Virus record (IMG/VR): IMGVR_UViG_3300020050_012045
Coordinates: 64,001-128,000 of that record
DNA: 64,000 nt
DNA from: a virus
Taxonomy: Duplodnaviria > Caudoviricetes
Strand: one strand, 5' to 3'
In this document: positions 1 through 64,000 of the stretch, piece by piece
How the letters are laid out: every line of letters starts with the position of its first letter
How positions within the stretch are numbered: the stretch's first letter is position 1
Made by a program: the position numbers and the translations under genes
The notes under the pieces: generated by a model
Told to the model about the DNA's origin: nothing
Seen by the model: the letters and a program-made list of their open reading frames with translations, nothing else
Database searches by the model: none

Positions 1-2
1 TT

Positions 3-239
3 TACTATCGCTGTGGAGTCCAAACCATTGGTGACGGCATAAGCAGCCGTTTCAACGATGACGGCATAGACACTCTTGGAGCTGGGGTGGTAGCCGAGGG
101 GTGCGTTTCTCGCTCAGGCGACGGTGACGGCAGCTACCGTTGCTTTTACGAATCCAACGATAACGGTGAGGTGGATGCTGTTGAGATCTCATTTTACTAC
201 CGTGAGGATGAAATGGAAGACGAAGAGGATTTTGAATGA
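3..239 (+). CDS. 5'-truncated protein, DUF4241-like C-terminus
   Basis: Open frame from the window edge with SRSGDGDGSYRCFY motif; stop overlaps next ATG. Confidence 0.45.
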   Translation, partial: YYRCGVQTIGDGISSRFNDDGIDTLGAGVVAEGCVSRSGDGDGSYRCFYESNDNGEVDAVEISFYYREDEMEDEEDFE

Positions 240-685
240 AGGCACTGTTCCTCGACGTGGATGGCGTCTTAAAGACAACTGACGAGCAGAACCTTGAGAA
301 CTGGCATAACCCCGGTCAGTTTAACCAGGACGCATGCCGTAACCTGTCCATAATCATCCGGGCAACTGGGTGCAAAATCGTTATCTCATCTTCCTGGCGT
401 CGATACCATAGTCCAAAAGAGATGGAAGAGTTCCTGCACCAAAACGGTGTTCTGGAAGCGGAAGTGATTGGAGAGACCGAGTCCCATATGCCGATTCGCG
501 GGCTTGAGGTCAACCGATGGGTACAGCTCAATAAGCCTGAGCGGTACGTCATTATTGACGATTACAGCTTGTCGGAATGGCTTGCAAGTCAGACCGAACA
601 TCTGGTAATTACAGATCCAGATCGGGGTTTAAGTGACCTTGATGCGATGCTGGCAATTGCCATTCTTAATGGGGAACAAGCATGA
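236..685 (+). CDS. HAD phosphatase, Swiss-army-knife RNA repair type (HAD_SAK_2-like)
   Basis: FLDVDGVL, IVISSSWR, RGLEV and YVIIDD motifs. Confidence 0.85.
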   Translation: MKALFLDVDGVLKTTDEQNLENWHNPGQFNQDACRNLSIIIRATGCKIVISSSWRRYHSPKEMEEFLHQNGVLEAEVIGETESHMPIRGLEVNRWVQLNKPERYVIIDDYSLSEWLASQTEHLVITDPDRGLSDLDAMLAIAILNGEQA

Positions 686-786
686 CGTTTATCGCAGGGG
701 TATTCGCGGGTTGGTTGGCTCTTTTTCTGTTCAAGCTCGGAATGTCGATTTTCAACCAGTACATGGCTCACAGGGATGAAGAATGA
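682..786 (+). CDS. small membrane protein (34 aa)
   Basis: ATGA overlaps at both ends; single hydrophobic helix. Confidence 0.6.
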   Translation: MTFIAGVFAGWLALFLFKLGMSIFNQYMAHRDEE

Positions 787-1283
787 GTGTCGCTTACAAG
801 GACGTCGTTGTTGGGCAAGTGTACAGCTACAGCCGTAATCTTCAATGCATCCCGCTAATTAAGAACGTGGTGGTGTACGACACCCAGACCGGGGAAGTCG
901 TGACTCACAAATCAGGACACTGGTTTCTGGCACTGGTTCATCCAATGAAGTTTAAGTTAAGTCAGGACAGTTACCAGCGTATTGATGGATCGGAAGATGA
1001 CTTCGATGGGTTTTGGCGGATTGAGTTGTTCAAAAACTATTCAGTCAACTCGACCTGGGATGACCACCTAGCTCAAATAGAAGCAACTGCCAAGCAAAAG
1101 CTAAAGAATGAGAAGGAAGCGGAGTTCCAAAAGATTCAACGCGCTTTGATTAACAAAGTCCTCATAGACGACTTTGACGTACACTGTAACTGGGTAGAGG
1201 ATGCGTGGACACACAAGGTCGAGATCCGAATGAGTGCGGATGACATGATGAAAGTCCTGAGGCTGAGGCTGGAGGACAAATGA
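783..1283 (+). CDS. hypothetical protein
   Basis: 166 aa ORF, ATGA-coupled. Confidence 0.75.
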   Translation: MSVAYKDVVVGQVYSYSRNLQCIPLIKNVVVYDTQTGEVVTHKSGHWFLALVHPMKFKLSQDSYQRIDGSEDDFDGFWRIELFKNYSVNSTWDDHLAQIEATAKQKLKNEKEAEFQKIQRALINKVLIDDFDVHCNWVEDAWTHKVEIRMSADDMMKVLRLRLEDK

Positions 1284-1489
1284 AGACTGAATACATGGGC
1301 TGGGGTACATACAGGCATTACGACAAAGAGACAGATTTAGTCTACGTTGTCGATGCAATAGACTCCCTCGACCTTCCAGAGGAAGCTATCTTGGCTGAAG
1401 TTGAAGAGAAAATACGCAATGCTATTCTGTGTGTGAAGACGTCAATGTCAATCACTACCACAAGAGCCGCCGCCAGGAAGGGTCGATGA
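1280..1489 (+). CDS. hypothetical protein
   Basis: ATGA-coupled, GGAGG RBS. Confidence 0.65.
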   Translation: MKTEYMGWGTYRHYDKETDLVYVVDAIDSLDLPEEAILAEVEEKIRNAILCVKTSMSITTTRAAARKGR

Positions 1490-1836
1490 TTAAGAAAAAC
1501 AGCCTGAAGGATAAAGTAACTCAGTGCACTCAGAGAATGAGCGCTTTGTCTTTGAATGATGTACAGTACCCAAGGTACGAAAAGCTCAGGAACCTGCTGA
1601 GTTCGTCTAAGTCGTTTGAGGATGCGGTCAGGGTTACGAACGACCGAGCTTTGCGTAAGTTCTTTATTAGAGCCACTTCGCCAGAGAATACGGACGAAAT
1701 CCTGTGGTCGCTTATGATGCTGATTGACATGACTCTGACTGACCTAGATGCGGCCAGAGAGCGAAGAAATGCTAGGGTGAGAAAGAATAGGAAGGCTAGG
1801 ATTAAGAACCGACACGGAACCCGCAAATCTCAGTAA
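1486..1836 (+). CDS. hypothetical basic protein
   Basis: Start re-called to ATG 1486, which overlaps the upstream stop. Confidence 0.65.
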   Translation: MIKKNSLKDKVTQCTQRMSALSLNDVQYPRYEKLRNLLSSSKSFEDAVRVTNDRALRKFFIRATSPENTDEILWSLMMLIDMTLTDLDAARERRNARVRKNRKARIKNRHGTRKSQ

Positions 1837-2057
1837 GCAGCCCACGCAGTGTCAAATTCGCCACACTCCATCCCGAAATCAACGTCATCGAAATCTTCGG
1901 TTGTAGCCAGAACTTGCTTCATGCGACGGCGGTAAGCTCGTTTGGTTGCCAGCTTAATGTCGCGAACATGGCTAGAGTTCTTCAGGGTTTGGCGAGCTTT
2001 GCGGAGCGAGGTCATCGTGGTGCGAGCGCTTGAACCGTGAGCCATGGTAGCCTCCAT
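1830..2057 (-). CDS. small protein with basic N-half and acidic C-half
   Basis: ORF directly downstream of a sigma70-like promoter. Confidence 0.6.
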   Translation of the reverse strand: MEATMAHGSSARTTMTSLRKARQTLKNSSHVRDIKLATKRAYRRRMKQVLATTEDFDDVDFGMECGEFDTAWAAY

Positions 2058-2063
2058 GCAGAG

Positions 2064-2091
2064 ACAATATCAGAACTTACTTATTTGTCGA
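2064..2091 (-). promoter_or_regulatory. sigma70-type early promoter
   Basis: TCGACA-16-TATTGT with TG extension; ATG 6 nt downstream. Confidence 0.55.
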
Positions 2092-2586
2092 CTTCTTTTT
2101 CGGGCGAGGTCCACTTTTCTTGCGGCGGTCGACCTTGACTTCAACTTCAGCCATCTCGTTCTCGGGCTGGCCTTCTTTGGTCTTGCGTTTGAACTTATCC
2201 ATGAAGATTCTTGCTAGGTCGATACCTGTCACGTCACGAATGTTTTCAAGGATGCTGACCGCTTCTACGCTAGCCACCGAGGCAGCAATCACCCTGGCGA
2301 TAATCGGGCTTTCGTTACCAACCAGGCTATCCATGGCGAAACCAACTAAAATAGCCAGTTGGTAGCCAAGGGTTTTACCGATAGTGTTACCTAGGGCTCG
2401 TGAGCTGAACTTCTCTTTTTTGGAGCGAAGAACCTTCCACACCCCAGAGAACAGGTCAGCAAATACCAACGCACCAACAATCAGCAGTAGCGATTGAATT
2501 GGAAGCACAACGGTCCAGCCGACCGCCAAAACTGCGGTTCCCAGCTCCCAGAACGACTTGCCGAACAGCTCAAGAAGTTGCTTCAT
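2077..2586 (-). CDS. phage holin (holin family 4 / toxin-secretion-lysis type)
   Basis: Three TM helices, DLFSGVWK and EAVSILENI motifs, basic C-terminal tail; start re-called to MKQLLEL. Confidence 0.75.
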   Translation of the reverse strand: MKQLLELFGKSFWELGTAVLAVGWTVVLPIQSLLLIVGALVFADLFSGVWKVLRSKKEKFSSRALGNTIGKTLGYQLAILVGFAMDSLVGNESPIIARVIAASVASVEAVSILENIRDVTGIDLARIFMDKFKRKTKEGQPENEMAEVEVKVDRRKKSGPRPKKKSTNK

Positions 2587-2596
2587 TGTCGACCCG

Positions 2597-3013
2597 TTAT
2601 CGCTGCTTACGGACTTTGACGAGTACGGTTCCATCAGTACCCTCAACAACAACTCTCATGAATTTACCGCTTACTGGGGCGGCAATACGCAATGGAGCAT
2701 TGGCGTTCCAGGAGTGTTCTTGTTCGTATAGTGGAATGGTAAGTTCTGAGCCGGATGGAGTGGCGCCGGTCGAATACTGAACAGGGTCAGCTGACCAATG
2801 GCCGCCAGTTGCCGCCGTGTTGTCTGAGCCGATGCTATCGTCTGACCATTGGATTTTGACCCGAACGGTTCCGGTCATCCCAGACGGACAAACCACAACC
2901 ATTGCTTGGACCCAAGTGTCAACGTTAAGACCGTCTGAGCTAACAGGGGTGCCAGACAGCGTTGTGCCGTTGAGGAGGATGTAAACGTTATCAGGCATGT
3001 TAACAATAGCCAT
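2597..3013 (-). CDS. virion protein, beta-sandwich
   Basis: Beta-rich ORF at the end of the late operon. Confidence 0.6.
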   Translation of the reverse strand: MAIVNMPDNVYILLNGTTLSGTPVSSDGLNVDTWVQAMVVVCPSGMTGTVRVKIQWSDDSIGSDNTAATGGHWSADPVQYSTGATPSGSELTIPLYEQEHSWNANAPLRIAAPVSGKFMRVVVEGTDGTVLVKVRKQR

Positions 3014-3026
3014 AAATAGTCCTTAA

Positions 3027-4046
3027 TTAAGCAAAAGCTTGATTGAAAGTTGCAAGGTAGTTGGTGCCGTCCCAGTAGAGTCGGATGAGGTCCATTGCGT
3101 CGTTGGCTACGGAAATTGTAGGAGCTGTACCGCCAGGCCATTTAACAGTGGCAGGCCAAGTGATGTTTCGGGCAACAGACCCTTGGGTCACTTTGACTGT
3201 ATAGAGCCCGCCAGAGATTGGGTTAGATAGCGTAACTACAACTGTACCTGTTGCGCCCTGGAGGTCGATAGCCTGGGAAGCACCGTTATTCCAGTTTAAC
3301 GTAATTGTGGTACCAGCAGTAGTTTGTGTGGTGAACTGGGTAAGGCCGAGATTCCCGGCAATAGTGCTTTGGAGACCGGAAGCTACAGTGAATGAACCAC
3401 CAACAGAAACGTTTAGACCGTTAAAGAAAGCCGCTACGCCGTAGAAGTTCCAGAAGTCACCAACAACACGATTAACGTGGTCGGACTTACCGGATGTCGA
3501 TCGCCACTGACCGGACCCTAATGAAATATACTGGATTGGAGCGCCAGCCGAGGTGTAGTCACGAACGTTAACGGCATTCGGAAGGATTGTTTCGCCTGAA
3601 GCCGGATAGACGTTTACAATGTTTGTTAAGCCAGCACCGGGAGTTCCGGCGATTAAGTTATAGACTGTCCAGATTTCACCAGCTGGGCGTCCGGCTGGAA
3701 GTTTTACGCCACCAGTCCCCGAAGAGACATACGCCACCTGTGTCGTTATTTGAGTGGCCGCTGCCTGATCCGCCCCAGCAGCGGCAATTACAGCATATGT
3801 CCCGCCGAACCCTTTGCTAAAGGATACTGACTCAGCATTGTCAGTTGAAACAAATCTAAGATAGCGATTGGCCGCTTCCCCAAACCACAGAGCTTCCGCT
3901 AGGTTGTCTGGGAAAAGTACGCTGTTAGCGCCGGTTGCACCGTTGAACGTTTGTGAGGTTCCGGTGAAGGATGTAGCTGCCCCACCTCCACCGCCACCAG
4001 TGTCAAACGAGACTCGAAATCCAAGATTTCGTAATGGTATTGGCAT
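3027..4046 (-). CDS. tail fibre / decoration protein
   Basis: Gly/Thr/Ala-rich; C-terminal ITWPATVKWPGGTAPT fibre-tip module. Confidence 0.75.
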   Translation of the reverse strand: MPIPLRNLGFRVSFDTGGGGGGAATSFTGTSQTFNGATGANSVLFPDNLAEALWFGEAANRYLRFVSTDNAESVSFSKGFGGTYAVIAAAGADQAAATQITTQVAYVSSGTGGVKLPAGRPAGEIWTVYNLIAGTPGAGLTNIVNVYPASGETILPNAVNVRDYTSAGAPIQYISLGSGQWRSTSGKSDHVNRVVGDFWNFYGVAAFFNGLNVSVGGSFTVASGLQSTIAGNLGLTQFTTQTTAGTTITLNWNNGASQAIDLQGATGTVVVTLSNPISGGLYTVKVTQGSVARNITWPATVKWPGGTAPTISVANDAMDLIRLYWDGTNYLATFNQAFA

Positions 4047-4069
4047 TCAAACCCCTAGTTGTGCCCGGT

Positions 4070-4077
4070 AAAGATTG
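4070..4077 (-). promoter_or_regulatory. putative late promoter CAATCTTT
   Basis: Recurrent motif, 23 nt before ATG 4046. Confidence 0.65.
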
Positions 4078-4086
4078 CTATGGGGG

Positions 4087-4818
4087 TTACGGGGCGTCCG
4101 TTACGATATCACCCGCTACCATATTAACCATCGTTCCGCTGCTGGATGTAAGTGTCGTATCAAGGAGGGTGTTGAAGGTGTCGCCGTCACCGAATTTGTA
4201 CCAAGCTTTTAAACCTGAAGCTAAGGAGTGAGTGGTTGGGTTGCTTGGGGTACCGCCGTTATAGAGTTCGGTAGCGGTAGCGTTACCGAAGTTGACCCCG
4301 CTCCAGAACGTCACATTGGTGACCCGCTGAGGGAGAAAACCCGCTGGCGTTCCGCCGTCATCAGCCGCCCCAACGTACCAAGAGGAAGCAGTAGTGACCG
4401 CAAAAATTGAAGTGGTGCTATGATCAAGGACGCCATCTACCCACACTCCAAGCGTAGGGGTTCCGGCGACGTCATGGACGGCAGTCAACAAATGGTGCCA
4501 CAATCCGTCATTGTATGTGCCGCCATAGCTGATTCCGCCACCACACCAGACAGCGAGTTGGCCGAACAGGAGCTGGGCGCCCCACTGATATTCGGACAAA
4601 TCTAGGTTTGCTTTTGAAAAAATCCAGTTACCAAAGGCGGCGTCAGTGCTTTTGAACCAAACCGATATAGCGCGACCTGTACCGTCATTCACTGCCGGGG
4701 ACATACCGACAGGGTTACCCAGGTTGACATAGTCATTAACCCCGTCAAAGTCGATTGACTTAACAGCGGTGTAACCACTCTGAGGAGGTACGCAAACAGC
4801 TAGAGCACCTGGCAGCAT
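4087..4818 (-). CDS. LamG/concanavalin-like lectin virion protein
   Basis: SIDFDGVNDYV, ISVWFK, NDGLWHHL and WVDG LamG motifs. Confidence 0.85.
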   Translation of the reverse strand: MLPGALAVCVPPQSGYTAVKSIDFDGVNDYVNLGNPVGMSPAVNDGTGRAISVWFKSTDAAFGNWIFSKANLDLSEYQWGAQLLFGQLAVWCGGGISYGGTYNDGLWHHLLTAVHDVAGTPTLGVWVDGVLDHSTTSIFAVTTASSWYVGAADDGGTPAGFLPQRVTNVTFWSGVNFGNATATELYNGGTPSNPTTHSLASGLKAWYKFGDGDTFNTLLDTTLTSSSGTMVNMVAGDIVTDAP

Positions 4819-5318
4819 TATGCCCCCGTGTCCCCGCCTAGGGTTACGATTGCACTGGTTCCACCGCTGTTTGACTTGCAGGACAACATACCCATAGCGT
4901 GGATGCCGGCTGACTTAGTATGGGACTGTCTATTGTTTATGGTTGCGCCACCGCTAAACGTGATTTGGCCAGAGCCACCTTGTTCCCACGAACACTGAAA
5001 TCCCGCCACCAGCGTGTTGGGGACTGTGACAGCGATAGGGGAGCCGTTGGTAAAGGTGATGTGTCTGCCGGCATCTGATGCTGCGATTGTGTACGTGGTG
5101 CCTATTTCTGCACGGACGTTAGCTATGTGACCGCTAATTTGATTAGTGTCAGAAACCGTTATGCCAGAAGCTTGAACCGTCGAGCCGCCAGTTCCATCAG
5201 CACGCAATAGCACGTTATCCGTGCCCCCCGTCGAACCACCAATGGTGCCCCCGCCGCCAGCACCACCACCAGTATCAAACGAAACGCGAAATCCAAGATT
5301 TCGTAATGGAATTGGCAT
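4818..5318 (-). CDS. short fibre / decoration protein
   Basis: N-terminus identical to that of 3027..4046; TYTIAASDAG module. Confidence 0.75.
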   Translation of the reverse strand: MPIPLRNLGFRVSFDTGGGAGGGGTIGGSTGGTDNVLLRADGTGGSTVQASGITVSDTNQISGHIANVRAEIGTTYTIAASDAGRHITFTNGSPIAVTVPNTLVAGFQCSWEQGGSGQITFSGGATINNRQSHTKSAGIHAMGMLSCKSNSGGTSAIVTLGGDTGA

Positions 5319-5326
5319 TATTGCCC

Positions 5327-5566
5327 CTACTTGTAGGAGCTAAAGATTGTTTGTAAGTAGGTTAGGGACAAATGTCCGTAAAAGAACAAAAAACGCCACA
5401 GGTTGAACTTAAGGTAGCCGCCCATGTACTTGATGTACACGTAGTCAGCAAACAGCTGTTTCTTGGATAGTGGCCAGGTATTTACCTTGATTTTCCACAA
5501 ATGCTTCCTTTTGGGGGAGCACTTAGACAACCAGAGCTGCCAGGCATGGACTTGACGTTTTAGCAT
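5327..5566 (-). CDS. hypothetical small aromatic/basic protein
   Basis: TGATG-coupled to the upstream gene. Confidence 0.55.
   Translation of the reverse strand: MLKRQVHAWQLWLSKCSPKRKHLWKIKVNTWPLSKKQLFADYVYIKYMGGYLKFNLWRFLFFYGHLSLTYLQTIFSSYK
5342..5349 (-). promoter_or_regulatory. putative late promoter CAATCTTT
   Basis: 23 nt before ATG 5318. Confidence 0.65.
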
Positions 5567-6609
5567 CAGGTCACGTCTTTGGTGACGTCAATTCGCTCAG
5601 ATCCGGTCATATCCGCAACGATACGGTCCTTGGTGTCACCAAGATCACGGAATGTGACGATAGCGTTTCCGCCACCCAAGTCTTGGATAGTGGTCTTGCC
5701 AGCAGCTACAGCGGCCAGGAGCCGCATGACTTGCTCAAAGGTGAATCCAGACTCAGAGATTGCGCCCCAAACGGCATCGGCTACGTTAGCCGTAGTCAGG
5801 GTTCCACCTGTCACACTGATGTTGGCGCTAAGCTCCCCGCTAGCAAACGGAGTAGCCGAAGTTGTGCTTGAACCAAGTAGACTGACAACCATGTTGGCGA
5901 TTGCTTCGGTAGCAGCAGTCAGGTTGCCGGAACCAACCAGGGCTGCTGCGGCTTGAAGTGTACCAAGGAGGCTCGCAGACAGAACGCCCGATCCAACCAA
6001 GTTAGCAAGAGCGTTAATTGTGGCCAGAAGGGTCGCTGCTGTAATCGTACCTGAACCCGTCAAGTTGGCAACAGCCGCAAGCGTCCCAACCATACTTGCA
6101 CTCAATGTGCCAGATCCGGCCAGGTTGGCGAATGCATTGATAATGAGTTCAAGAGTAGCTAAGGTGATAGTGCCGTTGCCGGATAGGTTGGCGAGAGCTT
6201 CAATTTTGCCGACAATATCAGCCGTCAAAACACCAGATGCAGTCAAGTTGGCGAATGCAAAGATAACTAGTTCGAGTTCCGCCTTGGTAATGTCCCCTAC
6301 ACCAAGCAACGCAGAAATAGCATTCAGGCCACCAGCTAAGTTAGCTGCCGTGACATTGCCCACACCTAAAATTCGATTTCGTGATGCTAGGCCGCCAGAT
6401 TTTTGTGCCAGCTCTCGGGCGTACGGATGAACATAACCTTCAGGTACGGCAGCTCTGTCGGTAACTCCGGTAATCGAAGCTTGACCGTAAGCAAAACGCC
6501 TTCGTGCACCCGGAGAGTACCAGGTGTTGGGCGAAGCAGTGTAAGCGCTGGCCCCCTGCATAAGCAGGGGGCCAGCGCTTAACTTCATACCATTACCGAT
6601 TAAGGCCAC
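5566..6609 (-). CDS. repeat-containing virion protein
   Basis: About 9 tandem 19-20 aa repeats of the form A.ANL.GSG.(L/I)(T/S)A. Confidence 0.75.
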   Translation of the reverse strand: MALIGNGMKLSAGPLLMQGASAYTASPNTWYSPGARRRFAYGQASITGVTDRAAVPEGYVHPYARELAQKSGGLASRNRILGVGNVTAANLAGGLNAISALLGVGDITKAELELVIFAFANLTASGVLTADIVGKIEALANLSGNGTITLATLELIINAFANLAGSGTLSASMVGTLAAVANLTGSGTITAATLLATINALANLVGSGVLSASLLGTLQAAAALVGSGNLTAATEAIANMVVSLLGSSTTSATPFASGELSANISVTGGTLTTANVADAVWGAISESGFTFEQVMRLLAAVAAGKTTIQDLGGGNAIVTFRDLGDTKDRIVADMTGSERIDVTKDVT

Positions 6610-7764
6610 TTAGCCGCCCCAGCCGTATTCAAGAGTACCTAGGAAGGGTGACGCGGTTGTAGTTGCGCCAGTCCCGAACAATAACCAAGTCAAGCACGCA
6701 CCGTCTTCGATCTGAGGCAAAGACACAAGCTGTGACCGCAAGTCCCGTTCTGCGAGCAAGCCAGTTACAGGTAACACAATCTCAGCAATAGGTTTGACGA
6801 TACACAAGGCGACGACACCAGTACCTGTATACGCAACGCCACCAGACCAAGTGAAAGATTCAATAGATTTGATTCCTGTGTCCGCCGCTTGCTTAGGCAG
6901 GAAAGCGCCGTAACGACCCGTTGCGTTGCCCGAGTGCAAAATACGTGTCGCATAGGCGTCAGCTGCTGCGCCCATTGATGGCGTCCCCTGGAAAGCCCGC
7001 GTGTTTGTTCCGGCTTGATTTGTGTAAGACGAGGCGGTCAAGTTCGGGCCGCCAGCCGTTGGTGCTGTCTGCACAACAAAAAGAGCTTCGCATCCAGCTC
7101 CGTTTGGAGAACGCTGCTGAATCGTCAATGTATGGGTACCAGTACCAGCATCCGTAAACGCAATAACCGTGCCAGCAATTGCGTCAGCCAACGAAGCAGC
7201 TACACGAGCCGTAGTCGCCGAAACCCGAACTAAATAGTAGTCGGTAGCAAGTGATAATCCAGTCGGCAACGTTGTAGTGGTCGTGAACTGAACTTTCGTA
7301 AACGTACTAAAATCGTTCGTGTAGGTTAACAGCAACCCACCAGAAGACGAAGCCGTGAAGGTATTGGTGTTAATCAAAACACGAGACCCTGTGCCGGTCA
7401 CGTTGGTCGTGCTAAGACGATAGTACCCTTGAAGATCCACGAGCATCGCAACCCAAGGCGCACCTGCGGCTGCAACCATCATGGATTTCATTGATAAAAG
7501 GTGCTTAGTTGCCGAAGGTCCGACAACACCACCATGCTGTGGTCCGATAACGACGGTTCCATCGCCGGATGTTTCCCAGCAGGATTTATACACGAGATCG
7601 GTCCCCGGAAAGGTGCCTGCATTGGGGTAACCGTTCAACCCGGTTAGCATATGCCAGCCGCCAGCTGTATGTACAGGAGCAGTGGATTTGAATGTATCAA
7701 TCCGTCCACGCTTAGCGTTAACGGTCATTTGATTCAGCATGTCGTCGTCAGAAGTATAGCCCAT
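6610..7764 (-). CDS. virion structural protein (paralog of 7768..8619)
   Basis: Shares GPFL..ADTGI.S, LVKPI and IEDGA.L motifs with its neighbour. Confidence 0.75.
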   Translation of the reverse strand: MGYTSDDDMLNQMTVNAKRGRIDTFKSTAPVHTAGGWHMLTGLNGYPNAGTFPGTDLVYKSCWETSGDGTVVIGPQHGGVVGPSATKHLLSMKSMMVAAAGAPWVAMLVDLQGYYRLSTTNVTGTGSRVLINTNTFTASSSGGLLLTYTNDFSTFTKVQFTTTTTLPTGLSLATDYYLVRVSATTARVAASLADAIAGTVIAFTDAGTGTHTLTIQQRSPNGAGCEALFVVQTAPTAGGPNLTASSYTNQAGTNTRAFQGTPSMGAAADAYATRILHSGNATGRYGAFLPKQAADTGIKSIESFTWSGGVAYTGTGVVALCIVKPIAEIVLPVTGLLAERDLRSQLVSLPQIEDGACLTWLLFGTGATTTASPFLGTLEYGWGG

Positions 7765-7767
7765 GGA

Positions 7768-8619
7768 TTAACCCCAAACAAAAGTGGCGTGTGCCGTTAA
7801 AGTTCCCGCAGCCACAGTTGCAGCGCAGTTCATTATGAAGTTGAGATACGCACCGTCTTCGATACGTTGCGACATTGGACGTAAGCCGCCGTATTCAAAC
7901 TCAGAACAGGTGTTAATTTCGTAGATAGCAGCGTCGACAATCGGCTTGACTAAAACCAGCGAGGTCAACCCACCGTTCAGCACGATATTTTGGAACGACG
8001 TGACCGAACGAATCCCGGTGTCCCCGTCAGCTAGACGCAAGAAAGGGCCCATACCGGCAGCAACAGCTGGTTGCGACGTAGCAATAGAGGAGATACCAGT
8101 GCTCGCCGTTGTGTACGAAATAATTGGTGACGTTTTTGTTACGCCGTCTTGGTTCACATATGTAAAAGTAAATCTGCCACCACCAGTTGTAGGAGCCGCT
8201 GCAACAAGCATCGCCTGAACGCCAGCACCGGACGTATAGCGTGGCAAGGTTACGGTATTGTCCATGATCTGTAAGTCACCGTCGTCTCCGTCGATAAACG
8301 GGTAGTACAGACAGTAGTCAAGCAATGCGTACCGTCCCACAAGCCCAGCTGTAGGCGTGCACAAAGACAATCTCTGTAGGTAAGTGTAGGCAGGTGATTT
8401 ATCACTACCGTGGTTCATTCCTCGTAGGCCATCGAGGGTTGCGGCCACTAGAGGTGCGGAGGCGTAGTAGTTAGGTGGGGGATTACCAGACGACATGGAT
8501 AGGTCCACCCACCACCCAGCAACAGTTGCTTGAGAAGGAGTCTTGCGGTAGGATGTGTATGAACAAGCACCGCTGAGAAATGCGTCCCCGTACTCTCTCC
8601 AGTTTGCAAACCCAGCCAC
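7768..8619 (-). CDS. virion structural protein (paralog of 6610..7764)
   Basis: Same shared motifs; located in the late operon. Confidence 0.75.
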   Translation of the reverse strand: MAGFANWREYGDAFLSGACSYTSYRKTPSQATVAGWWVDLSMSSGNPPPNYYASAPLVAATLDGLRGMNHGSDKSPAYTYLQRLSLCTPTAGLVGRYALLDYCLYYPFIDGDDGDLQIMDNTVTLPRYTSGAGVQAMLVAAAPTTGGGRFTFTYVNQDGVTKTSPIISYTTASTGISSIATSQPAVAAGMGPFLRLADGDTGIRSVTSFQNIVLNGGLTSLVLVKPIVDAAIYEINTCSEFEYGGLRPMSQRIEDGAYLNFIMNCAATVAAGTLTAHATFVWG

Positions 8620-8622
8620 AGG

Positions 8623-8826
8623 TTACTTCCTGTCCCAAAGAGAGGAGAACAGCTTCACAAAAGCGTCTTTGACACTCTTGGTGTCGGTGCCACTCGCCCC
8701 GCCTTCGCCATATGCCGTGGCAACCATGTGGGCCAGAACCCCAGCGTCATTGTGACCGCAAGTTCGGGTTATCGAGCCGTCAACGTAACTGACAGCCGCT
8801 CCACATTGTCCACAGGTATACTTCAT
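8623..8826 (-). CDS. small Zn-ribbon-like protein
   Basis: CxxC...CxH; GAG RBS. Confidence 0.6.
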   Translation of the reverse strand: MKYTCGQCGAAVSYVDGSITRTCGHNDAGVLAHMVATAYGEGGASGTDTKSVKDAFVKLFSSLWDRK

Positions 8827-8839
8827 GAGAGGTAATAGC

Positions 8840-9274
8840 TCAGGACTCTGTTACGGTGAGAGCAGTTGCCGAGAATTGAGGCTGAATCGTGTTCGCAACA
8901 GCCAAAGAAGCGGACAAGGCGCCAGCATACAAGACGTTACCAGCACCAGAAGATGCGGTTCCGATTGCAACATGAGTCACGGTGCTGCCTGTCACACCAC
9001 ATTGTGGGAATTGGACCAGGGCGACGTTTTCTGTTGAGCCAGACGACGGAACAGCCCATCCACCAGTGGTGCGTGCCACAGCGATTCGGGTGTAGTTGGT
9101 GTAGGCAGTCTCGTTGGTCAACTGACTGTTGCCAACGCCTGGATCTGCGGTATGAAGCGACAGATACAGGTTAGTTAAAGGAGCTGACGTGTCGTTTTCG
9201 GCAATGTCAGCCCATGCAGTCGCATTGAAAATAAGAGCCAGAATTTTATCACATGTTAACGTTGATTTTGCCAT
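8840..9274 (-). CDS. phage tail/baseplate-associated structural protein
   Basis: LYLSLHTADPG...Y.R.AV motif common in phage tail proteins. Confidence 0.7.
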   Translation of the reverse strand: MAKSTLTCDKILALIFNATAWADIAENDTSAPLTNLYLSLHTADPGVGNSQLTNETAYTNYTRIAVARTTGGWAVPSSGSTENVALVQFPQCGVTGSTVTHVAIGTASSGAGNVLYAGALSASLAVANTIQPQFSATALTVTES

Positions 9275-9283
9275 TGTGTTTCC

Positions 9284-18567: not shown

Positions 18568-18825
18568 ATGAGTGTTCTGCTTTTTGCCCAATGGCTGATT
18601 CCGTTCGTGATACGGATTGCAATTGCATGTTGGGTTCTGGGGTGGGTAATTTACTCGTACCGTTGGATTAAATCATGGTGGAAACGAACAATTGAGGCTG
18701 AAAGGCGCTTATTGTCCGAAATTGAACAAGGATCTAGGGCTGCCACTGCTGTAATCATAGAAAAGACCAGACTCCTAAACGAAGCTATCTGGAAAAAGGA
18801 CGAGGATAAAAGTGACCAAAAATAG
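18568..18825 (+). CDS. membrane protein
   Basis: N-terminal TM helix; start re-called to leaderless ATG. Confidence 0.6.
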   Translation: MSVLLFAQWLIPFVIRIAIACWVLGWVIYSYRWIKSWWKRTIEAERRLLSEIEQGSRAATAVIIEKTRLLNEAIWKKDEDKSDQK

Positions 18826-19036
18826 AGATTTTAATAAATGGTTCAAAAAGACGTTTTACGAACTACCTCAGACCGAGGAGCAACAAGATCAGTTAATCCA
18901 AAAACTAATAGATGCAGAGGAATTGGTTGAAGATCTCAAGCAGTCCGTTGACAAAGAAAGTCAACTTCAATGTGCTTATGATTCGGCTTTACTTGTGTGG
19001 CAAATGGCCGATGAAAAAAAGAAAGGGGTCAAGTAG
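18812..19036 (+). CDS. hypothetical protein
   Basis: GAGG RBS with GTG start. Confidence 0.6.
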   Translation: MTKNRDFNKWFKKTFYELPQTEEQQDQLIQKLIDAEELVEDLKQSVDKESQLQCAYDSALLVWQMADEKKKGVK

Positions 19037-19282
19037 TTGGCTATCTCGGAATGGCGCATTGAGAGACTGGAAATGGACCTTCATACCGCTAAGCTGCATA
19101 TCGAGGAGGTGTCTGTTATTTTAGCAAGAGTGCTGCATGGGATTGAGCTGGATTGTGCCGTCAAGACGGCAGAAGGGATCGGTACAGTGGTCAAATTGGG
19201 CGTAAAGTCGTGTTGGGTGAAGTTGCCAACTGAACCTTATTCAAAGGAGATGCCGTATGTCGATGTCGAACCAATCAAGTAG
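19037..19282 (+). CDS. hypothetical protein
   Basis: ORF within the plus-strand island. Confidence 0.55.
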   Translation: MAISEWRIERLEMDLHTAKLHIEEVSVILARVLHGIELDCAVKTAEGIGTVVKLGVKSCWVKLPTEPYSKEMPYVDVEPIK

Positions 19283-19511
19283 GTGGCAAACAGTGATAGT
19301 TCCATTTCCAACCAAAGCCGGGGAACGATACATGATCCGAAACGTTGATCCGGTGTATGTAGAGATTCGCGGTCGCGAGCCGTTTTGGCTTCGGCAAGCT
19401 TGCAAGTTGGACTTGGTTGCGGTAAAGAACGACCTACCGCCTAACATTAGGCTGGTGGATGACCCATTAGTTTGGGTTATCCGTTCAATGAAGGATGACG
19501 CAAATGAGTAA
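19257..19511 (+). CDS. hypothetical protein
   Basis: AGGAG RBS. Confidence 0.55.
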   Translation: MSMSNQSSRWQTVIVPFPTKAGERYMIRNVDPVYVEIRGREPFWLRQACKLDLVAVKNDLPPNIRLVDDPLVWVIRSMKDDANE

Positions 19512-20043
19512 CCTGCCAGCCAAAGAATCCGCCGCCATCAACTTTACCGGCCCAGACGGCAAGGGATTCAGTCTGCCAATGCGAGACATCTGGCACTTAG
19601 AGTCACGTAAGGAGGAAATTTCTACCGTCAATCGCACCAGTGCCCCAGAGCTGATGCGGGCAATGGAAGACGGTTTCAGTAAGCTGGCTCCGATGTCAGC
19701 CACGATCAATTCCCAGCTGTCTAAAGCTGAAGCCATGCTAAAGCAGCGTGAAGCCGTGGTTTTGCTGGAAGTTGTCCCAGAGTACGAGAAGTCTCACGGT
19801 AAGATGTCTGCTGACCAGCGCAAGGCGTTAATTCTGGTTGATAAAGAGGTTCAGCGGGTCCAAGAGATTTACGACCAGTTGACAGCTCTAAACCGTCTGT
19901 TTCGTGACAAGATGGACGGCTTTCGGATGGCATTCAGTGCGGTTAAGAAGGTTTACGACGGCCTAAGCTCCTATGATGGCACTGGTGGACAGTTCGAGAC
20001 TAACAAGAAACCTGCTAAAGTACACACGTACGATCCGGAGTGA
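19504..20043 (+). CDS. helical protein, possible UvsY-like recombination mediator
   Basis: All-helical with weak resemblance to UvsY C-terminus; function tentative. Confidence 0.4.
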   Translation: MSNLPAKESAAINFTGPDGKGFSLPMRDIWHLESRKEEISTVNRTSAPELMRAMEDGFSKLAPMSATINSQLSKAEAMLKQREAVVLLEVVPEYEKSHGKMSADQRKALILVDKEVQRVQEIYDQLTALNRLFRDKMDGFRMAFSAVKKVYDGLSSYDGTGGQFETNKKPAKVHTYDPE

Positions 20044-20237
20044 GTATGATTGACGTTCAAGTAAAGTGGGCCGCCCGCCAGACCCTATGGTGGTACAATC
20101 TCGGAGGAACGAGCAGGACTAAGATGACGCCACTTTTCAGTCTCTCCAAAATGTACAGTCGCAAGTATCGGCGCACATTTTATGTCTTGCACATTGGGAG
20201 ACTTAGCGTTTACTTTTACAAAGAGGTAACCAAATGA
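20040..20237 (+). CDS. hypothetical protein
   Basis: Coupled ORF. Confidence 0.55.
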   Translation: MSMIDVQVKWAARQTLWWYNLGGTSRTKMTPLFSLSKMYSRKYRRTFYVLHIGRLSVYFYKEVTK

Positions 20238-20413
20238 GCAAGAAAATAAGATGGGTCGAGATGGAATTGGATGACGATGATACGCTGTGTGGGCTGGTAA
20301 ATGCCGTTAACCAGCTTCTGTCGGATCTTGATGAAGCTAACGATCGCATCAAATACCTTGAAGGCGAAGTCGAAACGCTGGATTATAAGAAAATGAATAG
20401 AGGGTACGAATGA
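20234..20413 (+). CDS. small coiled-coil protein (59 aa)
   Basis: GAGG RBS; ATGA overlaps at both ends; below the ORF-track cutoff. Confidence 0.55.
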   Translation: MSKKIRWVEMELDDDDTLCGLVNAVNQLLSDLDEANDRIKYLEGEVETLDYKKMNRGYE

Positions 20414-21417
20414 AACCGAATGTCATTTGCCAAACCATTTTCGGTTCCAGGCTGTACGGCACCAACACCCCAGAGTCCGACTGGGACTACAAGGGTATCT
20501 ACCTTCCAACCGCCGAGCAGATTCTTGACCAGGAAGTCCCTGGCACTTGGTCAGAGAAGACTAACCAGTCTGACAGTGGTCGCAAGTCTGGAGCTGAGGA
20601 CACTGAGACCGAGCTGTTCAGCTTGGGTAAGTTTTGCGAGCTGTTGTCTGAGGGTCAGCTAGTGTCCTTAGATCTGTACTTCTCCCCTGATTTAAGTCTA
20701 GCTGACAATGAGTTTGGTGACTATGTCACAAATACATTACTCTTAAACAAAGACAAGTTAATATCAAAAAACATAAAAGCAGGTGTTGGGTACGCCCGAG
20801 CCCAAGCATTTAAGTACAGCCTCAAGGGTGATCGCATCAAAGCTTTAGAGGGGATGCTAAGCAGCTTAGATGAAGCTGCCAAGGTTGTTGGCAAAAACAA
20901 TTCAGTCAAGTATAGCTATGGATACATCATCGAATCCCTCACCAGCGACCTGAGCGCAGCCGCATTGGCCCACATCAAGCCTATTCGCGACCCTCACACT
21001 CAAGAAACTACCTACATTGAGGTCTGTGGCCGCCAGTTTGGCTTGCATGACTCCTTGGCTACTGCCCATGAGAAGCTGAACAGTTACTATCAGTCGTACG
21101 GCCAGCGAGCCCACCAAGCCAAGGAAGATGGAAGCGATAGAAAGGCGTGGCTTCACGCGATACGTATTAGTAACCAACTGATCGAGCTTCTAACTACCGG
21201 CAACATCACCTTCCCACGCCCGGAAGCTGAGCTTCTTCTTAAGATCCGTCGCGGTGAGTTTTCTCAAGAGTACATTGGCGACCTCCTGAACGAGAAAATC
21301 GAGGAAGTTTACGAAGCCCAACGTAACTCCAAGCTTCCCGAAAAAGCTGACACCAAGTGGATTCGTGAATTTGTTCGTGGCGTTTACCGTGATATCGTGG
21401 TAGACTCAAGTAAGTGA
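20410..21417 (+). CDS. Pol-beta superfamily nucleotidyltransferase (T4 NrdC.11/RlaP-like)
   Basis: FGSRLYGTNTPESDWDYKGIY motif; KAWLHAIR and FPRPEAELLLKIRRG. Confidence 0.85.
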   Translation: MKPNVICQTIFGSRLYGTNTPESDWDYKGIYLPTAEQILDQEVPGTWSEKTNQSDSGRKSGAEDTETELFSLGKFCELLSEGQLVSLDLYFSPDLSLADNEFGDYVTNTLLLNKDKLISKNIKAGVGYARAQAFKYSLKGDRIKALEGMLSSLDEAAKVVGKNNSVKYSYGYIIESLTSDLSAAALAHIKPIRDPHTQETTYIEVCGRQFGLHDSLATAHEKLNSYYQSYGQRAHQAKEDGSDRKAWLHAIRISNQLIELLTTGNITFPRPEAELLLKIRRGEFSQEYIGDLLNEKIEEVYEAQRNSKLPEKADTKWIREFVRGVYRDIVVDSSK

Positions 21418-21426
21418 GGTGTCGGC

Positions 21427-21849
21427 ATGACAATAAATCGTAATGAAATTGAACAACAGATCAATTTCATGATGAGCATGATGCATTTTCTCACCACTCA
21501 AGGTATCAAGAACATGACCGCATGCTCTTGCTGTGATGGGATCTCAGTGACTCTTCCGGGTAACGTTGGGCTGAGCAACATCAACTTCATTGAACATCCA
21601 GATTGCTATGAATTCAAGCTCGACCTAGAACTTAGGCTCATCCCAGATGTTGCTCGTATTCAGTTTGTTTTCAACAAAGAGCAGACGACATGCAGAGTTG
21701 ATGGACTGTATGATGTTGAAGCAACTGATAACGGCTCCTATGCCGCTACGTTTAACCCATCAGGTGAGAAGTGCGCCAATGGATCGACCATGGTGGATGC
21801 TTTAGTGTCTCTTGCTTGTGTGATAGCCAAGGAGTGTGAAGATGAGTGA
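21427..21849 (+). CDS. hypothetical protein
   Basis: GAGG RBS. Confidence 0.65.
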   Translation: MTINRNEIEQQINFMMSMMHFLTTQGIKNMTACSCCDGISVTLPGNVGLSNINFIEHPDCYEFKLDLELRLIPDVARIQFVFNKEQTTCRVDGLYDVEATDNGSYAATFNPSGEKCANGSTMVDALVSLACVIAKECEDE

Positions 21850-22519
21850 AGAGAAACCAGCCAAATCCAAAGGCCAGCATTCCGCAATTGACAATCGTTG
21901 GTTAACACCTACCGACATTGTAGACTTAGCCCACAGATTGCTTGGAACAATCGATCTTGACCCAGCCTCAGAACCTGAGGCTAACGAGCTGATTAAGGCT
22001 AGCCGTATCATTACCGCCGAAGAAGACGGTTTGATCTCCTACTGGGGTGACGCCAGTCGTATTTTCTTGAATCCACCAGGTGGCACTCTGGATAAAGCCA
22101 AGTACCCTAAGCTCCACCGTAAGTATTTCTGCACTTCTTTGCCCCAAGCGTTCTTTAAGGTGGCGGTTGACCATCTGTGGTATCACAAAAAGCTTAACGA
22201 CAAGCACGGGACTGTTCTCCCAGGAACTTTGTTCTTTGTTGGGTTCAGCCTAGAGCAGCTCGCCACCCTGTCCAGAGACGAGGACTGTCGGGCGTTCATT
22301 GAGTCATCCAGTGTTTTCGTTCCGCCAGACCGTATTCGCTTTAAGCTCAGCAAGGAAGTCCTAGACTCCCTGTCCGAAGAAGACCGTAAGAAAAAGAAGA
22401 CTGCTAGTCCTTCTCACTCTAACTTCATTCTGGTTTGGTCAAATGAAAGACAAGTTTTGGATGAGCTAAAGAAGTTCTGTGATGAGACCAACTGGCTTAA
22501 ATTACAGGGCGTGCTGTAG
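21842..22519 (+). CDS. phage DNA N6-adenine methyltransferase-like protein
   Basis: WLTP, IDLDPAS, DGL..W and FLNPPG motifs. Confidence 0.75.
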   Translation: MSEEKPAKSKGQHSAIDNRWLTPTDIVDLAHRLLGTIDLDPASEPEANELIKASRIITAEEDGLISYWGDASRIFLNPPGGTLDKAKYPKLHRKYFCTSLPQAFFKVAVDHLWYHKKLNDKHGTVLPGTLFFVGFSLEQLATLSRDEDCRAFIESSSVFVPPDRIRFKLSKEVLDSLSEEDRKKKKTASPSHSNFILVWSNERQVLDELKKFCDETNWLKLQGVL

Positions 22520-22911
22520 TGGTGGCGAAATGGTTGGATTCAATCGAACCCATTAGCGTAGAGGTAGGTTACAGCGGCCACTTCCTGGATAGTTTCATCA
22601 CTTCCGTACGTGATTCACGGTGGTCATTGTACCCATACGGCTCAGGTGACCTAACCGAAGACCAGGTGGCTGAACTTAGTCGCGTGGTAACGTTGCACAT
22701 TCACGACTTGTTTTTCGGCCATCCTGTTAATCAATCAACCCCTTACATACGGACTGTTCTAGCGGTAGCAAACCAGGTGCTAGCGGCTGAAAACTGGCCA
22801 ATGAAGACTATCTACGGATCATCCTGCATTTTGGGAAAAGAAGTTGGTTTCGTTTTGCATGAGATTGATCGATCTGTAGTGCGAATTAAGCTTGCCTTTT
22901 TGCCCCAATGA
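22519..22911 (+). CDS. hypothetical protein
   Basis: Coupled ORF. Confidence 0.55.
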   Translation: MVAKWLDSIEPISVEVGYSGHFLDSFITSVRDSRWSLYPYGSGDLTEDQVAELSRVVTLHIHDLFFGHPVNQSTPYIRTVLAVANQVLAAENWPMKTIYGSSCILGKEVGFVLHEIDRSVVRIKLAFLPQ

Positions 22912-22929
22912 GTGTGACAAGGAGATGAA

Positions 22930-23172
22930 GTGACCAACCACACCTTAAACATCAATTTTGTTCCATCCGATACCCTAAGTGCTGAAGAGCTGGCACTGCA
23001 AGCGGAAGAAATCCGAAGTACCTTGCAGGCCGAGTATCCGGACATAGAAATCACAATCAGCATGAGTGAAGAAAAAACTCCCGCAAAAGAGTACCGCACG
23101 GTGGAGGAAATACTTTTTGACGCCTCAAAGGTCGCTGTTGGCCTTTTGACGTTAAGCAACTCAAAACCTTGA
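22930..23172 (+). CDS. hypothetical acidic protein
   Basis: AAGGAG RBS. Confidence 0.6.
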   Translation: MTNHTLNINFVPSDTLSAEELALQAEEIRSTLQAEYPDIEITISMSEEKTPAKEYRTVEEILFDASKVAVGLLTLSNSKP

Positions 23173-23197
23173 CCCTGCTCATAACCTGGCTTAGGCT
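23169..23197 (+). promoter_or_regulatory. sigma70-type promoter (leaderless)
   Basis: TTGACC-17-TAGGCT; ATG 6 nt downstream. Confidence 0.6.
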
Positions 23198-23203
23198 GAT
23201 ATC

Positions 23204-23464
23204 ATGTCAAACACACTATACGTCGTCACTTCTGGTTCCAAATGGACAGCTCACTATGTTCGGTTCATCTACGATACCCTCGACAAGGCTGTTAAAGGGG
23301 TTGAGGCTATGATAGCCAAGGGCGATTTGACAGACACTGTTATTGATATCAGGAAGACCACCCTTGGAGCCGACTACGAAAAAGCGGTCTTAGCTGCTAG
23401 CTGGGAGCGTCTTGGTCATGATCGCTGTGAATTTCCATACAAGTACGTAAAGGTGAGGCAATGA
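23204..23464 (+). CDS. hypothetical protein
   Basis: Directly downstream of promoter. Confidence 0.65.
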   Translation: MSNTLYVVTSGSKWTAHYVRFIYDTLDKAVKGVEAMIAKGDLTDTVIDIRKTTLGADYEKAVLAASWERLGHDRCEFPYKYVKVRQ

Positions 23465-23721
23465 AAACTCGCGACCTAAAAGAAAACATCTGGAAGAAAT
23501 ACACCTACCAAGTTCGTTGGTCAGCTGAAGACCAGGAATACGTTGGGCTGTGCGTAGAGATGCAGGGGCTGAGCTATCTGTCAGAGACCTTCTATGGTGC
23601 TATGAATGGAATAATCAGAGTCACGAAGGAGGCAGTAGAGTGGTTGTGCGAAGACGGAATTGACTTGCCACCGCCTATCGATTGGGATAAGACTATCCTC
23701 GTACCCAAGGAGACTAAATGA
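23461..23721 (+). CDS. HicB-like antitoxin domain protein
   Basis: YTYQVRWSAEDQEYVGLCVEMQGLSYL...EAVEWL..G..LPPP. Confidence 0.75.
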   Translation: MKTRDLKENIWKKYTYQVRWSAEDQEYVGLCVEMQGLSYLSETFYGAMNGIIRVTKEAVEWLCEDGIDLPPPIDWDKTILVPKETK

Positions 23722-23885
23722 AGCTGACTATCCGAAACGACCAGATTGAGACGTTAGTTAATGCTTTGCTGACCGCTGCCAGTGTATTGCACGAAATGGC
23801 GGGCAGCTCGCCGGAACATAACCAAGACATTGTCGAACTAGACGAGTTGATTGAATCACTTGAAGAACAAATGGAGAACCAATAA
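23718..23885 (+). CDS. small acidic helical protein
   Basis: AGGAG RBS; coupled at both ends. Confidence 0.55.
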   Translation: MKLTIRNDQIETLVNALLTAASVLHEMAGSSPEHNQDIVELDELIESLEEQMENQ

Positions 23886-24142
23886 TGGCCGTAGTAGCGC
23901 TTTCCACTTTGACCCCAGGGCAAACCTTTTCACTGACCGTTCAGATGGAGACCGCTGCATTGCGGTATATGAACCGAACGGTCAACTTCATCTTGATGGG
24001 AGACCCATCAGTTGACGCTGGATACCGAGTGGTGTTCAACCAAGAGATCCAGAAGTTCCAGGACATGGACGAAACCACCTTGGTAACCGAGACCGAGTTG
24101 GTGGCTGATGTTCAGGTCGGGTACGTTACGGAGACAACATGA
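23885..24142 (+). CDS. hypothetical protein
   Basis: TAATG coupling. Confidence 0.6.
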   Translation: MAVVALSTLTPGQTFSLTVQMETAALRYMNRTVNFILMGDPSVDAGYRVVFNQEIQKFQDMDETTLVTETELVADVQVGYVTETT

Positions 24143-24453
24143 GCAAACCTGATCCGAAACTAAAGACCAAGGACATTACTGAGCATAAGGTCTTGAATAG
24201 TGAGCCGATTGGCCCAGACGAAAAACCGTTCATGACCGTATATGGGCTCGCTTACTTACAGCCAGCCGGCAAGATGGTTTTGGTTGGTGAGATGCCGGTG
24301 ATCTTCAATGAGAAAGAGGCAGACCGCCTAGCTCGTGAGCTGAACAGACTAACCAGCGGTTCTCTGTTTGCGTCAGTAGCTTTGCGACTATTCCATCCAG
24401 AAAAACCAGCCAAGGCATTGACTCCCGCCAAGAAGCCCCGTAAACGTAAGTAA
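24139..24453 (+). CDS. hypothetical protein
   Basis: GGAG RBS; ATGA coupling. Confidence 0.6.
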   Translation: MSKPDPKLKTKDITEHKVLNSEPIGPDEKPFMTVYGLAYLQPAGKMVLVGEMPVIFNEKEADRLARELNRLTSGSLFASVALRLFHPEKPAKALTPAKKPRKRK

Positions 24454-24652
24454 TCCTACCATGAGGTGCTAGTTGGACTCCTTCGCTAACATCAAACCCG
24501 GCAGCTTGTTTTTCTACAATTCCACCCTCTGGACAAAAATTGAAGACAGTTCTGGCTGGAACGCCCAGAAACAACTGAGTTCAGGGGAGATGACCTACGC
24601 CCAGATAGAGGATGACGTTGTTGTAGATATCGTACTTGAGTGAATTTGGGAA

Positions 24653-24681
24653 TTGACAGCCAAGCCGAAATCCCGTACACG
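24653..24681 (+). promoter_or_regulatory. sigma70-type promoter (leaderless)
   Basis: TTGACA-17-TACACG; ATG 6 nt downstream. Confidence 0.55.
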
Positions 24682-24687
24682 TAAGGG

Positions 24688-25059
24688 ATGAGATACGACA
24701 CAAAGAAGAAGGTTGCCGCCCAAATCAAAACCCGGTTTAGCAAGGAGGGTGGCAAGTTACTTAAGCGCTATGGTGCTGATTACCAGAGCATGTACGGCGA
24801 TCTAGCTGAACTGGAAACGTTACTTTTTAACGTTAAAAACTACCTGCTAAATGATGATGTTGCGGACGTTGGTTTTGCCTTTGTAGGCGAAGACGAGTTT
24901 GGTGAGCCAGTGGCAATTCTTCAGATCGAAGCCGTACGTGAAGCGAATGAGCGAGAAATTGCTGAATACGAAGCTAAGGAAGCGACTCGCAACAGGGAGC
25001 TTCTTGAGAAGAAAGAAGCTGAGCTGGCGTTCCTTAAAACTCAATTAGGTGTCAAATGA
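24688..25059 (+). CDS. hypothetical protein, paralog of the next gene
   Basis: Shares YxADY..xYGxL, G.PV..L...A.R.A.E.EIAEY and KEAEL..LK..LG.K. Confidence 0.7.
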   Translation: MRYDTKKKVAAQIKTRFSKEGGKLLKRYGADYQSMYGDLAELETLLFNVKNYLLNDDVADVGFAFVGEDEFGEPVAILQIEAVREANEREIAEYEAKEATRNRELLEKKEAELAFLKTQLGVK

Positions 25060-25443
25060 AAACCCCCCACTCCAGAAAAAATCGCCCGTGACTTTCAAAC
25101 TTGCTACAGAACCAAAACCATCTACAGTGACGCCCTAGTGAAGGTCTACGAAGCTGACTTCTATCGTACCTTTGGCAGTCTCTCCCAGATTGAGGGATTT
25201 CTGTCCTTAATTAAGGAGTTCCTAGTTGGGGAGGGGGTAGGCCTTGACACGGTTATCTGCTCAATTGACGGCGACACCATGCATGGTGACCCTGTGGGGT
25301 TGCTGTCTGTGTATGCCGAACGACCAGCCACAGAACAGGAAGTGGCTGAATATAAAACACTGCTTGAGGTGAACAAACTGGCTCGGTTAAGGGCTAAGGA
25401 AGCTGAGCTTGATGCGCTCAAGCTGGAATTGGGGATCAAATGA
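25056..25443 (+). pseudogene. paralog split by a +1 frameshift near its 5' end
   Basis: ATG 25056 frame stops at 25089; paralogous sequence continues in the +1 frame after C6/A6 runs. Confidence 0.55.
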
Positions 25444-26108
25444 ACGATTTTCAAGCAGTCTTGATCGGGATTGTTCTTTTAGCTATCATGGCGCTAGTTG
25501 CATGGGTAACTCGTAAAACCCAAGAGCTTCCGGTAACCAACGTCGACAGCTCGGCTAAGACAGACGACTCTAAGATAGAGGTTGGGCTTCATTACGGAGC
25601 ACACAACGTTAGTATTCCGTACCAGACAGGCAACTGGCACAAAGTTCACTTGAGAGGTGGCTTCATTCCATTCACCAGCGTCAATGGTAAGCTTGACCCA
25701 CTCGAAGACTTGCTAAAGAAGCACCAAGCGGGGTTGGCAAAAACCTCACCCTTGGACTCTAAGGTTCTCCAAACGTTTATGGAAACCAGGTCTATCCGTA
25801 AGACGTCCGAGCAGTGTCACGTTCACACTAAGAGCGTGGCCAAGGTACTCAAGGACCACAACCTGTATCATTTGGTTAGTTTTGTTGTAATGACAGAACC
25901 GATTCGCAAAGACGTCCTCAGAAGTCTGCTTGCAAACAAAGATTTGTACGATAAAATTTACGATGCGTTTTACGGTCGCGACACCAACGAGCAGGTGGCA
26001 CAGGCCATGGGTGTACCCGAATCTACGATCGAGATGGTGTGGGATGCAATGTGCGAGGATCCCGTGCCGGAGCGTGAGGCGTTTTATGCAAGAAATGGGA
26101 TTAAGTAG
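25440..26108 (+). CDS. membrane-anchored protein with HTH-like segments
   Basis: N-terminal TM; SIRKTSEQCHVH and NEQVAQAMGVPESTI HTH-like motifs. Confidence 0.6.
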   Translation: MNDFQAVLIGIVLLAIMALVAWVTRKTQELPVTNVDSSAKTDDSKIEVGLHYGAHNVSIPYQTGNWHKVHLRGGFIPFTSVNGKLDPLEDLLKKHQAGLAKTSPLDSKVLQTFMETRSIRKTSEQCHVHTKSVAKVLKDHNLYHLVSFVVMTEPIRKDVLRSLLANKDLYDKIYDAFYGRDTNEQVAQAMGVPESTIEMVWDAMCEDPVPEREAFYARNGIK

Positions 26109-26140
26109 CCACTGCTGTATTAGCTGGGCGGTAAGGCAAG

Positions 26141-26629
26141 TTACTCAGCGGTATAGTTAACGTCGCCAACTGGGTTGGTTTGGACGCCAGACTCATCTTC
26201 GTAGGTCAAGCCAGTGATTTCAACAGACAGACGGCTCAAGTCGCGGACAGCGATGTTGAAGTTCTGGCTGGTAACCTTACCTTGCTTAACCGTCATGATG
26301 GATTGGCCAGGATTCTGACGGTCCATAATGACAATGGTCAGCTCGCGTTGGCCATTGATCAGGTCTTGCAACTTGGTCATACCACCAGCAGCACCGTAAG
26401 CACCGTCGTTGTATTTACGGTAACCACGCATGCTCAGCTGAACTGGGTTCATGTGCGTCAGAACGACTTCGCCGCCAGAGTGCAGACCGATGACGTATGG
26501 CACCTGAACGCCGTAGCTAACACTGACCGAGACGTCTTCAAAAATAGCCACTGGCTTGTCTGACTCCGCACCGTCCCCTTGAACGTATACGTAAGTGCGG
26601 CCACCGTGAATTGATCTAGTTCCTGCCAT
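26141..26629 (-). CDS. tail tube protein
   Basis: 162 aa beta-rich protein immediately downstream of the sheath. Confidence 0.75.
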   Translation of the reverse strand: MAGTRSIHGGRTYVYVQGDGAESDKPVAIFEDVSVSVSYGVQVPYVIGLHSGGEVVLTHMNPVQLSMRGYRKYNDGAYGAAGGMTKLQDLINGQRELTIVIMDRQNPGQSIMTVKQGKVTSQNFNIAVRDLSRLSVEITGLTYEDESGVQTNPVGDVNYTAE

Positions 26630-26653
26630 TTGATTCTCCTTCTAAGCCGTGGC

Positions 26654-29488
26654 TTAGAGCGATGCCGATTGTTGGACTTCAGACACAACGAAGTCGATTT
26701 TGATGAACTTGATACCAGTTGCGAGCTTGATTTCAGCCGAGCAGAACATTGCATTGCCCTGGATGCGGACAACGATGTTTTTGTATCCAGCTGGGGCGTC
26801 ATCAGATGCCGACAGAAGCTTGATGCGCTTCATTGTATCCAGGATAGACGACAGAACGCCGATACCAGAGGCAGCTGAAACGTCAGCAAGGGAAGCGCCC
26901 TTGAAGCTCTTTTCCATACCTTGTTTAGCAGACGCCGTTACAAGGTCAGCAGCGTAGATTGCCTGGATGGAGTTGAACAGGAAGTTGTTGTCAACACCAT
27001 ACGTAGTTTGGTCAGACACCCACTCGTATCCGCCAGTGCCATCACTTGGGGCACGAGCCAGCAAGATTCCAGACTGCAACGCCACTTCAACGTCAGTGTC
27101 ATCGTTTGGATCGAACGTGCTGTCATTATACAGAACGCCCGAGGTGTTCAGGAGCTTACCAGTGATGTCACGGTAGAACCCGGCAGCTTGGGTAGCAGCA
27201 GCGTTAGTCGCCGTAGCCCAGGGCTGGAACTGGACAATGCTTCCGTCCGTAGCTGACGTTCCCTTGAAGTCTTCAATCGCCAACGAGCAGCGGAAGTTAG
27301 CCAACGTGGTTGACTTGTTTTTGGCTTCGTTAAACGTTCCACGGTACGACAAGAACGCTTGACGGTAACGACCACGCTTCAAAGCCGACATAGCGATGAC
27401 GTGTGATTTAGTCAGTGCATGCACAGAGTCAATCGTGTACGTCGAGCTTGGGTCAGTTTCAAAGTCAGCGATGTCTTCGGTTGCATCCCGGGAGAACAGT
27501 GGGATGACGAAATTGCAGCGAAGCTTTTCAGCCGAGCGCAAAGCCGCCAAAACGTTAGCGTCTGTGGTTGCTCCACGAGTTCCACCAGTCAAGAACGTCA
27601 GAATCTGAGCTTCTGGCAAACCAGTCGATGGAGCAGCTGGGGTAGTTCCAACCTGTAGAAGGACAGAACCTTCAGCCAAGGCGGCGTAGGTTGCCCGACC
27701 GTCTTTCTTAACCCGACCAGCTTTATTGGTCTGGGTGGTTGCAATCCCGTAGGTTCCCTTGTCAAGAACCAGGACGCCATCCTTATCTGGGTACAGCAAG
27801 GATTGTGCCAGCAAGTTATTGCCAGCCGCTGCGTAGTAACCAGTCTGCGAGCTGATGAACGAAGCGAGTTCGCCAACAGTCTTGTAGTTCTTAAGCGTGA
27901 TGCTCAGGTTAGCGCCAGCCCCACCCGTAACCGTGGTGGTCAGGAGAGAGTTGGTGAGCGTCATGGTTGCCGTGGTACCGAGATACCCGATGGTCAACAT
28001 GACATCACCGCCGAACGTGATTTCTTCGGTCGTACCGTTGCTCAGTTTTTGTGCAACGATCTTATCGACCTGTTCCGAAGCCGAGGTCACATACAGTGGA
28101 AGAACAGCAGCGTTAGCGGACGAGCGCAAGATAGCGTCACCGTTGGTGGTGCCGGTCAGTTCAATCGACTTGCCAACACCATCAATTGCTGGACGGCGGC
28201 AGATAAGGTCGGTCGAAGCAGCTTGAGCAGTAGCTACAAACGACACTGGAGCGGTCGTGGTGTCAAGCTTGGTCATTGCAACAGTAGTGACCGAAGAGCT
28301 GGTGACAGTGTACCAGCCAAGGTTAGCTGAACCACCGCCAACAAACGCCGAACCTGCTTGGATGTAGATTTTGTCGTTTACTTGTGGGGTAGCATCCCAG
28401 TTAACCGAACGAACCAGCGACAAGCTGTTACCGGACGCCGTACCCGTGATAGTACCGGACACAGTAGCAATGACATCGCGGAACGTTCCGGTTCTGCCGG
28501 ATAGTTGGACGCTCTTGTACACCTTGATATCGTCATGGACGGTACCAACAGCGGCAGCGGTCACGTTGACTGGAGCCGTTGGGGACTCAGACACAAGGTC
28601 ATGGACCTTGGTTGCAGAGATTGTGGTCGAGGTCGCAGCAGTCACAAGGTAGATACCAACGTTAGCTGAACCAGCACCGATCAAGACGGAAGCTTGAGCA
28701 GTTTCGTACCATTCAGCTGGGCCACCACCGTCCAAGACAGGGATAACCAGCATATCGCCAGCAGCTGGGGTATTATCCCAAGCTACCGAGCCGGTGATTA
28801 CAACGTTGTTGCCAGATGCAGTCAAAGCCAGGGTAGCTGCGTTAGCCCAGGCAGTGATAACTGCAAGTGCTTGTCCGCCGATAACTTCGATTGGGAAGTT
28901 CGACAACGCTGACATCTGAGCTGCAAACGCTGGAGGCGAAGTCAAGGATGCGATAACAGACGATACCGTTGATCCACCGTTGGTCCGCAAGCCAAGCGTA
29001 GACGATGCTGGGGTTGGGGTGTAGGTGAACGTAGACGTTGGCTGAACTTCCGAGGTCGACTCAGACATCACGAACGAAATGCCGTTACCTGGCTCGCCGT
29101 AGTTTCGGTCAGCCAAGACACCGTAGTTAGTCAACCCAGAACGAACCATGTTACCAGACGCTTTGCCTGATGGATTGGTCTTAAGGATGTACATGCCGGC
29201 TGGAGCGCCAGTAATGTCGTTCGATGCACTTGGTACACAAGCGATATTAAAGGCATCAACCAGAGCGCCTTCGCCGTACTTAGCGGCAACTTCACCAGCC
29301 TGATTTGGGCCGAAGTAAGTGTCAGCTAGGTCGGTTTCAGATGCATGGTCTGGACCTTGGGAGGACTCGCCAACCAAGACAAGGATACCCGAGGTAGCAA
29401 CACCGGATGGGGTGTTAGCAACACGGTACTGAGCAACTGCCTGAGGAATGTAAATTACGCCATTTTCAGTGGCTAGAGAAACGGCCAT
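26654..29488 (-). CDS. contractile tail sheath protein
   Basis: N-terminal ILVLVGES..GP; C-terminal sheath domain (DQTTY...NSIQAIYAAD...IKFIKIDF). Confidence 0.85.
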   Translation of the reverse strand: MAVSLATENGVIYIPQAVAQYRVANTPSGVATSGILVLVGESSQGPDHASETDLADTYFGPNQAGEVAAKYGEGALVDAFNIACVPSASNDITGAPAGMYILKTNPSGKASGNMVRSGLTNYGVLADRNYGEPGNGISFVMSESTSEVQPTSTFTYTPTPASSTLGLRTNGGSTVSSVIASLTSPPAFAAQMSALSNFPIEVIGGQALAVITAWANAATLALTASGNNVVITGSVAWDNTPAAGDMLVIPVLDGGGPAEWYETAQASVLIGAGSANVGIYLVTAATSTTISATKVHDLVSESPTAPVNVTAAAVGTVHDDIKVYKSVQLSGRTGTFRDVIATVSGTITGTASGNSLSLVRSVNWDATPQVNDKIYIQAGSAFVGGGSANLGWYTVTSSSVTTVAMTKLDTTTAPVSFVATAQAASTDLICRRPAIDGVGKSIELTGTTNGDAILRSSANAAVLPLYVTSASEQVDKIVAQKLSNGTTEEITFGGDVMLTIGYLGTTATMTLTNSLLTTTVTGGAGANLSITLKNYKTVGELASFISSQTGYYAAAGNNLLAQSLLYPDKDGVLVLDKGTYGIATTQTNKAGRVKKDGRATYAALAEGSVLLQVGTTPAAPSTGLPEAQILTFLTGGTRGATTDANVLAALRSAEKLRCNFVIPLFSRDATEDIADFETDPSSTYTIDSVHALTKSHVIAMSALKRGRYRQAFLSYRGTFNEAKNKSTTLANFRCSLAIEDFKGTSATDGSIVQFQPWATATNAAATQAAGFYRDITGKLLNTSGVLYNDSTFDPNDDTDVEVALQSGILLARAPSDGTGGYEWVSDQTTYGVDNNFLFNSIQAIYAADLVTASAKQGMEKSFKGASLADVSAASGIGVLSSILDTMKRIKLLSASDDAPAGYKNIVVRIQGNAMFCSAEIKLATGIKFIKIDFVVSEVQQSASL

Positions 29489-29489
29489 G

Positions 29490-30125
29490 TTATTTCACCT
29501 TCTTTTGGAGCTTCTTGAACACGCCAACTTTTTCAGACATTGCCATTGCGCCGCCAGGGGACGGACGGCCACCAGTCGGCACTTTTCCAGCTTGAGAACT
29601 CATGTCCATCTTAGCCATTGCACCTGGGGCCTTTGGAGCCTTGGGTGCTTCTGGAGCTTTAGGTATACCGGACGTACCAGCAGCCTTAGGCATCTTAGGC
29701 TTCATTGAGCCCATTTCGTCTTTGACGACTTTTTCAACCTTGGGATCAGAACCCTGGGAAGCTGGAGACACCTTGGCTTTGTAGTCGCCCGGGAGGTTGT
29801 TTTCTGGCTTGCCCTTGGTCACGTACCGCTTTTCACGGTCGGATGGGTGCTTTTCGTCAATATAGGTTTCGGCTTTCTTGACGGCTTCGGCCTTTTTAAG
29901 GCCCAAAAGCTTAAACACCGTCTTGGACGGAGCGTGCTGACGAGTTGGATCGCCGTCCTGAACTTGTTTCTCTGACGGGGTAGACGAAGGAAGCCCGAAC
30001 ATGCCCTTAGCAAAGGACTCTTCAGCCTTTTTAAGGCGTTGGACTTCAGCGGTGCACTTTTCGATACGCTCTTGAATGCTCATCAGAGCCTCATTGAGCA
30101 CATCGAGTTTTGGTTTTGACGCCAT
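29490..30125 (-). CDS. Lys/Pro-rich disordered protein, probable internal head protein
   Basis: PKAP repeats; LKKA, FAKG, LKKA and VKKA motifs. Confidence 0.6.
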   Translation of the reverse strand: MASKPKLDVLNEALMSIQERIEKCTAEVQRLKKAEESFAKGMFGLPSSTPSEKQVQDGDPTRQHAPSKTVFKLLGLKKAEAVKKAETYIDEKHPSDREKRYVTKGKPENNLPGDYKAKVSPASQGSDPKVEKVVKDEMGSMKPKMPKAAGTSGIPKAPEAPKAPKAPGAMAKMDMSSQAGKVPTGGRPSPGGAMAMSEKVGVFKKLQKKVK

Positions 30126-30149
30126 TGATAGGTCTCCCTTGTACGGGGG

Positions 30150-30157
30150 AAAGATTG
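30150..30157 (-). promoter_or_regulatory. putative late promoter CAATCTTT
   Basis: 24 nt before ATG 30125. Confidence 0.65.
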
Positions 30158-30176
30158 TGCGAAGAAAAATGAGCTT

Positions 30177-31166
30177 TTATTCCTCTTCCCACGGGTCAAC
30201 TGACCACCCTTGATCGGCCTGTTGGTCCAGGATTTGGTTCGAGTCCACCAGCGGGGCGTCAAATGTAAGCCCAAGTCCGATCCCTTGAACAGCAGCAGAG
30301 ATCGACTTAGGCCAGTAGTACCGGACAAGCCCCGAGACGTTGATGGTGCGTTGGAAGATCCATTGGGACTGTGACGGACCCTGCATTGGCCCGCCCATTC
30401 CAGAAGAAGAGATTTGAGGAAGCTCGAATCCACGAGCTTCCAGATACTGTTGCTTGTATTTGTTCAAGCAGAACAGGACAATTTGGTGTAAAGCGATGGT
30501 TTTGACCGGATCACCCTGGGTAGAGACAACGATCTTGACCGACTCCCTGTAGGTGATGCCTTCAAGAGAGACTATATAAAGGTCAGACGCATTTACCACT
30601 TGAGCGTTAGTCAGATTCAGAACCAGGTCTTCGTCTAGCTGGAACTGTGAGTCGGACAGGACTTCCAAGATGGGGTAGTGACGGTTATTCACCTTGTCCC
30701 ACACCCGCATGCCAGGATAAATATGAGCTGTTGATTGATTTGACGGAAGCGTGATGATTCCGGTGGCTGGGTCGAAAGTCAGTGGAGTAAAGACAAGAGC
30801 TGGAGCTTGCTTAGACATGATGTTGGTCATGTCGATTCGCTCTTGGGGGATGTCGTTAGTGTCACCAGTGATTTTCTGATGTTCTGACTGGTCGCCTAGC
30901 CAGATAGTGATGTGTGGCAACTTGGCTGCGTCTGAGTTGTAGCCAGTAGTGATGGGTATTTCGTTGTTTAGGAACCAGTCTTTAAGCTCGTTAAGCTCTT
31001 TTTCTCCATAATATCGCTTAGTTAGCTCATCTGTCATCAGCCAGTTGAAGCAGAAGTCTAGGAGATACGGGTTGGCTCGGATGTCGTCGAAAGCCGCCAA
31101 TAAGCAGGTACGGACGGTAATGTCTGTTGGGTGGGAGCCGTAAGAAGAAGTTGAAATGACGGTCAT
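30177..31166 (-). CDS. tail completion / terminator-like structural protein
   Basis: Upstream of sheath; LPHITIWL pattern typical of tail terminators. Confidence 0.55.
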   Translation of the reverse strand: MTVISTSSYGSHPTDITVRTCLLAAFDDIRANPYLLDFCFNWLMTDELTKRYYGEKELNELKDWFLNNEIPITTGYNSDAAKLPHITIWLGDQSEHQKITGDTNDIPQERIDMTNIMSKQAPALVFTPLTFDPATGIITLPSNQSTAHIYPGMRVWDKVNNRHYPILEVLSDSQFQLDEDLVLNLTNAQVVNASDLYIVSLEGITYRESVKIVVSTQGDPVKTIALHQIVLFCLNKYKQQYLEARGFELPQISSSGMGGPMQGPSQSQWIFQRTINVSGLVRYYWPKSISAAVQGIGLGLTFDAPLVDSNQILDQQADQGWSVDPWEEE

Positions 31167-31174
31167 CGTCTGGT

Positions 31175-31182
31175 AAAGATTG
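31175..31182 (-). promoter_or_regulatory. putative late promoter CAATCTTT
   Basis: 8 nt before ATG 31166. Confidence 0.65.
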
Positions 31183-31187
31183 TGGTT

Positions 31188-31427
31188 ATGACGGAATCAA
31201 CAAAAGAGAACCTGATTCAGCTTGGCATATACCTCACTCTTGCCTTGGGTTTAATCCTGTGGTGGAGGTTCGATATAGACACAGATGAGAAGGTCTATCA
31301 GATTGTGTATGGTAAGGTGCTTTGTGCTCACGCTGAGGAGACTCGGTGTGGACTAACCTTGAAGAACTGTGCTGATGGTCGAGAATACAGGTGTATGCAG
31401 AATGTGTTCAGTCAGCAGCAGGATTAG
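31188..31427 (+). CDS. small membrane protein with Cys-rich C-domain
   Basis: TM helix plus four Cys. Confidence 0.6.
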   Translation: MTESTKENLIQLGIYLTLALGLILWWRFDIDTDEKVYQIVYGKVLCAHAEETRCGLTLKNCADGREYRCMQNVFSQQQD

Positions 31428-32197
31428 CGGTTCGTGAACTTGGCGATGATATCGGGCAGGATTTTTTCGTTCCATTCGTCAGAAAGCTCGTAGTATGTAG
31501 TTACCAACGACTGTAAGCCCTCCTTAGCTGGACGGTTCCATTTACGCCCCCGCATCGATTCTGATGCGATCCGGTACGTAGTCATAGACCTATCTACCTT
31601 CCCGGTATCATGGTTCATTGTTTGTTTAATATTCAGCCCATTCAAAGCTGGTGAACTCCAAGCTTCGTTATGCTTGGTTGCCCCACGCTGTAATCCCCCC
31701 AGGTTCAGCCGATGAAGAGTGCCTTCTTTTGGCTTACCGTCTGGGCCACGTTCCAGCTTGGTGTACGGGATGTTACGCTTCTTAAGCTCTTGACGCATGG
31801 TCTGGGTGATAGACTGAGCCATGGGTGTCTGGTTCTGTGGGGCCTTATTGTGGCTGAACGGGACTACCAAGTATCGCTCACCTTTGGCGTTGATCTTGGC
31901 TTTTGGCGACTTTAAGAGGAAATCTAACATGCTCCCCGCATGGTACCCCTCTTCAATCCATGCTATTTTATCAGGAATTACTATAGAATAGACACCCTCG
32001 GTCTCGCGGAACTCAAGGTTTTGTTTGAATTCGTTCAAGGTGGAGTGGAGTTTCCTGGAGGCAATTTCCAGGACTTTGGCGTGGCCAGACAGCGCCAGAA
32101 GCTTAACGGCGCCCTTGACAGCTTCGGTAATCTCAGCTTCAAATTCCTTGAATTGAGACACTAGGCCGTCAATGTCGATGTTTATGTCTAGTCCCAT
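31424..32197 (-). CDS. neck / virion morphogenesis protein
   Basis: WIEEG...M, GERYLVVPFSH and TYRIAS...W..PA motifs seen in large myophage neck proteins. Confidence 0.65.
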   Translation of the reverse strand: MGLDINIDIDGLVSQFKEFEAEITEAVKGAVKLLALSGHAKVLEIASRKLHSTLNEFKQNLEFRETEGVYSIVIPDKIAWIEEGYHAGSMLDFLLKSPKAKINAKGERYLVVPFSHNKAPQNQTPMAQSITQTMRQELKKRNIPYTKLERGPDGKPKEGTLHRLNLGGLQRGATKHNEAWSSPALNGLNIKQTMNHDTGKVDRSMTTYRIASESMRGRKWNRPAKEGLQSLVTTYYELSDEWNEKILPDIIAKFTNR

Positions 32198-32202
32198 GGG
32201 GA

Positions 32203-32210
32203 AAAGATTG
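32203..32210 (-). promoter_or_regulatory. putative late promoter CAATCTTT (leaderless)
   Basis: 5 nt before ATG 32197. Confidence 0.65.
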
Positions 32211-32229
32211 TTAACGGCTATTATTAGCT

Positions 32230-32355
32230 ATGGACGCAGACGAAAACGCCATTGCGCTGGTTAAACTTACCAAGCTATACCTGGACATCGCAATCGTTCT
32301 GTTTTTCTTTTTCGTGGGGCTAGTTCTGACCCCAGACAAGACAGACGAAGACTAA
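32230..32355 (+). CDS. small membrane protein (41 aa)
   Basis: Single TM helix; below the ORF-track cutoff. Confidence 0.45.
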   Translation: MDADENAIALVKLTKLYLDIAIVLFFFFVGLVLTPDKTDED

Positions 32356-32540
32356 CGATTAAGCTCCATGGTCTTCTTGAATTCGCGGTCTTCGATTTTC
32401 TGAAGCTGTTGGCGGGTGACCGGCTTACCCTTGTACTCATATTCAATCGTGGTCGGTCCTGCCCCTGGCTGAGGCGACGAGTGTTGTGAACACGAAGTTA
32501 ACACAAGCATGACCGCTACAGCCAAACTAAGATAATCCAC
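32352..32540 (-). CDS. small lipoprotein
   Basis: Hydrophobic N-terminus with LTSC lipobox. Confidence 0.55.
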   Translation of the reverse strand: MDYLSLAVAVMLVLTSCSQHSSPQPGAGPTTIEYEYKGKPVTRQQLQKIEDREFKKTMELNR

Positions 32541-32565
32541 TCTTCAAACCATCCGTCTTGATCTC

Positions 32566-32850
32566 TCATTTCAACCTCTTCTCTAACTCGATCAACATAT
32601 CGAACTCATTTTCTAGTTTGGCAACCTTTTCCTGAATTTTCTCCAGCTCGCTATCAATCGCTTCTCTTCGTGTTTCCATTTTCTCTAACGCCCAAGCCTT
32701 CAAATTGAGCTTAGCCTTTGCAACCTGCTTCTCAGAGCAGGTCCGACACAGCCAGTGTGGCCATAACTTAGTCTTTAACGTCAGGTAGCCCTGAAATTCT
32801 TCTACCCAGAGTTTGTCGTTTATCCTTGTTTTAACGATCTCGAAGCTCAT
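32566..32850 (-). CDS. hypothetical coiled-coil protein
   Basis: AAGGAG RBS before MSFEIV. Confidence 0.6.
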   Translation of the reverse strand: MSFEIVKTRINDKLWVEEFQGYLTLKTKLWPHWLCRTCSEKQVAKAKLNLKAWALEKMETRREAIDSELEKIQEKVAKLENEFDMLIELEKRLK

Positions 32851-32909
32851 CGGCAATCTCCTTGTAAAAGCAAGCTACCCGAAATCGACATCGGTGTCGA
32901 ATCATTTGT

Positions 32910-32938
32910 TTGACATCAATACACAGTTCCTGTATTCT
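32910..32938 (+). promoter_or_regulatory. sigma70-type promoter (leaderless)
   Basis: TTGACA-17-TATTCT with TG extension; ATG 6 nt downstream. Confidence 0.7.
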
Positions 32939-32944
32939 TCTCTC

Positions 32945-33160
32945 ATGAACACGAACTGCAAAAACCAAAACGGATGCTCAGTGCGTATCGCTAACGGCTT
33001 ACGTTGTTTCTGTGACCCAACCTTGACCGTGACTTGGCAAGCCAACAAGCCGGGTGAATTCCCAACCCAGGAAGCCGCTCTAGCTGTCGCCAATGGCCGT
33101 CCAGTTGTTCGTGTTTGTCGAAATTTCGGCCACTCGCCAGCAGTGTGGATTGTTCGATAA
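32945..33160 (+). CDS. small Cys-rich protein
   Basis: Start re-called from promoter position. Confidence 0.6.
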   Translation: MNTNCKNQNGCSVRIANGLRCFCDPTLTVTWQANKPGEFPTQEAALAVANGRPVVRVCRNFGHSPAVWIVR

Positions 33161-33173
33161 TTTCAGATGTAAG

Positions 33174-33202
33174 TTGACCTGTCGATTAACTTCCTGTACT
33201 GT
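33174..33202 (+). promoter_or_regulatory. sigma70-type promoter
   Basis: TTGACC-17-TACTGT, followed by AAGGAG RBS. Confidence 0.55.
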
Positions 33203-33218
33203 CACGCAAGGAGCTAAT

Positions 33219-33719
33219 ATGTTGCAATTCGTCAAATACTTTTTCAACAACGATGTCAAGCCGCACGTTATCGCAAACGAACTTGCCCAAGACATTGAAG
33301 ACGACATCTATGTCCGATACTTAGCCCTTGCCTATACCGAGCAGGAAGCTGAGGAGTTCTTCTTTGACCATTCTGGTTGTTGCTTGGCAGTGCGATCGTT
33401 GGAAACATTCAACATTGACGGGCTGTCTGTAGTATTTCCGTCCGACTACCTACTGATGGGATTGTCGGAAGTTCTTCAGGCTTCCCCTCGGTTCATTAAC
33501 GGTAAGTCGTATTTCAAGCTGTATTCTTCGATGGGGTGCTTGATTTTGACTCCAGAGCAGCATAAAAATCTGTGTTCCCAGATTCGTGCTGACCTGGACG
33601 GCATCATTGAACGTGGAACCATCGACCAGCAGAAGTTGATTTCTGGGTTGAACAGCCTGCGAAACCATGATAACTTTGTGGTTAGCAAGTCGGTCCCTGA
33701 ACAAAGCTTCGAGAACTGA
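33219..33719 (+). CDS. hypothetical protein
   Basis: AAGGAG RBS, ATG 33219. Confidence 0.7.
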   Translation: MLQFVKYFFNNDVKPHVIANELAQDIEDDIYVRYLALAYTEQEAEEFFFDHSGCCLAVRSLETFNIDGLSVVFPSDYLLMGLSEVLQASPRFINGKSYFKLYSSMGCLILTPEQHKNLCSQIRADLDGIIERGTIDQQKLISGLNSLRNHDNFVVSKSVPEQSFEN

Positions 33720-33727
33720 GGTCGTAA

Positions 33728-33960
33728 TGGGTCAGCCATCTACTTGGGCGCTAGAGAAAGCTCGTGAGAGCATCTATGTCAACGAGAACGAACCTGTTGA
33801 GGTTCATTGCTTTGGTAAAGTCTTCCTTTACGACAAGACAGCTAACGCTCTAAAAGCTTGCGATCAGATGGTGGTCTTGTTCGCTCAAGCGCTTGATGAC
33901 TTTCATTCGCAGATGCTGGTATTCTCAGTATGGACACCTAAAGTAGGAGACGAATCGTGA
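33728..33960 (+). CDS. hypothetical protein
   Basis: GAGG RBS before MGQPST; start position approximate. Confidence 0.55.
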
Positions 33961-34313
33961 CTAACCAACAAATTTTTGACACCGTGGCAGACCATCTTTT
34001 GAAACAGCGCAAGAAATCGCTCAAAGACGGACTCTGTGTTTACCGATCGGGCCACAAAGCTAGCAGTAGGGTTCGTTGCGCAATTGGATGTCTGATTAAG
34101 GATGAGTTTTACCACAAGCGTATTGAGGACAATACTCCAGATATTCCAAAAGTATTGAAGGCTTTGAAGGATTCGGGGATTGGTCGGATGACTCGCAATA
34201 AGATGGATTTACTTCACTCGCTTCAGAGAGTTCATGACTCTTACGAACCAAGAGAATGGGATGCACGTCTTCGGGGGTGTGCTGCCATATATGGGCTGAA
34301 GGTTAATTTCTGA
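33957..34313 (+). CDS. conserved phage hypothetical protein
   Basis: QQIFD.V..HLLKQ, CVYR, CAIGCLI and LQ.VHD motifs. Confidence 0.7.
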   Translation: MTNQQIFDTVADHLLKQRKKSLKDGLCVYRSGHKASSRVRCAIGCLIKDEFYHKRIEDNTPDIPKVLKALKDSGIGRMTRNKMDLLHSLQRVHDSYEPREWDARLRGCAAIYGLKVNF

Positions 34314-34315
34314 TC

Positions 34316-35227
34316 ATGACAGACTTCAAACCAATGAAAGCCTCCGTCTGCGAATCGTTCGATGACGTCAAATTTCCTGTCTTGGTTTCGCCAAAGCTTG
34401 ACGGTATCCGGTGTGTCATTGTCGATGGCGAAGCCAGATCGAATTCTCTGAAGTTGATTCAGAATAAGTTCATCCAAGAAACGCTCAACACTCTACATGT
34501 AGATTCATGTGGTGAGCTTAATGGTCTCGATGGCGAGCTGATGCTACAAAACCCCAAAGCAAGCTTTCAGGAAATTACCGGGGCTGTCATGAGGCAGACA
34601 GGTGAACCAGAGTTCGTATTTTACGTTTTTGACGATTTCACAAACCCTGACCTCTCATTCCTTCAAAGGGATGCCAATACCGCCACGAAGATACGTGAAC
34701 ACTTCAGCGGCTCGAAGTATGTCAAGCACCTTAAGCACGAGTTGGTTAGCAACCAGGTCGAGCTGGAGCGTCTTTATAGGGAGTATTTAGATCTTGGGTA
34801 CGAAGGAGCCATGATTCGCTCCTTAGATGGCCAATACAAGTTTGGCCGAAGCTCAGCTAAGCAGGGATGGCTATTAAAGCTGAAGCCTTTTGAAGATGCA
34901 GAAGCTGAAATCGTTGGTTTTGAAGAACGGGTGGAGAACACCAATGAGGCGTACACCAATGAGCTTGGCAGGACCGCAAGATCGTCTGCTAAGGCGGGGC
35001 TGGTACCGCAAGGAACCCTTGGAGCTTTCTTGTTGCGCCGTCCAGACGGCGTTGAGTTTAGCTGTGGCTCAGGGTTGAATGACCAGCTTCGAGATGAGTA
35101 TTGGAGTAAGAAAGAGCAGATGTTGGGTCAGATTGTAAAATACAAGTTCCAGAAAATCGGGTCTGACGTGAAGCCGAGACTGCCTATCTTTCTAGGAATT
35201 CGACATGTGGATGATTTTAGTCGTTGA
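34316..35227 (+). CDS. ATP-dependent DNA ligase
   Basis: PKLDGIR (motif I), LDGEL, FYVFD, YEGAM, LLKLK and RLP.F.GIR. Confidence 0.95.
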   Translation: MTDFKPMKASVCESFDDVKFPVLVSPKLDGIRCVIVDGEARSNSLKLIQNKFIQETLNTLHVDSCGELNGLDGELMLQNPKASFQEITGAVMRQTGEPEFVFYVFDDFTNPDLSFLQRDANTATKIREHFSGSKYVKHLKHELVSNQVELERLYREYLDLGYEGAMIRSLDGQYKFGRSSAKQGWLLKLKPFEDAEAEIVGFEERVENTNEAYTNELGRTARSSAKAGLVPQGTLGAFLLRRPDGVEFSCGSGLNDQLRDEYWSKKEQMLGQIVKYKFQKIGSDVKPRLPIFLGIRHVDDFSR

Positions 35228-35251
35228 CTTTTAATTCAGTTCTGATATTCT
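35224..35251 (+). promoter_or_regulatory. sigma70-type promoter (leaderless)
   Basis: TTGACT-16-TATTCT; ATG 6 nt downstream. Confidence 0.65.
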
Positions 35252-35257
35252 TGTCTC

Positions 35258-35506
35258 ATGAACAACGAATACAAATCCCAAGCAGAGTTCCAAACCGCAA
35301 TGGACGCAGCCTTCCAAAAGGTCATGATTCCTGGCCAGCACTGGAAGGACCGTATCTGCAAGATGGTGGAAGCTCAACCATCTGAAGTTGATCAGATTGT
35401 TAAGGCGATTGAGTTTTTTACTGGAACCAAGGCAACCGTTGAGCGCCTGGACGTTTGCATCTACCGGATTCGCGCTGCTGGCTACTGGGCCGGCCCTTGC
35501 GCTTAA
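35258..35506 (+). CDS. conserved phage hypothetical protein
   Basis: HWKD.I...AIEFFTG...RAAGYWAG. Confidence 0.7.
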   Translation: MNNEYKSQAEFQTAMDAAFQKVMIPGQHWKDRICKMVEAQPSEVDQIVKAIEFFTGTKATVERLDVCIYRIRAAGYWAGPCA

Positions 35507-37215
35507 TCAACATTAGGTAAGCGACTACTGGCAACCCCGCCGCTCTGGCTCATCACCATCCCCGAACGAACTGACCGCCAACGAGCTGGCTTTTTCTTGC
35601 CTGTTGCTTGGTCACGTACGGCGGTCTTGATCTTCTTCTTATGGACAGCCCCGTTGGCTCCTGTCCCTACGCCCGCCAGTGGCTCAGGAAAAGACAGCTT
35701 CTTTTCTAGCGACGCCATCTTCCTGCCGTCTGGACCGTCAGTCACGTTAGCTACAGTTGCTAGGTGTTCCCAGGCTTTACCAGCGTTTGGCGACATCTTA
35801 GTGTCTGAGTAAATCTTGCCGTGGTGCTGGATTGCCCCCAAGTACAACGCCTTGCCGTAGCCATGCCCTTTATAGTCTGGGTGAACAGCAATCGATTCGA
35901 CCGAAGGGATGCCGTCATCTTGCAACGCCATATGAAGTTGTGCTATGTGGGGCTTGCGTGGGTCAGCTGAGCGTGATAGGGTGTGTGAATGAATCTGGCC
36001 CTGAGCACCTTCAAACGTGTGATGGAAGAAACCGTTGCCGATGGGCTTGGCATTGGTGTGGTCAAGGTAGTTAAACTGTTCCGCCAGATTAGCATATCCC
36101 TGGTGAGAGCCAAGCTTATTACCGTCTTCCTGGCTCATGTCGGTCTTGAACAGCTGTTCACTCTTTTTAATGGACTCTGATTCCTGGTTAGCAGCTTGCT
36201 TGATCTCGGACATCTGCTTAGCCATCGCTACCATGGCTTGAGAGATATGACGGATTGTGTCGTAAATCTCTGGAGACGCCTGCTTTAGTTCCTCGATCTT
36301 AGCCGAGTGCTCTTTAAGAAGCTTGATTCCGGCCATGATAACTTCTGTCGGGTCTTCTTGCTGTTGGGCGAGCTGACCGTGGGCGTCTGGGTGTTCAGCC
36401 TTATTTAGGCCAGCCTGGTCATCATCATCATGTTTATTCAAAGGTCGAGACTTGAACCTACCTAGATCATTAGCTAAGGTCTTTTTTTCAACAAAACTCT
36501 CTAATCCGCCAAAGGCGGTCTCCGTGTGTTTGAATGGCTTTTGTGGAGTCGTCCAATAATCCGTGTGACCACGCCCAATGATTCGGGCGTTTATTGGTGT
36601 TTTAGCGCCGCCAGTCAAGAGGTGTGCCGCTAAACGGTGATGCCCATCGGTAAGCAGGTGTCGTCCATCTTCTAGCTGATGAAGCTCTATTGGTTTACCG
36701 CTTGAAAATGAGCCCTTACCAAAAACGTTGTTATCGTGGGCTGCCATCATAGACTCTCTGCTACAGAGAATATCTTTTGGTAAAAAGCTAACTACTGGCG
36801 TCTCGTCGTGTTCAGCCTTAGCCAACGGATCTTCCTCCTCTTCTTCTGGAAGGTCCATGTCGTCATGATACAGGCTGATTTTGTCGCCGTGGTACAGCCC
36901 GTACTCGCACGCTGACTTGGCATGAGGCGCTTCCACGCCGACACCGAAGCAGAACTCCATCTGCGAGCAGGATGAGATGAACTCACACAACTGGTCCAGG
37001 TCTACCAGGTGTTCAGCTTCAACTTCAAACACACCCATGGTGCAGGCGTTAAGGATTTCCTTGCCGTGGTGGGTTTCAATCCAAGAGCTGATAGCTTTGT
37101 TAACTGAGTCTAGGGCGTAGTTCAGCTCGTACAGTTTGACCTCTTGCCCGGAATCGTAAGCTGAGTTTAGCTCGAACTCAAAGTCCTTGGTTCCCCATTG
37201 AATGTAGGTCAACAT
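35503..37215 (-). CDS. multidomain protein: degenerate mCpol-like, ParB/Srx-like and GNAT domains
   Basis: FGVG..A..A...Y...G.KISLY; PIELHQLEDGRHLLTDGHHRLAA; IAVHPDYKGHGYGKALY. Confidence 0.75.
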   Translation of the reverse strand: MLTYIQWGTKDFEFELNSAYDSGQEVKLYELNYALDSVNKAISSWIETHHGKEILNACTMGVFEVEAEHLVDLDQLCEFISSCSQMEFCFGVGVEAPHAKSACEYGLYHGDKISLYHDDMDLPEEEEEDPLAKAEHDETPVVSFLPKDILCSRESMMAAHDNNVFGKGSFSSGKPIELHQLEDGRHLLTDGHHRLAAHLLTGGAKTPINARIIGRGHTDYWTTPQKPFKHTETAFGGLESFVEKKTLANDLGRFKSRPLNKHDDDDQAGLNKAEHPDAHGQLAQQQEDPTEVIMAGIKLLKEHSAKIEELKQASPEIYDTIRHISQAMVAMAKQMSEIKQAANQESESIKKSEQLFKTDMSQEDGNKLGSHQGYANLAEQFNYLDHTNAKPIGNGFFHHTFEGAQGQIHSHTLSRSADPRKPHIAQLHMALQDDGIPSVESIAVHPDYKGHGYGKALYLGAIQHHGKIYSDTKMSPNAGKAWEHLATVANVTDGPDGRKMASLEKKLSFPEPLAGVGTGANGAVHKKKIKTAVRDQATGKKKPARWRSVRSGMVMSQSGGVASSRLPNVD

Positions 37216-37448
37216 TAGTTCAGCTCGTCAGGTGAGACATCTTCGTCAGAGTCTTCGGGGAGGTCGCCCATCTGCTCAACTACCTCTTCAAGGAGTCCAG
37301 CAAGAAATAAAGACTTCTTGTATTCGTCGTCTTCAGCTGGAGTTAGAGTGCCTTTTTCGTACAGTTCGATCGCTCGCTTCTGGTACTGATTAGACCATGC
37401 GACGCACTCGGCTTCAGAGATTACAAAACTTGCCATTGGTTTGATCAT
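37215..37448 (-). CDS. small acidic protein
   Basis: Coupled ORF. Confidence 0.6.
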   Translation of the reverse strand: MIKPMASFVISEAECVAWSNQYQKRAIELYEKGTLTPAEDDEYKKSLFLAGLLEEVVEQMGDLPEDSDEDVSPDELN

Positions 37449-37777
37449 AACAGGATATCCGCTGGGTGGTGGGTGAAGTGGAGTGGCAACTCTGACTTGA
37501 CCAAAAGCTTAAGGTTGGGAGAGCCATAGTTTGCCTGCTTACCAATAGCCGACTGGTGGGCTTCGTACATGAAGCGATGACGTGCCGATTCCTTGGGTTG
37601 TCCCATTTTTTGGAATTCAACAGCTAAATGATGGTGGTGTGCGGACGCTAGCTCGTGTTGGCGGCGCTTGTACTGCTGGTAAGCCTGGGTGTGCCCATGG
37701 GTTTGGGCGGCTAGGTCGAGATGTTGGGCATCAGCAGGATCAGAGATCGTCTGATTCCGCCACTGTGGCTTGTCCAT
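37445..37777 (-). CDS. His/Gln-rich helical protein
   Basis: GAGGAG RBS; LVKS motif. Confidence 0.65.
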   Translation of the reverse strand: MDKPQWRNQTISDPADAQHLDLAAQTHGHTQAYQQYKRRQHELASAHHHHLAVEFQKMGQPKESARHRFMYEAHQSAIGKQANYGSPNLKLLVKSELPLHFTHHPADILL

Positions 37778-38534
37778 TAACTAGCTCCTCGACCAACGTG
37801 ACCAAATCAGAGTCACCAGTCAAAGTGTACGTTTGTTTGTCTGGAGATACTTGGATTTGGTGGTCAGCCTTAAGAAGCTTCGAGGTGCAGACGCAGCCGT
37901 CAAAAGTACCCCAACGCTTGTGAAGCTGGGGAGAGCCGCAAGTTTTGCATACCTTGGACAGCTCTGACTTGTTGAACGTCTTAGATGCTGCAACCATTCC
38001 GGCAACCATTGGAAGCTTAACCTTCCGAGCCTTGCCAGTAATCTGGCCTTTGTCTGGGGGCTGTGGACCGTTCTGTTGCATCGGCGCTCGTGGAGCTGCG
38101 AACTTACCAGGAGCGTCAGTCTTCTGGAGTGATTGCAGCCAGGCGTTAGTTTTGTGTTTTACCAACAAATCCAATGACTTAGACAGCTTGCCGATGTCTG
38201 ATTGGCTGACCTTGGAGTCAACCGATGAAGTCTCCCCTAGGTTGACCAGAAGGATGGCTGTCATCTTAATGAGGTCTTGGGGCTCGGAGGTCAGGGTGTA
38301 GTCACCTGATTCAACTGACAGCTTGGATTCGGACTTGGACAGGCTGATTTGCCCCTGAATACCAGGGATTTCGCCTTGGTATTCACTGTTCTGCGCGGTC
38401 TCAAGGAACGTCAGGACGGCCTTCGGCAGCAAAGCGTTAGCTAGCTCCGGATAAGCCGTGGCCGCCTTGGACAGCACCTGAAAACCGTCAGGGCCCAGGA
38501 TGGCAAGCAGGAATGTGTTAGCCTGTTGATTCAT
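37740..38534 (-). CDS. probable internal head protein
   Basis: LSKS twice, LQKT, FNKS and LLKA motifs; CxxC..CxC; start re-called to MNQQ. Confidence 0.65.
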   Translation of the reverse strand: MNQQANTFLLAILGPDGFQVLSKAATAYPELANALLPKAVLTFLETAQNSEYQGEIPGIQGQISLSKSESKLSVESGDYTLTSEPQDLIKMTAILLVNLGETSSVDSKVSQSDIGKLSKSLDLLVKHKTNAWLQSLQKTDAPGKFAAPRAPMQQNGPQPPDKGQITGKARKVKLPMVAGMVAASKTFNKSELSKVCKTCGSPQLHKRWGTFDGCVCTSKLLKADHQIQVSPDKQTYTLTGDSDLVTLVEELVNGQATVAESDDL

Positions 38535-38541
38535 TCGTTCC

Positions 38542-38823
38542 CTAAAGATTGTTAGGTGGTTCTGGAACGATATTGCCGTCTTTGTCGACCCAGACAAGTT
38601 TGCCGTCGCGCATAGTGGGTACGGGTCGGCCTTGATCGTGATGTTGCTTTACGGCGGCTGAGGCAGCATCTTTGAAGGCTTGTTCCTCCTTGAGGAGTTC
38701 TTCAGACTTCAGGATAGGCGACTTAGGCCGGTTGAATGACGGCATGTTCTCCAGATGGTCGTCTGGAGTAAGGGTGATACGGATTACTTTACGTGGTTTG
38801 GTAGGAATCATGATTTCTCCCAT
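38542..38823 (-). CDS. small protein with ILKS motif and antitoxin-like C-terminus
   Basis: AAVKQHHDQGRPVPTMRDGKLVWV. Confidence 0.6.
   Translation of the reverse strand: MGEIMIPTKPRKVIRITLTPDDHLENMPSFNRPKSPILKSEELLKEEQAFKDAASAAVKQHHDQGRPVPTMRDGKLVWVDKDGNIVPEPPNNL
38544..38551 (-). promoter_or_regulatory. putative late promoter CAATCTTT
   Basis: 9 nt before ATG 38534. Confidence 0.6.
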
Positions 38824-41774
38824 ACTTCTGAATCATCGCCTGCTGTGTCTGGATCTAATTCCGTTCCCTTTGTTGGTGCATCAAAGTCAGACAGCTCGTT
38901 GGCCAGCATGTCTATCTCAGCCTTATCATACACCGGCCCCATGTCTGGAGCCGTTGGTTTGAAAAAGTGACCAATACCCGAGTAGCTTTGTTTTGGCACT
39001 GGAAATCCATGTTTCTCCACTAGGTATTTGTCATGCGGCTCAAAGGGGTTAGTAGTTGGTTTAGTGTTATAGTAACTCAAGGTATGCTGAATGTCTTCTT
39101 TAGGTATCGTCAAAAACGGCTGCTTGTGCTGAAAAATTAGCTCATGCTCATGTGGGTGTATGTGATCTTGTGTTTCGGACACTTTATGGACGCCAGAATG
39201 TAACAGGTCTTCCACTGGCATCCACTTTCTCATCATGACAGAAGCATTGTTTTGACCACGAACGTAACGCTCAGAAAAGCTTTTTGCGATACTCTGCTTG
39301 GTCGTCCACGAGCTAAACTGAGCATTGGGAATCTGGACGTCATCCGCTCCTTGATCCAAAGCGGTCTTGATTTTATGTCCGTATTCACCACCGACACCAC
39401 GATACACTAAAATATGGGGTTTGCCATCGATATGTTTGATTGCAGCTCTTGGATCTTTCAGAAGCGCGGATTGAACGTCCTGAGCATGGAGGGCTATGCC
39501 CTTGTGAATGCCTGGGTATACACTTGAGCGCCCCCTATCTCCTCTGAAGCCGGTCAGTGTCACATCATCGTCATTGCCATTGTGATACTTCTGAACAGTT
39601 GCAAAATGATCAGCCTTAACTGATTGTTCGTAATCATTCCAGAACTTATGGACTCTTTCCTTGATTAGAGATGGATGGGAATGTAACCTCTCTAACAGCT
39701 CTTGGTGTCTCTCTGTCTTGTGCTGATTGTAGGGATATCTATCGAGCACGTAAACAATCTGGGAGATCATCCTAGGGTTGTCGAAATGACTATTCAGATC
39801 CTGTCGGTCTGGGTCGATCGATAGCTGATTGGCGATCATGTCAGCAGGCTGAGTTCCTGACAAGGACGACACAGCTTGGGCAATTTGCTCAGAGTTGAGA
39901 CGCACCCCTAGTTCTGCATTACTTCCAATTTGAGACAAAGCAAATCCCCCAATCGCTGGATGATTGGCCAATTCATGAGCGATTACTTTTTGCTTTTGAG
40001 AGTCCTGCACCATACGATGAAGACCAAGCACTATATTTGAGTCCCACATCGGGTTTTGCTTCCACAAAGCGTGGTAGAGTTTAGCTCGATCTTGCGGTCC
40101 AACGTTTGCCTCAAGCAGTGCATGTGTCGGAATTCCGTTACCGCTAGCGACCGCCGCATCTAGCGTTCTGTGGAATTCCTCGGGGGTCACAGTGGAAGCT
40201 AGATGTGGCGGTAAAAACATAGCTCGCCCTGGAGAACTCATAGCCCACTGTTTGAACTTTTCACCCAGCCTAGGCTTCGTGCTAATATCGGGATCTTTTA
40301 GAGACTCACCATCCCCTTGCAAAAAATCCATCACGGTATTGGTGCTTAAGTGCGGCTGAGCCGTGTCAGAAGTGAAGCTGTTCTCGAAAAAGTTTACGAG
40401 ACCATCTTCAGATGCAAGCCTCATCTCATGGCCGATGTCTCTTTCCAAGTAATTAGAGATCTTCTCGAAACTTGGGAATTTTTCAGCCGCCTCAGAAAAT
40501 CTACTTAGAGAGATGTCGGCAAAAACCCGTCTCTTCAGGGGGTTGTCGCTATTAAGGACTTTGCTGATTGATGAATGAATCCCCCCTTGATTCCAGATCG
40601 CCTCAATTGGTGCTTCTTTTAGAAACTTTTTCAACTGTCCTGCCGACATCGCCTTGATCATCCCATCTGGCGGCGGTGCAGGAACGCCGTATGGATTCTT
40701 ATTATTCTTGACCTCTGAGAGATACAGATCTTGCTGCCTTTGGACGTCATCAGACAGTGGATTATGTTCATTGAGATCGATCTCGTGCTGCCTCTGCTTC
40801 TGTCTCTTCTGTTCAGCCTCATGCTCAGCAAGCTCTTGTTCGTCCATCAGAAACCAAGGCTCGTCATCTTCTGCCTTAACCAAGCTCTCATTAGGCTTGA
40901 CCCACAGCTTCAGCATCAGACCAATCGAGTTCTTGGCGTTCTTCAGGGTGTCAAACCGTCGCTTGAACGGTTCGACATCGATCCCATACTCTCTCAAGAT
41001 CTGGAAAACCCTAGTCTCGTCAATCGAGTTCAGCCAGTTCAGGAACTGAGTCTCTTGAACAGCTGATGGTTTAGCTAGATATCGTAACTTAGCCTCAGGA
41101 GGAAGGGTGTTAAAACCCTTGGGAGCGTCCGACCGCAAGTAGTACGGGATGAAGGTCTTGGTGTCGCCACCTGGATTGAAGCCATCACCCGCGAACGCCC
41201 CACCGTGGTCAATCAGTTTGACGTCTTCGGTCTCTGGGTCAATCAGAATGTTATTTGAGTGACGGTCAGTGTTCCCAAGAACGTAGTCAAGGAATGACCA
41301 TTGCCACATTTGGCCACTGTCTTGGTAGTCCTTAAAGATATCAATGACGCCCTGTTCGCCAGTTGGCTTCTTTTGTAGGAACGGAATGTTCTTGTAGCCT
41401 GTGTCGGCCAGTTCGATTGCGGCGGTCTCGTGGCCGTCCAGGAAGACAACTGTTGCTTTGGCGAACTGGTCACCATCCCCAACTAGTGACGCGATCTCAG
41501 AGAACGCCGCTTCGCGCTTGGACTTAGAGACAGGTAGGTCGTTAACCCCAGCAGCTGGTGATTGTTTCGAGACTTCTGGCTTAAGGAGCCATGCTCGTTC
41601 GTTTTCGGGATCCAGCGCAATCGCCGCCCCGTTGGAATACTTACCGGCCAAATGGATATCAAACACGAGGTGCTTAGCGTAAGCTTGCTGAATAGCCTCG
41701 GCGGTCCCCTTGTCTTTGGCGAACAATGGCTGGACGTCACGTGGAATGACGGAAGCTGAGAATTTAGCGTCCAT
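38808..41774 (-). CDS. multidomain protein: HipA/PI3-4K-like kinase, helical region and R-S-E ADP-ribosyltransferase
   Basis: LLKP, REAA, DYVLGNTDRHSNN and LIDHG; VYRG...FSSWTT...HEHELI. Confidence 0.8.
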   Translation of the reverse strand: MDAKFSASVIPRDVQPLFAKDKGTAEAIQQAYAKHLVFDIHLAGKYSNGAAIALDPENERAWLLKPEVSKQSPAAGVNDLPVSKSKREAAFSEIASLVGDGDQFAKATVVFLDGHETAAIELADTGYKNIPFLQKKPTGEQGVIDIFKDYQDSGQMWQWSFLDYVLGNTDRHSNNILIDPETEDVKLIDHGGAFAGDGFNPGGDTKTFIPYYLRSDAPKGFNTLPPEAKLRYLAKPSAVQETQFLNWLNSIDETRVFQILREYGIDVEPFKRRFDTLKNAKNSIGLMLKLWVKPNESLVKAEDDEPWFLMDEQELAEHEAEQKRQKQRQHEIDLNEHNPLSDDVQRQQDLYLSEVKNNKNPYGVPAPPPDGMIKAMSAGQLKKFLKEAPIEAIWNQGGIHSSISKVLNSDNPLKRRVFADISLSRFSEAAEKFPSFEKISNYLERDIGHEMRLASEDGLVNFFENSFTSDTAQPHLSTNTVMDFLQGDGESLKDPDISTKPRLGEKFKQWAMSSPGRAMFLPPHLASTVTPEEFHRTLDAAVASGNGIPTHALLEANVGPQDRAKLYHALWKQNPMWDSNIVLGLHRMVQDSQKQKVIAHELANHPAIGGFALSQIGSNAELGVRLNSEQIAQAVSSLSGTQPADMIANQLSIDPDRQDLNSHFDNPRMISQIVYVLDRYPYNQHKTERHQELLERLHSHPSLIKERVHKFWNDYEQSVKADHFATVQKYHNGNDDDVTLTGFRGDRGRSSVYPGIHKGIALHAQDVQSALLKDPRAAIKHIDGKPHILVYRGVGGEYGHKIKTALDQGADDVQIPNAQFSSWTTKQSIAKSFSERYVRGQNNASVMMRKWMPVEDLLHSGVHKVSETQDHIHPHEHELIFQHKQPFLTIPKEDIQHTLSYYNTKPTTNPFEPHDKYLVEKHGFPVPKQSYSGIGHFFKPTAPDMGPVYDKAEIDMLANELSDFDAPTKGTELDPDTAGDDSEVWEKS

Positions 41775-44311
41775 CAGAACATCCTCCGAAGTTGCTCAAT
41801 GTCATTAACCGTCTGTTGTGTCCGTGGTAGTCCATATGCAAAAATAGCCGCCCACACCGGATTGTCATCGTACCGCCACAGTGCTTCTCTGTAAAGGTCT
41901 TCATCAAACTGAGCGTGAGGCGCTAGGGTCTTAGCTGCACGGAACTCTGGCAAGGAGGAGAAATCCCCCATTGCGATCTTAACCGGGGTGTGGAACCTGT
42001 TCAGAATGTGCTGATAGTCTTGAGTGTACTGTTGCTGGTCGAATTTGTGAAGGTTATTGAGTTCGACCCAGTTCATGATCTCGGACTTTCCAAGATAGTT
42101 CTCTTGGGTTGGCACGCCTAGATACTTTTCATTATTCTGGGTCTGAGCAGACTCTGGACCATAACCACCCTTAACTGGGGTGTACCCCATTTTAGGGGGA
42201 GCGTCACCGTAAGTGTTCTGGTGGTGGTGAGTTAATGGTTCATTGGGATCTAGACCAGATAAATCAGGGTTTTTGTGCTTAGCTTCGGCAGTGAACATGA
42301 CGACTTTAAGCGGCTGGTGGTCAGTGACCTGCCCTGAGTCACGAAGATGTTGGTGGAACGCTTCGTGGAGCACAGTAGTTGGGGCCTTACCTTGCCACAA
42401 AATCTTTTTAATTTTGTCCCACTTTACCCCTTGGACGTGGCCGTTTGTCTGGGAGTAGTCGGACTGAAGCTCGTCAATGTGAGGGATGCCGTCGTCACCC
42501 TTAGTGTATCTGACCCAACCTATGCCGTCATCAGCCGCAACTGGGTGAACGCCAGACTTAACGATCTTGTCGTGTAAGTCTTTGTATTCGTGATAGACGC
42601 CTTCGGCAAGCATTTGGCGCTTTTGACCTGGCGTCATGTGAAGCCTGAAGACGTCCTGGTTGGGGTGCCCATCTTCGTCTTCTAGGTGGTCGTCATGTCT
42701 CTGGTGGGGTCCGTCATAGTATCCGTGAGAGTATTTGTACTGAAGCTTAGGGAGTGAATCGATTCTCTGGCTTAGCTTAGTGACGTCAGTGTTTCCCTTG
42801 CCATCGAACACGTGAGCGTGACCTTGGGTCCGAAGGTCGATTCCCAGATCCTTAAGCTGTTTCTCGTTGATTACCCCGTTGTTTTGTTTGGCATGCATTC
42901 TAGCCAAACGAAGACGATTGGACCCAATAGTGACACCAATGTGTGAACCGGAATTATCGACGTTTCTTAATCCGTTGATGATTGGATGGAAACCAACTGG
43001 GTACATCGCCTTAAGTTTTTCAAATTGTTGATCGTTAGCGACAGGCAGTAGTCGCTCTAGGAGTTTACCTCCGTCGCGATTATAGTAGTCAGGTGGAGAT
43101 TTCATGGTTGACATATAGTTCTCTATATGTCGCTCATCGATTGGCAGATGTAGAAGATCGTCAGGCTCCCTATCTCCCGTAAACAGCTTTAGTGAATGCT
43201 CTTTATCAAACTTCGGGTGGTCAGTCAGCCGGAAAGTATGGGTTGGATTCTCGTCCATCAGGCGATGGATATCTTGGGACTCAAGATGAGGCGACTGGGT
43301 AATCTGCCTCAGAATTTCTTCCTGTGCAAACTGATGAGTGGACAGAACCGGATCGTTACGCAACCGATCGTACACTTCCATGGTTTTGTTACGCGAAATT
43401 CTTCCCGCCGCTTGAGCCGCAACCCAGTCGTTACGTTGGGTCAGTTTATCCAAGTGTTGAGGCGTAGCATGTTTAGCGGCAGCTAGGAGCCCAGGGTGCT
43501 TGTCGACCATGTAGTCTTGGGACTCGGGCGACCACTTGACGTTTCTTGAAATCTCACCATTTAATTCTTCCAAAGCGTACGGTGTGGCATTTTGGGCAAA
43601 GAACTGCTTTTGCGCCTCTGGCGAGAAAACGTGCTCAAGACCAGGCGAACTTAAGTCGTTAAAAGCTAACCTAAGCTTCCTTGGTGGTGCAGCGGGATTC
43701 AACGCCGCTTGCTTGACCATGTCGCCAACAACTCGATGCACAACCTCTGGATGTTTCTCTGCAAACTCAGCTCTGCCTTCTGAGGTGAGGTTTTGGTTAA
43801 CAAACAAGTCGTAAGCGTTCTCTGGGGTTAGCTTGTGGGCGGCTTCTATCGGAGCACGCCCTTGGCCTGTCTTGACCAACTTACCGTACAGGTCGTTCAT
43901 GACCTCCGGGTCTTGAGCAAATGGATGCTCGAATACCTTGGTCACATTGATGGAATTTCGATCAGTTGAACTATTCACGATGTGATCAAACTGATCTTTT
44001 GACAGAGCGGGGTTATCAAGGGCGTCCGAGCTGAGGTTGAAGTAGTTTCGAGGGAAGTTATTTATGACAGCCTTGATCAAATGAGCATAAGCGGGGTTCT
44101 TGATTAGCTGTGACCTAGCGGTCTTAAACAGCTGCTGCTGATCACTGGACCGATAGTTAGGGTCTATCAGAGCATGAGCTAGCGAGTCGCTAATCTTGTG
44201 CGTCTTGATTTTTTCGGCGATTTTACGGGCTTTAGGTGATGGCCAGTCGTTCTCGTTTTGTTCAATGAGATACGCCTCTTCCTCAGGTGTCAGGCTCGGA
44301 ATGTCACTCAT
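41774..44311 (-). CDS. multidomain protein: helical repeats plus a GWVRY...IDELQSD polyvalent-type domain
   Basis: NPALS/HP helical repeats; IGWVRYT...HIDELQSD; LGKS boundary. Confidence 0.65.
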   Translation of the reverse strand: MSDIPSLTPEEEAYLIEQNENDWPSPKARKIAEKIKTHKISDSLAHALIDPNYRSSDQQQLFKTARSQLIKNPAYAHLIKAVINNFPRNYFNLSSDALDNPALSKDQFDHIVNSSTDRNSINVTKVFEHPFAQDPEVMNDLYGKLVKTGQGRAPIEAAHKLTPENAYDLFVNQNLTSEGRAEFAEKHPEVVHRVVGDMVKQAALNPAAPPRKLRLAFNDLSSPGLEHVFSPEAQKQFFAQNATPYALEELNGEISRNVKWSPESQDYMVDKHPGLLAAAKHATPQHLDKLTQRNDWVAAQAAGRISRNKTMEVYDRLRNDPVLSTHQFAQEEILRQITQSPHLESQDIHRLMDENPTHTFRLTDHPKFDKEHSLKLFTGDREPDDLLHLPIDERHIENYMSTMKSPPDYYNRDGGKLLERLLPVANDQQFEKLKAMYPVGFHPIINGLRNVDNSGSHIGVTIGSNRLRLARMHAKQNNGVINEKQLKDLGIDLRTQGHAHVFDGKGNTDVTKLSQRIDSLPKLQYKYSHGYYDGPHQRHDDHLEDEDGHPNQDVFRLHMTPGQKRQMLAEGVYHEYKDLHDKIVKSGVHPVAADDGIGWVRYTKGDDGIPHIDELQSDYSQTNGHVQGVKWDKIKKILWQGKAPTTVLHEAFHQHLRDSGQVTDHQPLKVVMFTAEAKHKNPDLSGLDPNEPLTHHHQNTYGDAPPKMGYTPVKGGYGPESAQTQNNEKYLGVPTQENYLGKSEIMNWVELNNLHKFDQQQYTQDYQHILNRFHTPVKIAMGDFSSLPEFRAAKTLAPHAQFDEDLYREALWRYDDNPVWAAIFAYGLPRTQQTVNDIEQLRRMF

Positions 44312-47300
44312 TATTGCACCTTAGCCATCTGGGGCATCTTTGAGATAATGTCAGCTGCACGGTCGTTGACAACCCTACCGTAATGCTTATGGAAGTCCTG
44401 GATATACTTTTCTGACTCTGGGGTTAGTCCAGTTTCGATTTGTTTTCTGGCACCGTTCTCGCCCCAACGCCAACCAAGGGCGGAATGTCCAATGTTTCCA
44501 TTAAATACCGACTTCAGCCGATTCCACTCTTTGCCAGCAACAGTGTTGTACAGATGAGGGTTTGTCTGGAACTCTTTTAGGAACGCCGCCTGAACCTGTG
44601 GGTTCTTTTTCAGCTCCAACGGATGCTGTGACAACGGAGCGATGTTCGGGTAGATCTTCCGTAACGTTGGATCGTTGACGAAGTGCTCTAACCCGGTAGA
44701 TGGCTTCATCCCCAACGGGCCGTAAGCGGTTTCAAACTCGCCGCCAGAATGAGCGGCATGGCCCCACAACTTACCACCAGCGGATTCATTCCCGGCTAAT
44801 GCGACTAATTCAGGGTGTAACCCCTGCATGGTCCACGAACGCTTTGCTTCAAACTTGCCTGGAACATGAACTGTTTGGGCATCAGCAGACGTAGCCCCAA
44901 AGCCCTTAGTCTGGTCCATTTGGATTGGGTCTTTAGGCTGAGCCTGTACTGAACCTGACAAAATGGAGGCGGCTGCTAAACCCATTAGCTGATGCTTGAA
45001 AGACTTGCTAAGGGGTTCATTCACTACCACCCATTCTAGTAGCTGTTCAGTGGTCGGGGCAAACGATTTAGCTAGCTGTCCTGGCACGGAAATTGCTGCA
45101 CGGGTCGAGACTGGCTTGACGGCCTTCATGTACCGACATGCTGCGTCAAAGACGTTATGTGGGAGCTTGTCTTTAGCTAAACTAAGATATTGGTTACGAA
45201 AACCATATGAAGCGTACTTCCACGGAACGAGCTTAGGATCGTAAAGTAGAACATGATCAACATCTTCACCCAACCCGCGAACTATCTTGGCAGGAAGTGA
45301 AACCTTCTTATCTGGACAGTTAGCCAACGTCTCAAGGGCGTAAGATGACGGACCGTTAAGAAGAACGTGGTCAACGTCGAGCAAACCTTCACAAACAAGC
45401 TCAGCTAAAGCGTCGTCACCCATGTCGTGCCAGTCGGTCATTGACGACCGTTGGTGTTCTGGAGCGTTTCTCAAAGCTTCCTTGATGACGTTCAGGTTCT
45501 CGCCCTTTTGAACTTGATCAGCTTTTGGATGTTCCCATTCATCTCTTCTTCCCATTGGAAGTCCCGTGTGCTGCTCCAAAGCTCTTACAGCTAAATTTTT
45601 AGCCGATGGATGATCGAATGAGTGAAAATTACATCCACCTTTGTGATTAGCTAAGGCATACAGCTCTTTCTTGTTTGGGTGGACAAAACCCTCTATTCCC
45701 GCGATGTTCTCATCAGATCCTTTTAATTTAGTGTGAGCTATCATGCGGTTTCCGTATGACTTCACCTCTGTCTCGTACGGACTCTCTGGCTGAGCCAGCT
45801 GTTCATCAAGTGAACGACCATCTCCGCGAATAACCGATATTGGGGTTGGCTTAGGTCCGTTGTATTCAGCGTAATGCAAGTGCTTAGGTTCTGTGGCTAA
45901 TTTAACGGATAGTTCCGGATCTTGAGTAAGTTTCTGCCAAGTTTTGTGAGCGCCAAGAGAGACGTGGGTATCGGACGCCATTCGTCCATGCGTTTTGACC
46001 ATTTGCTTATACAGCAAGGTTCCGTATCCTTGACCTATAAGGTGGCGAGCTGTGGCCGTTTCACCATGCTGAACAACAGGGTGCTCATCGTTCCATGGGA
46101 GCCCTCTGTCTACATTGTATTGAGAAGCAGGGGTAGTGCCCGAAGCCGAACTGGCGAACCTCTCGCCAGCGAGCGGAGTTGGGCTGTTTGTTAATTCATG
46201 AAAGGTAGAGACATACCCCGATTGACCGACTGGCTGGTGATAAACATGATGATATATGCGACCGCCACCTAAGTCGGTGTTGGTGTCGTATGTTTCAACT
46301 TTATGCTGAGCTTCACTGCCGTAGATTTTATGGGGAGTCATACGTCGAGCAGTGTCTTCGCTAGTCAAGCCCACTTTCTTGAGATCTTCACCCTTAAGGA
46401 CGTACTCGTATGGAGCGAACCGAGAATCAAAGTCGCCTGGCTGCTTGTCGCCGACCGTAGATGCTTCGGGTTTGTAGTCCATTCCGTGCTTTTGAGACAA
46501 ATGTTGGTGAACAGCGGACGCAGCAGTTGAATGCTCGTCTCCCTTAACTCGGCCAATACCCAGATGCTTAGCATGAACAAGAAGCGCTTCGTAAGCGAGC
46601 TTGCCTAGCCCCTTGCCTCTGTGTGGGTTATCCACAGACGAGAACCGTACCCTAGCTACAGACGGTTTGAAATGGAGCATTCCAGAAACCATTCCGGCTT
46701 CCTTAGCTTTGTGCCAAATCTTGGCTCCAATACCGTGCTCTCCTGGATCGCCAAAGTCGCGGGTTTCGACAGTCATCCGATAACCGTCTTTGACCAGCTC
46801 AGGGGGCAACATATGCGTGTACGAGTGAACTGGACCCCAATGGGTTGAAGTCAGCTTCTTGCCCTTAGGGATATCCGACAGGGATTTAGATAGGTCTTCA
46901 GCTGGAGCTTCGTTATCTTCCCAGTTTTCCTCGTCAAAGGATTCAGGTTGAATGTCAATCCCAGTCTTGGTGACGGTTTCAAGCTTGTACTGAGACGCAT
47001 CGCTCAGATGTAACGCCTTCATTTGGGCGATTTTGTTGATTGCGTCACGACGTTGGTTGTTTGAGCCATCGTCATTGGTCGCTTGATCAGAGGAATCATA
47101 GGTTTCGACGTGCAGCCCCATGTTGCGAAGGAGTTGCTTAGTATGCTCAGACGCCGTATGTGGAACGACAGCACCCTTGAACTCATGAAGACCGACCGCT
47201 CGCTGAGGCTTAGCTTCAAAATACTCGGTTGGTAGGTTACGCAGACGATGAGCGAATTCTGCGATCTTGGCGACTTGGTGAGGCTGGAGGTCCAGGCCAG

Positions 47301-49032
47301 ACTCTTTAAGTTCGCGGCTTAAATACTTACCCTTTTTGTAAGACTCGCCCATCGCTTCCAAGACTGGAGACGAAGACAGGTCATTAGCGCTCAGGAAGTC
47401 TGTGAACTCATTGTCTAGTTGCTCGCACTGAGCCTTGAAGCTCTTGTTGTCAATTACCTTGTGACGATCCTTTTGGATGTCCTCGACCGAACGGAATTTC
47501 TTGGCCCCAATAGCTCTGGTAGATCCAAGGCCGTAGTTAAAGTTCTCGCCGCCACGCACTGGCTTCTTTGTGACTTCTTTAACGATATTGGACAGCGTAT
47601 ATGGAAGCTTACGATCCCTAGGGCCGTTGATGGTATCAACACGCTTAGGTATGTAGCGGTCACCAACCAGTTCCTTTTCTTTCGAGGCTTTCCAGTGGTC
47701 GAAGTCTTCTTTATGGGGCTCGATTAGCTTAGACACCTGTTCATTGTAGTGGTCAGGATCGTGTTCTGTTTCGCCAACCTTGTTCGCCTGAGTTACAATG
47801 CGATCCATTGCGCCATAGTTTAATTGACCATTATCAAAAAGATAATCGTACTCTGGCGCTCTTACCAATCTCTGAACGACTTCTTCATCTAGGTCAGTGC
47901 GGTTCCCAGCAAAATTGTGACTCTCGATAGCTTTTTTAACGGCATCTGACAAAGTTTTGTGCTCTGGTGAGCCAAACACTATGTTCCGGCTCAAAGCTGG
48001 GGTGCCGCGAAGCTGTTGAACATGAGGTGATACTACCCATTCATGTCTGTCGATCTTTTTGGGTCTGGTCTGAGTAGGGACTGCAATGCCCTTCTCTTTA
48101 AGAAAAAGAGACGAGAGGACTTTGTTAGGTGTATCGCCCACGTACCTAGGGTCCGTTAACTTGCCACTTGCTAACAGGTCAGTCTCTATACCCTGATCGG
48201 CACCGTTCTTGTCTACAAGCTTAGCGTGCTCTCTTAGGTCTCTTGCGAAGTTAGTCCACTTTTTCTCGTTGAGCGCGAACTTAGCCCGTGGATGTCTAGG
48301 CGAGTAAACATCTGCGTCAAATACGGGCACACCCTGTTTAGGGTCAACCAAGGTGTGGTCGCCAACCAGAGTAATCTCACCAAACGAAGACAAGGGGTGG
48401 TCTTTGTGAGCAATCGCAATCGATGGGGCGGCCAACCCACCAAGCTCGTGAGCATGATGAAGCCCAGCTTCGCTTAGGTTGTGGGTAACTATTAAGTTCT
48501 TCTCTGGTTCAGGCTTTGCTTTAGCCTTGACTGGTTTTGGGCCAGTTGGCTTAGCGGACAACCCAGCAACGAGCTGTGCATCTTCGGTCTTAATCAAGTC
48601 CAGGTATTCGATTGGCATCAACTGGAGCAGAACGTTGTGACCTTCTGGAATATGAAGGTTGTTGGCGATCTTAGCTGGAAGCCCATGCTTGATGTCAACG
48701 AACTTCAACGAGTCTTCAACGAACTCATCGTCCGGGTCGTTCTTGCATGATGGAACGTAGTCAGCTGGAGCTTTAACCTTGAACACATGGACAATCATCT
48801 CGCCAGACTTGATGTGCTTACAGCCAATGTACTGGCAGTCCTCTTCAGTCAGGTCGAGGTCACCCTCTTCTTTAGCTTCACGAATAGCGGCTTCAGTTGG
48901 GGACTCATCACCTTCCATAGAGCCGGCTATGGTCGTCCAGGAAGAGTTATCCTTGCGACGCCCCCACAACATAGCGCCGTCAGGGTTAAAGACGCCGAGG
49001 CAGACGACTTGTTTTGGTTGTGAGTTTTTCAT
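44311..49032 (-). CDS. giant polyvalent protein: Nudix, HNL..PSIA..YFEAK domain, two GNATs and SLT lytic transglycosylase
   Basis: Nudix box GSMEGDESPTEAAIREAKEEG; HRGKGLGKLAY; LIGQGYGTLLY; NES..AYGPLGMKPST..ALGWRWG. Confidence 0.85.
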   Translation of the reverse strand: MKNSQPKQVVCLGVFNPDGAMLWGRRKDNSSWTTIAGSMEGDESPTEAAIREAKEEGDLDLTEEDCQYIGCKHIKSGEMIVHVFKVKAPADYVPSCKNDPDDEFVEDSLKFVDIKHGLPAKIANNLHIPEGHNVLLQLMPIEYLDLIKTEDAQLVAGLSAKPTGPKPVKAKAKPEPEKNLIVTHNLSEAGLHHAHELGGLAAPSIAIAHKDHPLSSFGEITLVGDHTLVDPKQGVPVFDADVYSPRHPRAKFALNEKKWTNFARDLREHAKLVDKNGADQGIETDLLASGKLTDPRYVGDTPNKVLSSLFLKEKGIAVPTQTRPKKIDRHEWVVSPHVQQLRGTPALSRNIVFGSPEHKTLSDAVKKAIESHNFAGNRTDLDEEVVQRLVRAPEYDYLFDNGQLNYGAMDRIVTQANKVGETEHDPDHYNEQVSKLIEPHKEDFDHWKASKEKELVGDRYIPKRVDTINGPRDRKLPYTLSNIVKEVTKKPVRGGENFNYGLGSTRAIGAKKFRSVEDIQKDRHKVIDNKSFKAQCEQLDNEFTDFLSANDLSSSPVLEAMGESYKKGKYLSRELKESGLDLQPHQVAKIAEFAHRLRNLPTEYFEAKPQRAVGLHEFKGAVVPHTASEHTKQLLRNMGLHVETYDSSDQATNDDGSNNQRRDAINKIAQMKALHLSDASQYKLETVTKTGIDIQPESFDEENWEDNEAPAEDLSKSLSDIPKGKKLTSTHWGPVHSYTHMLPPELVKDGYRMTVETRDFGDPGEHGIGAKIWHKAKEAGMVSGMLHFKPSVARVRFSSVDNPHRGKGLGKLAYEALLVHAKHLGIGRVKGDEHSTAASAVHQHLSQKHGMDYKPEASTVGDKQPGDFDSRFAPYEYVLKGEDLKKVGLTSEDTARRMTPHKIYGSEAQHKVETYDTNTDLGGGRIYHHVYHQPVGQSGYVSTFHELTNSPTPLAGERFASSASGTTPASQYNVDRGLPWNDEHPVVQHGETATARHLIGQGYGTLLYKQMVKTHGRMASDTHVSLGAHKTWQKLTQDPELSVKLATEPKHLHYAEYNGPKPTPISVIRGDGRSLDEQLAQPESPYETEVKSYGNRMIAHTKLKGSDENIAGIEGFVHPNKKELYALANHKGGCNFHSFDHPSAKNLAVRALEQHTGLPMGRRDEWEHPKADQVQKGENLNVIKEALRNAPEHQRSSMTDWHDMGDDALAELVCEGLLDVDHVLLNGPSSYALETLANCPDKKVSLPAKIVRGLGEDVDHVLLYDPKLVPWKYASYGFRNQYLSLAKDKLPHNVFDAACRYMKAVKPVSTRAAISVPGQLAKSFAPTTEQLLEWVVVNEPLSKSFKHQLMGLAAASILSGSVQAQPKDPIQMDQTKGFGATSADAQTVHVPGKFEAKRSWTMQGLHPELVALAGNESAGGKLWGHAAHSGGEFETAYGPLGMKPSTGLEHFVNDPTLRKIYPNIAPLSQHPLELKKNPQVQAAFLKEFQTNPHLYNTVAGKEWNRLKSVFNGNIGHSALGWRWGENGARKQIETGLTPESEKYIQDFHKHYGRVVNDRAADIISKMPQMAKVQ

Positions 49033-49041
49033 ATAATATTA

Positions 49042-49884
49042 TTAAATGGTACTCATTGACCATTTTGTTCCGAACATCATTTTCAGCTTACCACGGATAG
49101 CGTCCAATCGCTTCTCAAGTTCAGCGATCTTCAACTGGAACCGCTGTGGGCCAGGATTTGATTGAGACTGTGACATCCCATCAATGCCCAACGAGTAGGA
49201 GCTGACTTGATACATGGCAGCAAGAGCGTTGCAGATGTCGATAGCGGCTTTACAGCCAATTGCTTGATTGACGACACGTGGAACCATACCGCCCGGAAAC
49301 CCAGCGGTGTAGGTAACTTTCCATGACTGGGGAGTGAACGGTTGGCGACGAATAATATCAATCAGAAGAGCACCAGTAGATGACGACGAATTCAAACCAG
49401 CCGAATAGACACTTGGACCAGAAGCCCAAATGTTAATCTGTCCACGAGAGTACATCCCGTCCTGAAGCCATTCTTTTGGTACTATCCATCCAACATCATT
49501 TCCATTGGGGGTTAATGCGACTTGTTCAACAGATAGAATCGGTTTATGTTGAAGCCGGAAATAGCCAAACTGAAGCATGTGGTTTTGATCATATGGCATC
49601 CGCTCAGATCTCTGAACAGGAAAGATGTCGATACCAAAATCAAGCTCAAGCGCAGCGATAGCATCCAAAATGTGCTCTTGGACAGTTTCATCGGTCATTC
49701 GATCAAACTGACCAGTTACCCGATTCTTAAGCGGGGCAACCAGGTCAATCCCAAGAAGGTACATCTGCTTGAGCTTTTCGACACTGATGACCGGCTGGAC
49801 TCGGCTCCACTCCTGGCCATCGATTGCATTTTCTGGGAAGACGCCATTGGGGTTTGGGCGGCTGTTGTTGCTGTAATCTGCCAT
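49042..49884 (-). CDS. head-tail adaptor / neck protein
   Basis: PILSVEQV, WKVTYTAGF and SYSLGIDGMSQS adaptor motifs. Confidence 0.75.
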   Translation of the reverse strand: MADYSNNSRPNPNGVFPENAIDGQEWSRVQPVISVEKLKQMYLLGIDLVAPLKNRVTGQFDRMTDETVQEHILDAIAALELDFGIDIFPVQRSERMPYDQNHMLQFGYFRLQHKPILSVEQVALTPNGNDVGWIVPKEWLQDGMYSRGQINIWASGPSVYSAGLNSSSSTGALLIDIIRRQPFTPQSWKVTYTAGFPGGMVPRVVNQAIGCKAAIDICNALAAMYQVSSYSLGIDGMSQSQSNPGPQRFQLKIAELEKRLDAIRGKLKMMFGTKWSMSTI

Positions 49885-49893
49885 GTGAACCTC

Positions 49894-50307
49894 TTAGCAA
49901 AATGTCTGGGACAAGGACGTAAACGAGATAGCTTGCTGAACGTTACCTCGGGTGACTTTCCCCGCTTCGTTCAGTGCCAACTGGAGCGTAAACGTCCCCT
50001 TCAATAAATCAGTAGCCAACAGCGTGATCTTCCAGATAGAGGCATCCTGGACGAACGGCTGGCTAGCCCATCGAATCACCGTTTTGGCGTCATCGATTGA
50101 TTGCAGGGTGGTTTGCAGGGTAGCGCCAGCTAACGGCATATACCGGCGAAACGCTGGAGAGAAGCCTTTGTTGGGTAAATCTTGAGATTTGTCAACCAGT
50201 TGGATAAACAGGTCAACCGAGTCGCCCTCAGTGGCTTCTGCTGTTTGGGTATATTCAAAGGAATTGACGTTCGCAACGTCTGTCAGGATTCTAGCGCCTA
50301 AAAACAT
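49894..50307 (-). CDS. virion structural protein (Ig-like beta fold)
   Basis: Behind late motif; beta-rich. Confidence 0.65.
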   Translation of the reverse strand: MFLGARILTDVANVNSFEYTQTAEATEGDSVDLFIQLVDKSQDLPNKGFSPAFRRYMPLAGATLQTTLQSIDDAKTVIRWASQPFVQDASIWKITLLATDLLKGTFTLQLALNEAGKVTRGNVQQAISFTSLSQTFC

Positions 50308-50327
50308 CTTTGGACCTCAATTTGAGG

Positions 50328-50753
50328 TTAAAGATTGTCCGTTTGGACGGGGGCCAGATACTCAGAGCCATATGGAGACGGAGCATAGGTCAGGAATGCC
50401 TTGGTTGGGGTGATGGTATCTACCGTCCAGACGCCATTAACCTGAGATCCAGTGGTCTCAAACACGAACTCGACAGCCAGGCCGGTAGCTTCAATCTCAA
50501 GACGCTCTGGGGAGTCGTACTGGATTGCAGCTTTCAGGGTCACACGACCGTCACGGGCGGACTCTTCGTCAAAACTCAAGACGCCGACAGCGGTTTTCTG
50601 GTCAACCCCAAACAGTGGAAGTGTCGGGGTTTCAATCGACGCATTGTCAGACAGATTGAAAAAGGGGTGAGAAATAAGCGCTTGGACATTAAATGGAGCT
50701 TCTGTGCCAAAAAACTTAACGTCTGTATCTTTGAAATCTTGAACGATATCCAT
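50328..50753 (-). CDS. hypothetical protein
   Basis: AGGAG RBS; TAATG coupling. Confidence 0.65.
   Translation of the reverse strand: MDIVQDFKDTDVKFFGTEAPFNVQALISHPFFNLSDNASIETPTLPLFGVDQKTAVGVLSFDEESARDGRVTLKAAIQYDSPERLEIEATGLAVEFVFETTGSQVNGVWTVDTITPTKAFLTYAPSPYGSEYLAPVQTDNL
50330..50337 (-). promoter_or_regulatory. putative late promoter CAATCTTT
   Basis: 22 nt before ATG 50307. Confidence 0.65.
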
Positions 50754-51013
50754 TACTTAACTCCTGTTTCAGGTTCAGATTGTGGTAGCAAATCCTGGGA
50801 TTCAACCCGAACGTTAGAATTCACAATAGCCTTAGCTTCGGCCCGAGAGTAGTATCTGCCGTCTTGGTCTACAAAGCCGCCGTCTTTGTCTGCTAAGTTC
50901 TCCAGATCGGAAGTTCCGTTAGGGAGAAGGTTGGCGTCATGAAATGTGCCGGTTGAGATAATGCGGCCATCCTTCATGAGAAATGCGGCTTTCCAAGTCT
51001 TTGGGTTGATCAT
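50753..51013 (-). CDS. hypothetical protein
   Basis: GGFVDQDGRYYSRAEA motif common in phage hypotheticals; start at MINPK. Confidence 0.6.
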   Translation of the reverse strand: MINPKTWKAAFLMKDGRIISTGTFHDANLLPNGTSDLENLADKDGGFVDQDGRYYSRAEAKAIVNSNVRVESQDLLPQSEPETGVK

Positions 51014-51231
51014 TCGTTTTCCTTCAGCCATTCGGCTTCGAGTTCGGCATCCACCTTTGGTGATGGTATCTCAAGTTCTATGATGTCGTCAACCTCTTTG
51101 GAAAGCTTCTTAAGTAGGGCTTTATCCTTGGGATGTTTGCTGGTTTTGAGGGGTTTCATTTGGTCAGCCAGGGAGGCTAAAGCTTCCTTGACGGTCATCT
51201 TCTTAGCGAGCACTTGAGCGAACCTGTTCAT
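51010..51231 (-). CDS. hypothetical protein
   Basis: Coupled ORF. Confidence 0.6.
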   Translation of the reverse strand: MNRFAQVLAKKMTVKEALASLADQMKPLKTSKHPKDKALLKKLSKEVDDIIELEIPSPKVDAELEAEWLKENE

Positions 51232-51239
51232 ACTTATTA

Positions 51240-51503
51240 CTAGCCTGATATGCCCTGAACTTCAAAGTCTGACAGGTCCAGATGATCGTAGGATCGACCA
51301 TCAACACCTGTGGCATTTACAAGCTGCTTCCGACCGATCTTAACTTGGCAGTTCCGGCATTGAACGTAGTCACCCCAGATGTTGGCCGTCATGGTGCCCT
51401 TGGCATCTGGAGCAAGGTTCGGGTAGCATGCGTGCGTAACACGTCCAGTAGACAGGTGTCCTTGAAAGAGATCTAAAAGATCTTGTGGAGTTGCCTTACT
51501 CAT
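51240..51503 (-). CDS. small Zn-binding hypothetical protein
   Basis: HxC...CxxC. Confidence 0.6.
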   Translation of the reverse strand: MSKATPQDLLDLFQGHLSTGRVTHACYPNLAPDAKGTMTANIWGDYVQCRNCQVKIGRKQLVNATGVDGRSYDHLDLSDFEVQGISG

Positions 51504-52200
51504 ACCTGTCCCCCAAGAAGCATTCGTCTACGAAATTGTAGATCTTTTTCTTAAAGGTATCCAAACTGCCGTAGTTGCCGATTACTCTATCAAACCAGTA
51601 TTCTGAACAGCGGTCCAGAGACTTCTCTGACTCATGCTCGTTCAATGGGGGATCCTCATACCCTAAGATAAGAGCCGTTGTTGCTCCAGCTGCATTGAGG
51701 GCTAGAAGCTCGTTAGGAAATCGAACGTCAGTGATCACAACTAAACTGGCGCTGGTTGTCAGAAGGTGTTGAGCCCTTGCAAGACCAGCATTTACCCAAA
51801 TGTCTTTATCCACCTTGTCACGCAGGAGGTCTGTTCCGACAAACTGGAGCACTTGGCGTGCTGTCCACTGTGGGGTAATTTGACGTACAGCGTCCAGAAT
51901 GTTCTGGTAGTAATCGTGGTGGGGGTAACCTAGAGAAGCAAGGAAGTGTTCGATCTTCCGAACCGCTGTGGTCTTTGCTGCCTCACCCCAAAGGTCTCCA
52001 AGAACATGGCTGTCTCTAAGAGAGCTTGGTCCACGCAATACACTCGCAGGAATCCCAAATACGTCAGAACATAGTTCCTTCAAAGAATCGGCAAACGCTA
52101 CTTCCTTAACCTCGTTCCCCAGGTGAACACGGACACATTCAGCAGCTGTATTCTTGCCTACACCCTTACGTCCTGCGAATGCGATAATTGGGTATTTCAC
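51496..52200 (-). CDS. deoxynucleoside monophosphate kinase
   Basis: GRKGVGKNT P-loop, AFADSLK, RQVLQFVGTD, DVRFPNE and HESE. Confidence 0.92.
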   Translation of the reverse strand: MKYPIIAFAGRKGVGKNTAAECVRVHLGNEVKEVAFADSLKELCSDVFGIPASVLRGPSSLRDSHVLGDLWGEAAKTTAVRKIEHFLASLGYPHHDYYQNILDAVRQITPQWTARQVLQFVGTDLLRDKVDKDIWVNAGLARAQHLLTTSASLVVITDVRFPNELLALNAAGATTALILGYEDPPLNEHESEKSLDRCSEYWFDRVIGNYGSLDTFKKKIYNFVDECFLGDRYE

Positions 52201-53069
52201 AGTCCCATCCTTAATCCGGTTTTGTTGTCTGACTTGCGGCCTGTCTCACCATGCCAGAACTTACGGTATTGCACAAACGGATAATCGAACTGAGATCGCC
52301 GGTAATCTCTCAGGGTGGTGACTTTAGCACAATGAGCAAACGGCGACCAATGTCCAGAAGCTATTAAACGGTCGTGAAGCTCGATATCCTTGGCGATATC
52401 TCGAACACCATCATGGGTCATGTATGAAACCCTGGCGATTCTTCCGGTAGCGATTTTTAGCAGGGTGTCAATTGGTAACGACTGGCGTTCTTCGTCTGTT
52501 ACCATCGGAATGTGCCAATCGCCTTGTCTAACTTTCCGGGGTACACTGGCTTCACACTGCTCCTTCATCATATCGGCAATTTTCTTGATCTCTGGCTGGG
52601 CGTCTGGATGACAACGGAGCTTGAAGAAGTTGTCCCATTCTGTGGCTGAACAAATTACCGTGTGGTACATGTAGGTTTCAAGCCCGCGACCTGCCAGCTG
52701 TTTGTGGAGTCCCATATCCAAAAGAGTCTTAGCTTGCTTGACAGCGGCGTCACGGCCTTCTAGCCATTGGCTTCTTAACGCTTCATGTTGTTCAGCGGGC
52801 AACTCCTCTGAGGCTGACATTCCAGGCTGGTTCTTACCCCAAAAGAACGGAATGAATGGATCGTCCATCACCTGTTGAATCATCTTGGCGGTAGGCTGAG
52901 CACGGGTGCTAGCTGAATTACGAACTACGGCTGAGTGTGTATTAAACTCTGCAAGGACAATACGGGGGAAGGTGACCTGGAAGGTAGTTAGGCGGACGGT
53001 GACGGGTGCAGACCACTCTGGAACCACTAAGTACGCCGAATCTAGGAGAATTTTGCAGTCGTAACTCAT
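52197..53069 (-). CDS. thyX: flavin-dependent thymidylate synthase
   Basis: LAEFNTHS..RNSASTRA, NFFKLR..PDAQPEI, ARVSY and HWSPF.H. Confidence 0.88.
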   Translation of the reverse strand: MSYDCKILLDSAYLVVPEWSAPVTVRLTTFQVTFPRIVLAEFNTHSAVVRNSASTRAQPTAKMIQQVMDDPFIPFFWGKNQPGMSASEELPAEQHEALRSQWLEGRDAAVKQAKTLLDMGLHKQLAGRGLETYMYHTVICSATEWDNFFKLRCHPDAQPEIKKIADMMKEQCEASVPRKVRQGDWHIPMVTDEERQSLPIDTLLKIATGRIARVSYMTHDGVRDIAKDIELHDRLIASGHWSPFAHCAKVTTLRDYRRSQFDYPFVQYRKFWHGETGRKSDNKTGLRMGL

Positions 53070-53710
53070 TAGTAAGCGTCCTCTTCTCTGTGGTGGTCAA
53101 CTGGAGCAAAGACCTTGGTAGCCATGTACTCTTTCACTTCTTGGTAGGTGAATGGGCGGTAATCCTCTGGAAGGTGACCAGGAATACCACGCTTGCGCTC
53201 CTGGAGCTTGGCCATCATGTCGACACCTACGTCCAGCTGACGTAATCCAGGATTTTCCGGGTAAGAACCGTGACTGTGACCAAACAGATCCCAAGCCCCG
53301 TGATGCATACCCTCCCAAGATCCAATAGGGAAGTGGCATAAAACCAAATGCTGAACACCCTTGGTTCTAGTCGCATCAGGATCCTGAAGTCGAAGGTTGT
53401 AGATACCCTTTTCAATGTGCTCAAAATAGTCCTTGGCCCAAGTGTCACAACGCTTGCGGATTTCGTAGTCGTGATTGCCCAAGATGATGGTCTTTCGTCC
53501 ATTTAGCTTCTTCAAGATATCTTGGATCTTTGTGGCTGAGCCAAACGAGAAGTCACCAGCGATGTAGATTTGGTCATCTACCTTGACGGTTTGGTTCCAG
53601 TTGTAAATGAGAGCTTCGTTCATCTCTTCGCGGGAAGCGAATGGGCGGGAACAAAACTCTATAATTCGGGAATGCCAGAAGTGCAAATCGCTTGTAAAGT
53701 AGACAGCCAT
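53069..53710 (-). CDS. calcineurin-like metallophosphoesterase
   Basis: SDLHF.H, GDF, GNHD, HFP and GHSH. Confidence 0.92.
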   Translation of the reverse strand: MAVYFTSDLHFWHSRIIEFCSRPFASREEMNEALIYNWNQTVKVDDQIYIAGDFSFGSATKIQDILKKLNGRKTIILGNHDYEIRKRCDTWAKDYFEHIEKGIYNLRLQDPDATRTKGVQHLVLCHFPIGSWEGMHHGAWDLFGHSHGSYPENPGLRQLDVGVDMMAKLQERKRGIPGHLPEDYRPFTYQEVKEYMATKVFAPVDHHREEDAY

Positions 53711-53721
53711 GCGACACGTTA

Positions 53722-53946
53722 CTACTGATTTTTAACGCACGCAATGGCTTTTTCAGTCACGTAGCAACTAGTGTTGCGGTCACTGATTCGGTAAACAGAC
53801 AGCTCGCCACTCAGGCTCCAAGAGCGGGTGCTTGGCTCATCAGAAGTGGCTGAAGCTGAGGGCGTGAAATAGGCAAAAGCCAGCCCTGTGACCATAAACC
53901 CAAGAGCGAACCAAATCCATTCCGGAACAGCGTAGAGGTATTTCAT
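53722..53946 (-). CDS. small membrane/secreted protein
   Basis: TM helix plus CY...AIAC tail, similar to 62043..62276. Confidence 0.6.
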   Translation of the reverse strand: MKYLYAVPEWIWFALGFMVTGLAFAYFTPSASATSDEPSTRSWSLSGELSVYRISDRNTSCYVTEKAIACVKNQ

Positions 53947-54674
53947 TGGGTGATTCCCGATGCGGCGGCGATAGCCCCGATGATAACCGATTCTGGGGAA
54001 ATATATTTCGTCGAGTCGTCCTGGTTACGATACTGAGCTGTCTCTTTTGCTGCATTGAATGCTCCGGCGTCCTCGGGAGAATTCAGCATAGTATCAATAA
54101 AAAACACAAACCCAGACGAGGCATCTACCGTGGGGGTGGGCTTGGCTAACACTTTGAACCCCCTGATATCGTACTTCTGAATCAAGCTATCCAGTAATTC
54201 CGCCACTGCCTGAACCCCATGGATGTAGACCGGCGTTGGATCGGTCAGTTGCGCCGCTACGGATTCGCGCACCACAACCTTGAGCGGTTCGCCAAAAGTA
54301 TACGGCATCGCCGAGCTAGATGACACGTTGGGGAACGGAACTTTCATTGCCGCCTGGATCATTGCGGTTACGTTCACCACTTTCGGTCTATCCTTGATGT
54401 TAGACCGACGAACCTTTTCTTTTGTAATCAGCTCATTAACGAATCCATGGGGCAGTTTCAGCTCACCCCACACCCACAGGTCATCCAAAGCCTGCTCCGG
54501 TAGCTTAGCCATCAAGCGCTTGTCTAGGCCAGCAATCATTGAGGCAATGTCAGCTTTTGTGTCTGCTGCTAGAAGATGGCTGAATTCGTGATTGATCTGA
54601 TTCCTCCAATAAAATTTCTCCACCAATGTTAGCGACGTCTTCTCTGTGTCTAAGTCTTGATTTTCGTTGCTCAT
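53943..54674 (-). CDS. hypothetical protein
   Basis: 243 aa coupled ORF. Confidence 0.7.
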   Translation of the reverse strand: MSNENQDLDTEKTSLTLVEKFYWRNQINHEFSHLLAADTKADIASMIAGLDKRLMAKLPEQALDDLWVWGELKLPHGFVNELITKEKVRRSNIKDRPKVVNVTAMIQAAMKVPFPNVSSSSAMPYTFGEPLKVVVRESVAAQLTDPTPVYIHGVQAVAELLDSLIQKYDIRGFKVLAKPTPTVDASSGFVFFIDTMLNSPEDAGAFNAAKETAQYRNQDDSTKYISPESVIIGAIAAASGITQ

Positions 54675-55639
54675 TTCCCAAACCCTACCTTTCCATCGTT
54701 TTCGTAGCTAGCCGACGTTGGCGTTTTGTTCATCCCACGCAATCGAGCAATAGTAGCATCAATTGTATTACCAAGACACCAAACATTTACAATTAGTTCA
54801 CGAAGGTGAGCGATTGACAGCCCGTCAGTGTCCTTGACCAGCTTATCCAAGCTGATACCATCTTCTTTCAGGGTATTTCCAAGCTTGGTCTCTAAGTAGA
54901 TTCGCCGAGCAGCGGCAGACGGCATCCCAATCAGTTCCACCCGGTCAAAGCGAGACGGACGGTTGGTGATGCGCTTCTCTAGGTCTTCAGGGAAGTTGGT
55001 TGTCGCAATAAAGACAACGTGAGAGATTTGAGATTCACCGTCCAGGACAGATAGAACCTCTGACTCACCGTACCGCTTAATAATGGAGTCAATATCCTCC
55101 CAAATGATTACAACCGGGCGAGTCGGCTCAACTTCACGGAACCTTTTAAGGCAAGCAGACAGAATGTTGGGGTGCTCTGCCAACATCACCAATCCACCCA
55201 TAGCAATCATGCGCTTCATGATATGGGAAAGCGTTGAACTTTTGCCCGATCCGTGAGGGCCGTGCAAAAGGTAGCCGCGTTTTTGTGAGAACCCAAATTC
55301 CTTGAACTTCTCGCTTAACGTCCAGAACTTGCTGATTTCAGCAATGACTGATTCAGACACCGAGTCAGGGAATTCGATCAGCTTGTCGGTAACTACCCGG
55401 CACGGAACAAACACGGTGTGACCTTCAGGGGTTATCACTGGTCGATACACCCCGGACGGCAGTTGACTGATAGTAGAGGTGGTTGGAAGGTAACCACCAC
55501 TGAACGTGCTATACTGAACCAGCGCTGACGGAACTAACTCTTCCTCTTCGGCAGCGTTGTGACCGCCTTCAAGGGGTTGGGTTCCCTCTTTTTTCTGAGG
55601 GAAGAGTTCGTCCATGAAATCATCAAGGGTGCCACTCAT
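54671..55639 (-). CDS. AAA+ ATPase
   Basis: GPHGSGKS Walker A, IIWEDID Walker B, ATTN and RPSRFD. Confidence 0.92.
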   Translation of the reverse strand: MSGTLDDFMDELFPQKKEGTQPLEGGHNAAEEEELVPSALVQYSTFSGGYLPTTSTISQLPSGVYRPVITPEGHTVFVPCRVVTDKLIEFPDSVSESVIAEISKFWTLSEKFKEFGFSQKRGYLLHGPHGSGKSSTLSHIMKRMIAMGGLVMLAEHPNILSACLKRFREVEPTRPVVIIWEDIDSIIKRYGESEVLSVLDGESQISHVVFIATTNFPEDLEKRITNRPSRFDRVELIGMPSAAARRIYLETKLGNTLKEDGISLDKLVKDTDGLSIAHLRELIVNVWCLGNTIDATIARLRGMNKTPTSASYENDGKVGFGK

Positions 55640-56289
55640 CGCTTGCCTTTGTTTTTCTTGTTGCCGCCAAACTTAGCAACCAAGCGATCGGTGAAGGTCT
55701 CTGGTGTTTGCTCGGGCTTTGAAGGGAGCAGATCGACCTCAAAGGAGGCTAGTTCTTCTTCCTCTTCTGGGGGCGGTGGAGCTACAACAGGAGCTGCGTC
55801 TGTGACATCAAACAAAACAGGCACACTGGGCTGTTCAATGTAGCTGACTTCTTCAGGGGTCAACTCACTTTGTTCTGTTGCAGTTAAGAGCAGGTCAGAT
55901 CGTGGATCCTGTGCGTGCTCCAGAGCCAATTCGACGTTTGCTACCCAGCCCGCTTCTTCAAACTGAGCATACTCCATCAAAGAAATGGTTGTATAGTCCG
56001 CTGGGTGAGCAGCTGAGCTTTGTGGCAAGATAGGTAAAACCTGAGCAGTCAGAACTGCACGAAGCAGGGATGCATCTGCAAGCTTTGACTTTAGATATTG
56101 AACATAGGTATACAGCCGAGTCACAGCCTCTGAGCCCTTGGGTGGACCAACTGGACTGTATTTAGCGAACTCGTCACGGAAGTTAACATCCAGATTCATG
56201 GACGTTGCCAACTCTTCCTCCGTCATCCCGAGGTCTTTAACGAGTTCGGTCAGGTAATACCCAGCGGAGGCGTAGTTAAAGTCAGTCAT
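55636..56289 (-). CDS. hypothetical acidic protein
   Basis: Coupled ORF. Confidence 0.7.
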   Translation of the reverse strand: MTDFNYASAGYYLTELVKDLGMTEEELATSMNLDVNFRDEFAKYSPVGPPKGSEAVTRLYTYVQYLKSKLADASLLRAVLTAQVLPILPQSSAAHPADYTTISLMEYAQFEEAGWVANVELALEHAQDPRSDLLLTATEQSELTPEEVSYIEQPSVPVLFDVTDAAPVVAPPPPEEEEELASFEVDLLPSKPEQTPETFTDRLVAKFGGNKKNKGKR

Positions 56290-56510
56290 CAGTTCCGTTC
56301 CTTCTGTTTCTTGGTCTGCTCATCGAGCGATTTGACCAGCTTAAGCCCAAAGTTAGTTGCCCGTACTGATGTTGTAGTAGCTCTAGTGAGCCGTTCATCG
56401 AGTTCAGCCTGGAAGCGTTTAGATGCCAGATACGACTGATATGCTGAATTCAGTAACCAACCGGCAGCCATCCCCGTCGATGCAATAAAAAAGCCAAGTA
56501 ATTCCAACAT
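56289..56510 (-). CDS. small membrane protein
   Basis: N-terminal TM helix. Confidence 0.6.
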   Translation of the reverse strand: MLELLGFFIASTGMAAGWLLNSAYQSYLASKRFQAELDERLTRATTTSVRATNFGLKLVKSLDEQTKKQKERN

Positions 56511-56511
56511 G

Positions 56512-56703
56512 TTAGCTCCAACTGTCTTCTGACCCTAGGTTTTCATCCTCGATGTCCCGAATGCACTCTTCCAAACAGTTTTGGAAACGATCATTGGCGT
56601 CTTGGATTGTTTCATTCGTGGCGGCAAAAGATCCGTACATCTCCTTAACCGCAATCAAGTAATCCAGAACCTTCTCCTTGAACTCATCTTTTTTCTTGCC
56701 CAT
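56512..56703 (-). CDS. hypothetical protein
   Basis: AGGAGG RBS before MGKKKD. Confidence 0.65.
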   Translation of the reverse strand: MGKKKDEFKEKVLDYLIAVKEMYGSFAATNETIQDANDRFQNCLEECIRDIEDENLGSEDSWS

Positions 56704-56945
56704 GCTCAACCTCCTATTTGATCGTAACAAACTGAGAACAAAATGTCGAACTTATTCGTAACCCGACAATAATGTCCCTTTACACGCTTCGTAAGCTGTG
56801 ATAACGTGCCCGCTAGGAGCCAAACATGTACCGAACAAAATTTGTAGCCAGAAGACCGCGTCGTCCCATTAAAGTCAGGCTGTCTGTGCGTTTCAACCTA
56901 CTTATCCTCCTATTTTTGGGGGCTGGGATCTTGACTGTCGATCTT

Positions 56946-57581
56946 TTAAGTTAAATCGCATTCTTTTTTAAGCTGATTCACTACCCGTCTTGTCGCCTCA
57001 ACCAACTTATCGGGCGTAACCACTTCAATACCCAAATTTGCAGCTTCTTCCCAATACGGGTCATTTCGAGAATATTCCCTCTCAACTAAAATGACTTCAG
57101 AGCACGAACCGCTCTCAAAGACGTCAATCACCGTTTCCGGTTTGTCGTCTATAAGCAGGTCGAACTTCACCAAGTGTTTTTGAGCGGTGTAGACCGTGTT
57201 CCGCTTGTTGTGGCCAAAATGGTTGTCTAGCCAGGTGTCGCGCCCTGACGTCCAGTACGGTACAGACATTGGTGATGTGATGACCAGAATATGACAATCA
57301 AACAACGATTGATACAGCGGCTGAGCCCACTCATAGGGGAGAAGTGGTTGTGGTAAGGTTGGAAACCCCAAAGTGAACTGTTCGTTAGCCCACAATGCCT
57401 TGGCTATCTCTAGCTGTTTTGGGGTCATCTGCTTAACAAAGTCCCACCCTGAAGCCGTTGGAGTGCCCATCGGCTCACCATGAGCCTGAAGTTCGCGCAA
57501 TGTCTCTTCGTAAAACGGAAACAGTACGCCGTCTACGTCAAGGCCGACAATCAGCTTATCGTTTTTCATTGCACGTGCCAT
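56946..57581 (-). CDS. 5'(3')-deoxyribonucleotidase (HAD superfamily)
   Basis: GLDVDGVL, ITSP, WLDNHF, K and LLIDDKP. Confidence 0.85.
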   Translation of the reverse strand: MARAMKNDKLIVGLDVDGVLFPFYEETLRELQAHGEPMGTPTASGWDFVKQMTPKQLEIAKALWANEQFTLGFPTLPQPLLPYEWAQPLYQSLFDCHILVITSPMSVPYWTSGRDTWLDNHFGHNKRNTVYTAQKHLVKFDLLIDDKPETVIDVFESGSCSEVILVEREYSRNDPYWEEAANLGIEVVTPDKLVEATRRVVNQLKKECDLT

Positions 57582-57775
57582 TTTTGCGACAATGCCTCCA
57601 GCTCCATACGAGCGTTGGCGTCTTTCTGAAGCTGAATTAGAGCATCTGATTGAGCCAGATGGGTCTCGACCAACGCATTGACTACCCGCTCTAGCGAGGA
57701 TACTCGTTCGTTGGTTAACCGAATCATTTCCCGCAAAGCCTCAAAAATCTTCAGTTCATCTTCACTCATAGTCAC
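57566..57775 (-). CDS. small coiled-coil protein
   Basis: Coupled ORF. Confidence 0.55.
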   Translation of the reverse strand: MTMSEDELKIFEALREMIRLTNERVSSLERVVNALVETHLAQSDALIQLQKDANARMELEALSQKWHVQ

Positions 57776-57903
57776 ATTTTGCCAGCTGGCAAAACATTCG
57801 TCAAACGATTTAGAAGCTTGGATGATTCAACAAACAGATATTGAGTGTGGGTCATTTGCGCTGTATGTATGTAAATATGAAACAAGAATGTACTAAAATG
57901 AAC

Positions 57904-57932
57904 TTGACGGGTGAAGATTTTCACGGCATGCT
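57904..57932 (+). promoter_or_regulatory. sigma70-type promoter (leaderless)
   Basis: TTGACG-17-CATGCT; ATG 6 nt downstream. Confidence 0.5.
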
Positions 57933-57938
57933 GTCTAA

Positions 57939-58241
57939 ATGAAAGACGTATGGGTTGTAACAGCACTAGATTCTGAATTTCAATGGACCGTGATTGGGGT
58001 GTACGCTACCGAGGCGCTTGCTATAGAGGCGGAAGAGCTGTGTCGACGCTGCGCTGTCGCGAGCAAGTACGGAGCATTTAGTGAGGCTGAGAGAAGTAGG
58101 GTCCGAGTGGAAGAAGACACAAAAGACTTGCAGCTCATGACTCTTGAGATAGAGGAGTCAGACAATGAAGACTCAAGCGAGGTGTTCGGTCACGGACACG
58201 GTGTCGTTAGTCTTCTTCCCTCGACTGAAAAATCGAACTAA
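57939..58241 (+). CDS. hypothetical protein
   Basis: VWVV...IGVYATEALA motif typical of small phage proteins. Confidence 0.6.
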   Translation: MKDVWVVTALDSEFQWTVIGVYATEALAIEAEELCRRCAVASKYGAFSEAERSRVRVEEDTKDLQLMTLEIEESDNEDSSEVFGHGHGVVSLLPSTEKSN

Positions 58242-58300
58242 CTCCACATGTCTCTTGGTGTCATCGTTCACTTTGATGAATTGGCTTAGGCTCCGTTGTT

Positions 58301-58452
58301 AGCGCCGCAACCTGCGGCGCTCTTTAGATAACCTAATTATCGGTGTTTGCCAATGGATGTTGCGCACACATCCACTTATTTCTCAGAAAGAGAGCTAGAG
58401 CGAGGTCGCTTAGCCCCAGGTGGGGCGTTCTGTCTACATTATCGTAATGTGG
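58301..58452. repeat. array of seven short inverted repeats
   Basis: Seven adjacent hairpins in an intergenic space between convergent genes. Confidence 0.55.
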
Positions 58453-58483
58453 GGTGTTTGTGTATACAAAAAAAGACGCAGCA

Positions 58484-58798
58484 TCAAACAAAATCAGCAA
58501 GGATGCCTGGCGAGTTGTCTGGCCCCATCCCGATGAGATAGGTCTTACCTTTGAAACCTAGCTCCAGACGAACTGTTCCGTTTGGCTGCTGAACGATCTT
58601 CCAGCCGGTCTGAGAGGTGAATCCAACAATTTCAGGAGGGAACCTGTCGGCAGCGGAGTCGTGGAAGGCGTACTCTACGCTCTTTACGTTTCCGCCAGCT
58701 GAAGACGCTTGTCGATCGGTGTCGATAGATAGGTCCAGCACCAATTCAGTGCCCTCTGTTTGAAGACTCCACTTGTTACCACTTGCGATTTCGCTCAT
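58484..58798 (-). CDS. hypothetical protein
   Basis: Coupled ORF. Confidence 0.6.
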   Translation of the reverse strand: MSEIASGNKWSLQTEGTELVLDLSIDTDRQASSAGGNVKSVEYAFHDSAADRFPPEIVGFTSQTGWKIVQQPNGTVRLELGFKGKTYLIGMGPDNSPGILADFV

Positions 58799-59013
58799 TT
58801 CTTAATCCTTTCCTTCAGCCATGAGATGGAAGCCTCGAACTCTTTGTCAGTCATATCGGACATATCGGACATTTCCTTACCCCAGGAGTCGTCAAAGTTA
58901 CCCCGCTCAAAGGCATCCCTTGCGACCTCCATCAAAGCAGCCAGCTCCAGATCGGTTAGCTGTTCGCCGTCTTCATACTTTTCATTGATGATTTTGAACT
59001 GTTCTTTGGTCAT
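58795..59013 (-). CDS. hypothetical acidic protein
   Basis: Coupled ORF. Confidence 0.6.
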   Translation of the reverse strand: MTKEQFKIINEKYEDGEQLTDLELAALMEVARDAFERGNFDDSWGKEMSDMSDMTDKEFEASISWLKERIKK

Positions 59014-59720
59014 TCATTTTCCAGTTTTGTGCTCATCCCAGCAACAATCGTAATTCGTGGGTCTCCAATGTGGGTGGCCAAACGGTGCTCCAGACATTGA
59101 GCGGCGGTCAGGTACAAGTCAGAGTGCTTGTTGTCGTGAAGCCGGTCTGCCCAATACCCAGTTGGCTGACCACACGCTGTATCAAGAACTTCAAGCATTC
59201 TTGAGTCAAGATATTTGATATGGGCAGCATCGTTGACTAGATCGGGCATTTTCCCCCACCCTCCAGAGCTGACATGGTGAATCATAATCTGAGCGTCACG
59301 GTTAGCGAATCTAATGTGACCAGCTGCAAACAATAGGGCACCGGCTGACATCGCCTTGGACCGGGCGACAGTGATAACTTCAAGTCCGCATTCCGCTGCA
59401 TGACGGATGGCGTCTACCATACGAAAGCAGGCGTAGACGTCGCCTCCAAAACTATCGACGGTTACAACCAGGAACTGTTGCTTGGCTCGAATCGCCTGCC
59501 CAACCCCAAGTTCAAAATCCCGAGCTGATTGCTGGTCAAACTCATTGACTTCTATGGTAACTGGTTCATAGATCAGAAGGTCTTTCAAACAGAGTGGTTT
59601 GAAATCTGGTGAGGTTAGGATTTTGTAGGAGAGCGAATCCGACACGTGAGTTGTTACACTCCCTTGCTTCGGAGGCTCTGGCGGATGATTTGATTGAGGG
59701 GGTTGAACTGGTGTACTCAT
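59010..59720 (-). CDS. ClpP-like serine protease
   Basis: DSFGGDV, AMSAGA (Ser), IMIHH (His) and DLYLTA; start re-called to MSTPV with GGAG RBS. Confidence 0.85.
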   Translation of the reverse strand: MSTPVQPPQSNHPPEPPKQGSVTTHVSDSLSYKILTSPDFKPLCLKDLLIYEPVTIEVNEFDQQSARDFELGVGQAIRAKQQFLVVTVDSFGGDVYACFRMVDAIRHAAECGLEVITVARSKAMSAGALLFAAGHIRFANRDAQIMIHHVSSGGWGKMPDLVNDAAHIKYLDSRMLEVLDTACGQPTGYWADRLHDNKHSDLYLTAAQCLEHRLATHIGDPRITIVAGMSTKLENE

Positions 59721-60138
59721 GTATATCTCCAGCTTAAATCCTAAGTGAAGAAAATGACTGATGCAAGCTATTTTGCGAACGGGTCGATTCCGATACCCAG
59801 CCAACCAAGAAAGAAGATTCCTGTACAGGTAAGGATGGTGATGACTACGCACTCAAAAAATGACAGTTCATGGTCGATTTTCATTTGGACCTTTCCTTCT
59901 GAAGCTGTTCTTCGTAGTTGAACTTTAACCATGCACTGCAAAGTTTTCCTTCAAGGAAGGAACTGGCTCGTCTGAAATCCGGCAAATAGTGCCAAACAGT
60001 GGAACCTCCGACTAATCGCTCAGTGCGATATTCAACAGTGGAGCCGTAACCCACCACCAAGACCAATCGATGTGATGGGTCAACTTGAGTGTCATGAACA
60101 CCAGGAAAAGAAGAAACAAGCAGAACTCTGTCATTTGT

Positions 60139-60903
60139 TTACTCATAGTAGTTTTCTAAAAAATCAATAACTGAATAACCTACACGCATGCGTGTTTCAC
60201 GAAGCAGCTTGCCAATTTTCTTAAGAATTTTAGCCTTATCTCGATTTTCAACCGAAGTCAACTCAAGTTGGTTGCCTGGGTTAGGAAGGCAGTAGTCTTT
60301 GCCGTACAGAACTCCCTCTGGACCGGCTTGGTTGAGCTTTGAGTAGTTGACGGCAACCTGATTGATGTTGAAATCTGTCTGATTAAGCAGATCATCCATC
60401 GAACGAACCGCTTGGTAAAACGCTGACTTTGAAATCTCCCAAATGTCCATCGAAGGGCCGAATTCGGTGGATACTGTGACATTGTTGGGGTTCGACCGAA
60501 CAACGGGTGGAAGGAGATGTTTAAGGACGCGAACGTGGTTGACGTCCATACCTACGCCACCGAACACGCTTTTAACTAACGCCAGAGATGGCGCTAAGTT
60601 CAGGGGACGCACATAACGCATACGCTCAGCTAAAGATGTTGGAGCTTTTAGACTCTCTGTGTCGTCAATCACAATATCGAGGTCTTTAACCATACCCAAT
60701 AGAGGGTTGGGGTAATCGGAATTGCGTTTGAGCACGGTGTAGAGGGGCCAGTTACTGGCAACTCGACAGGCTCCCCCGTAAATGTACACCTTGCCTGGAA
60801 AATCCCGTTCCAGTGCGTCCAGCACTTCGGTTTGCTCTGGAAGTTCTTTCAGAAGATCTGAAAGAGTGGACTTTAGGTAGTCTGGGTTGTTGGGGTTAGT
60901 CAT
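60139..60903 (-). CDS. CCA-adding/poly(A) polymerase-like nucleotidyltransferase (head domain)
   Basis: YIYGGACR, KDLDIVI and DFNINQ motifs. Confidence 0.7.
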   Translation of the reverse strand: MTNPNNPDYLKSTLSDLLKELPEQTEVLDALERDFPGKVYIYGGACRVASNWPLYTVLKRNSDYPNPLLGMVKDLDIVIDDTESLKAPTSLAERMRYVRPLNLAPSLALVKSVFGGVGMDVNHVRVLKHLLPPVVRSNPNNVTVSTEFGPSMDIWEISKSAFYQAVRSMDDLLNQTDFNINQVAVNYSKLNQAGPEGVLYGKDYCLPNPGNQLELTSVENRDKAKILKKIGKLLRETRMRVGYSVIDFLENYYE

Positions 60904-61201
60904 CGTTGTCTATTCCGTTTAGAGTCCGGTAAGCCAGCATCTCAGCTTCCATTTCTAGCTCTCGCACTCTGGCAATCAACCTAGGGATAGCTTCGCGGGC
61001 TGCAACGATGAAATTGGCGTCGTTAGATACACGGGGTGTCACTAGCGACTCCTGCCTGGACAGAGCGAAGTTCAACTCGCCGACCCACACATTGTTTCTA
61101 CCCCAAATGCTTACCCCAGTAGATTCCCACGGCCCGGGTGTCGCCGCATTCGTGAGCGCTTCGAGTTCGTCGAGTTCGTCCTTAGTCATTACCGCACTCA
61201 T
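60896..61201 (-). CDS. Ead/Ea22-like protein
   Basis: LTNAATPGPW...DANFIVAAREAIPRLIARVRELE. Confidence 0.75.
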   Translation of the reverse strand: MSAVMTKDELDELEALTNAATPGPWESTGVSIWGRNNVWVGELNFALSRQESLVTPRVSNDANFIVAAREAIPRLIARVRELEMEAEMLAYRTLNGIDNDD

Positions 61202-61569
61202 TTTGGCACCTTCGGTGTTTCGATTCGCATCCACGCCTCGATCTGGTCAAAGCGAACGTCGTTGTTGCCAAATGATAAAGCTTTGATTCTGATGTCATCA
61301 GAGTCAAGCTGGTATATGAAGGGCTTACGATCGTACAACGGTGCCCCTTTTGCGGGGTAAACCCAGTACCAGCCGGCTTTCTTTGGCGGTATTGTTGTCC
61401 ACTGACCGCCCGGTTGTTTGTCAGGAAGGGCAGCGGTCTCCGTACACTTCTCAGCGAGAGTCAGGGCTCGGTTGGCCAGTTGTCTTTCTACGTCGTAGTG
61501 TTTCCAGTACAGCAGGTCCAGCAACGACGCAGCCTCTTGGAGCACTTCATTTTTCTCTTTGATACTCAT
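61198..61569 (-). CDS. hypothetical protein
   Basis: WTTIPPKKAGWYWV motif. Confidence 0.65.
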   Translation of the reverse strand: MSIKEKNEVLQEAASLLDLLYWKHYDVERQLANRALTLAEKCTETAALPDKQPGGQWTTIPPKKAGWYWVYPAKGAPLYDRKPFIYQLDSDDIRIKALSFGNNDVRFDQIEAWMRIETPKVPK

Positions 61570-61766
61570 TTCTCAAGTTTCCTTTTCATCCTACGAAGAA
61601 CTTTTAACGCTTTCTCTAGCTCGTCACTAAATGCGTAGTTTTCCAGATAGACATTACTTTTTCGATCGATGGCGCCACGCTGCCACGGCGGTCTTGCATC
61701 TACTTGCTTTTTAACTTCACGTATAAAGCTCCAGAACTTCTCCTGTTCTGTCATTTGTTTACTCAT
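61566..61766 (-). CDS. hypothetical protein
   Basis: Coupled ORF. Confidence 0.6.
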   Translation of the reverse strand: MSKQMTEQEKFWSFIREVKKQVDARPPWQRGAIDRKSNVYLENYAFSDELEKALKVLRRMKRKLEK

Positions 61767-62046
61767 TTTCAGATGTCATATCCCAAGAGATTTCCCAGGC
61801 TGGACCAGTGGTTCTGGTACTTGGACCGCGATCCATTTCGACCTCGTACCCTAGTCCTTTAATATGAAGAAGGACAGGGGCCGATAATCCCGACTTGGAG
61901 ATAGAGAACTTGCCGTCAGCGGCGGCTTCCTGAATCAGCATCTTGAGCAACTCAACATCCCTTTCGTCTGAGTAAGAAAGCCGTTCAGAGGCAGCTTTTG
62001 CGGTCAGGAAGGACTGGTATGCTTCATTTACTTTGAGTTCACTCAT
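61759..62046 (-). CDS. hypothetical protein
   Basis: LGYEV...WEISW motif; start at MSELK. Confidence 0.6.
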   Translation of the reverse strand: MSELKVNEAYQSFLTAKAASERLSYSDERDVELLKMLIQEAAADGKFSISKSGLSAPVLLHIKGLGYEVEMDRGPSTRTTGPAWEISWDMTSENE

Positions 62047-62276
62047 TGTTTTACCTGTAGGCAGCTGATGCCGCCACCGTACGAGTACGAGTGGTAACAA
62101 ACGACATTGCGCTCAAGGTCGTCAATGCGCTGGACATCTCTTGCGATTGTTGTTCCTGGTCTCGTGGGCTGTGCGGTTGCCTCGGATAACAAGATGACTG
62201 GACCCAGCACGGCACCAACCAACATGATACCTAGTCCGAGCCTTAGACCAATTGCCTGAAGTGTTTGTTTTGACAT
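62043..62276 (-). CDS. small membrane/secreted protein
   Basis: TM helix plus VVCY...GGISCL. Confidence 0.65.
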   Translation of the reverse strand: MSKQTLQAIGLRLGLGIMLVGAVLGPVILLSEATAQPTRPGTTIARDVQRIDDLERNVVCYHSYSYGGGISCLQVKQ

Positions 62277-62677
62277 TACCACACTACCTTTGCTTGGGGT
62301 TGGAGGATGACCTTTGTGTTCACTGTATCGGTGTAGTATTTTACTGTGCCGTCAGCTTGAAAAGCTATGTACGAATCCCCGCTGATCTTCATAAGCAAAT
62401 CCGAACCTGTTTCAGAAAACAAGAAAGTGTCTCCTGGTTCGAGACTAGAGAACATCGGCCTGTCATACCACAACAACTGTATTTGCGGCTTGGGAATGAC
62501 GAAATAGTCATGGTCATCAACCCCCTTGGTGGCACCAAAGGATGGTAGCGTTACCCACTCGGAAGGCCCCGTCTTTGCTCGCAGAGTGTCTGGAGAAATA
62601 GTGAACACGAAGGCGTCTCCAACACTAATGTCTCTGAGAAGACATGATGGGGACTGTTCAGGTCGTTTGATTTTCAT
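62276..62677 (-). CDS. tandem small beta-barrel repeat protein (paralog family)
   Basis: Two (F/L)..(L/I)..GD.F repeats; LQPQAKVVW end shared with 63514..63738. Confidence 0.7.
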   Translation of the reverse strand: MKIKRPEQSPSCLLRDISVGDAFVFTISPDTLRAKTGPSEWVTLPSFGATKGVDDHDYFVIPKPQIQLLWYDRPMFSSLEPGDTFLFSETGSDLLMKISGDSYIAFQADGTVKYYTDTVNTKVILQPQAKVVW

Positions 62678-62683
62678 GAGGGA

Positions 62684-62712
62684 GGAATATCAGAGGTAAG
62701 ATTTAATGTCAA
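62684..62712 (-). promoter_or_regulatory. sigma70-type promoter (leaderless)
   Basis: TTGACA-17-TATTCC; ATG 6 nt downstream. Confidence 0.7.
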
Positions 62713-62727
62713 GAGGACGTTTTCGTA

Positions 62728-64000: not shown

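Follow-up and report, generated by a model that had tools for sequence, protein, structure and literature searches.

The window analysed here, a 64,000-nucleotide stretch of viral DNA, sits within the complete 158.6-kb genome of an Mx1-like myophage, an uncultured relative of Myxococcus phage Mx1. Positions 35503 to 49032 are filled by eight contiguous minus-strand open reading frames (ORFs) of 570, 77, 110, 285, 93, 988, 845 and 1573 aa, in agreement with the initial annotation, which had described a run of eight late-strand genes between the head-tail adaptor and the neck and tail genes. Synteny with Mx1 supports this location, as the block is flanked by an adaptor-like 280-aa gene and by the neck and sheath genes, the identity of the adaptor resting on a weak match to the phage-812-type adaptor 8q01 (E 0.017). 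The features discussed below are as follows, with the bar in each motif marking the proposed cut.

26654..29488, minus strand: tail sheath, which follows the cargo block and neck genes downstream and has 44% identity to the Mx1 sheath from end to end
35503..37215, minus strand: P0004, 570 aa, matched by 265 homologues as separate blocks
36400..36816, minus strand: putative ParB-like cassette of P0004, bounded by L-A-K|A-E-H and L-N-K|A-E-H
37215..37448, minus strand: 77-aa acidic protein without the motif
37445..37777, minus strand: 110-aa protein with L-V-K|S-E close to its C-terminus
37740..38597, minus strand: 285-aa protein with five L-x-K-[S/A] sites and a Cys-rich segment
38542..38823, minus strand: 93-aa ORF bearing I-L-K|S-E
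38808..41774, minus strand: P0003, 988 aa, with a Pfam PI3_PI4_kinase match and a weak DRAT match
41774..44311, minus strand: P0002, 845 aa, described from a five-homologue alignment and an AlphaFold2 model
42083..42094, minus strand: L-G-K|S, P0002 residues 740-743, in a low-confidence linker of the model
44311..49032, minus strand: P0001, 1573-aa polyvalent protein with Pfam NUDIX, PBECR5 and GNAT domains, its module limits drawn from homology blocks and from P0126-P0135
45001..45075, minus strand: L-A-K|S (1320-1323) and L-S-K|S (1341-1344) of P0001
45502..45513, minus strand: V-Q-K|G, P0001 1174-1177, right joint of a swappable cassette
46390..46401, minus strand: V-L-K|G, P0001 878-881, left joint of the same cassette
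46882..46893, minus strand: L-S-K|S, P0001 714-717, in an acidic linker ahead of the GNAT module
48586..48597, minus strand: L-I-K|T, P0001 146-149, at the end of the NUDIX module
49042..49884, minus strand: 280-aa adaptor-like structural protein, directly upstream of the block, counterpart of Mx1 WNM70332

Much of the assortment of unrelated enzyme domains first read from these genes is borne out: NUDIX, PBECR5, two GNATs and a PI3/PI4-kinase-like domain are recognized by Pfam, and mCpol through homologues. The ParB-like and SLT assignments are leads only, the ART-like C-terminus of P0003 is a sub-threshold DRAT match (E 0.03), and a third GNAT could not be confirmed. PF18760, PF18834, PF18857 and PF18798 also occur among homologues of the cargo.

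All instances of the hydrophobic-x-K-small-residue motif listed in the initial annotation occur at the residues given there. In its broad form, [LIVMFW]xK[SAGT], the motif is modestly enriched in the eight genes, with 38 sites observed against 22.4 +/- 4.5 in shuffles that preserve protein composition (P ~0.001) and a density of 8.5 per 1000 aa compared with 4.9 in the rest of the proteome; roughly half or more of the listed broad instances are therefore attributable to chance. The core form, L-x-K-[S/A], is about 3-fold in excess in the eight genes (14 sites, against 4.4 after shuffling) and about 4.5-fold in the seven genes of the head module (14 vs 3.2), whereas no excess is seen outside these two sets (33 vs 30.7 over 41,834 aa). 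Chance alone would account for about 4 to 5 core sites out of 14, and for 22 broad ones out of 38. Fifteen control patterns in four protein sets, including the motif reversed or shifted and versions with Arg, Glu or Gln, gave no comparable excess; the only other sizeable one, 3.5-fold for [IVM]xK[SA] in scaffolds, belongs to a variant of the same motif. The K|G form is not itself enriched, though the strongest cassette joints of P0001 use it. The effective motif is narrower than first stated, namely L (less often I, M or V)-x-K|[S/A], with E or D a common next residue. The enrichment recurs in cargo-protein homologues from relatives (46 sites where 16.3 are expected; z 7.4) and in cultured phage Mx1, with 12 sites vs 2.9 in its cargo genes and 8 vs 2.3 in its head module, and no comparable excess in 50 kb elsewhere (11 vs 8.0). 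The adaptor-like 280-aa protein has no excess either (12 sites vs 11.4 expected in relatives).

The motif had been placed at domain boundaries, and this holds in part. Ends of homology blocks fall within 12 aa of a site in 29 of 101 cases (13.2 expected), and cassette joints coincide with it, but several sites, such as MVKT 1011, IAKS 829, IVKS 583 and LIKA 78, fall inside domain cores or lack conservation. Compared with other lysines, sites show no significant excess of disorder-prone surroundings as judged by composition (broad motif, P 0.065; core motif, P 0.49). By the same composition-based measure the proposed adjacency to acidic stretches, true of several sites, is not significant overall (P 0.38).

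Individual proteins show how sites and modules correspond. P0001 consists of a NUDIX module (1-148), PBECR5 (~149-716), GNAT (717-880), a swappable cassette (881-1176), a module without assignment (1177-1343), and a hydrophobic segment with a tentative SLT-like domain (1344-1573). Eighteen homology-block ends cluster 2 aa from its L-I-K|T, the equivalent of which is LHK|A in P0135, and a block shared with Mx1 opens at residue 711, on the Mx1 side directly after MKK|A. The swappable cassette is absent from P0127 and replaced by a different one in P0126, whose right joint reads VQK|S; both joints fall within shared K-G/S-E residues. P0126 and P0127 also keep L-A-K|S 1320 and L-S-K|S 1341, which directly precede a hydrophobic, signal-peptide-like segment (read from the translation) and the SLT-like domain, and the homologous block of Mx1 begins with LSK|S. 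In close relatives, losses and exchanges of enzyme cassettes thus map to K|G-E joints here and to K|A-E-H joints in P0004, with the precision of the shared residues.

P0004 has a conserved core of mCpol (1-133), a helix (273-351) and a basic tail (506-570), into which a possible ParB-like cassette (134-272) and a GNAT (352 to ~500) are inserted. The mCpol assignment of residues 1-132 comes from 17 homologues that match PF18182 (best E 1.7e-11), and the GNAT is confirmed by Pfam, also on homologues. P0145, a 90%-identical relative, lacks exactly the ParB-like cassette. At the DNA level both K|A-E-H sites bounding it have the same 12-nt sequence, the direct repeat AAGGCTGAACAC, so plain DNA microhomology could explain this one precise deletion.

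In P0002, a helical-repeat N-half is followed by a conserved domain, which a low-confidence linker joins to a helical domain at the C-terminus. The AlphaFold2 model gives residues 665-767 a pLDDT <50, and L-G-K|S lies within this linker. All five homologues keep K742-S743 unchanged; the position two before the Lys is L, I or M, the one directly before it varies (G/A/Y), and neighbouring codons also drift. P0003 runs from a kinase module (1 to ~290) through L-V-K|A (298-301), M-I-K|A (372-375) and an unassigned middle to the ART-like C-terminus; in its relatives the kinase module forms the protein end or comes after an x-x-K|[A/G/S] site. The 285-aa protein, probably shorter with its start at Met22, has a counterpart in Mx1 WNM70337, which carries four sites.

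The same site was found at the N-terminus of the major capsid protein (MCP), where residues 10-13 read L-V-K|A and hydrophobic-x-K-[SATG] is kept in 120 of 120 homologues. K12|A13 aligns with K24|S25 of the MCP of staphylococcal phage 812 (5lii), whose maturation cut is V-V-K|S; the 439-residue MCP chain of 9row begins at S25, its reading as the mature N-terminus being based on the deposited chain sequence. The prohead protease has an assemblin fold, its modelled domain (pLDDT 85) resembling herpesvirus assemblins as well as T4 gp21. By profile comparison it is a homologue of the SPO1-type protease, matching SP82G protein sp82g_82 (hhalign probability 98.6%, E 8e-16), which is encoded two genes upstream of the SP82G MCP and which we read as its head protease. 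Scaffold homologues from 34 relatives contain 137 sites vs 14.9 expected, about 9-fold, with the consensus L-x-K|[S/A]-[E/D], and the SP82G protein at the scaffold position contains 11. Protease genes of relatives are fused to 100-1400 aa of variable cargo. Sequence comparison shows the specificity of the motif, the homology of MCP site and protease to those of Herelleviridae, and the placing of cassette joints at the motif.

Since the signal in the cargo linkers matches that of the MCP maturation site, the head protease probably cuts the cargo into separate enzymes, and we give a probability of about 65% to the reading that the eight genes encode polyvalent cargo proteins cut inside the capsid by the prohead protease. 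The cleavage code first proposed survives at the MCP site, in scaffolds and at cassette joints, with an SPO1-type protease as its probable reader, in a narrower form and with about half of its listed instances set aside. Each protein would be a string of independent enzyme cassettes, its gene placed in the virion-structure module, and the separator, L(I/M/V)-x-K then S/A (sometimes G/T, often then E/D), would be what the phage's own prohead protease, of assemblin fold and Herelleviridae/SPO1 type, recognizes. We infer packaging, cleavage and ejection of the cargo in the following order. Precursors would co-assemble into the prohead; the protease would strip the 12-residue MCP propeptide, dismantle the scaffold and trim itself, and would cut the polyproteins after each such Lys; the freed enzymes (Nudix hydrolase, PBECR5 RNase-like module, acetyltransferases, kinase, ART-like, ParB-like, mCpol cyclase and SLT-like lysin) would then exit the capsid along with the DNA. 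A capsid-targeting sequence or mimic of the MCP arm was looked for in the cargo proteins and none was found.

Alternatively, though we consider it unlikely, the motif could be a conserved linker or recombination joint in cargo that stays uncleaved, as full-length multi-enzyme proteins. DarB of phage P1 and the N4 virion RNA polymerase reportedly act at full length. Cassette indels fall at the motif, the ParB-like cassette is bounded by its identical repeat, and some polyvalent proteins travel unprocessed (PMC5512222). However, a joint leaves the same tetrapeptide at the MCP maturation site and the 9-fold excess in scaffolds unexplained, DNA identity between the two cassette joints of P0001 is imperfect, and K742|S743 is retained while adjacent residues and codons drift. 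Less probable still is cleavage by a peptidase embedded in the cargo, with no part played by the prohead protease. The HExxH block of P0002 is the candidate: HEAFHQHLRD and HIDELQSD of its conserved domain do not vary among five homologues, the most distant at 43% identity, and Iyer et al. assign processing of polyvalent proteins to MPTase domains (PMC5512222). Yet the protein matches no Pfam peptidase family even at E 1, fold searches returned a weak alpha-solenoid match and nothing for the HExxH domain, which they barely covered, one HExxH is near chance in His-rich proteins (an estimated ~0.75 expected), and the motif fits the specificity expected of a head protease. It is very unlikely that the enrichment is a functionless artefact of composition or secondary structure in Lys/Leu/Ser/Ala-rich helical proteins, even though the eight are Lys-rich (7.6% vs 5.9%) and many instances map to predicted helices or to the cores of domains, because the excess withstands composition-preserving shuffles, is not shared by the control variants, recurs in independent relatives and Mx1, and coincides with module limits.

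T4 offers a precedent for prohead-protease processing of cargo: IPI-III and the ADP-ribosyltransferase Alt are head-packaged, injected host-modifying proteins processed by the prohead protease gp21, of assemblin fold, and here too a short motif is common to capsid, scaffold and cargo. T4, however, cuts after Glu (L/I-x-E), removing one N-terminal targeting peptide from each single-enzyme protein, whereas the cuts proposed here follow Lys at many internal sites in multi-enzyme precursors that lack a recognizable targeting peptide. The Dar proteins of phage P1 (DarA, DarB, DdrB) are likewise capsid-packaged, anti-defence in function, some processed and some polyvalent; they are loaded in a set order that requires partner proteins, and we know of no described cleavage code that they share with the capsid protein. 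In phiKZ-like giant phages, the prohead protease (SPN3US gp245, motif A-X-E) matures many head proteins, including ejected ones, and several motif copies in one precursor can be cut, but all identified cuts yield N-terminal propeptides except the product of protease self-cleavage (PMC10052503); the serial enzyme release proposed here, the motif and the phage lineage all differ. The cargo itself resembles the polyvalent proteins of phages and conjugative elements (Iyer, Burroughs, Anand, de Souza, Aravind 2017; PMC5512222), which are large late-gene strings of PBECR5, Nudix, GNAT, ART, ParB-like and lysozyme/SLT domains, change fast as these domains are shuffled, and have a predicted delivery together with the DNA. 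Their processing is assigned there to an embedded zincin (MPTase) domain, whereas no MPTase is recognizable here and a capsid-maturation site separates the modules.

Herelleviridae (phage 812/K, A511, SPO1 type) have a homologous MCP and protease, a post-Lys cut at the aligned MCP position, a densely punctuated scaffold, and a protease carrying the same mimic of the MCP N-terminus. In SP82G, no large enzyme polyproteins lie beside the head genes within 6 kb on either side of the MCP. In the Mx1-like clade, the code would have spread to an inserted set of cargo genes that separates the adaptor gene from the neck genes, where cassettes may be inserted, deleted or swapped without harm to their neighbours because each would have its own cut site.

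Eight minus-strand genes of the late block, at 35503-49032, share the motif L-x-K-[S/A] (the core motif) with the major capsid protein (MCP), the scaffold and the protease of the same phage, and its enrichment is limited to this cargo block and the head genes. The source genome is a complete phage of 158,596 bp with a 121-bp terminal repeat, of which the window covers bases 64001-128000. Among named phages, Myxococcus phage Mx1 (169.6 kb, contractile tail) is the nearest relative, and tblastn of the Mx1 proteins found a structural module on the minus strand that is common to both. Below, L003 is the stretch just beyond the right end of the window (L003:7300-9540 is genome 135300-137540).

Genes of the structural module in order, with the core-motif sites of the head genes
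L003:10567-13956, minus strand: portal, 1129 aa, split by an intein that contains a LAGLIDADG endonuclease (Pfam)
L003:7300-9540, minus strand: 746-aa "prohead protease", four sites
L003: 482-aa protein, two sites
L003:5227-5865, minus strand: GGDEF cyclase
L003: 180-aa protein, one site at the N-terminus
L003: 257-aa scaffold-like protein, four sites
L003: MCP, site at residues 10-13
nucleotide-metabolism insert
ThyA and dNMP kinase
137-aa and 280-aa structural proteins
35503-49032, minus strand: eight cargo genes of 570, 77, 110, 285, 93, 988, 845 and 1573 aa
three neck-region genes
26654-29488: sheath
tube

By synteny with the Mx1 structural module, the eight genes are flanked by an adaptor-like gene on one side and by the neck and sheath genes on the other, the 280-aa protein being a weak match (E 0.017) to a phage-812-type adaptor. 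On this evidence, the initial annotation was right in outline to place them between adaptor and neck/tail genes, and all eight open reading frames and every motif instance it listed are present in the window. A plus-strand insert (33093-35506), including an ATP-dependent DNA ligase (34316-35227), stands between the cargo block and the neck genes; at the corresponding place Mx1 lacks such an insert. Megablast of the 1573-aa gene against phage records gave no match, and a locus search with the single MCP sequence found no relatives, but the MCP alignment succeeded as query. The MCP search returned at least 970 homologues (8000 candidates scored), and the relatives analyzed here are 80 IMG/VR loci fetched around MCP homologues.

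The broad form of the motif, [LIVMFW]xK[SAGT], is enriched in the eight genes (38 seen versus 22.4 in composition-preserving shuffles), but most of its single instances could be chance, and some of those listed fall inside domain cores or lack conservation. The core motif is more selective, with 14 copies versus 4.4 expected in the eight genes and 14 versus 3.2 in the head genes, compared with 33 versus 30.7 in the remaining 41,834 aa of the proteome, and a genome-wide listing shows that its other copies cluster in the head module. Mx1 has the same pattern, with 8 versus 2.3 in the head module, 12 versus 2.9 in the cargo genes and 11 versus 8.0 in 50 kb elsewhere. Among the relatives, the scaffold homologues carry 137 sites versus 14.9 expected, with the consensus L-x-K↓[S/A]-[E/D] (↓ marks a predicted cut, here after Lys), and the excess is 2.5-fold in protease homologues, 2.7-fold in homologues of the 1573-aa protein and 3.3-fold in those of the 988-aa protein, whereas the adaptor-like protein, the 137-aa protein, ThyA and dNMP kinase stay at about 1-fold. 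None of fifteen control patterns, which included reversed motifs, motifs shifted by 1-2 residues, Arg, Glu or Gln in place of Lys, and other first or last residues, had a comparable excess across four protein sets; the sole other sizeable excess, 3.5-fold for [IVM]xK[SA] in scaffolds, belongs to a variant of the core motif. Chance as the source of the core-motif excess is rejected, since the excess over composition-preserving shuffles persists and the controls are flat.

A composition test with the TOP-IDP scale and acidic-residue counts, itself crude, did not place the sites significantly in disorder-prone or acidic surroundings, so that we make no general claim that they sit in disordered or acidic linkers. 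Enrichment, a check proposed initially, holds for the core motif in cargo and head genes relative to the rest of the proteome, but the linker setting was not borne out by composition, nor was proximity to acidic stretches as a general rule. Outside the cargo block, two more small proteins of the structural module have an extended form of the motif: a 211-aa neck-region protein (29490-30125, minus strand) has three [LV]-K-K↓A-E sites, and a 146-aa protein (genome 55277-55717, minus strand) has E-L-S-K↓S-E-A, identical in its Mx1 counterpart WNM70335. The protease may act on both of them as well.

The MCP is distantly homologous to Herelleviridae MCPs, matching those of SP82G, phage 812 and SPO1 (gp6.1) by tblastn, BLASTP and phmmer. 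In the phmmer alignment with the phage 812 MCP (5lii, 463 aa), E-S-L-V-K-A-W-Q-A-G pairs with E-D-V-V-K-S-F-Q-T-G, and the 9row chain of the same phage 812 protein (439 residues) is offset by exactly 24, starting at Ser25, right after V-V-K. This alignment and chain start identify MCP K12↓A13 as the homologue of the phage 812 maturation cut; our literature searches found no open paper stating the cut site of phage 812 or A511. A search for the same site at the MCP N-terminus had been proposed initially, and a hydrophobic-x-K-[SATG] sequence occupies the K12↓A13 position, paired with phage 812 K24↓S25, in all of the 120 best homologues.

The candidate enzyme lies in the 746-aa protein. Pfam and PDB sequence searches with the protease, as single sequence and as profile, gave no match, but fold search and hhalign succeeded: its first ~170 residues were modelled by AlphaFold2 (pLDDT 85) in an assemblin-type fold, the top Foldseek hits of the domain are herpesvirus proteases and T4 gp21, and His41 and Ser126 are invariant. 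A profile of 36 protease domains matched SP82G sp82g_82 (253 aa) with an hhalign probability of 98.6%, and this gene, two genes upstream of the SP82G MCP, is read as the head protease of the SPO1-like phage SP82G, whose scaffold-position protein has eleven [LIVM]-x-K-S sites. In both SP82G and the source phage, the MCP N-terminus recurs, together with its cut site, behind the protease. Directly after the catalytic domain, the protease at L003:7300-9540 (minus strand) reads L-E-K↓A-W-M-A-G ... L-T-Q-G-A-A-T-Q-K-E-D, and the matching MCP stretch reads L-V-K↓A-W-Q-A-G ... L-R-Q-G-A-A-T-Q-I-E-D. The copy is kept in most of the 36 relatives; that of SP82G is shorter, with D-K↓S-L-E-A-G against N-K↓A-L-E-A-G in its MCP. 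A possible role of the copy is to dock the protease in the shell, replacing a capsid N-arm. These comparisons suggest that the Lys cleavage code belongs to this protease lineage, and that its spread into enzyme polyproteins is particular to the Mx1-like clade. The Herelleviridae-type head module, as we use the term, denotes homology of the module and not membership of the virus family.

Judged by their sequences, the eight-gene proteins qualify as polyvalent proteins sensu Iyer et al. 2017, having at least two unrelated enzyme or effector domains per polypeptide, class-typical domains and a location among late/virion genes. The 1573-aa protein (P0001) combines NUDIX, PBECR5 (PF18814, E 9e-20) and GNAT domains in one polypeptide; the 988-aa protein (P0003) has a kinase-like domain and an ART-like module; and the 570-aa protein (P0004) has mCpol and GNAT domains and a ParB-like module. 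Of the initial domain calls, NUDIX, GNAT and kinase-like were confirmed by Pfam, which also gave PBECR5, and the N-terminal mCpol of the 570-aa protein through 17 homologues of that module, while ParB-like and SLT are leads and ART is a sub-threshold hit. Homologues add the polyvalent-type domains PF18760, PF18834, PF18857, PF18798 and PF18763. Two nucleotide-cyclase-type domains occur in the virion module: mCpol (36817-37215, minus strand), conserved as the head of a protein family of 280-1200 aa, and the separate GGDEF protein between protease and scaffold, annotated in Mx1 as a nucleotide cyclase. The eight cargo proteins (35503-49032) are rich in histidine, at 5.0% versus 1.8% in the rest of the proteome.

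Comparison of homologues shows that the cargo is built of cassettes with sites at their joints. One homologue of P0001 in relatives, P0127, lacks residues 881-1176 of P0001 and another, P0126, has a different cassette there, and the joints of both fall inside the shared K-G/S-E residues of V-L-K↓G-E and V-Q-K↓G-E, although K↓G itself is not enriched. Across 265 homologues of P0004, the conserved core consists of mCpol (1-132), a helix (273-351) and a tail (506-570), with cassettes inserted at sites; a MAFFT alignment of 140 fragments was badly misaligned and served as a Pfam-scan list, not for folding. Blocks that the cargo shares with Mx1 and other, more distant proteins begin or end at sites in both partners, and of 101 homology-block ends 29 are no more than 12 aa away from a site, versus 13.2 expected. 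The kinase module is either C-terminal in the proteins of relatives or preceded by an x-x-K↓[A/G/S] site, and the protease gene itself ranges from 318 to 1590 aa in relatives owing to variable C-terminal cargo. P0145, 90% identical to P0004, has no ParB-like cassette between L-A-K↓A-E-H and L-N-K↓A-E-H. A 12-nt DNA repeat flanks this cassette, so that plain microhomology at the repeat could alone explain its precise loss.

A less probable alternative is that a peptidase embedded in the cargo takes the polyproteins apart. In the 845-aa protein (P0002), residues 612-659 (42335-42478, minus strand) contain HIDELQSD and HEAFHQHLRD, both invariant in five of five homologues and probably part of a catalytic domain, and the invariant HExxH block would fit such a peptidase, but it has no Pfam match. 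The AlphaFold2 model of P0002, from an alignment of five sequences, is poor (pLDDT 57), and the only hits from Foldseek and VIA-align were weak alpha-solenoid matches to residues 57-451, these searches having barely covered the HExxH domain. In the same protein, all five homologues keep K742↓S743 but differ in the residues before it. The model gives this site a pLDDT <50, as part of a stretch that joins two domains of better quality. The initial proposal that a prohead-protease code punctuates these enzyme polyproteins is supported in part, by motif specificity, MCP and protease homology and cassette joints, and weakened by the chance level of the broad motif.

A shared N-terminal peptide or MCP-arm mimic was not found in the cargo as a targeting signal: the capsid-arm mimic, tried as a cargo feature, occurs in MCP and protease and elsewhere as scattered single matches, one of them in P0003. 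In relatives, fusion to the protease may provide capsid targeting. Literature searches found no Mx1 virion proteome, the Mx1 paper being a genome announcement. In P0001, residues 1344-1366 (44935-45003, minus strand), directly after L-S-K↓S and ahead of the SLT-like domain, resemble a signal peptide as read from the translation, with basic residues first, then a hydrophobic core and V-Q-A↓Q.

A wider reading, to which we give roughly three chances in ten, makes the cut site a universal cassette plug, a recombination joint and, in P0001, a means of signal-peptide exposure. Any enzyme flanked by L-x-K↓S/A would drop into a head-loaded carrier, be it the protease, the mCpol-core protein or a giant polyprotein, and would be freed inside the capsid and then travel into the host with the DNA. 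In the 1573-aa protein, the final cut would additionally uncover the signal-peptide-like N-terminus, which would direct the SLT lysin to the periplasm once it is ejected. The short repeat that encodes the plug would double as a recombination joint, so that Mx1-like phage populations would trade anti-defence enzymes module by module.

In T4, the prohead protease matures injected head proteins. As in the systems of the T4 IP/Alt and phiKZ/SPN3US type, the source phage encodes an assemblin-fold prohead protease in its head module, and its cargo carries the motif of MCP, scaffold and protease. In SPN3US, injected head proteins are matured by the prohead protease at the motif A-X-E (PMC10052503). 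For polyvalent proteins, processing was proposed to occur via MPTase, a zincin-like domain that is frequent but not universal among them (Iyer et al. 2017, PMC5512222). What appears to be new is a Lys-specific, Herelleviridae-type code delimiting many swappable enzyme cassettes within polyproteins, together with protease-cargo fusions in the same Mx1-like clade.

Polyvalent proteins are known to be widespread in phages, and prohead proteases to mature injected proteins in T4 and phiKZ-like phages; the present case, if true, links the two. It would explain the processing of those polyvalent proteins in which no peptidase domain can be recognised. It would also provide a rule, based on sequence, for predicting which proteins of metagenomic phages are virion cargo and where their mature enzymes begin and end, and would offer a natural model of how capsids might be loaded with foreign proteins. 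The cultured phage Mx1, with the same motif pattern, is a direct testing ground. If true, phages of 150-180 kb that form a large clade, for the most part uncultured, would release a changeable set of host-modifying enzymes from polyproteins by their capsid-maturation protease, using a simple Lys-specific code that would have been inherited together with the Herelleviridae-type head.

Follow-up and report, generated by a model that had tools for sequence, protein, structure and literature searches.

Iyer, Burroughs, Anand, de Souza and Aravind (2017, PMC5512222) proposed that polyvalent proteins are packaged in the virion and enter the host together with the DNA, and that their lysozyme domains breach the peptidoglycan. 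The processing described there is mainly by built-in zincin-like or assemblin-like peptidases (PMC5512222), whereas the protein studied here carries joints resembling those of a head protease. A term search of the main text of that paper found neither 'signal peptide' nor 'transmembrane', and such searches of the same paper and of a review of phage wall-breaching enzymes (PMC6116005) turned up nothing about internal signals ahead of virion lysins. Like the polyvalent proteins, the phage protein described here strings together Nudix, PBECR5, GNAT and lysozyme-fold domains; unlike the published ones, its muralytic domain has a conserved signal-like leader of its own.

In phage T4, IPI-III and Alt carry a capsid-targeting leader ending in a three-residue motif, are cut by gp21 in the prohead and are ejected with the DNA. 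The N-terminal cassettes of the present family, short leaders that end in L-E-K, resemble these cargo leaders. However, the T4 motif ends in Glu and the present one in Lys, and the capsid protein of this phage is distantly SPO1-like rather than T4-like. We know of no export signals in the T4 cargo.

Lytic transglycosylases act in the periplasm, which the cellular enzymes reach by Sec signals, whereas the signal-like segment described here is internal. The domain behind it shares with Slt70, MltE and phiKZ gp144 a lysozyme-like fold with an E-S motif at a helix end. As in specialised lytic transglycosylases, G-x-L-G-x-K-P-x-T replaces G-L-M-Q, and W-R-W-G stands in place of the AYNAG of lytic transglycosylases. 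VirB1 and T7 gp16 are further specialised lytic transglycosylases. Peptidoglycan-degrading activity is recorded for gp16 in the review (PMC6116005), and the T7 gp15-gp16 core complex was a weak structural match to the present domain (Z 5.1).

SAR endolysins likewise have a weakly hydrophobic, Gly/Ala/Ser-rich leader before a phage muralytic enzyme (reviewed in PMC6116005). SAR domains lie at a natural N-terminus, belong to lysis cassettes and join in the refolding of the enzyme, whereas the leader here is internal, sits in a cargo cluster and is followed by a linker of ~35 residues before the domain. The tape-measure protein Pb2 of phage T5 has fusogenic and muralytic parts; to our knowledge, it has no protease-created N-terminal leader. 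It combines a membrane-active hydrophobic segment with a wall-degrading domain and leaves the virion at infection, as is proposed for the present protein, but Pb2 belongs to the tail and carries a peptidase domain, and there is no homology. The review mentions a peptidoglycan-cleaving domain in Pb2 (PMC6116005).

We analysed a 64,000-nt window of a 158.6-kb virus record, which belongs to an uncultured Mx1-like phage. A minus-strand gene at 44311-49032 encodes a 1573-aa protein (open reading frame and translation) that holds at least two unrelated effector domains in one polypeptide, namely Nudix, PBECR5 (a family from PMC5512222) and GNAT together with a lytic-transglycosylase-like domain. Judged by this domain content, the product is a polyvalent (multi-effector) protein. 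No built-in peptidase was found in the 1573 residues, and no second cassette of the kind described below among the 206 ORFs of the phage. The neighbouring genes are of cargo type and do not encode small membrane proteins, and the gene cluster shares synteny with the head regions of Myxococcus phage Mx1 and of another contig. The capsid gene lies ~16 kb away, and the interval contains nucleotide-metabolism genes. The middle region of the protein is uncharacterised, and its C-terminal end is a cassette of joint, segment, linker and domain, with positions 44311-45012 running exactly from LSK to the stop codon. The features are listed below; in this text a slash within a motif marks a putative cut.

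44311..49032, minus strand: polyvalent gene, with Nudix (aa 8-104), PBECR5 (aa 174-272) and GNAT (aa 760-842) domains assigned by Pfam and PHROG matches.
45004..45012, minus strand: L1341-S-K1343, candidate head-protease joint with a predicted cut at K1343/S1344, from the sequence pattern.
44941..45003, minus strand: signal-peptide-like segment S1344-A1364, which follows LSK and reads SFKHQLMGLAAASILSGSVQA/QPKD (coordinates checked by script).
44839..44940, minus strand: linker Q1365-R1398, pLDDT ~43-60; throughout the family it is polar and rich in Pro, Ala and Gln.
44323..44835, minus strand: divergent lysozyme-fold, lytic-transglycosylase-like domain, ~W1400 to A1570, pLDDT >90.
44785..44787, minus strand: E1416 (in GNES), candidate catalytic Glu, invariant in a 33-sequence alignment.

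A signal-like segment right after LSK, about 1340 aa inside the protein, had been reported from the sequence-only reading, and the hydrophobicity profile bore this out. The segment has an n-region SFKH, an h-region at ~L1349-L1358 and a c-region ending in V-Q-A/Q; the h-region lies inside an uncharged run (Q1348-V1362), and the stretch is rich in Ala, Gly and Leu. On the Kyte-Doolittle scale, no other 11-mer of the protein is as hydrophobic as LMGLAAASILS (1.93), and among 15-mers the one at 1348 ranks first (1.38). As a rough estimate, the probability that either of the two LSK sites would by chance be followed within 10 residues by the top hydrophobic stretch is ~1%. The 19-mer average is 0.82 on the same scale, a value in keeping with the h-region of a signal peptide but insufficient for a stable helix in the membrane, and a stable transmembrane anchor was rejected on these grounds. 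After a cut at K1343/S1344 the n-region would be SFKH, with one Lys, whereas in the uncut protein 1343 residues precede the segment. Nor is the segment buried in the predicted fold, since the AlphaFold model shows it as an isolated helix with pLDDT <50, followed by a largely disordered linker. L1341-S-K1343 itself falls in a low-confidence loop with one predicted helix on either side.

The domain behind the linker had been called SLT-like from its motifs, and GNES, AYGPLGMKPST and ALGWRWG are all present in it. These motifs correspond to invariant or near-invariant columns of the family alignment, namely E96 (equivalent to E1416), G118, K123 and W201. In an exhaustive VIA-align search, the best eight structural matches were all family-1 lytic transglycosylases (LtgA, Cj0843c, MltC, Slt70, phiKZ gp144, Slt, MltE and MltF), with Z of 8.3-10.5, rmsd of 2.6-3.2 A and 124-133 residues aligned. 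Foldseek against the PDB gave Slt as its top matches, although weakly (E 0.13), and none at E<=0.001. An hhalign profile comparison placed E1416 on the ES of Slt70 (ARQES), an alignment that is weak when taken alone (E 0.15); we take the Glu of this motif to be E478, the catalytic residue of Slt70. Sequence libraries did not recover the assignment. Neither PF01464 nor any other Pfam family matched fragments of 233 and 329 aa at E<=10, no model in Pfam, PHROGs or NCBIfam matched the domain, and none of 33 family members had a Pfam match. A PDB profile search with the family alignment returned a GNAT match only, which came from extra C-terminal columns. The homology search yielded 215 domain homologs at E<=0.001. 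The fold and the alignment of E1416 thus support a divergent lytic-transglycosylase-like domain, and the searches mark it as a lysozyme-fold family that has not been catalogued and that counts over 200 cluster representatives.

Conservation was assessed in homologs reduced to cluster representatives of at most about 50% mutual identity. In 144 of 151 homologs, a hydrophobic segment lies no more than 100 aa upstream of the domain, and L-x-K-[GSNA] stood directly ahead of it in 113 of these 144, compared with 3.8% of control windows. The expectation that homologs would keep both the motif and the segment was therefore confirmed, and the pairing extends to phage Mx1. In its homolog (WNM70333.1), the order of the domains differs and another domain precedes the cassette; Mx1 was the only match in a tblastn search of 50,697 phage records with the cassette as query. 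The genome paper of Mx1 (PMC10720576), searched by term, gave nothing on virion proteins. With the tighter family alignment as query three related loci were recovered, and with the single fragment none.

The 113 L-x-K cassettes comprise 90 internal ones and 23 at gene starts. Four of the latter were checked at the DNA level and had in-frame stops 4-27 codons upstream. The N-terminal cassettes begin with a short acidic propeptide of 6-12 residues ending in L-E-K. Such a propeptide before L-x-K resembles the T4 capsid-targeting leaders. The domains upstream of the internal cassettes are unrelated to one another (Nudix, ParB-like, GNAT), and since the cassette also occurs at N-termini, it is not part of any upstream fold. 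An internal translation start was rejected as an explanation: Met occurs at +1 to +6 in 13 of the 90 internal cassettes, and there is none there in Mx1.

The charge layout around the joint resembles that of a signal peptide preceded by an acidic stretch, with a net charge of -1.47 over positions -8 to -1 and +0.59 over +1 to +5. After the joint Lys, the next charged residue lies at a median distance of 22 (IQR 20-24). In the family logo, +3 is Lys in 44% of sequences and +5 to +14 are rich in Ala, Leu and Gly, and the first residue after the putative cut is Gly in 49% of cassettes. The n-region left by the cut is short, and in some homologs without net charge. From the joint Lys to the first helix of the domain the homologs have a median of 47 residues, with a conserved linker of ~25-45.

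In the alignment the segment is in register with the canonical N-terminal signals of about eight stand-alone homologs, which carry Sec or lipoprotein signals at this position, one of them with an LSGC lipobox. A 205-aa copy on a 130-kb viral contig (L010), lying between two polyvalent genes, has a textbook signal ending in ARAYA/P, and one internal cassette has a twin-Arg n-region (SLFRRAL). None of the 113 L-x-K cassettes contains a lipobox or a Cys. Mean hydrophobicity was 2.41 for the canonical stand-alone signals and 1.91 for the L-x-K cassettes, a weaker h-region that speaks against a Sec reading. The V-x-A site described by the sequence-only reading is present in this protein as V-Q-A/Q. 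Across the family, A-x-A occurs in 51 of 113 cassettes against 49.9 in shuffles, with no enrichment beyond the Ala-rich composition and hence no family-level support for signal-peptidase processing.

LSK occurs only twice in the 1573-aa protein, at aa 714 and aa 1341, and a similar LAK/S lies at aa 1320. Comparable sites recur elsewhere. The joint after the Nudix domain is LIK/T in this phage and LSK/S in Mx1, where the downstream partners differ, and L-x-K/[AS] is conserved at the capsid N-terminus (SLVK/AW in this phage, ELRK/AM in Mx1). Such sites also recur in the scaffold-like protein of both phages, with several of the form x-K/S-[ED], and K-[SAG]-[ED] lies downstream of the lytic-transglycosylase domain in 60 of 124 homologs. 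On these patterns, L-x-K/[SGA] is a candidate Lys-specific head-protease code. The identification of the candidate protease (746 aa) is weak, consisting of a single 38-residue PHROG match (E 1.9e-6), and there was no Pfam match for it. The segment had also been offered as independent support for LSK being a true cleavage site. That support is fair without being decisive, because the conserved L-x-K-[GS]-[WL]-K could partly be the n-region of the signal itself. The Nudix joint shared with Mx1 and the recurrence of the motif in capsid and scaffold-like proteins speak against a pure n-region reading of L-x-K.

We propose, with a probability of roughly 0.45, that the cassette marks a membrane or periplasm address of the muralytic domain that is unmasked by a head-protease cut. 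The cassette has three parts: an L-x-K/[SGN] joint, a signal-peptide-like segment with ~18 uncharged residues behind one Lys, and a flexible linker with the domain. The hydrophobic segment would be the domain's own membrane or periplasm address, masked as long as it is internal and behind acidic residues. Masking would keep the polyvalent protein in the cytoplasm of the producer cell, from where, we infer, it is loaded into the prohead. A cut at K1343/S1344, most likely by the head-maturation protease, would leave the segment at a newly formed N-terminus, where its length and its arrangement of charges would be those of a Sec signal, and from the sequence pattern such cutting probably exposes the address. 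Once ejected into the next host, the ~25-kDa fragment would go to the inner membrane, most likely by the Sec route from the cytoplasmic side, so that the domain could reach the peptidoglycan. More tentative is the wider proposition of 'inject, then export', in which the head protease would turn internal stretches of cargo polyproteins into Sec-type signals and the host machinery would send a wall-cutting enzyme delivered to the cytoplasm back to the periplasm. The long linker is as compatible with a permanent tether as with a cleaved signal. If the enzyme is meant to assist the entry of the DNA, it would be required at a stage preceding arrival in the cytoplasm, which counts against the export reading.

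A second reading keeps the cut and dispenses with Sec. The fragment might leave the tail tube directly into the periplasm, where its Gly- or Ser-started peptide would enter a membrane leaflet and the linker would tether the enzyme beside the entry site; the peptide would then behave much as viral fusion peptides do, or as the fusogenic portion of T5 Pb2. We consider this unlikely, although several features fit it: the frequent Gly at the new N-terminus and the ~14 Ala/Gly/Leu-rich residues that follow, the conserved linker, the unenriched A-x-A and the hydrophobicity below that of the true signals of the family. Wall cutting would also be useful at entry, as Iyer et al. postulate for polyvalent lysozyme domains (PMC5512222). 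Yet the conserved +3 Lys and the tight ~22-residue length are features of signal peptides, the stand-alone members and the gene on the 130-kb contig use ordinary signals, of Sec or lipoprotein type, at the corresponding position, and the twin-Arg cassette makes sense only from the cytoplasmic side.

Other readings give up delivery or targeting altogether. The protein might act in the producer cell rather than as capsid cargo, either through a cytoplasmic cut and export of the fragment for wall remodelling or lysis, or with the segment tethering the whole protein to the membrane. The copy with a canonical signal on the 130-kb contig, which must be exported where it is made, points this way, as does the distance of the gene from the capsid gene with nucleotide-metabolism genes between them. 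We nevertheless regard this as improbable, since the joint motif has counterparts in the capsid and scaffold-like proteins, the cluster shares synteny with two head regions, the N-terminal cassettes keep their acidic propeptide before L-x-K, and so weak an h-region is unlikely to be an internal signal-anchor. The Nudix, RNase-like and GNAT domains are, moreover, typical of injected polyvalent proteins as these are described in PMC5512222. Very improbable, in our estimate, is that the segment targets nothing and is either the relic of a captured gene for a secreted transglycosylase, for which the secreted stand-alone members would be possible donors, or a structural helix for packing, autoinhibition or binding inside the capsid. 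Against this reading, the segment persists with a position-specific pattern in 144 of 151 representatives this divergent, survives domain shuffling and is predicted to be isolated and undocked on the domain.

Both the domain family and the candidate Lys-specific code are directly testable in cultured Mx1. Proteins injected by phages are usually viewed as cytoplasmic actors or as parts of the entry channel. If the cassette is an address unmasked by the head protease, as we propose, an export or anchor signal would be reserved for the one domain whose work lies outside the cytoplasm, and cargo proteins would be sorted to different host compartments after delivery. It would then also be understandable that an enzyme bound for the periplasm is produced in the cytoplasm and packaged there without premature export.

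The virus record around the window is 158.6 kb long and has direct terminal repeats. The product of the gene studied here is a 'polyvalent' phage protein as defined by Iyer et al. 2017 (PMC5512222), and LSK occurs in it twice, at aa 714 and aa 1341. The second LSK is the joint (L1341-S-K1343) of a cassette in which a signal-peptide-like leader (S1344-A1364) and a linker precede a lytic-transglycosylase-like (LT-like) domain (~W1400 to A1570).

Features of the gene and its protein.
44311-49032, minus strand: polyvalent protein gene, 1573 aa (ORF and translation)
44311-45012, minus strand: 3' end of this gene, cassette part
44311-45072: LT-like family region, with homologs P0003-P0152
aa 8-104: Nudix (Pfam)
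aa 174-272: PBECR5 (Pfam)
aa 760-842: GNAT (Pfam)

The sequence-only reading had placed a basic and then hydrophobic segment after the second LSK, and this segment was found, with its coordinates confirmed by script: SFKH directly follows K1343, succeeded by an Ala/Gly/Leu-rich stretch and VQA↓Q (arrows mark candidate cuts), and LMGLAAASILS is the top hydrophobic 11-mer of the entire protein (Kyte-Doolittle 1.93). The hydrophobicity profile fits a signal-peptide h-region; a stable membrane helix was a poor fit, with a 19-mer average of 0.82. In the AlphaFold model the leader forms a helix on its own at low confidence (pLDDT below 50), and the linker behind it is largely disordered; the hydrophobic segment, whose burial had been raised as an objection, does not pack against the LT-like domain in this model. 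The proposed V-x-A signal-peptidase-like site is present here, but A-x-A in the family was not enriched beyond its Ala-rich composition (51 observed vs 49.9 ± 4.3 in shuffles), so the V-Q-A site is without family-level support. The 206 ORFs that the phage encodes contain no second cassette of this kind.

No Pfam model matched the last 233-329 residues at a cut-off of E <= 10, PHROGs and NCBIfam gave no match to the C-terminal domain, and 0/33 family members had a Pfam match on the LT-like domain. With aa 1321-1573 as the query, exhaustive HMMER searching retrieved 215 cluster representatives at E <= 0.001. AlphaFold2, given the fragment and a 33-sequence family alignment (A1), predicted a confident domain with pLDDT above 90 over fragment residues ~80-250. 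Slt-type enzymes ranked first in Foldseek as a weak match (E 0.13). The best 8 chains in an exhaustive VIA-align search were all family-1 lytic transglycosylases (LtgA, Cj0843c, MltC, Slt70, phiKZ gp144, P. aeruginosa Slt, MltE, and MltF; Z 8.3-10.5, 124-133 residues aligned), and nearly all further matches were lysozyme-superfamily enzymes. When the family profile was compared with that of the C-domain of E. coli Slt70, a match that is weak alone (E 0.15), L-E-S aligned to A-R-Q-E-S, whose Glu is the catalytic E478, and G-P-L-G-M-K-P-S-T to G-A-S-G-L-M-Q-I-M-P-G-T. Invariant columns in A1 were E (E1416), H, G, K, Y, and W, and the consensus motifs were L-E-S-S, G-x-L-G-x-K-P-x-T-A, and A-W-R-W-G. 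From these results we class the C-terminal domain as a divergent, uncatalogued LT-like domain with predicted activity. The earlier SLT-like call held in fold and motif, but the domain fails the SLT sequence-model test.

The motif and the hydrophobic segment were kept in homologs, the main check that the earlier reading had called for. A hydrophobic 11-mer (Kyte-Doolittle >= 1.4) lay at most 100 residues upstream of the LT-like domain in 144 of 151 homologs, and strict L-x-K-[GSNA] stood directly ahead of it in 113/144, compared to 3.8% of random 17-residue windows in the same proteins.

Residues around the joint Lys.
-5 to -3: acidic residues common
-2: Leu 82%
+1: Gly 49%, Ser 27%, Asn 12%
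+2: Leu or Trp
+3: Lys 44%
+5 to +14: Ala/Leu/Gly-rich
after +14: Gly/Pro/Ser/Ala

Net charge was -1.47 over the 8 residues before the joint Lys and +0.59 over the 5 after it; the median position of the next charged residue was +22 (IQR 20-24), and that of the first helix of the LT-like domain was +47. Ninety cassettes were internal, with diverse upstream domains (Nudix, ParB-like, GNAT, and others), and 23 were at gene starts (M-S-x(2-5)-L-E-K-G-W-K and similar), four of which had in-frame stops 4-27 codons upstream at the DNA level and are therefore real starts. The sole cultured relative found, Myxococcus phage Mx1, has E-L-S-K↓S-W-K-S, an Ala/Gly-rich stretch, and the same LT-like domain in a protein (WNM70333.1) with a different domain order.

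About eight short stand-alone homologs lacked L-x-K and had canonical signals at their N-termini, one with an L-S-G-C lipobox. These signals occupied the same columns of A1 as the internal segment, and their mean hydrophobicity was 2.41, compared to 1.91 in L-x-K cassettes. In a 130-kb viral contig (L010:8421-16976), a 205-aa gene of its own encodes the LT-like domain behind a canonical cleavable-type signal ending A-R-A-Y-A↓P, and this gene is flanked by 490-aa (Nudix ... ParB-like) and 2036-aa polyvalent genes. The internal cassette of homolog P0077 (~aa 850) has a twin-Arg-like n-region, L-K-K↓S-L-F-R-R-A-L-T-T-G..., a hint that Tat, instead of Sec, might serve some of the cassettes.

The head module of the phage (L004) contains portal, candidate protease, scaffold-like (257 aa), and capsid genes. 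Pfam gave no match to the candidate protease, a 746-aa protein, which weakly matched a head-maturation protease over 38 residues (E 1.9e-6).

Capsid gene.
L004:3193-4599, minus strand: capsid protein, 53% identity to that of Mx1

Outside Mx1, the capsid protein had ~23-31% identity to SPO1-like and Lactobacillus/Bacillus myovirus capsids, and therefore Mx1 and its relatives may have branched off far from the rest of the SPO1-like capsid lineage. Candidate cuts after Lys recurred at the capsid N-terminus (S-L-V-K↓A-W-Q-A-G here, E-L-R-K↓A-M-E-A-G in Mx1), at several x-K↓S-[E/D] sites in the scaffold-like proteins of both phages, and at the Nudix end (L-I-K↓T here, L-S-K↓S in Mx1), after which the next domain differs; K-[SAG]-[ED] also occurred shortly past the LT-like domain in 60/124 homologs. 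Judged by sequence, this pattern would fit a head protease cutting after Lys, and the short N-terminal leaders would fit the role of T4-type capsid-targeting sequences. A term search of the Mx1 genome paper (PMC10720576) returned nothing on virion proteins.

The head module also contains a 212-aa GGDEF (diguanylate cyclase) protein (Pfam E 7.8e-11; L004:7227-7865, minus strand; G000:C1:133227-133865), encoded between the candidate protease and scaffold-like genes; Mx1 has an annotated 'nucleotide cyclase' near its capsid gene. Within the same module, Endonuclease VII/HNH-like genes (L004:2139-3074 and 6642-7133, both minus strand) adjoin the capsid gene, and the related contig L011 has an Endonuclease_7 gene in a similar place. 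Two genes downstream of the cassette gene, a 988-aa protein (window 38808-41774, minus strand) resembles PI3/PI4 kinases over aa 159-203 (Pfam E 8.8e-10), and similar kinase-like genes also neighbour the cassette gene in contig L013 and Mx1 (annotated 'kinase'). Between 44311-49032 and the Mx1 locus (L001:7608-12047), homologous blocks (Nudix; GNAT with an unknown 450-aa block; LT-like domain) are in different order, with edges at or near x-K↓[S/T/M] joints. The Mx1 protein has additional putative ART-like and ParB-like domains, judged by eye.

PMC5512222 already describes polyvalent proteins with lysozyme domains and attributes their processing mainly to built-in peptidases; a term search of its main text found neither 'signal peptide' nor 'transmembrane'. 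In a review of phage wall-breaching enzymes (PMC6116005), a term search found signal peptides and SAR domains mentioned for endolysins only, and our literature searches found no account of internal signals in virion lysins.

The cut might occur and the Gly/Ser-started, Ala/Gly-rich end then insert directly from the periplasmic side, as an anchor or like a fusion peptide. The conserved linker and unenriched A-x-A favour such insertion, but the twin-Arg case argues against it, as do the canonical Sec and lipoprotein signals that occupy the homologous position elsewhere in the family, and we regard it as unlikely. Action of the cassette in the producing cell, without packaging, seems improbable, and a leader that is a relic or purely structural helix is the least probable of these readings.

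We tentatively favour, with a probability of roughly 0.45, packaging followed by cutting at L-x-K joints and Sec-type export. The polyvalent protein would be synthesized late and would remain cytoplasmic in the producing cell because, as we propose, its leader lies inside the chain, has low hydrophobicity, and comes after acidic residues. The protein would then enter the prohead, where the L-x-K joints would be cut. After ejection, the fragment beginning at S1344 would bear a functional Sec-type leader, which would direct the LT-like domain either to the inner membrane or into the periplasm.
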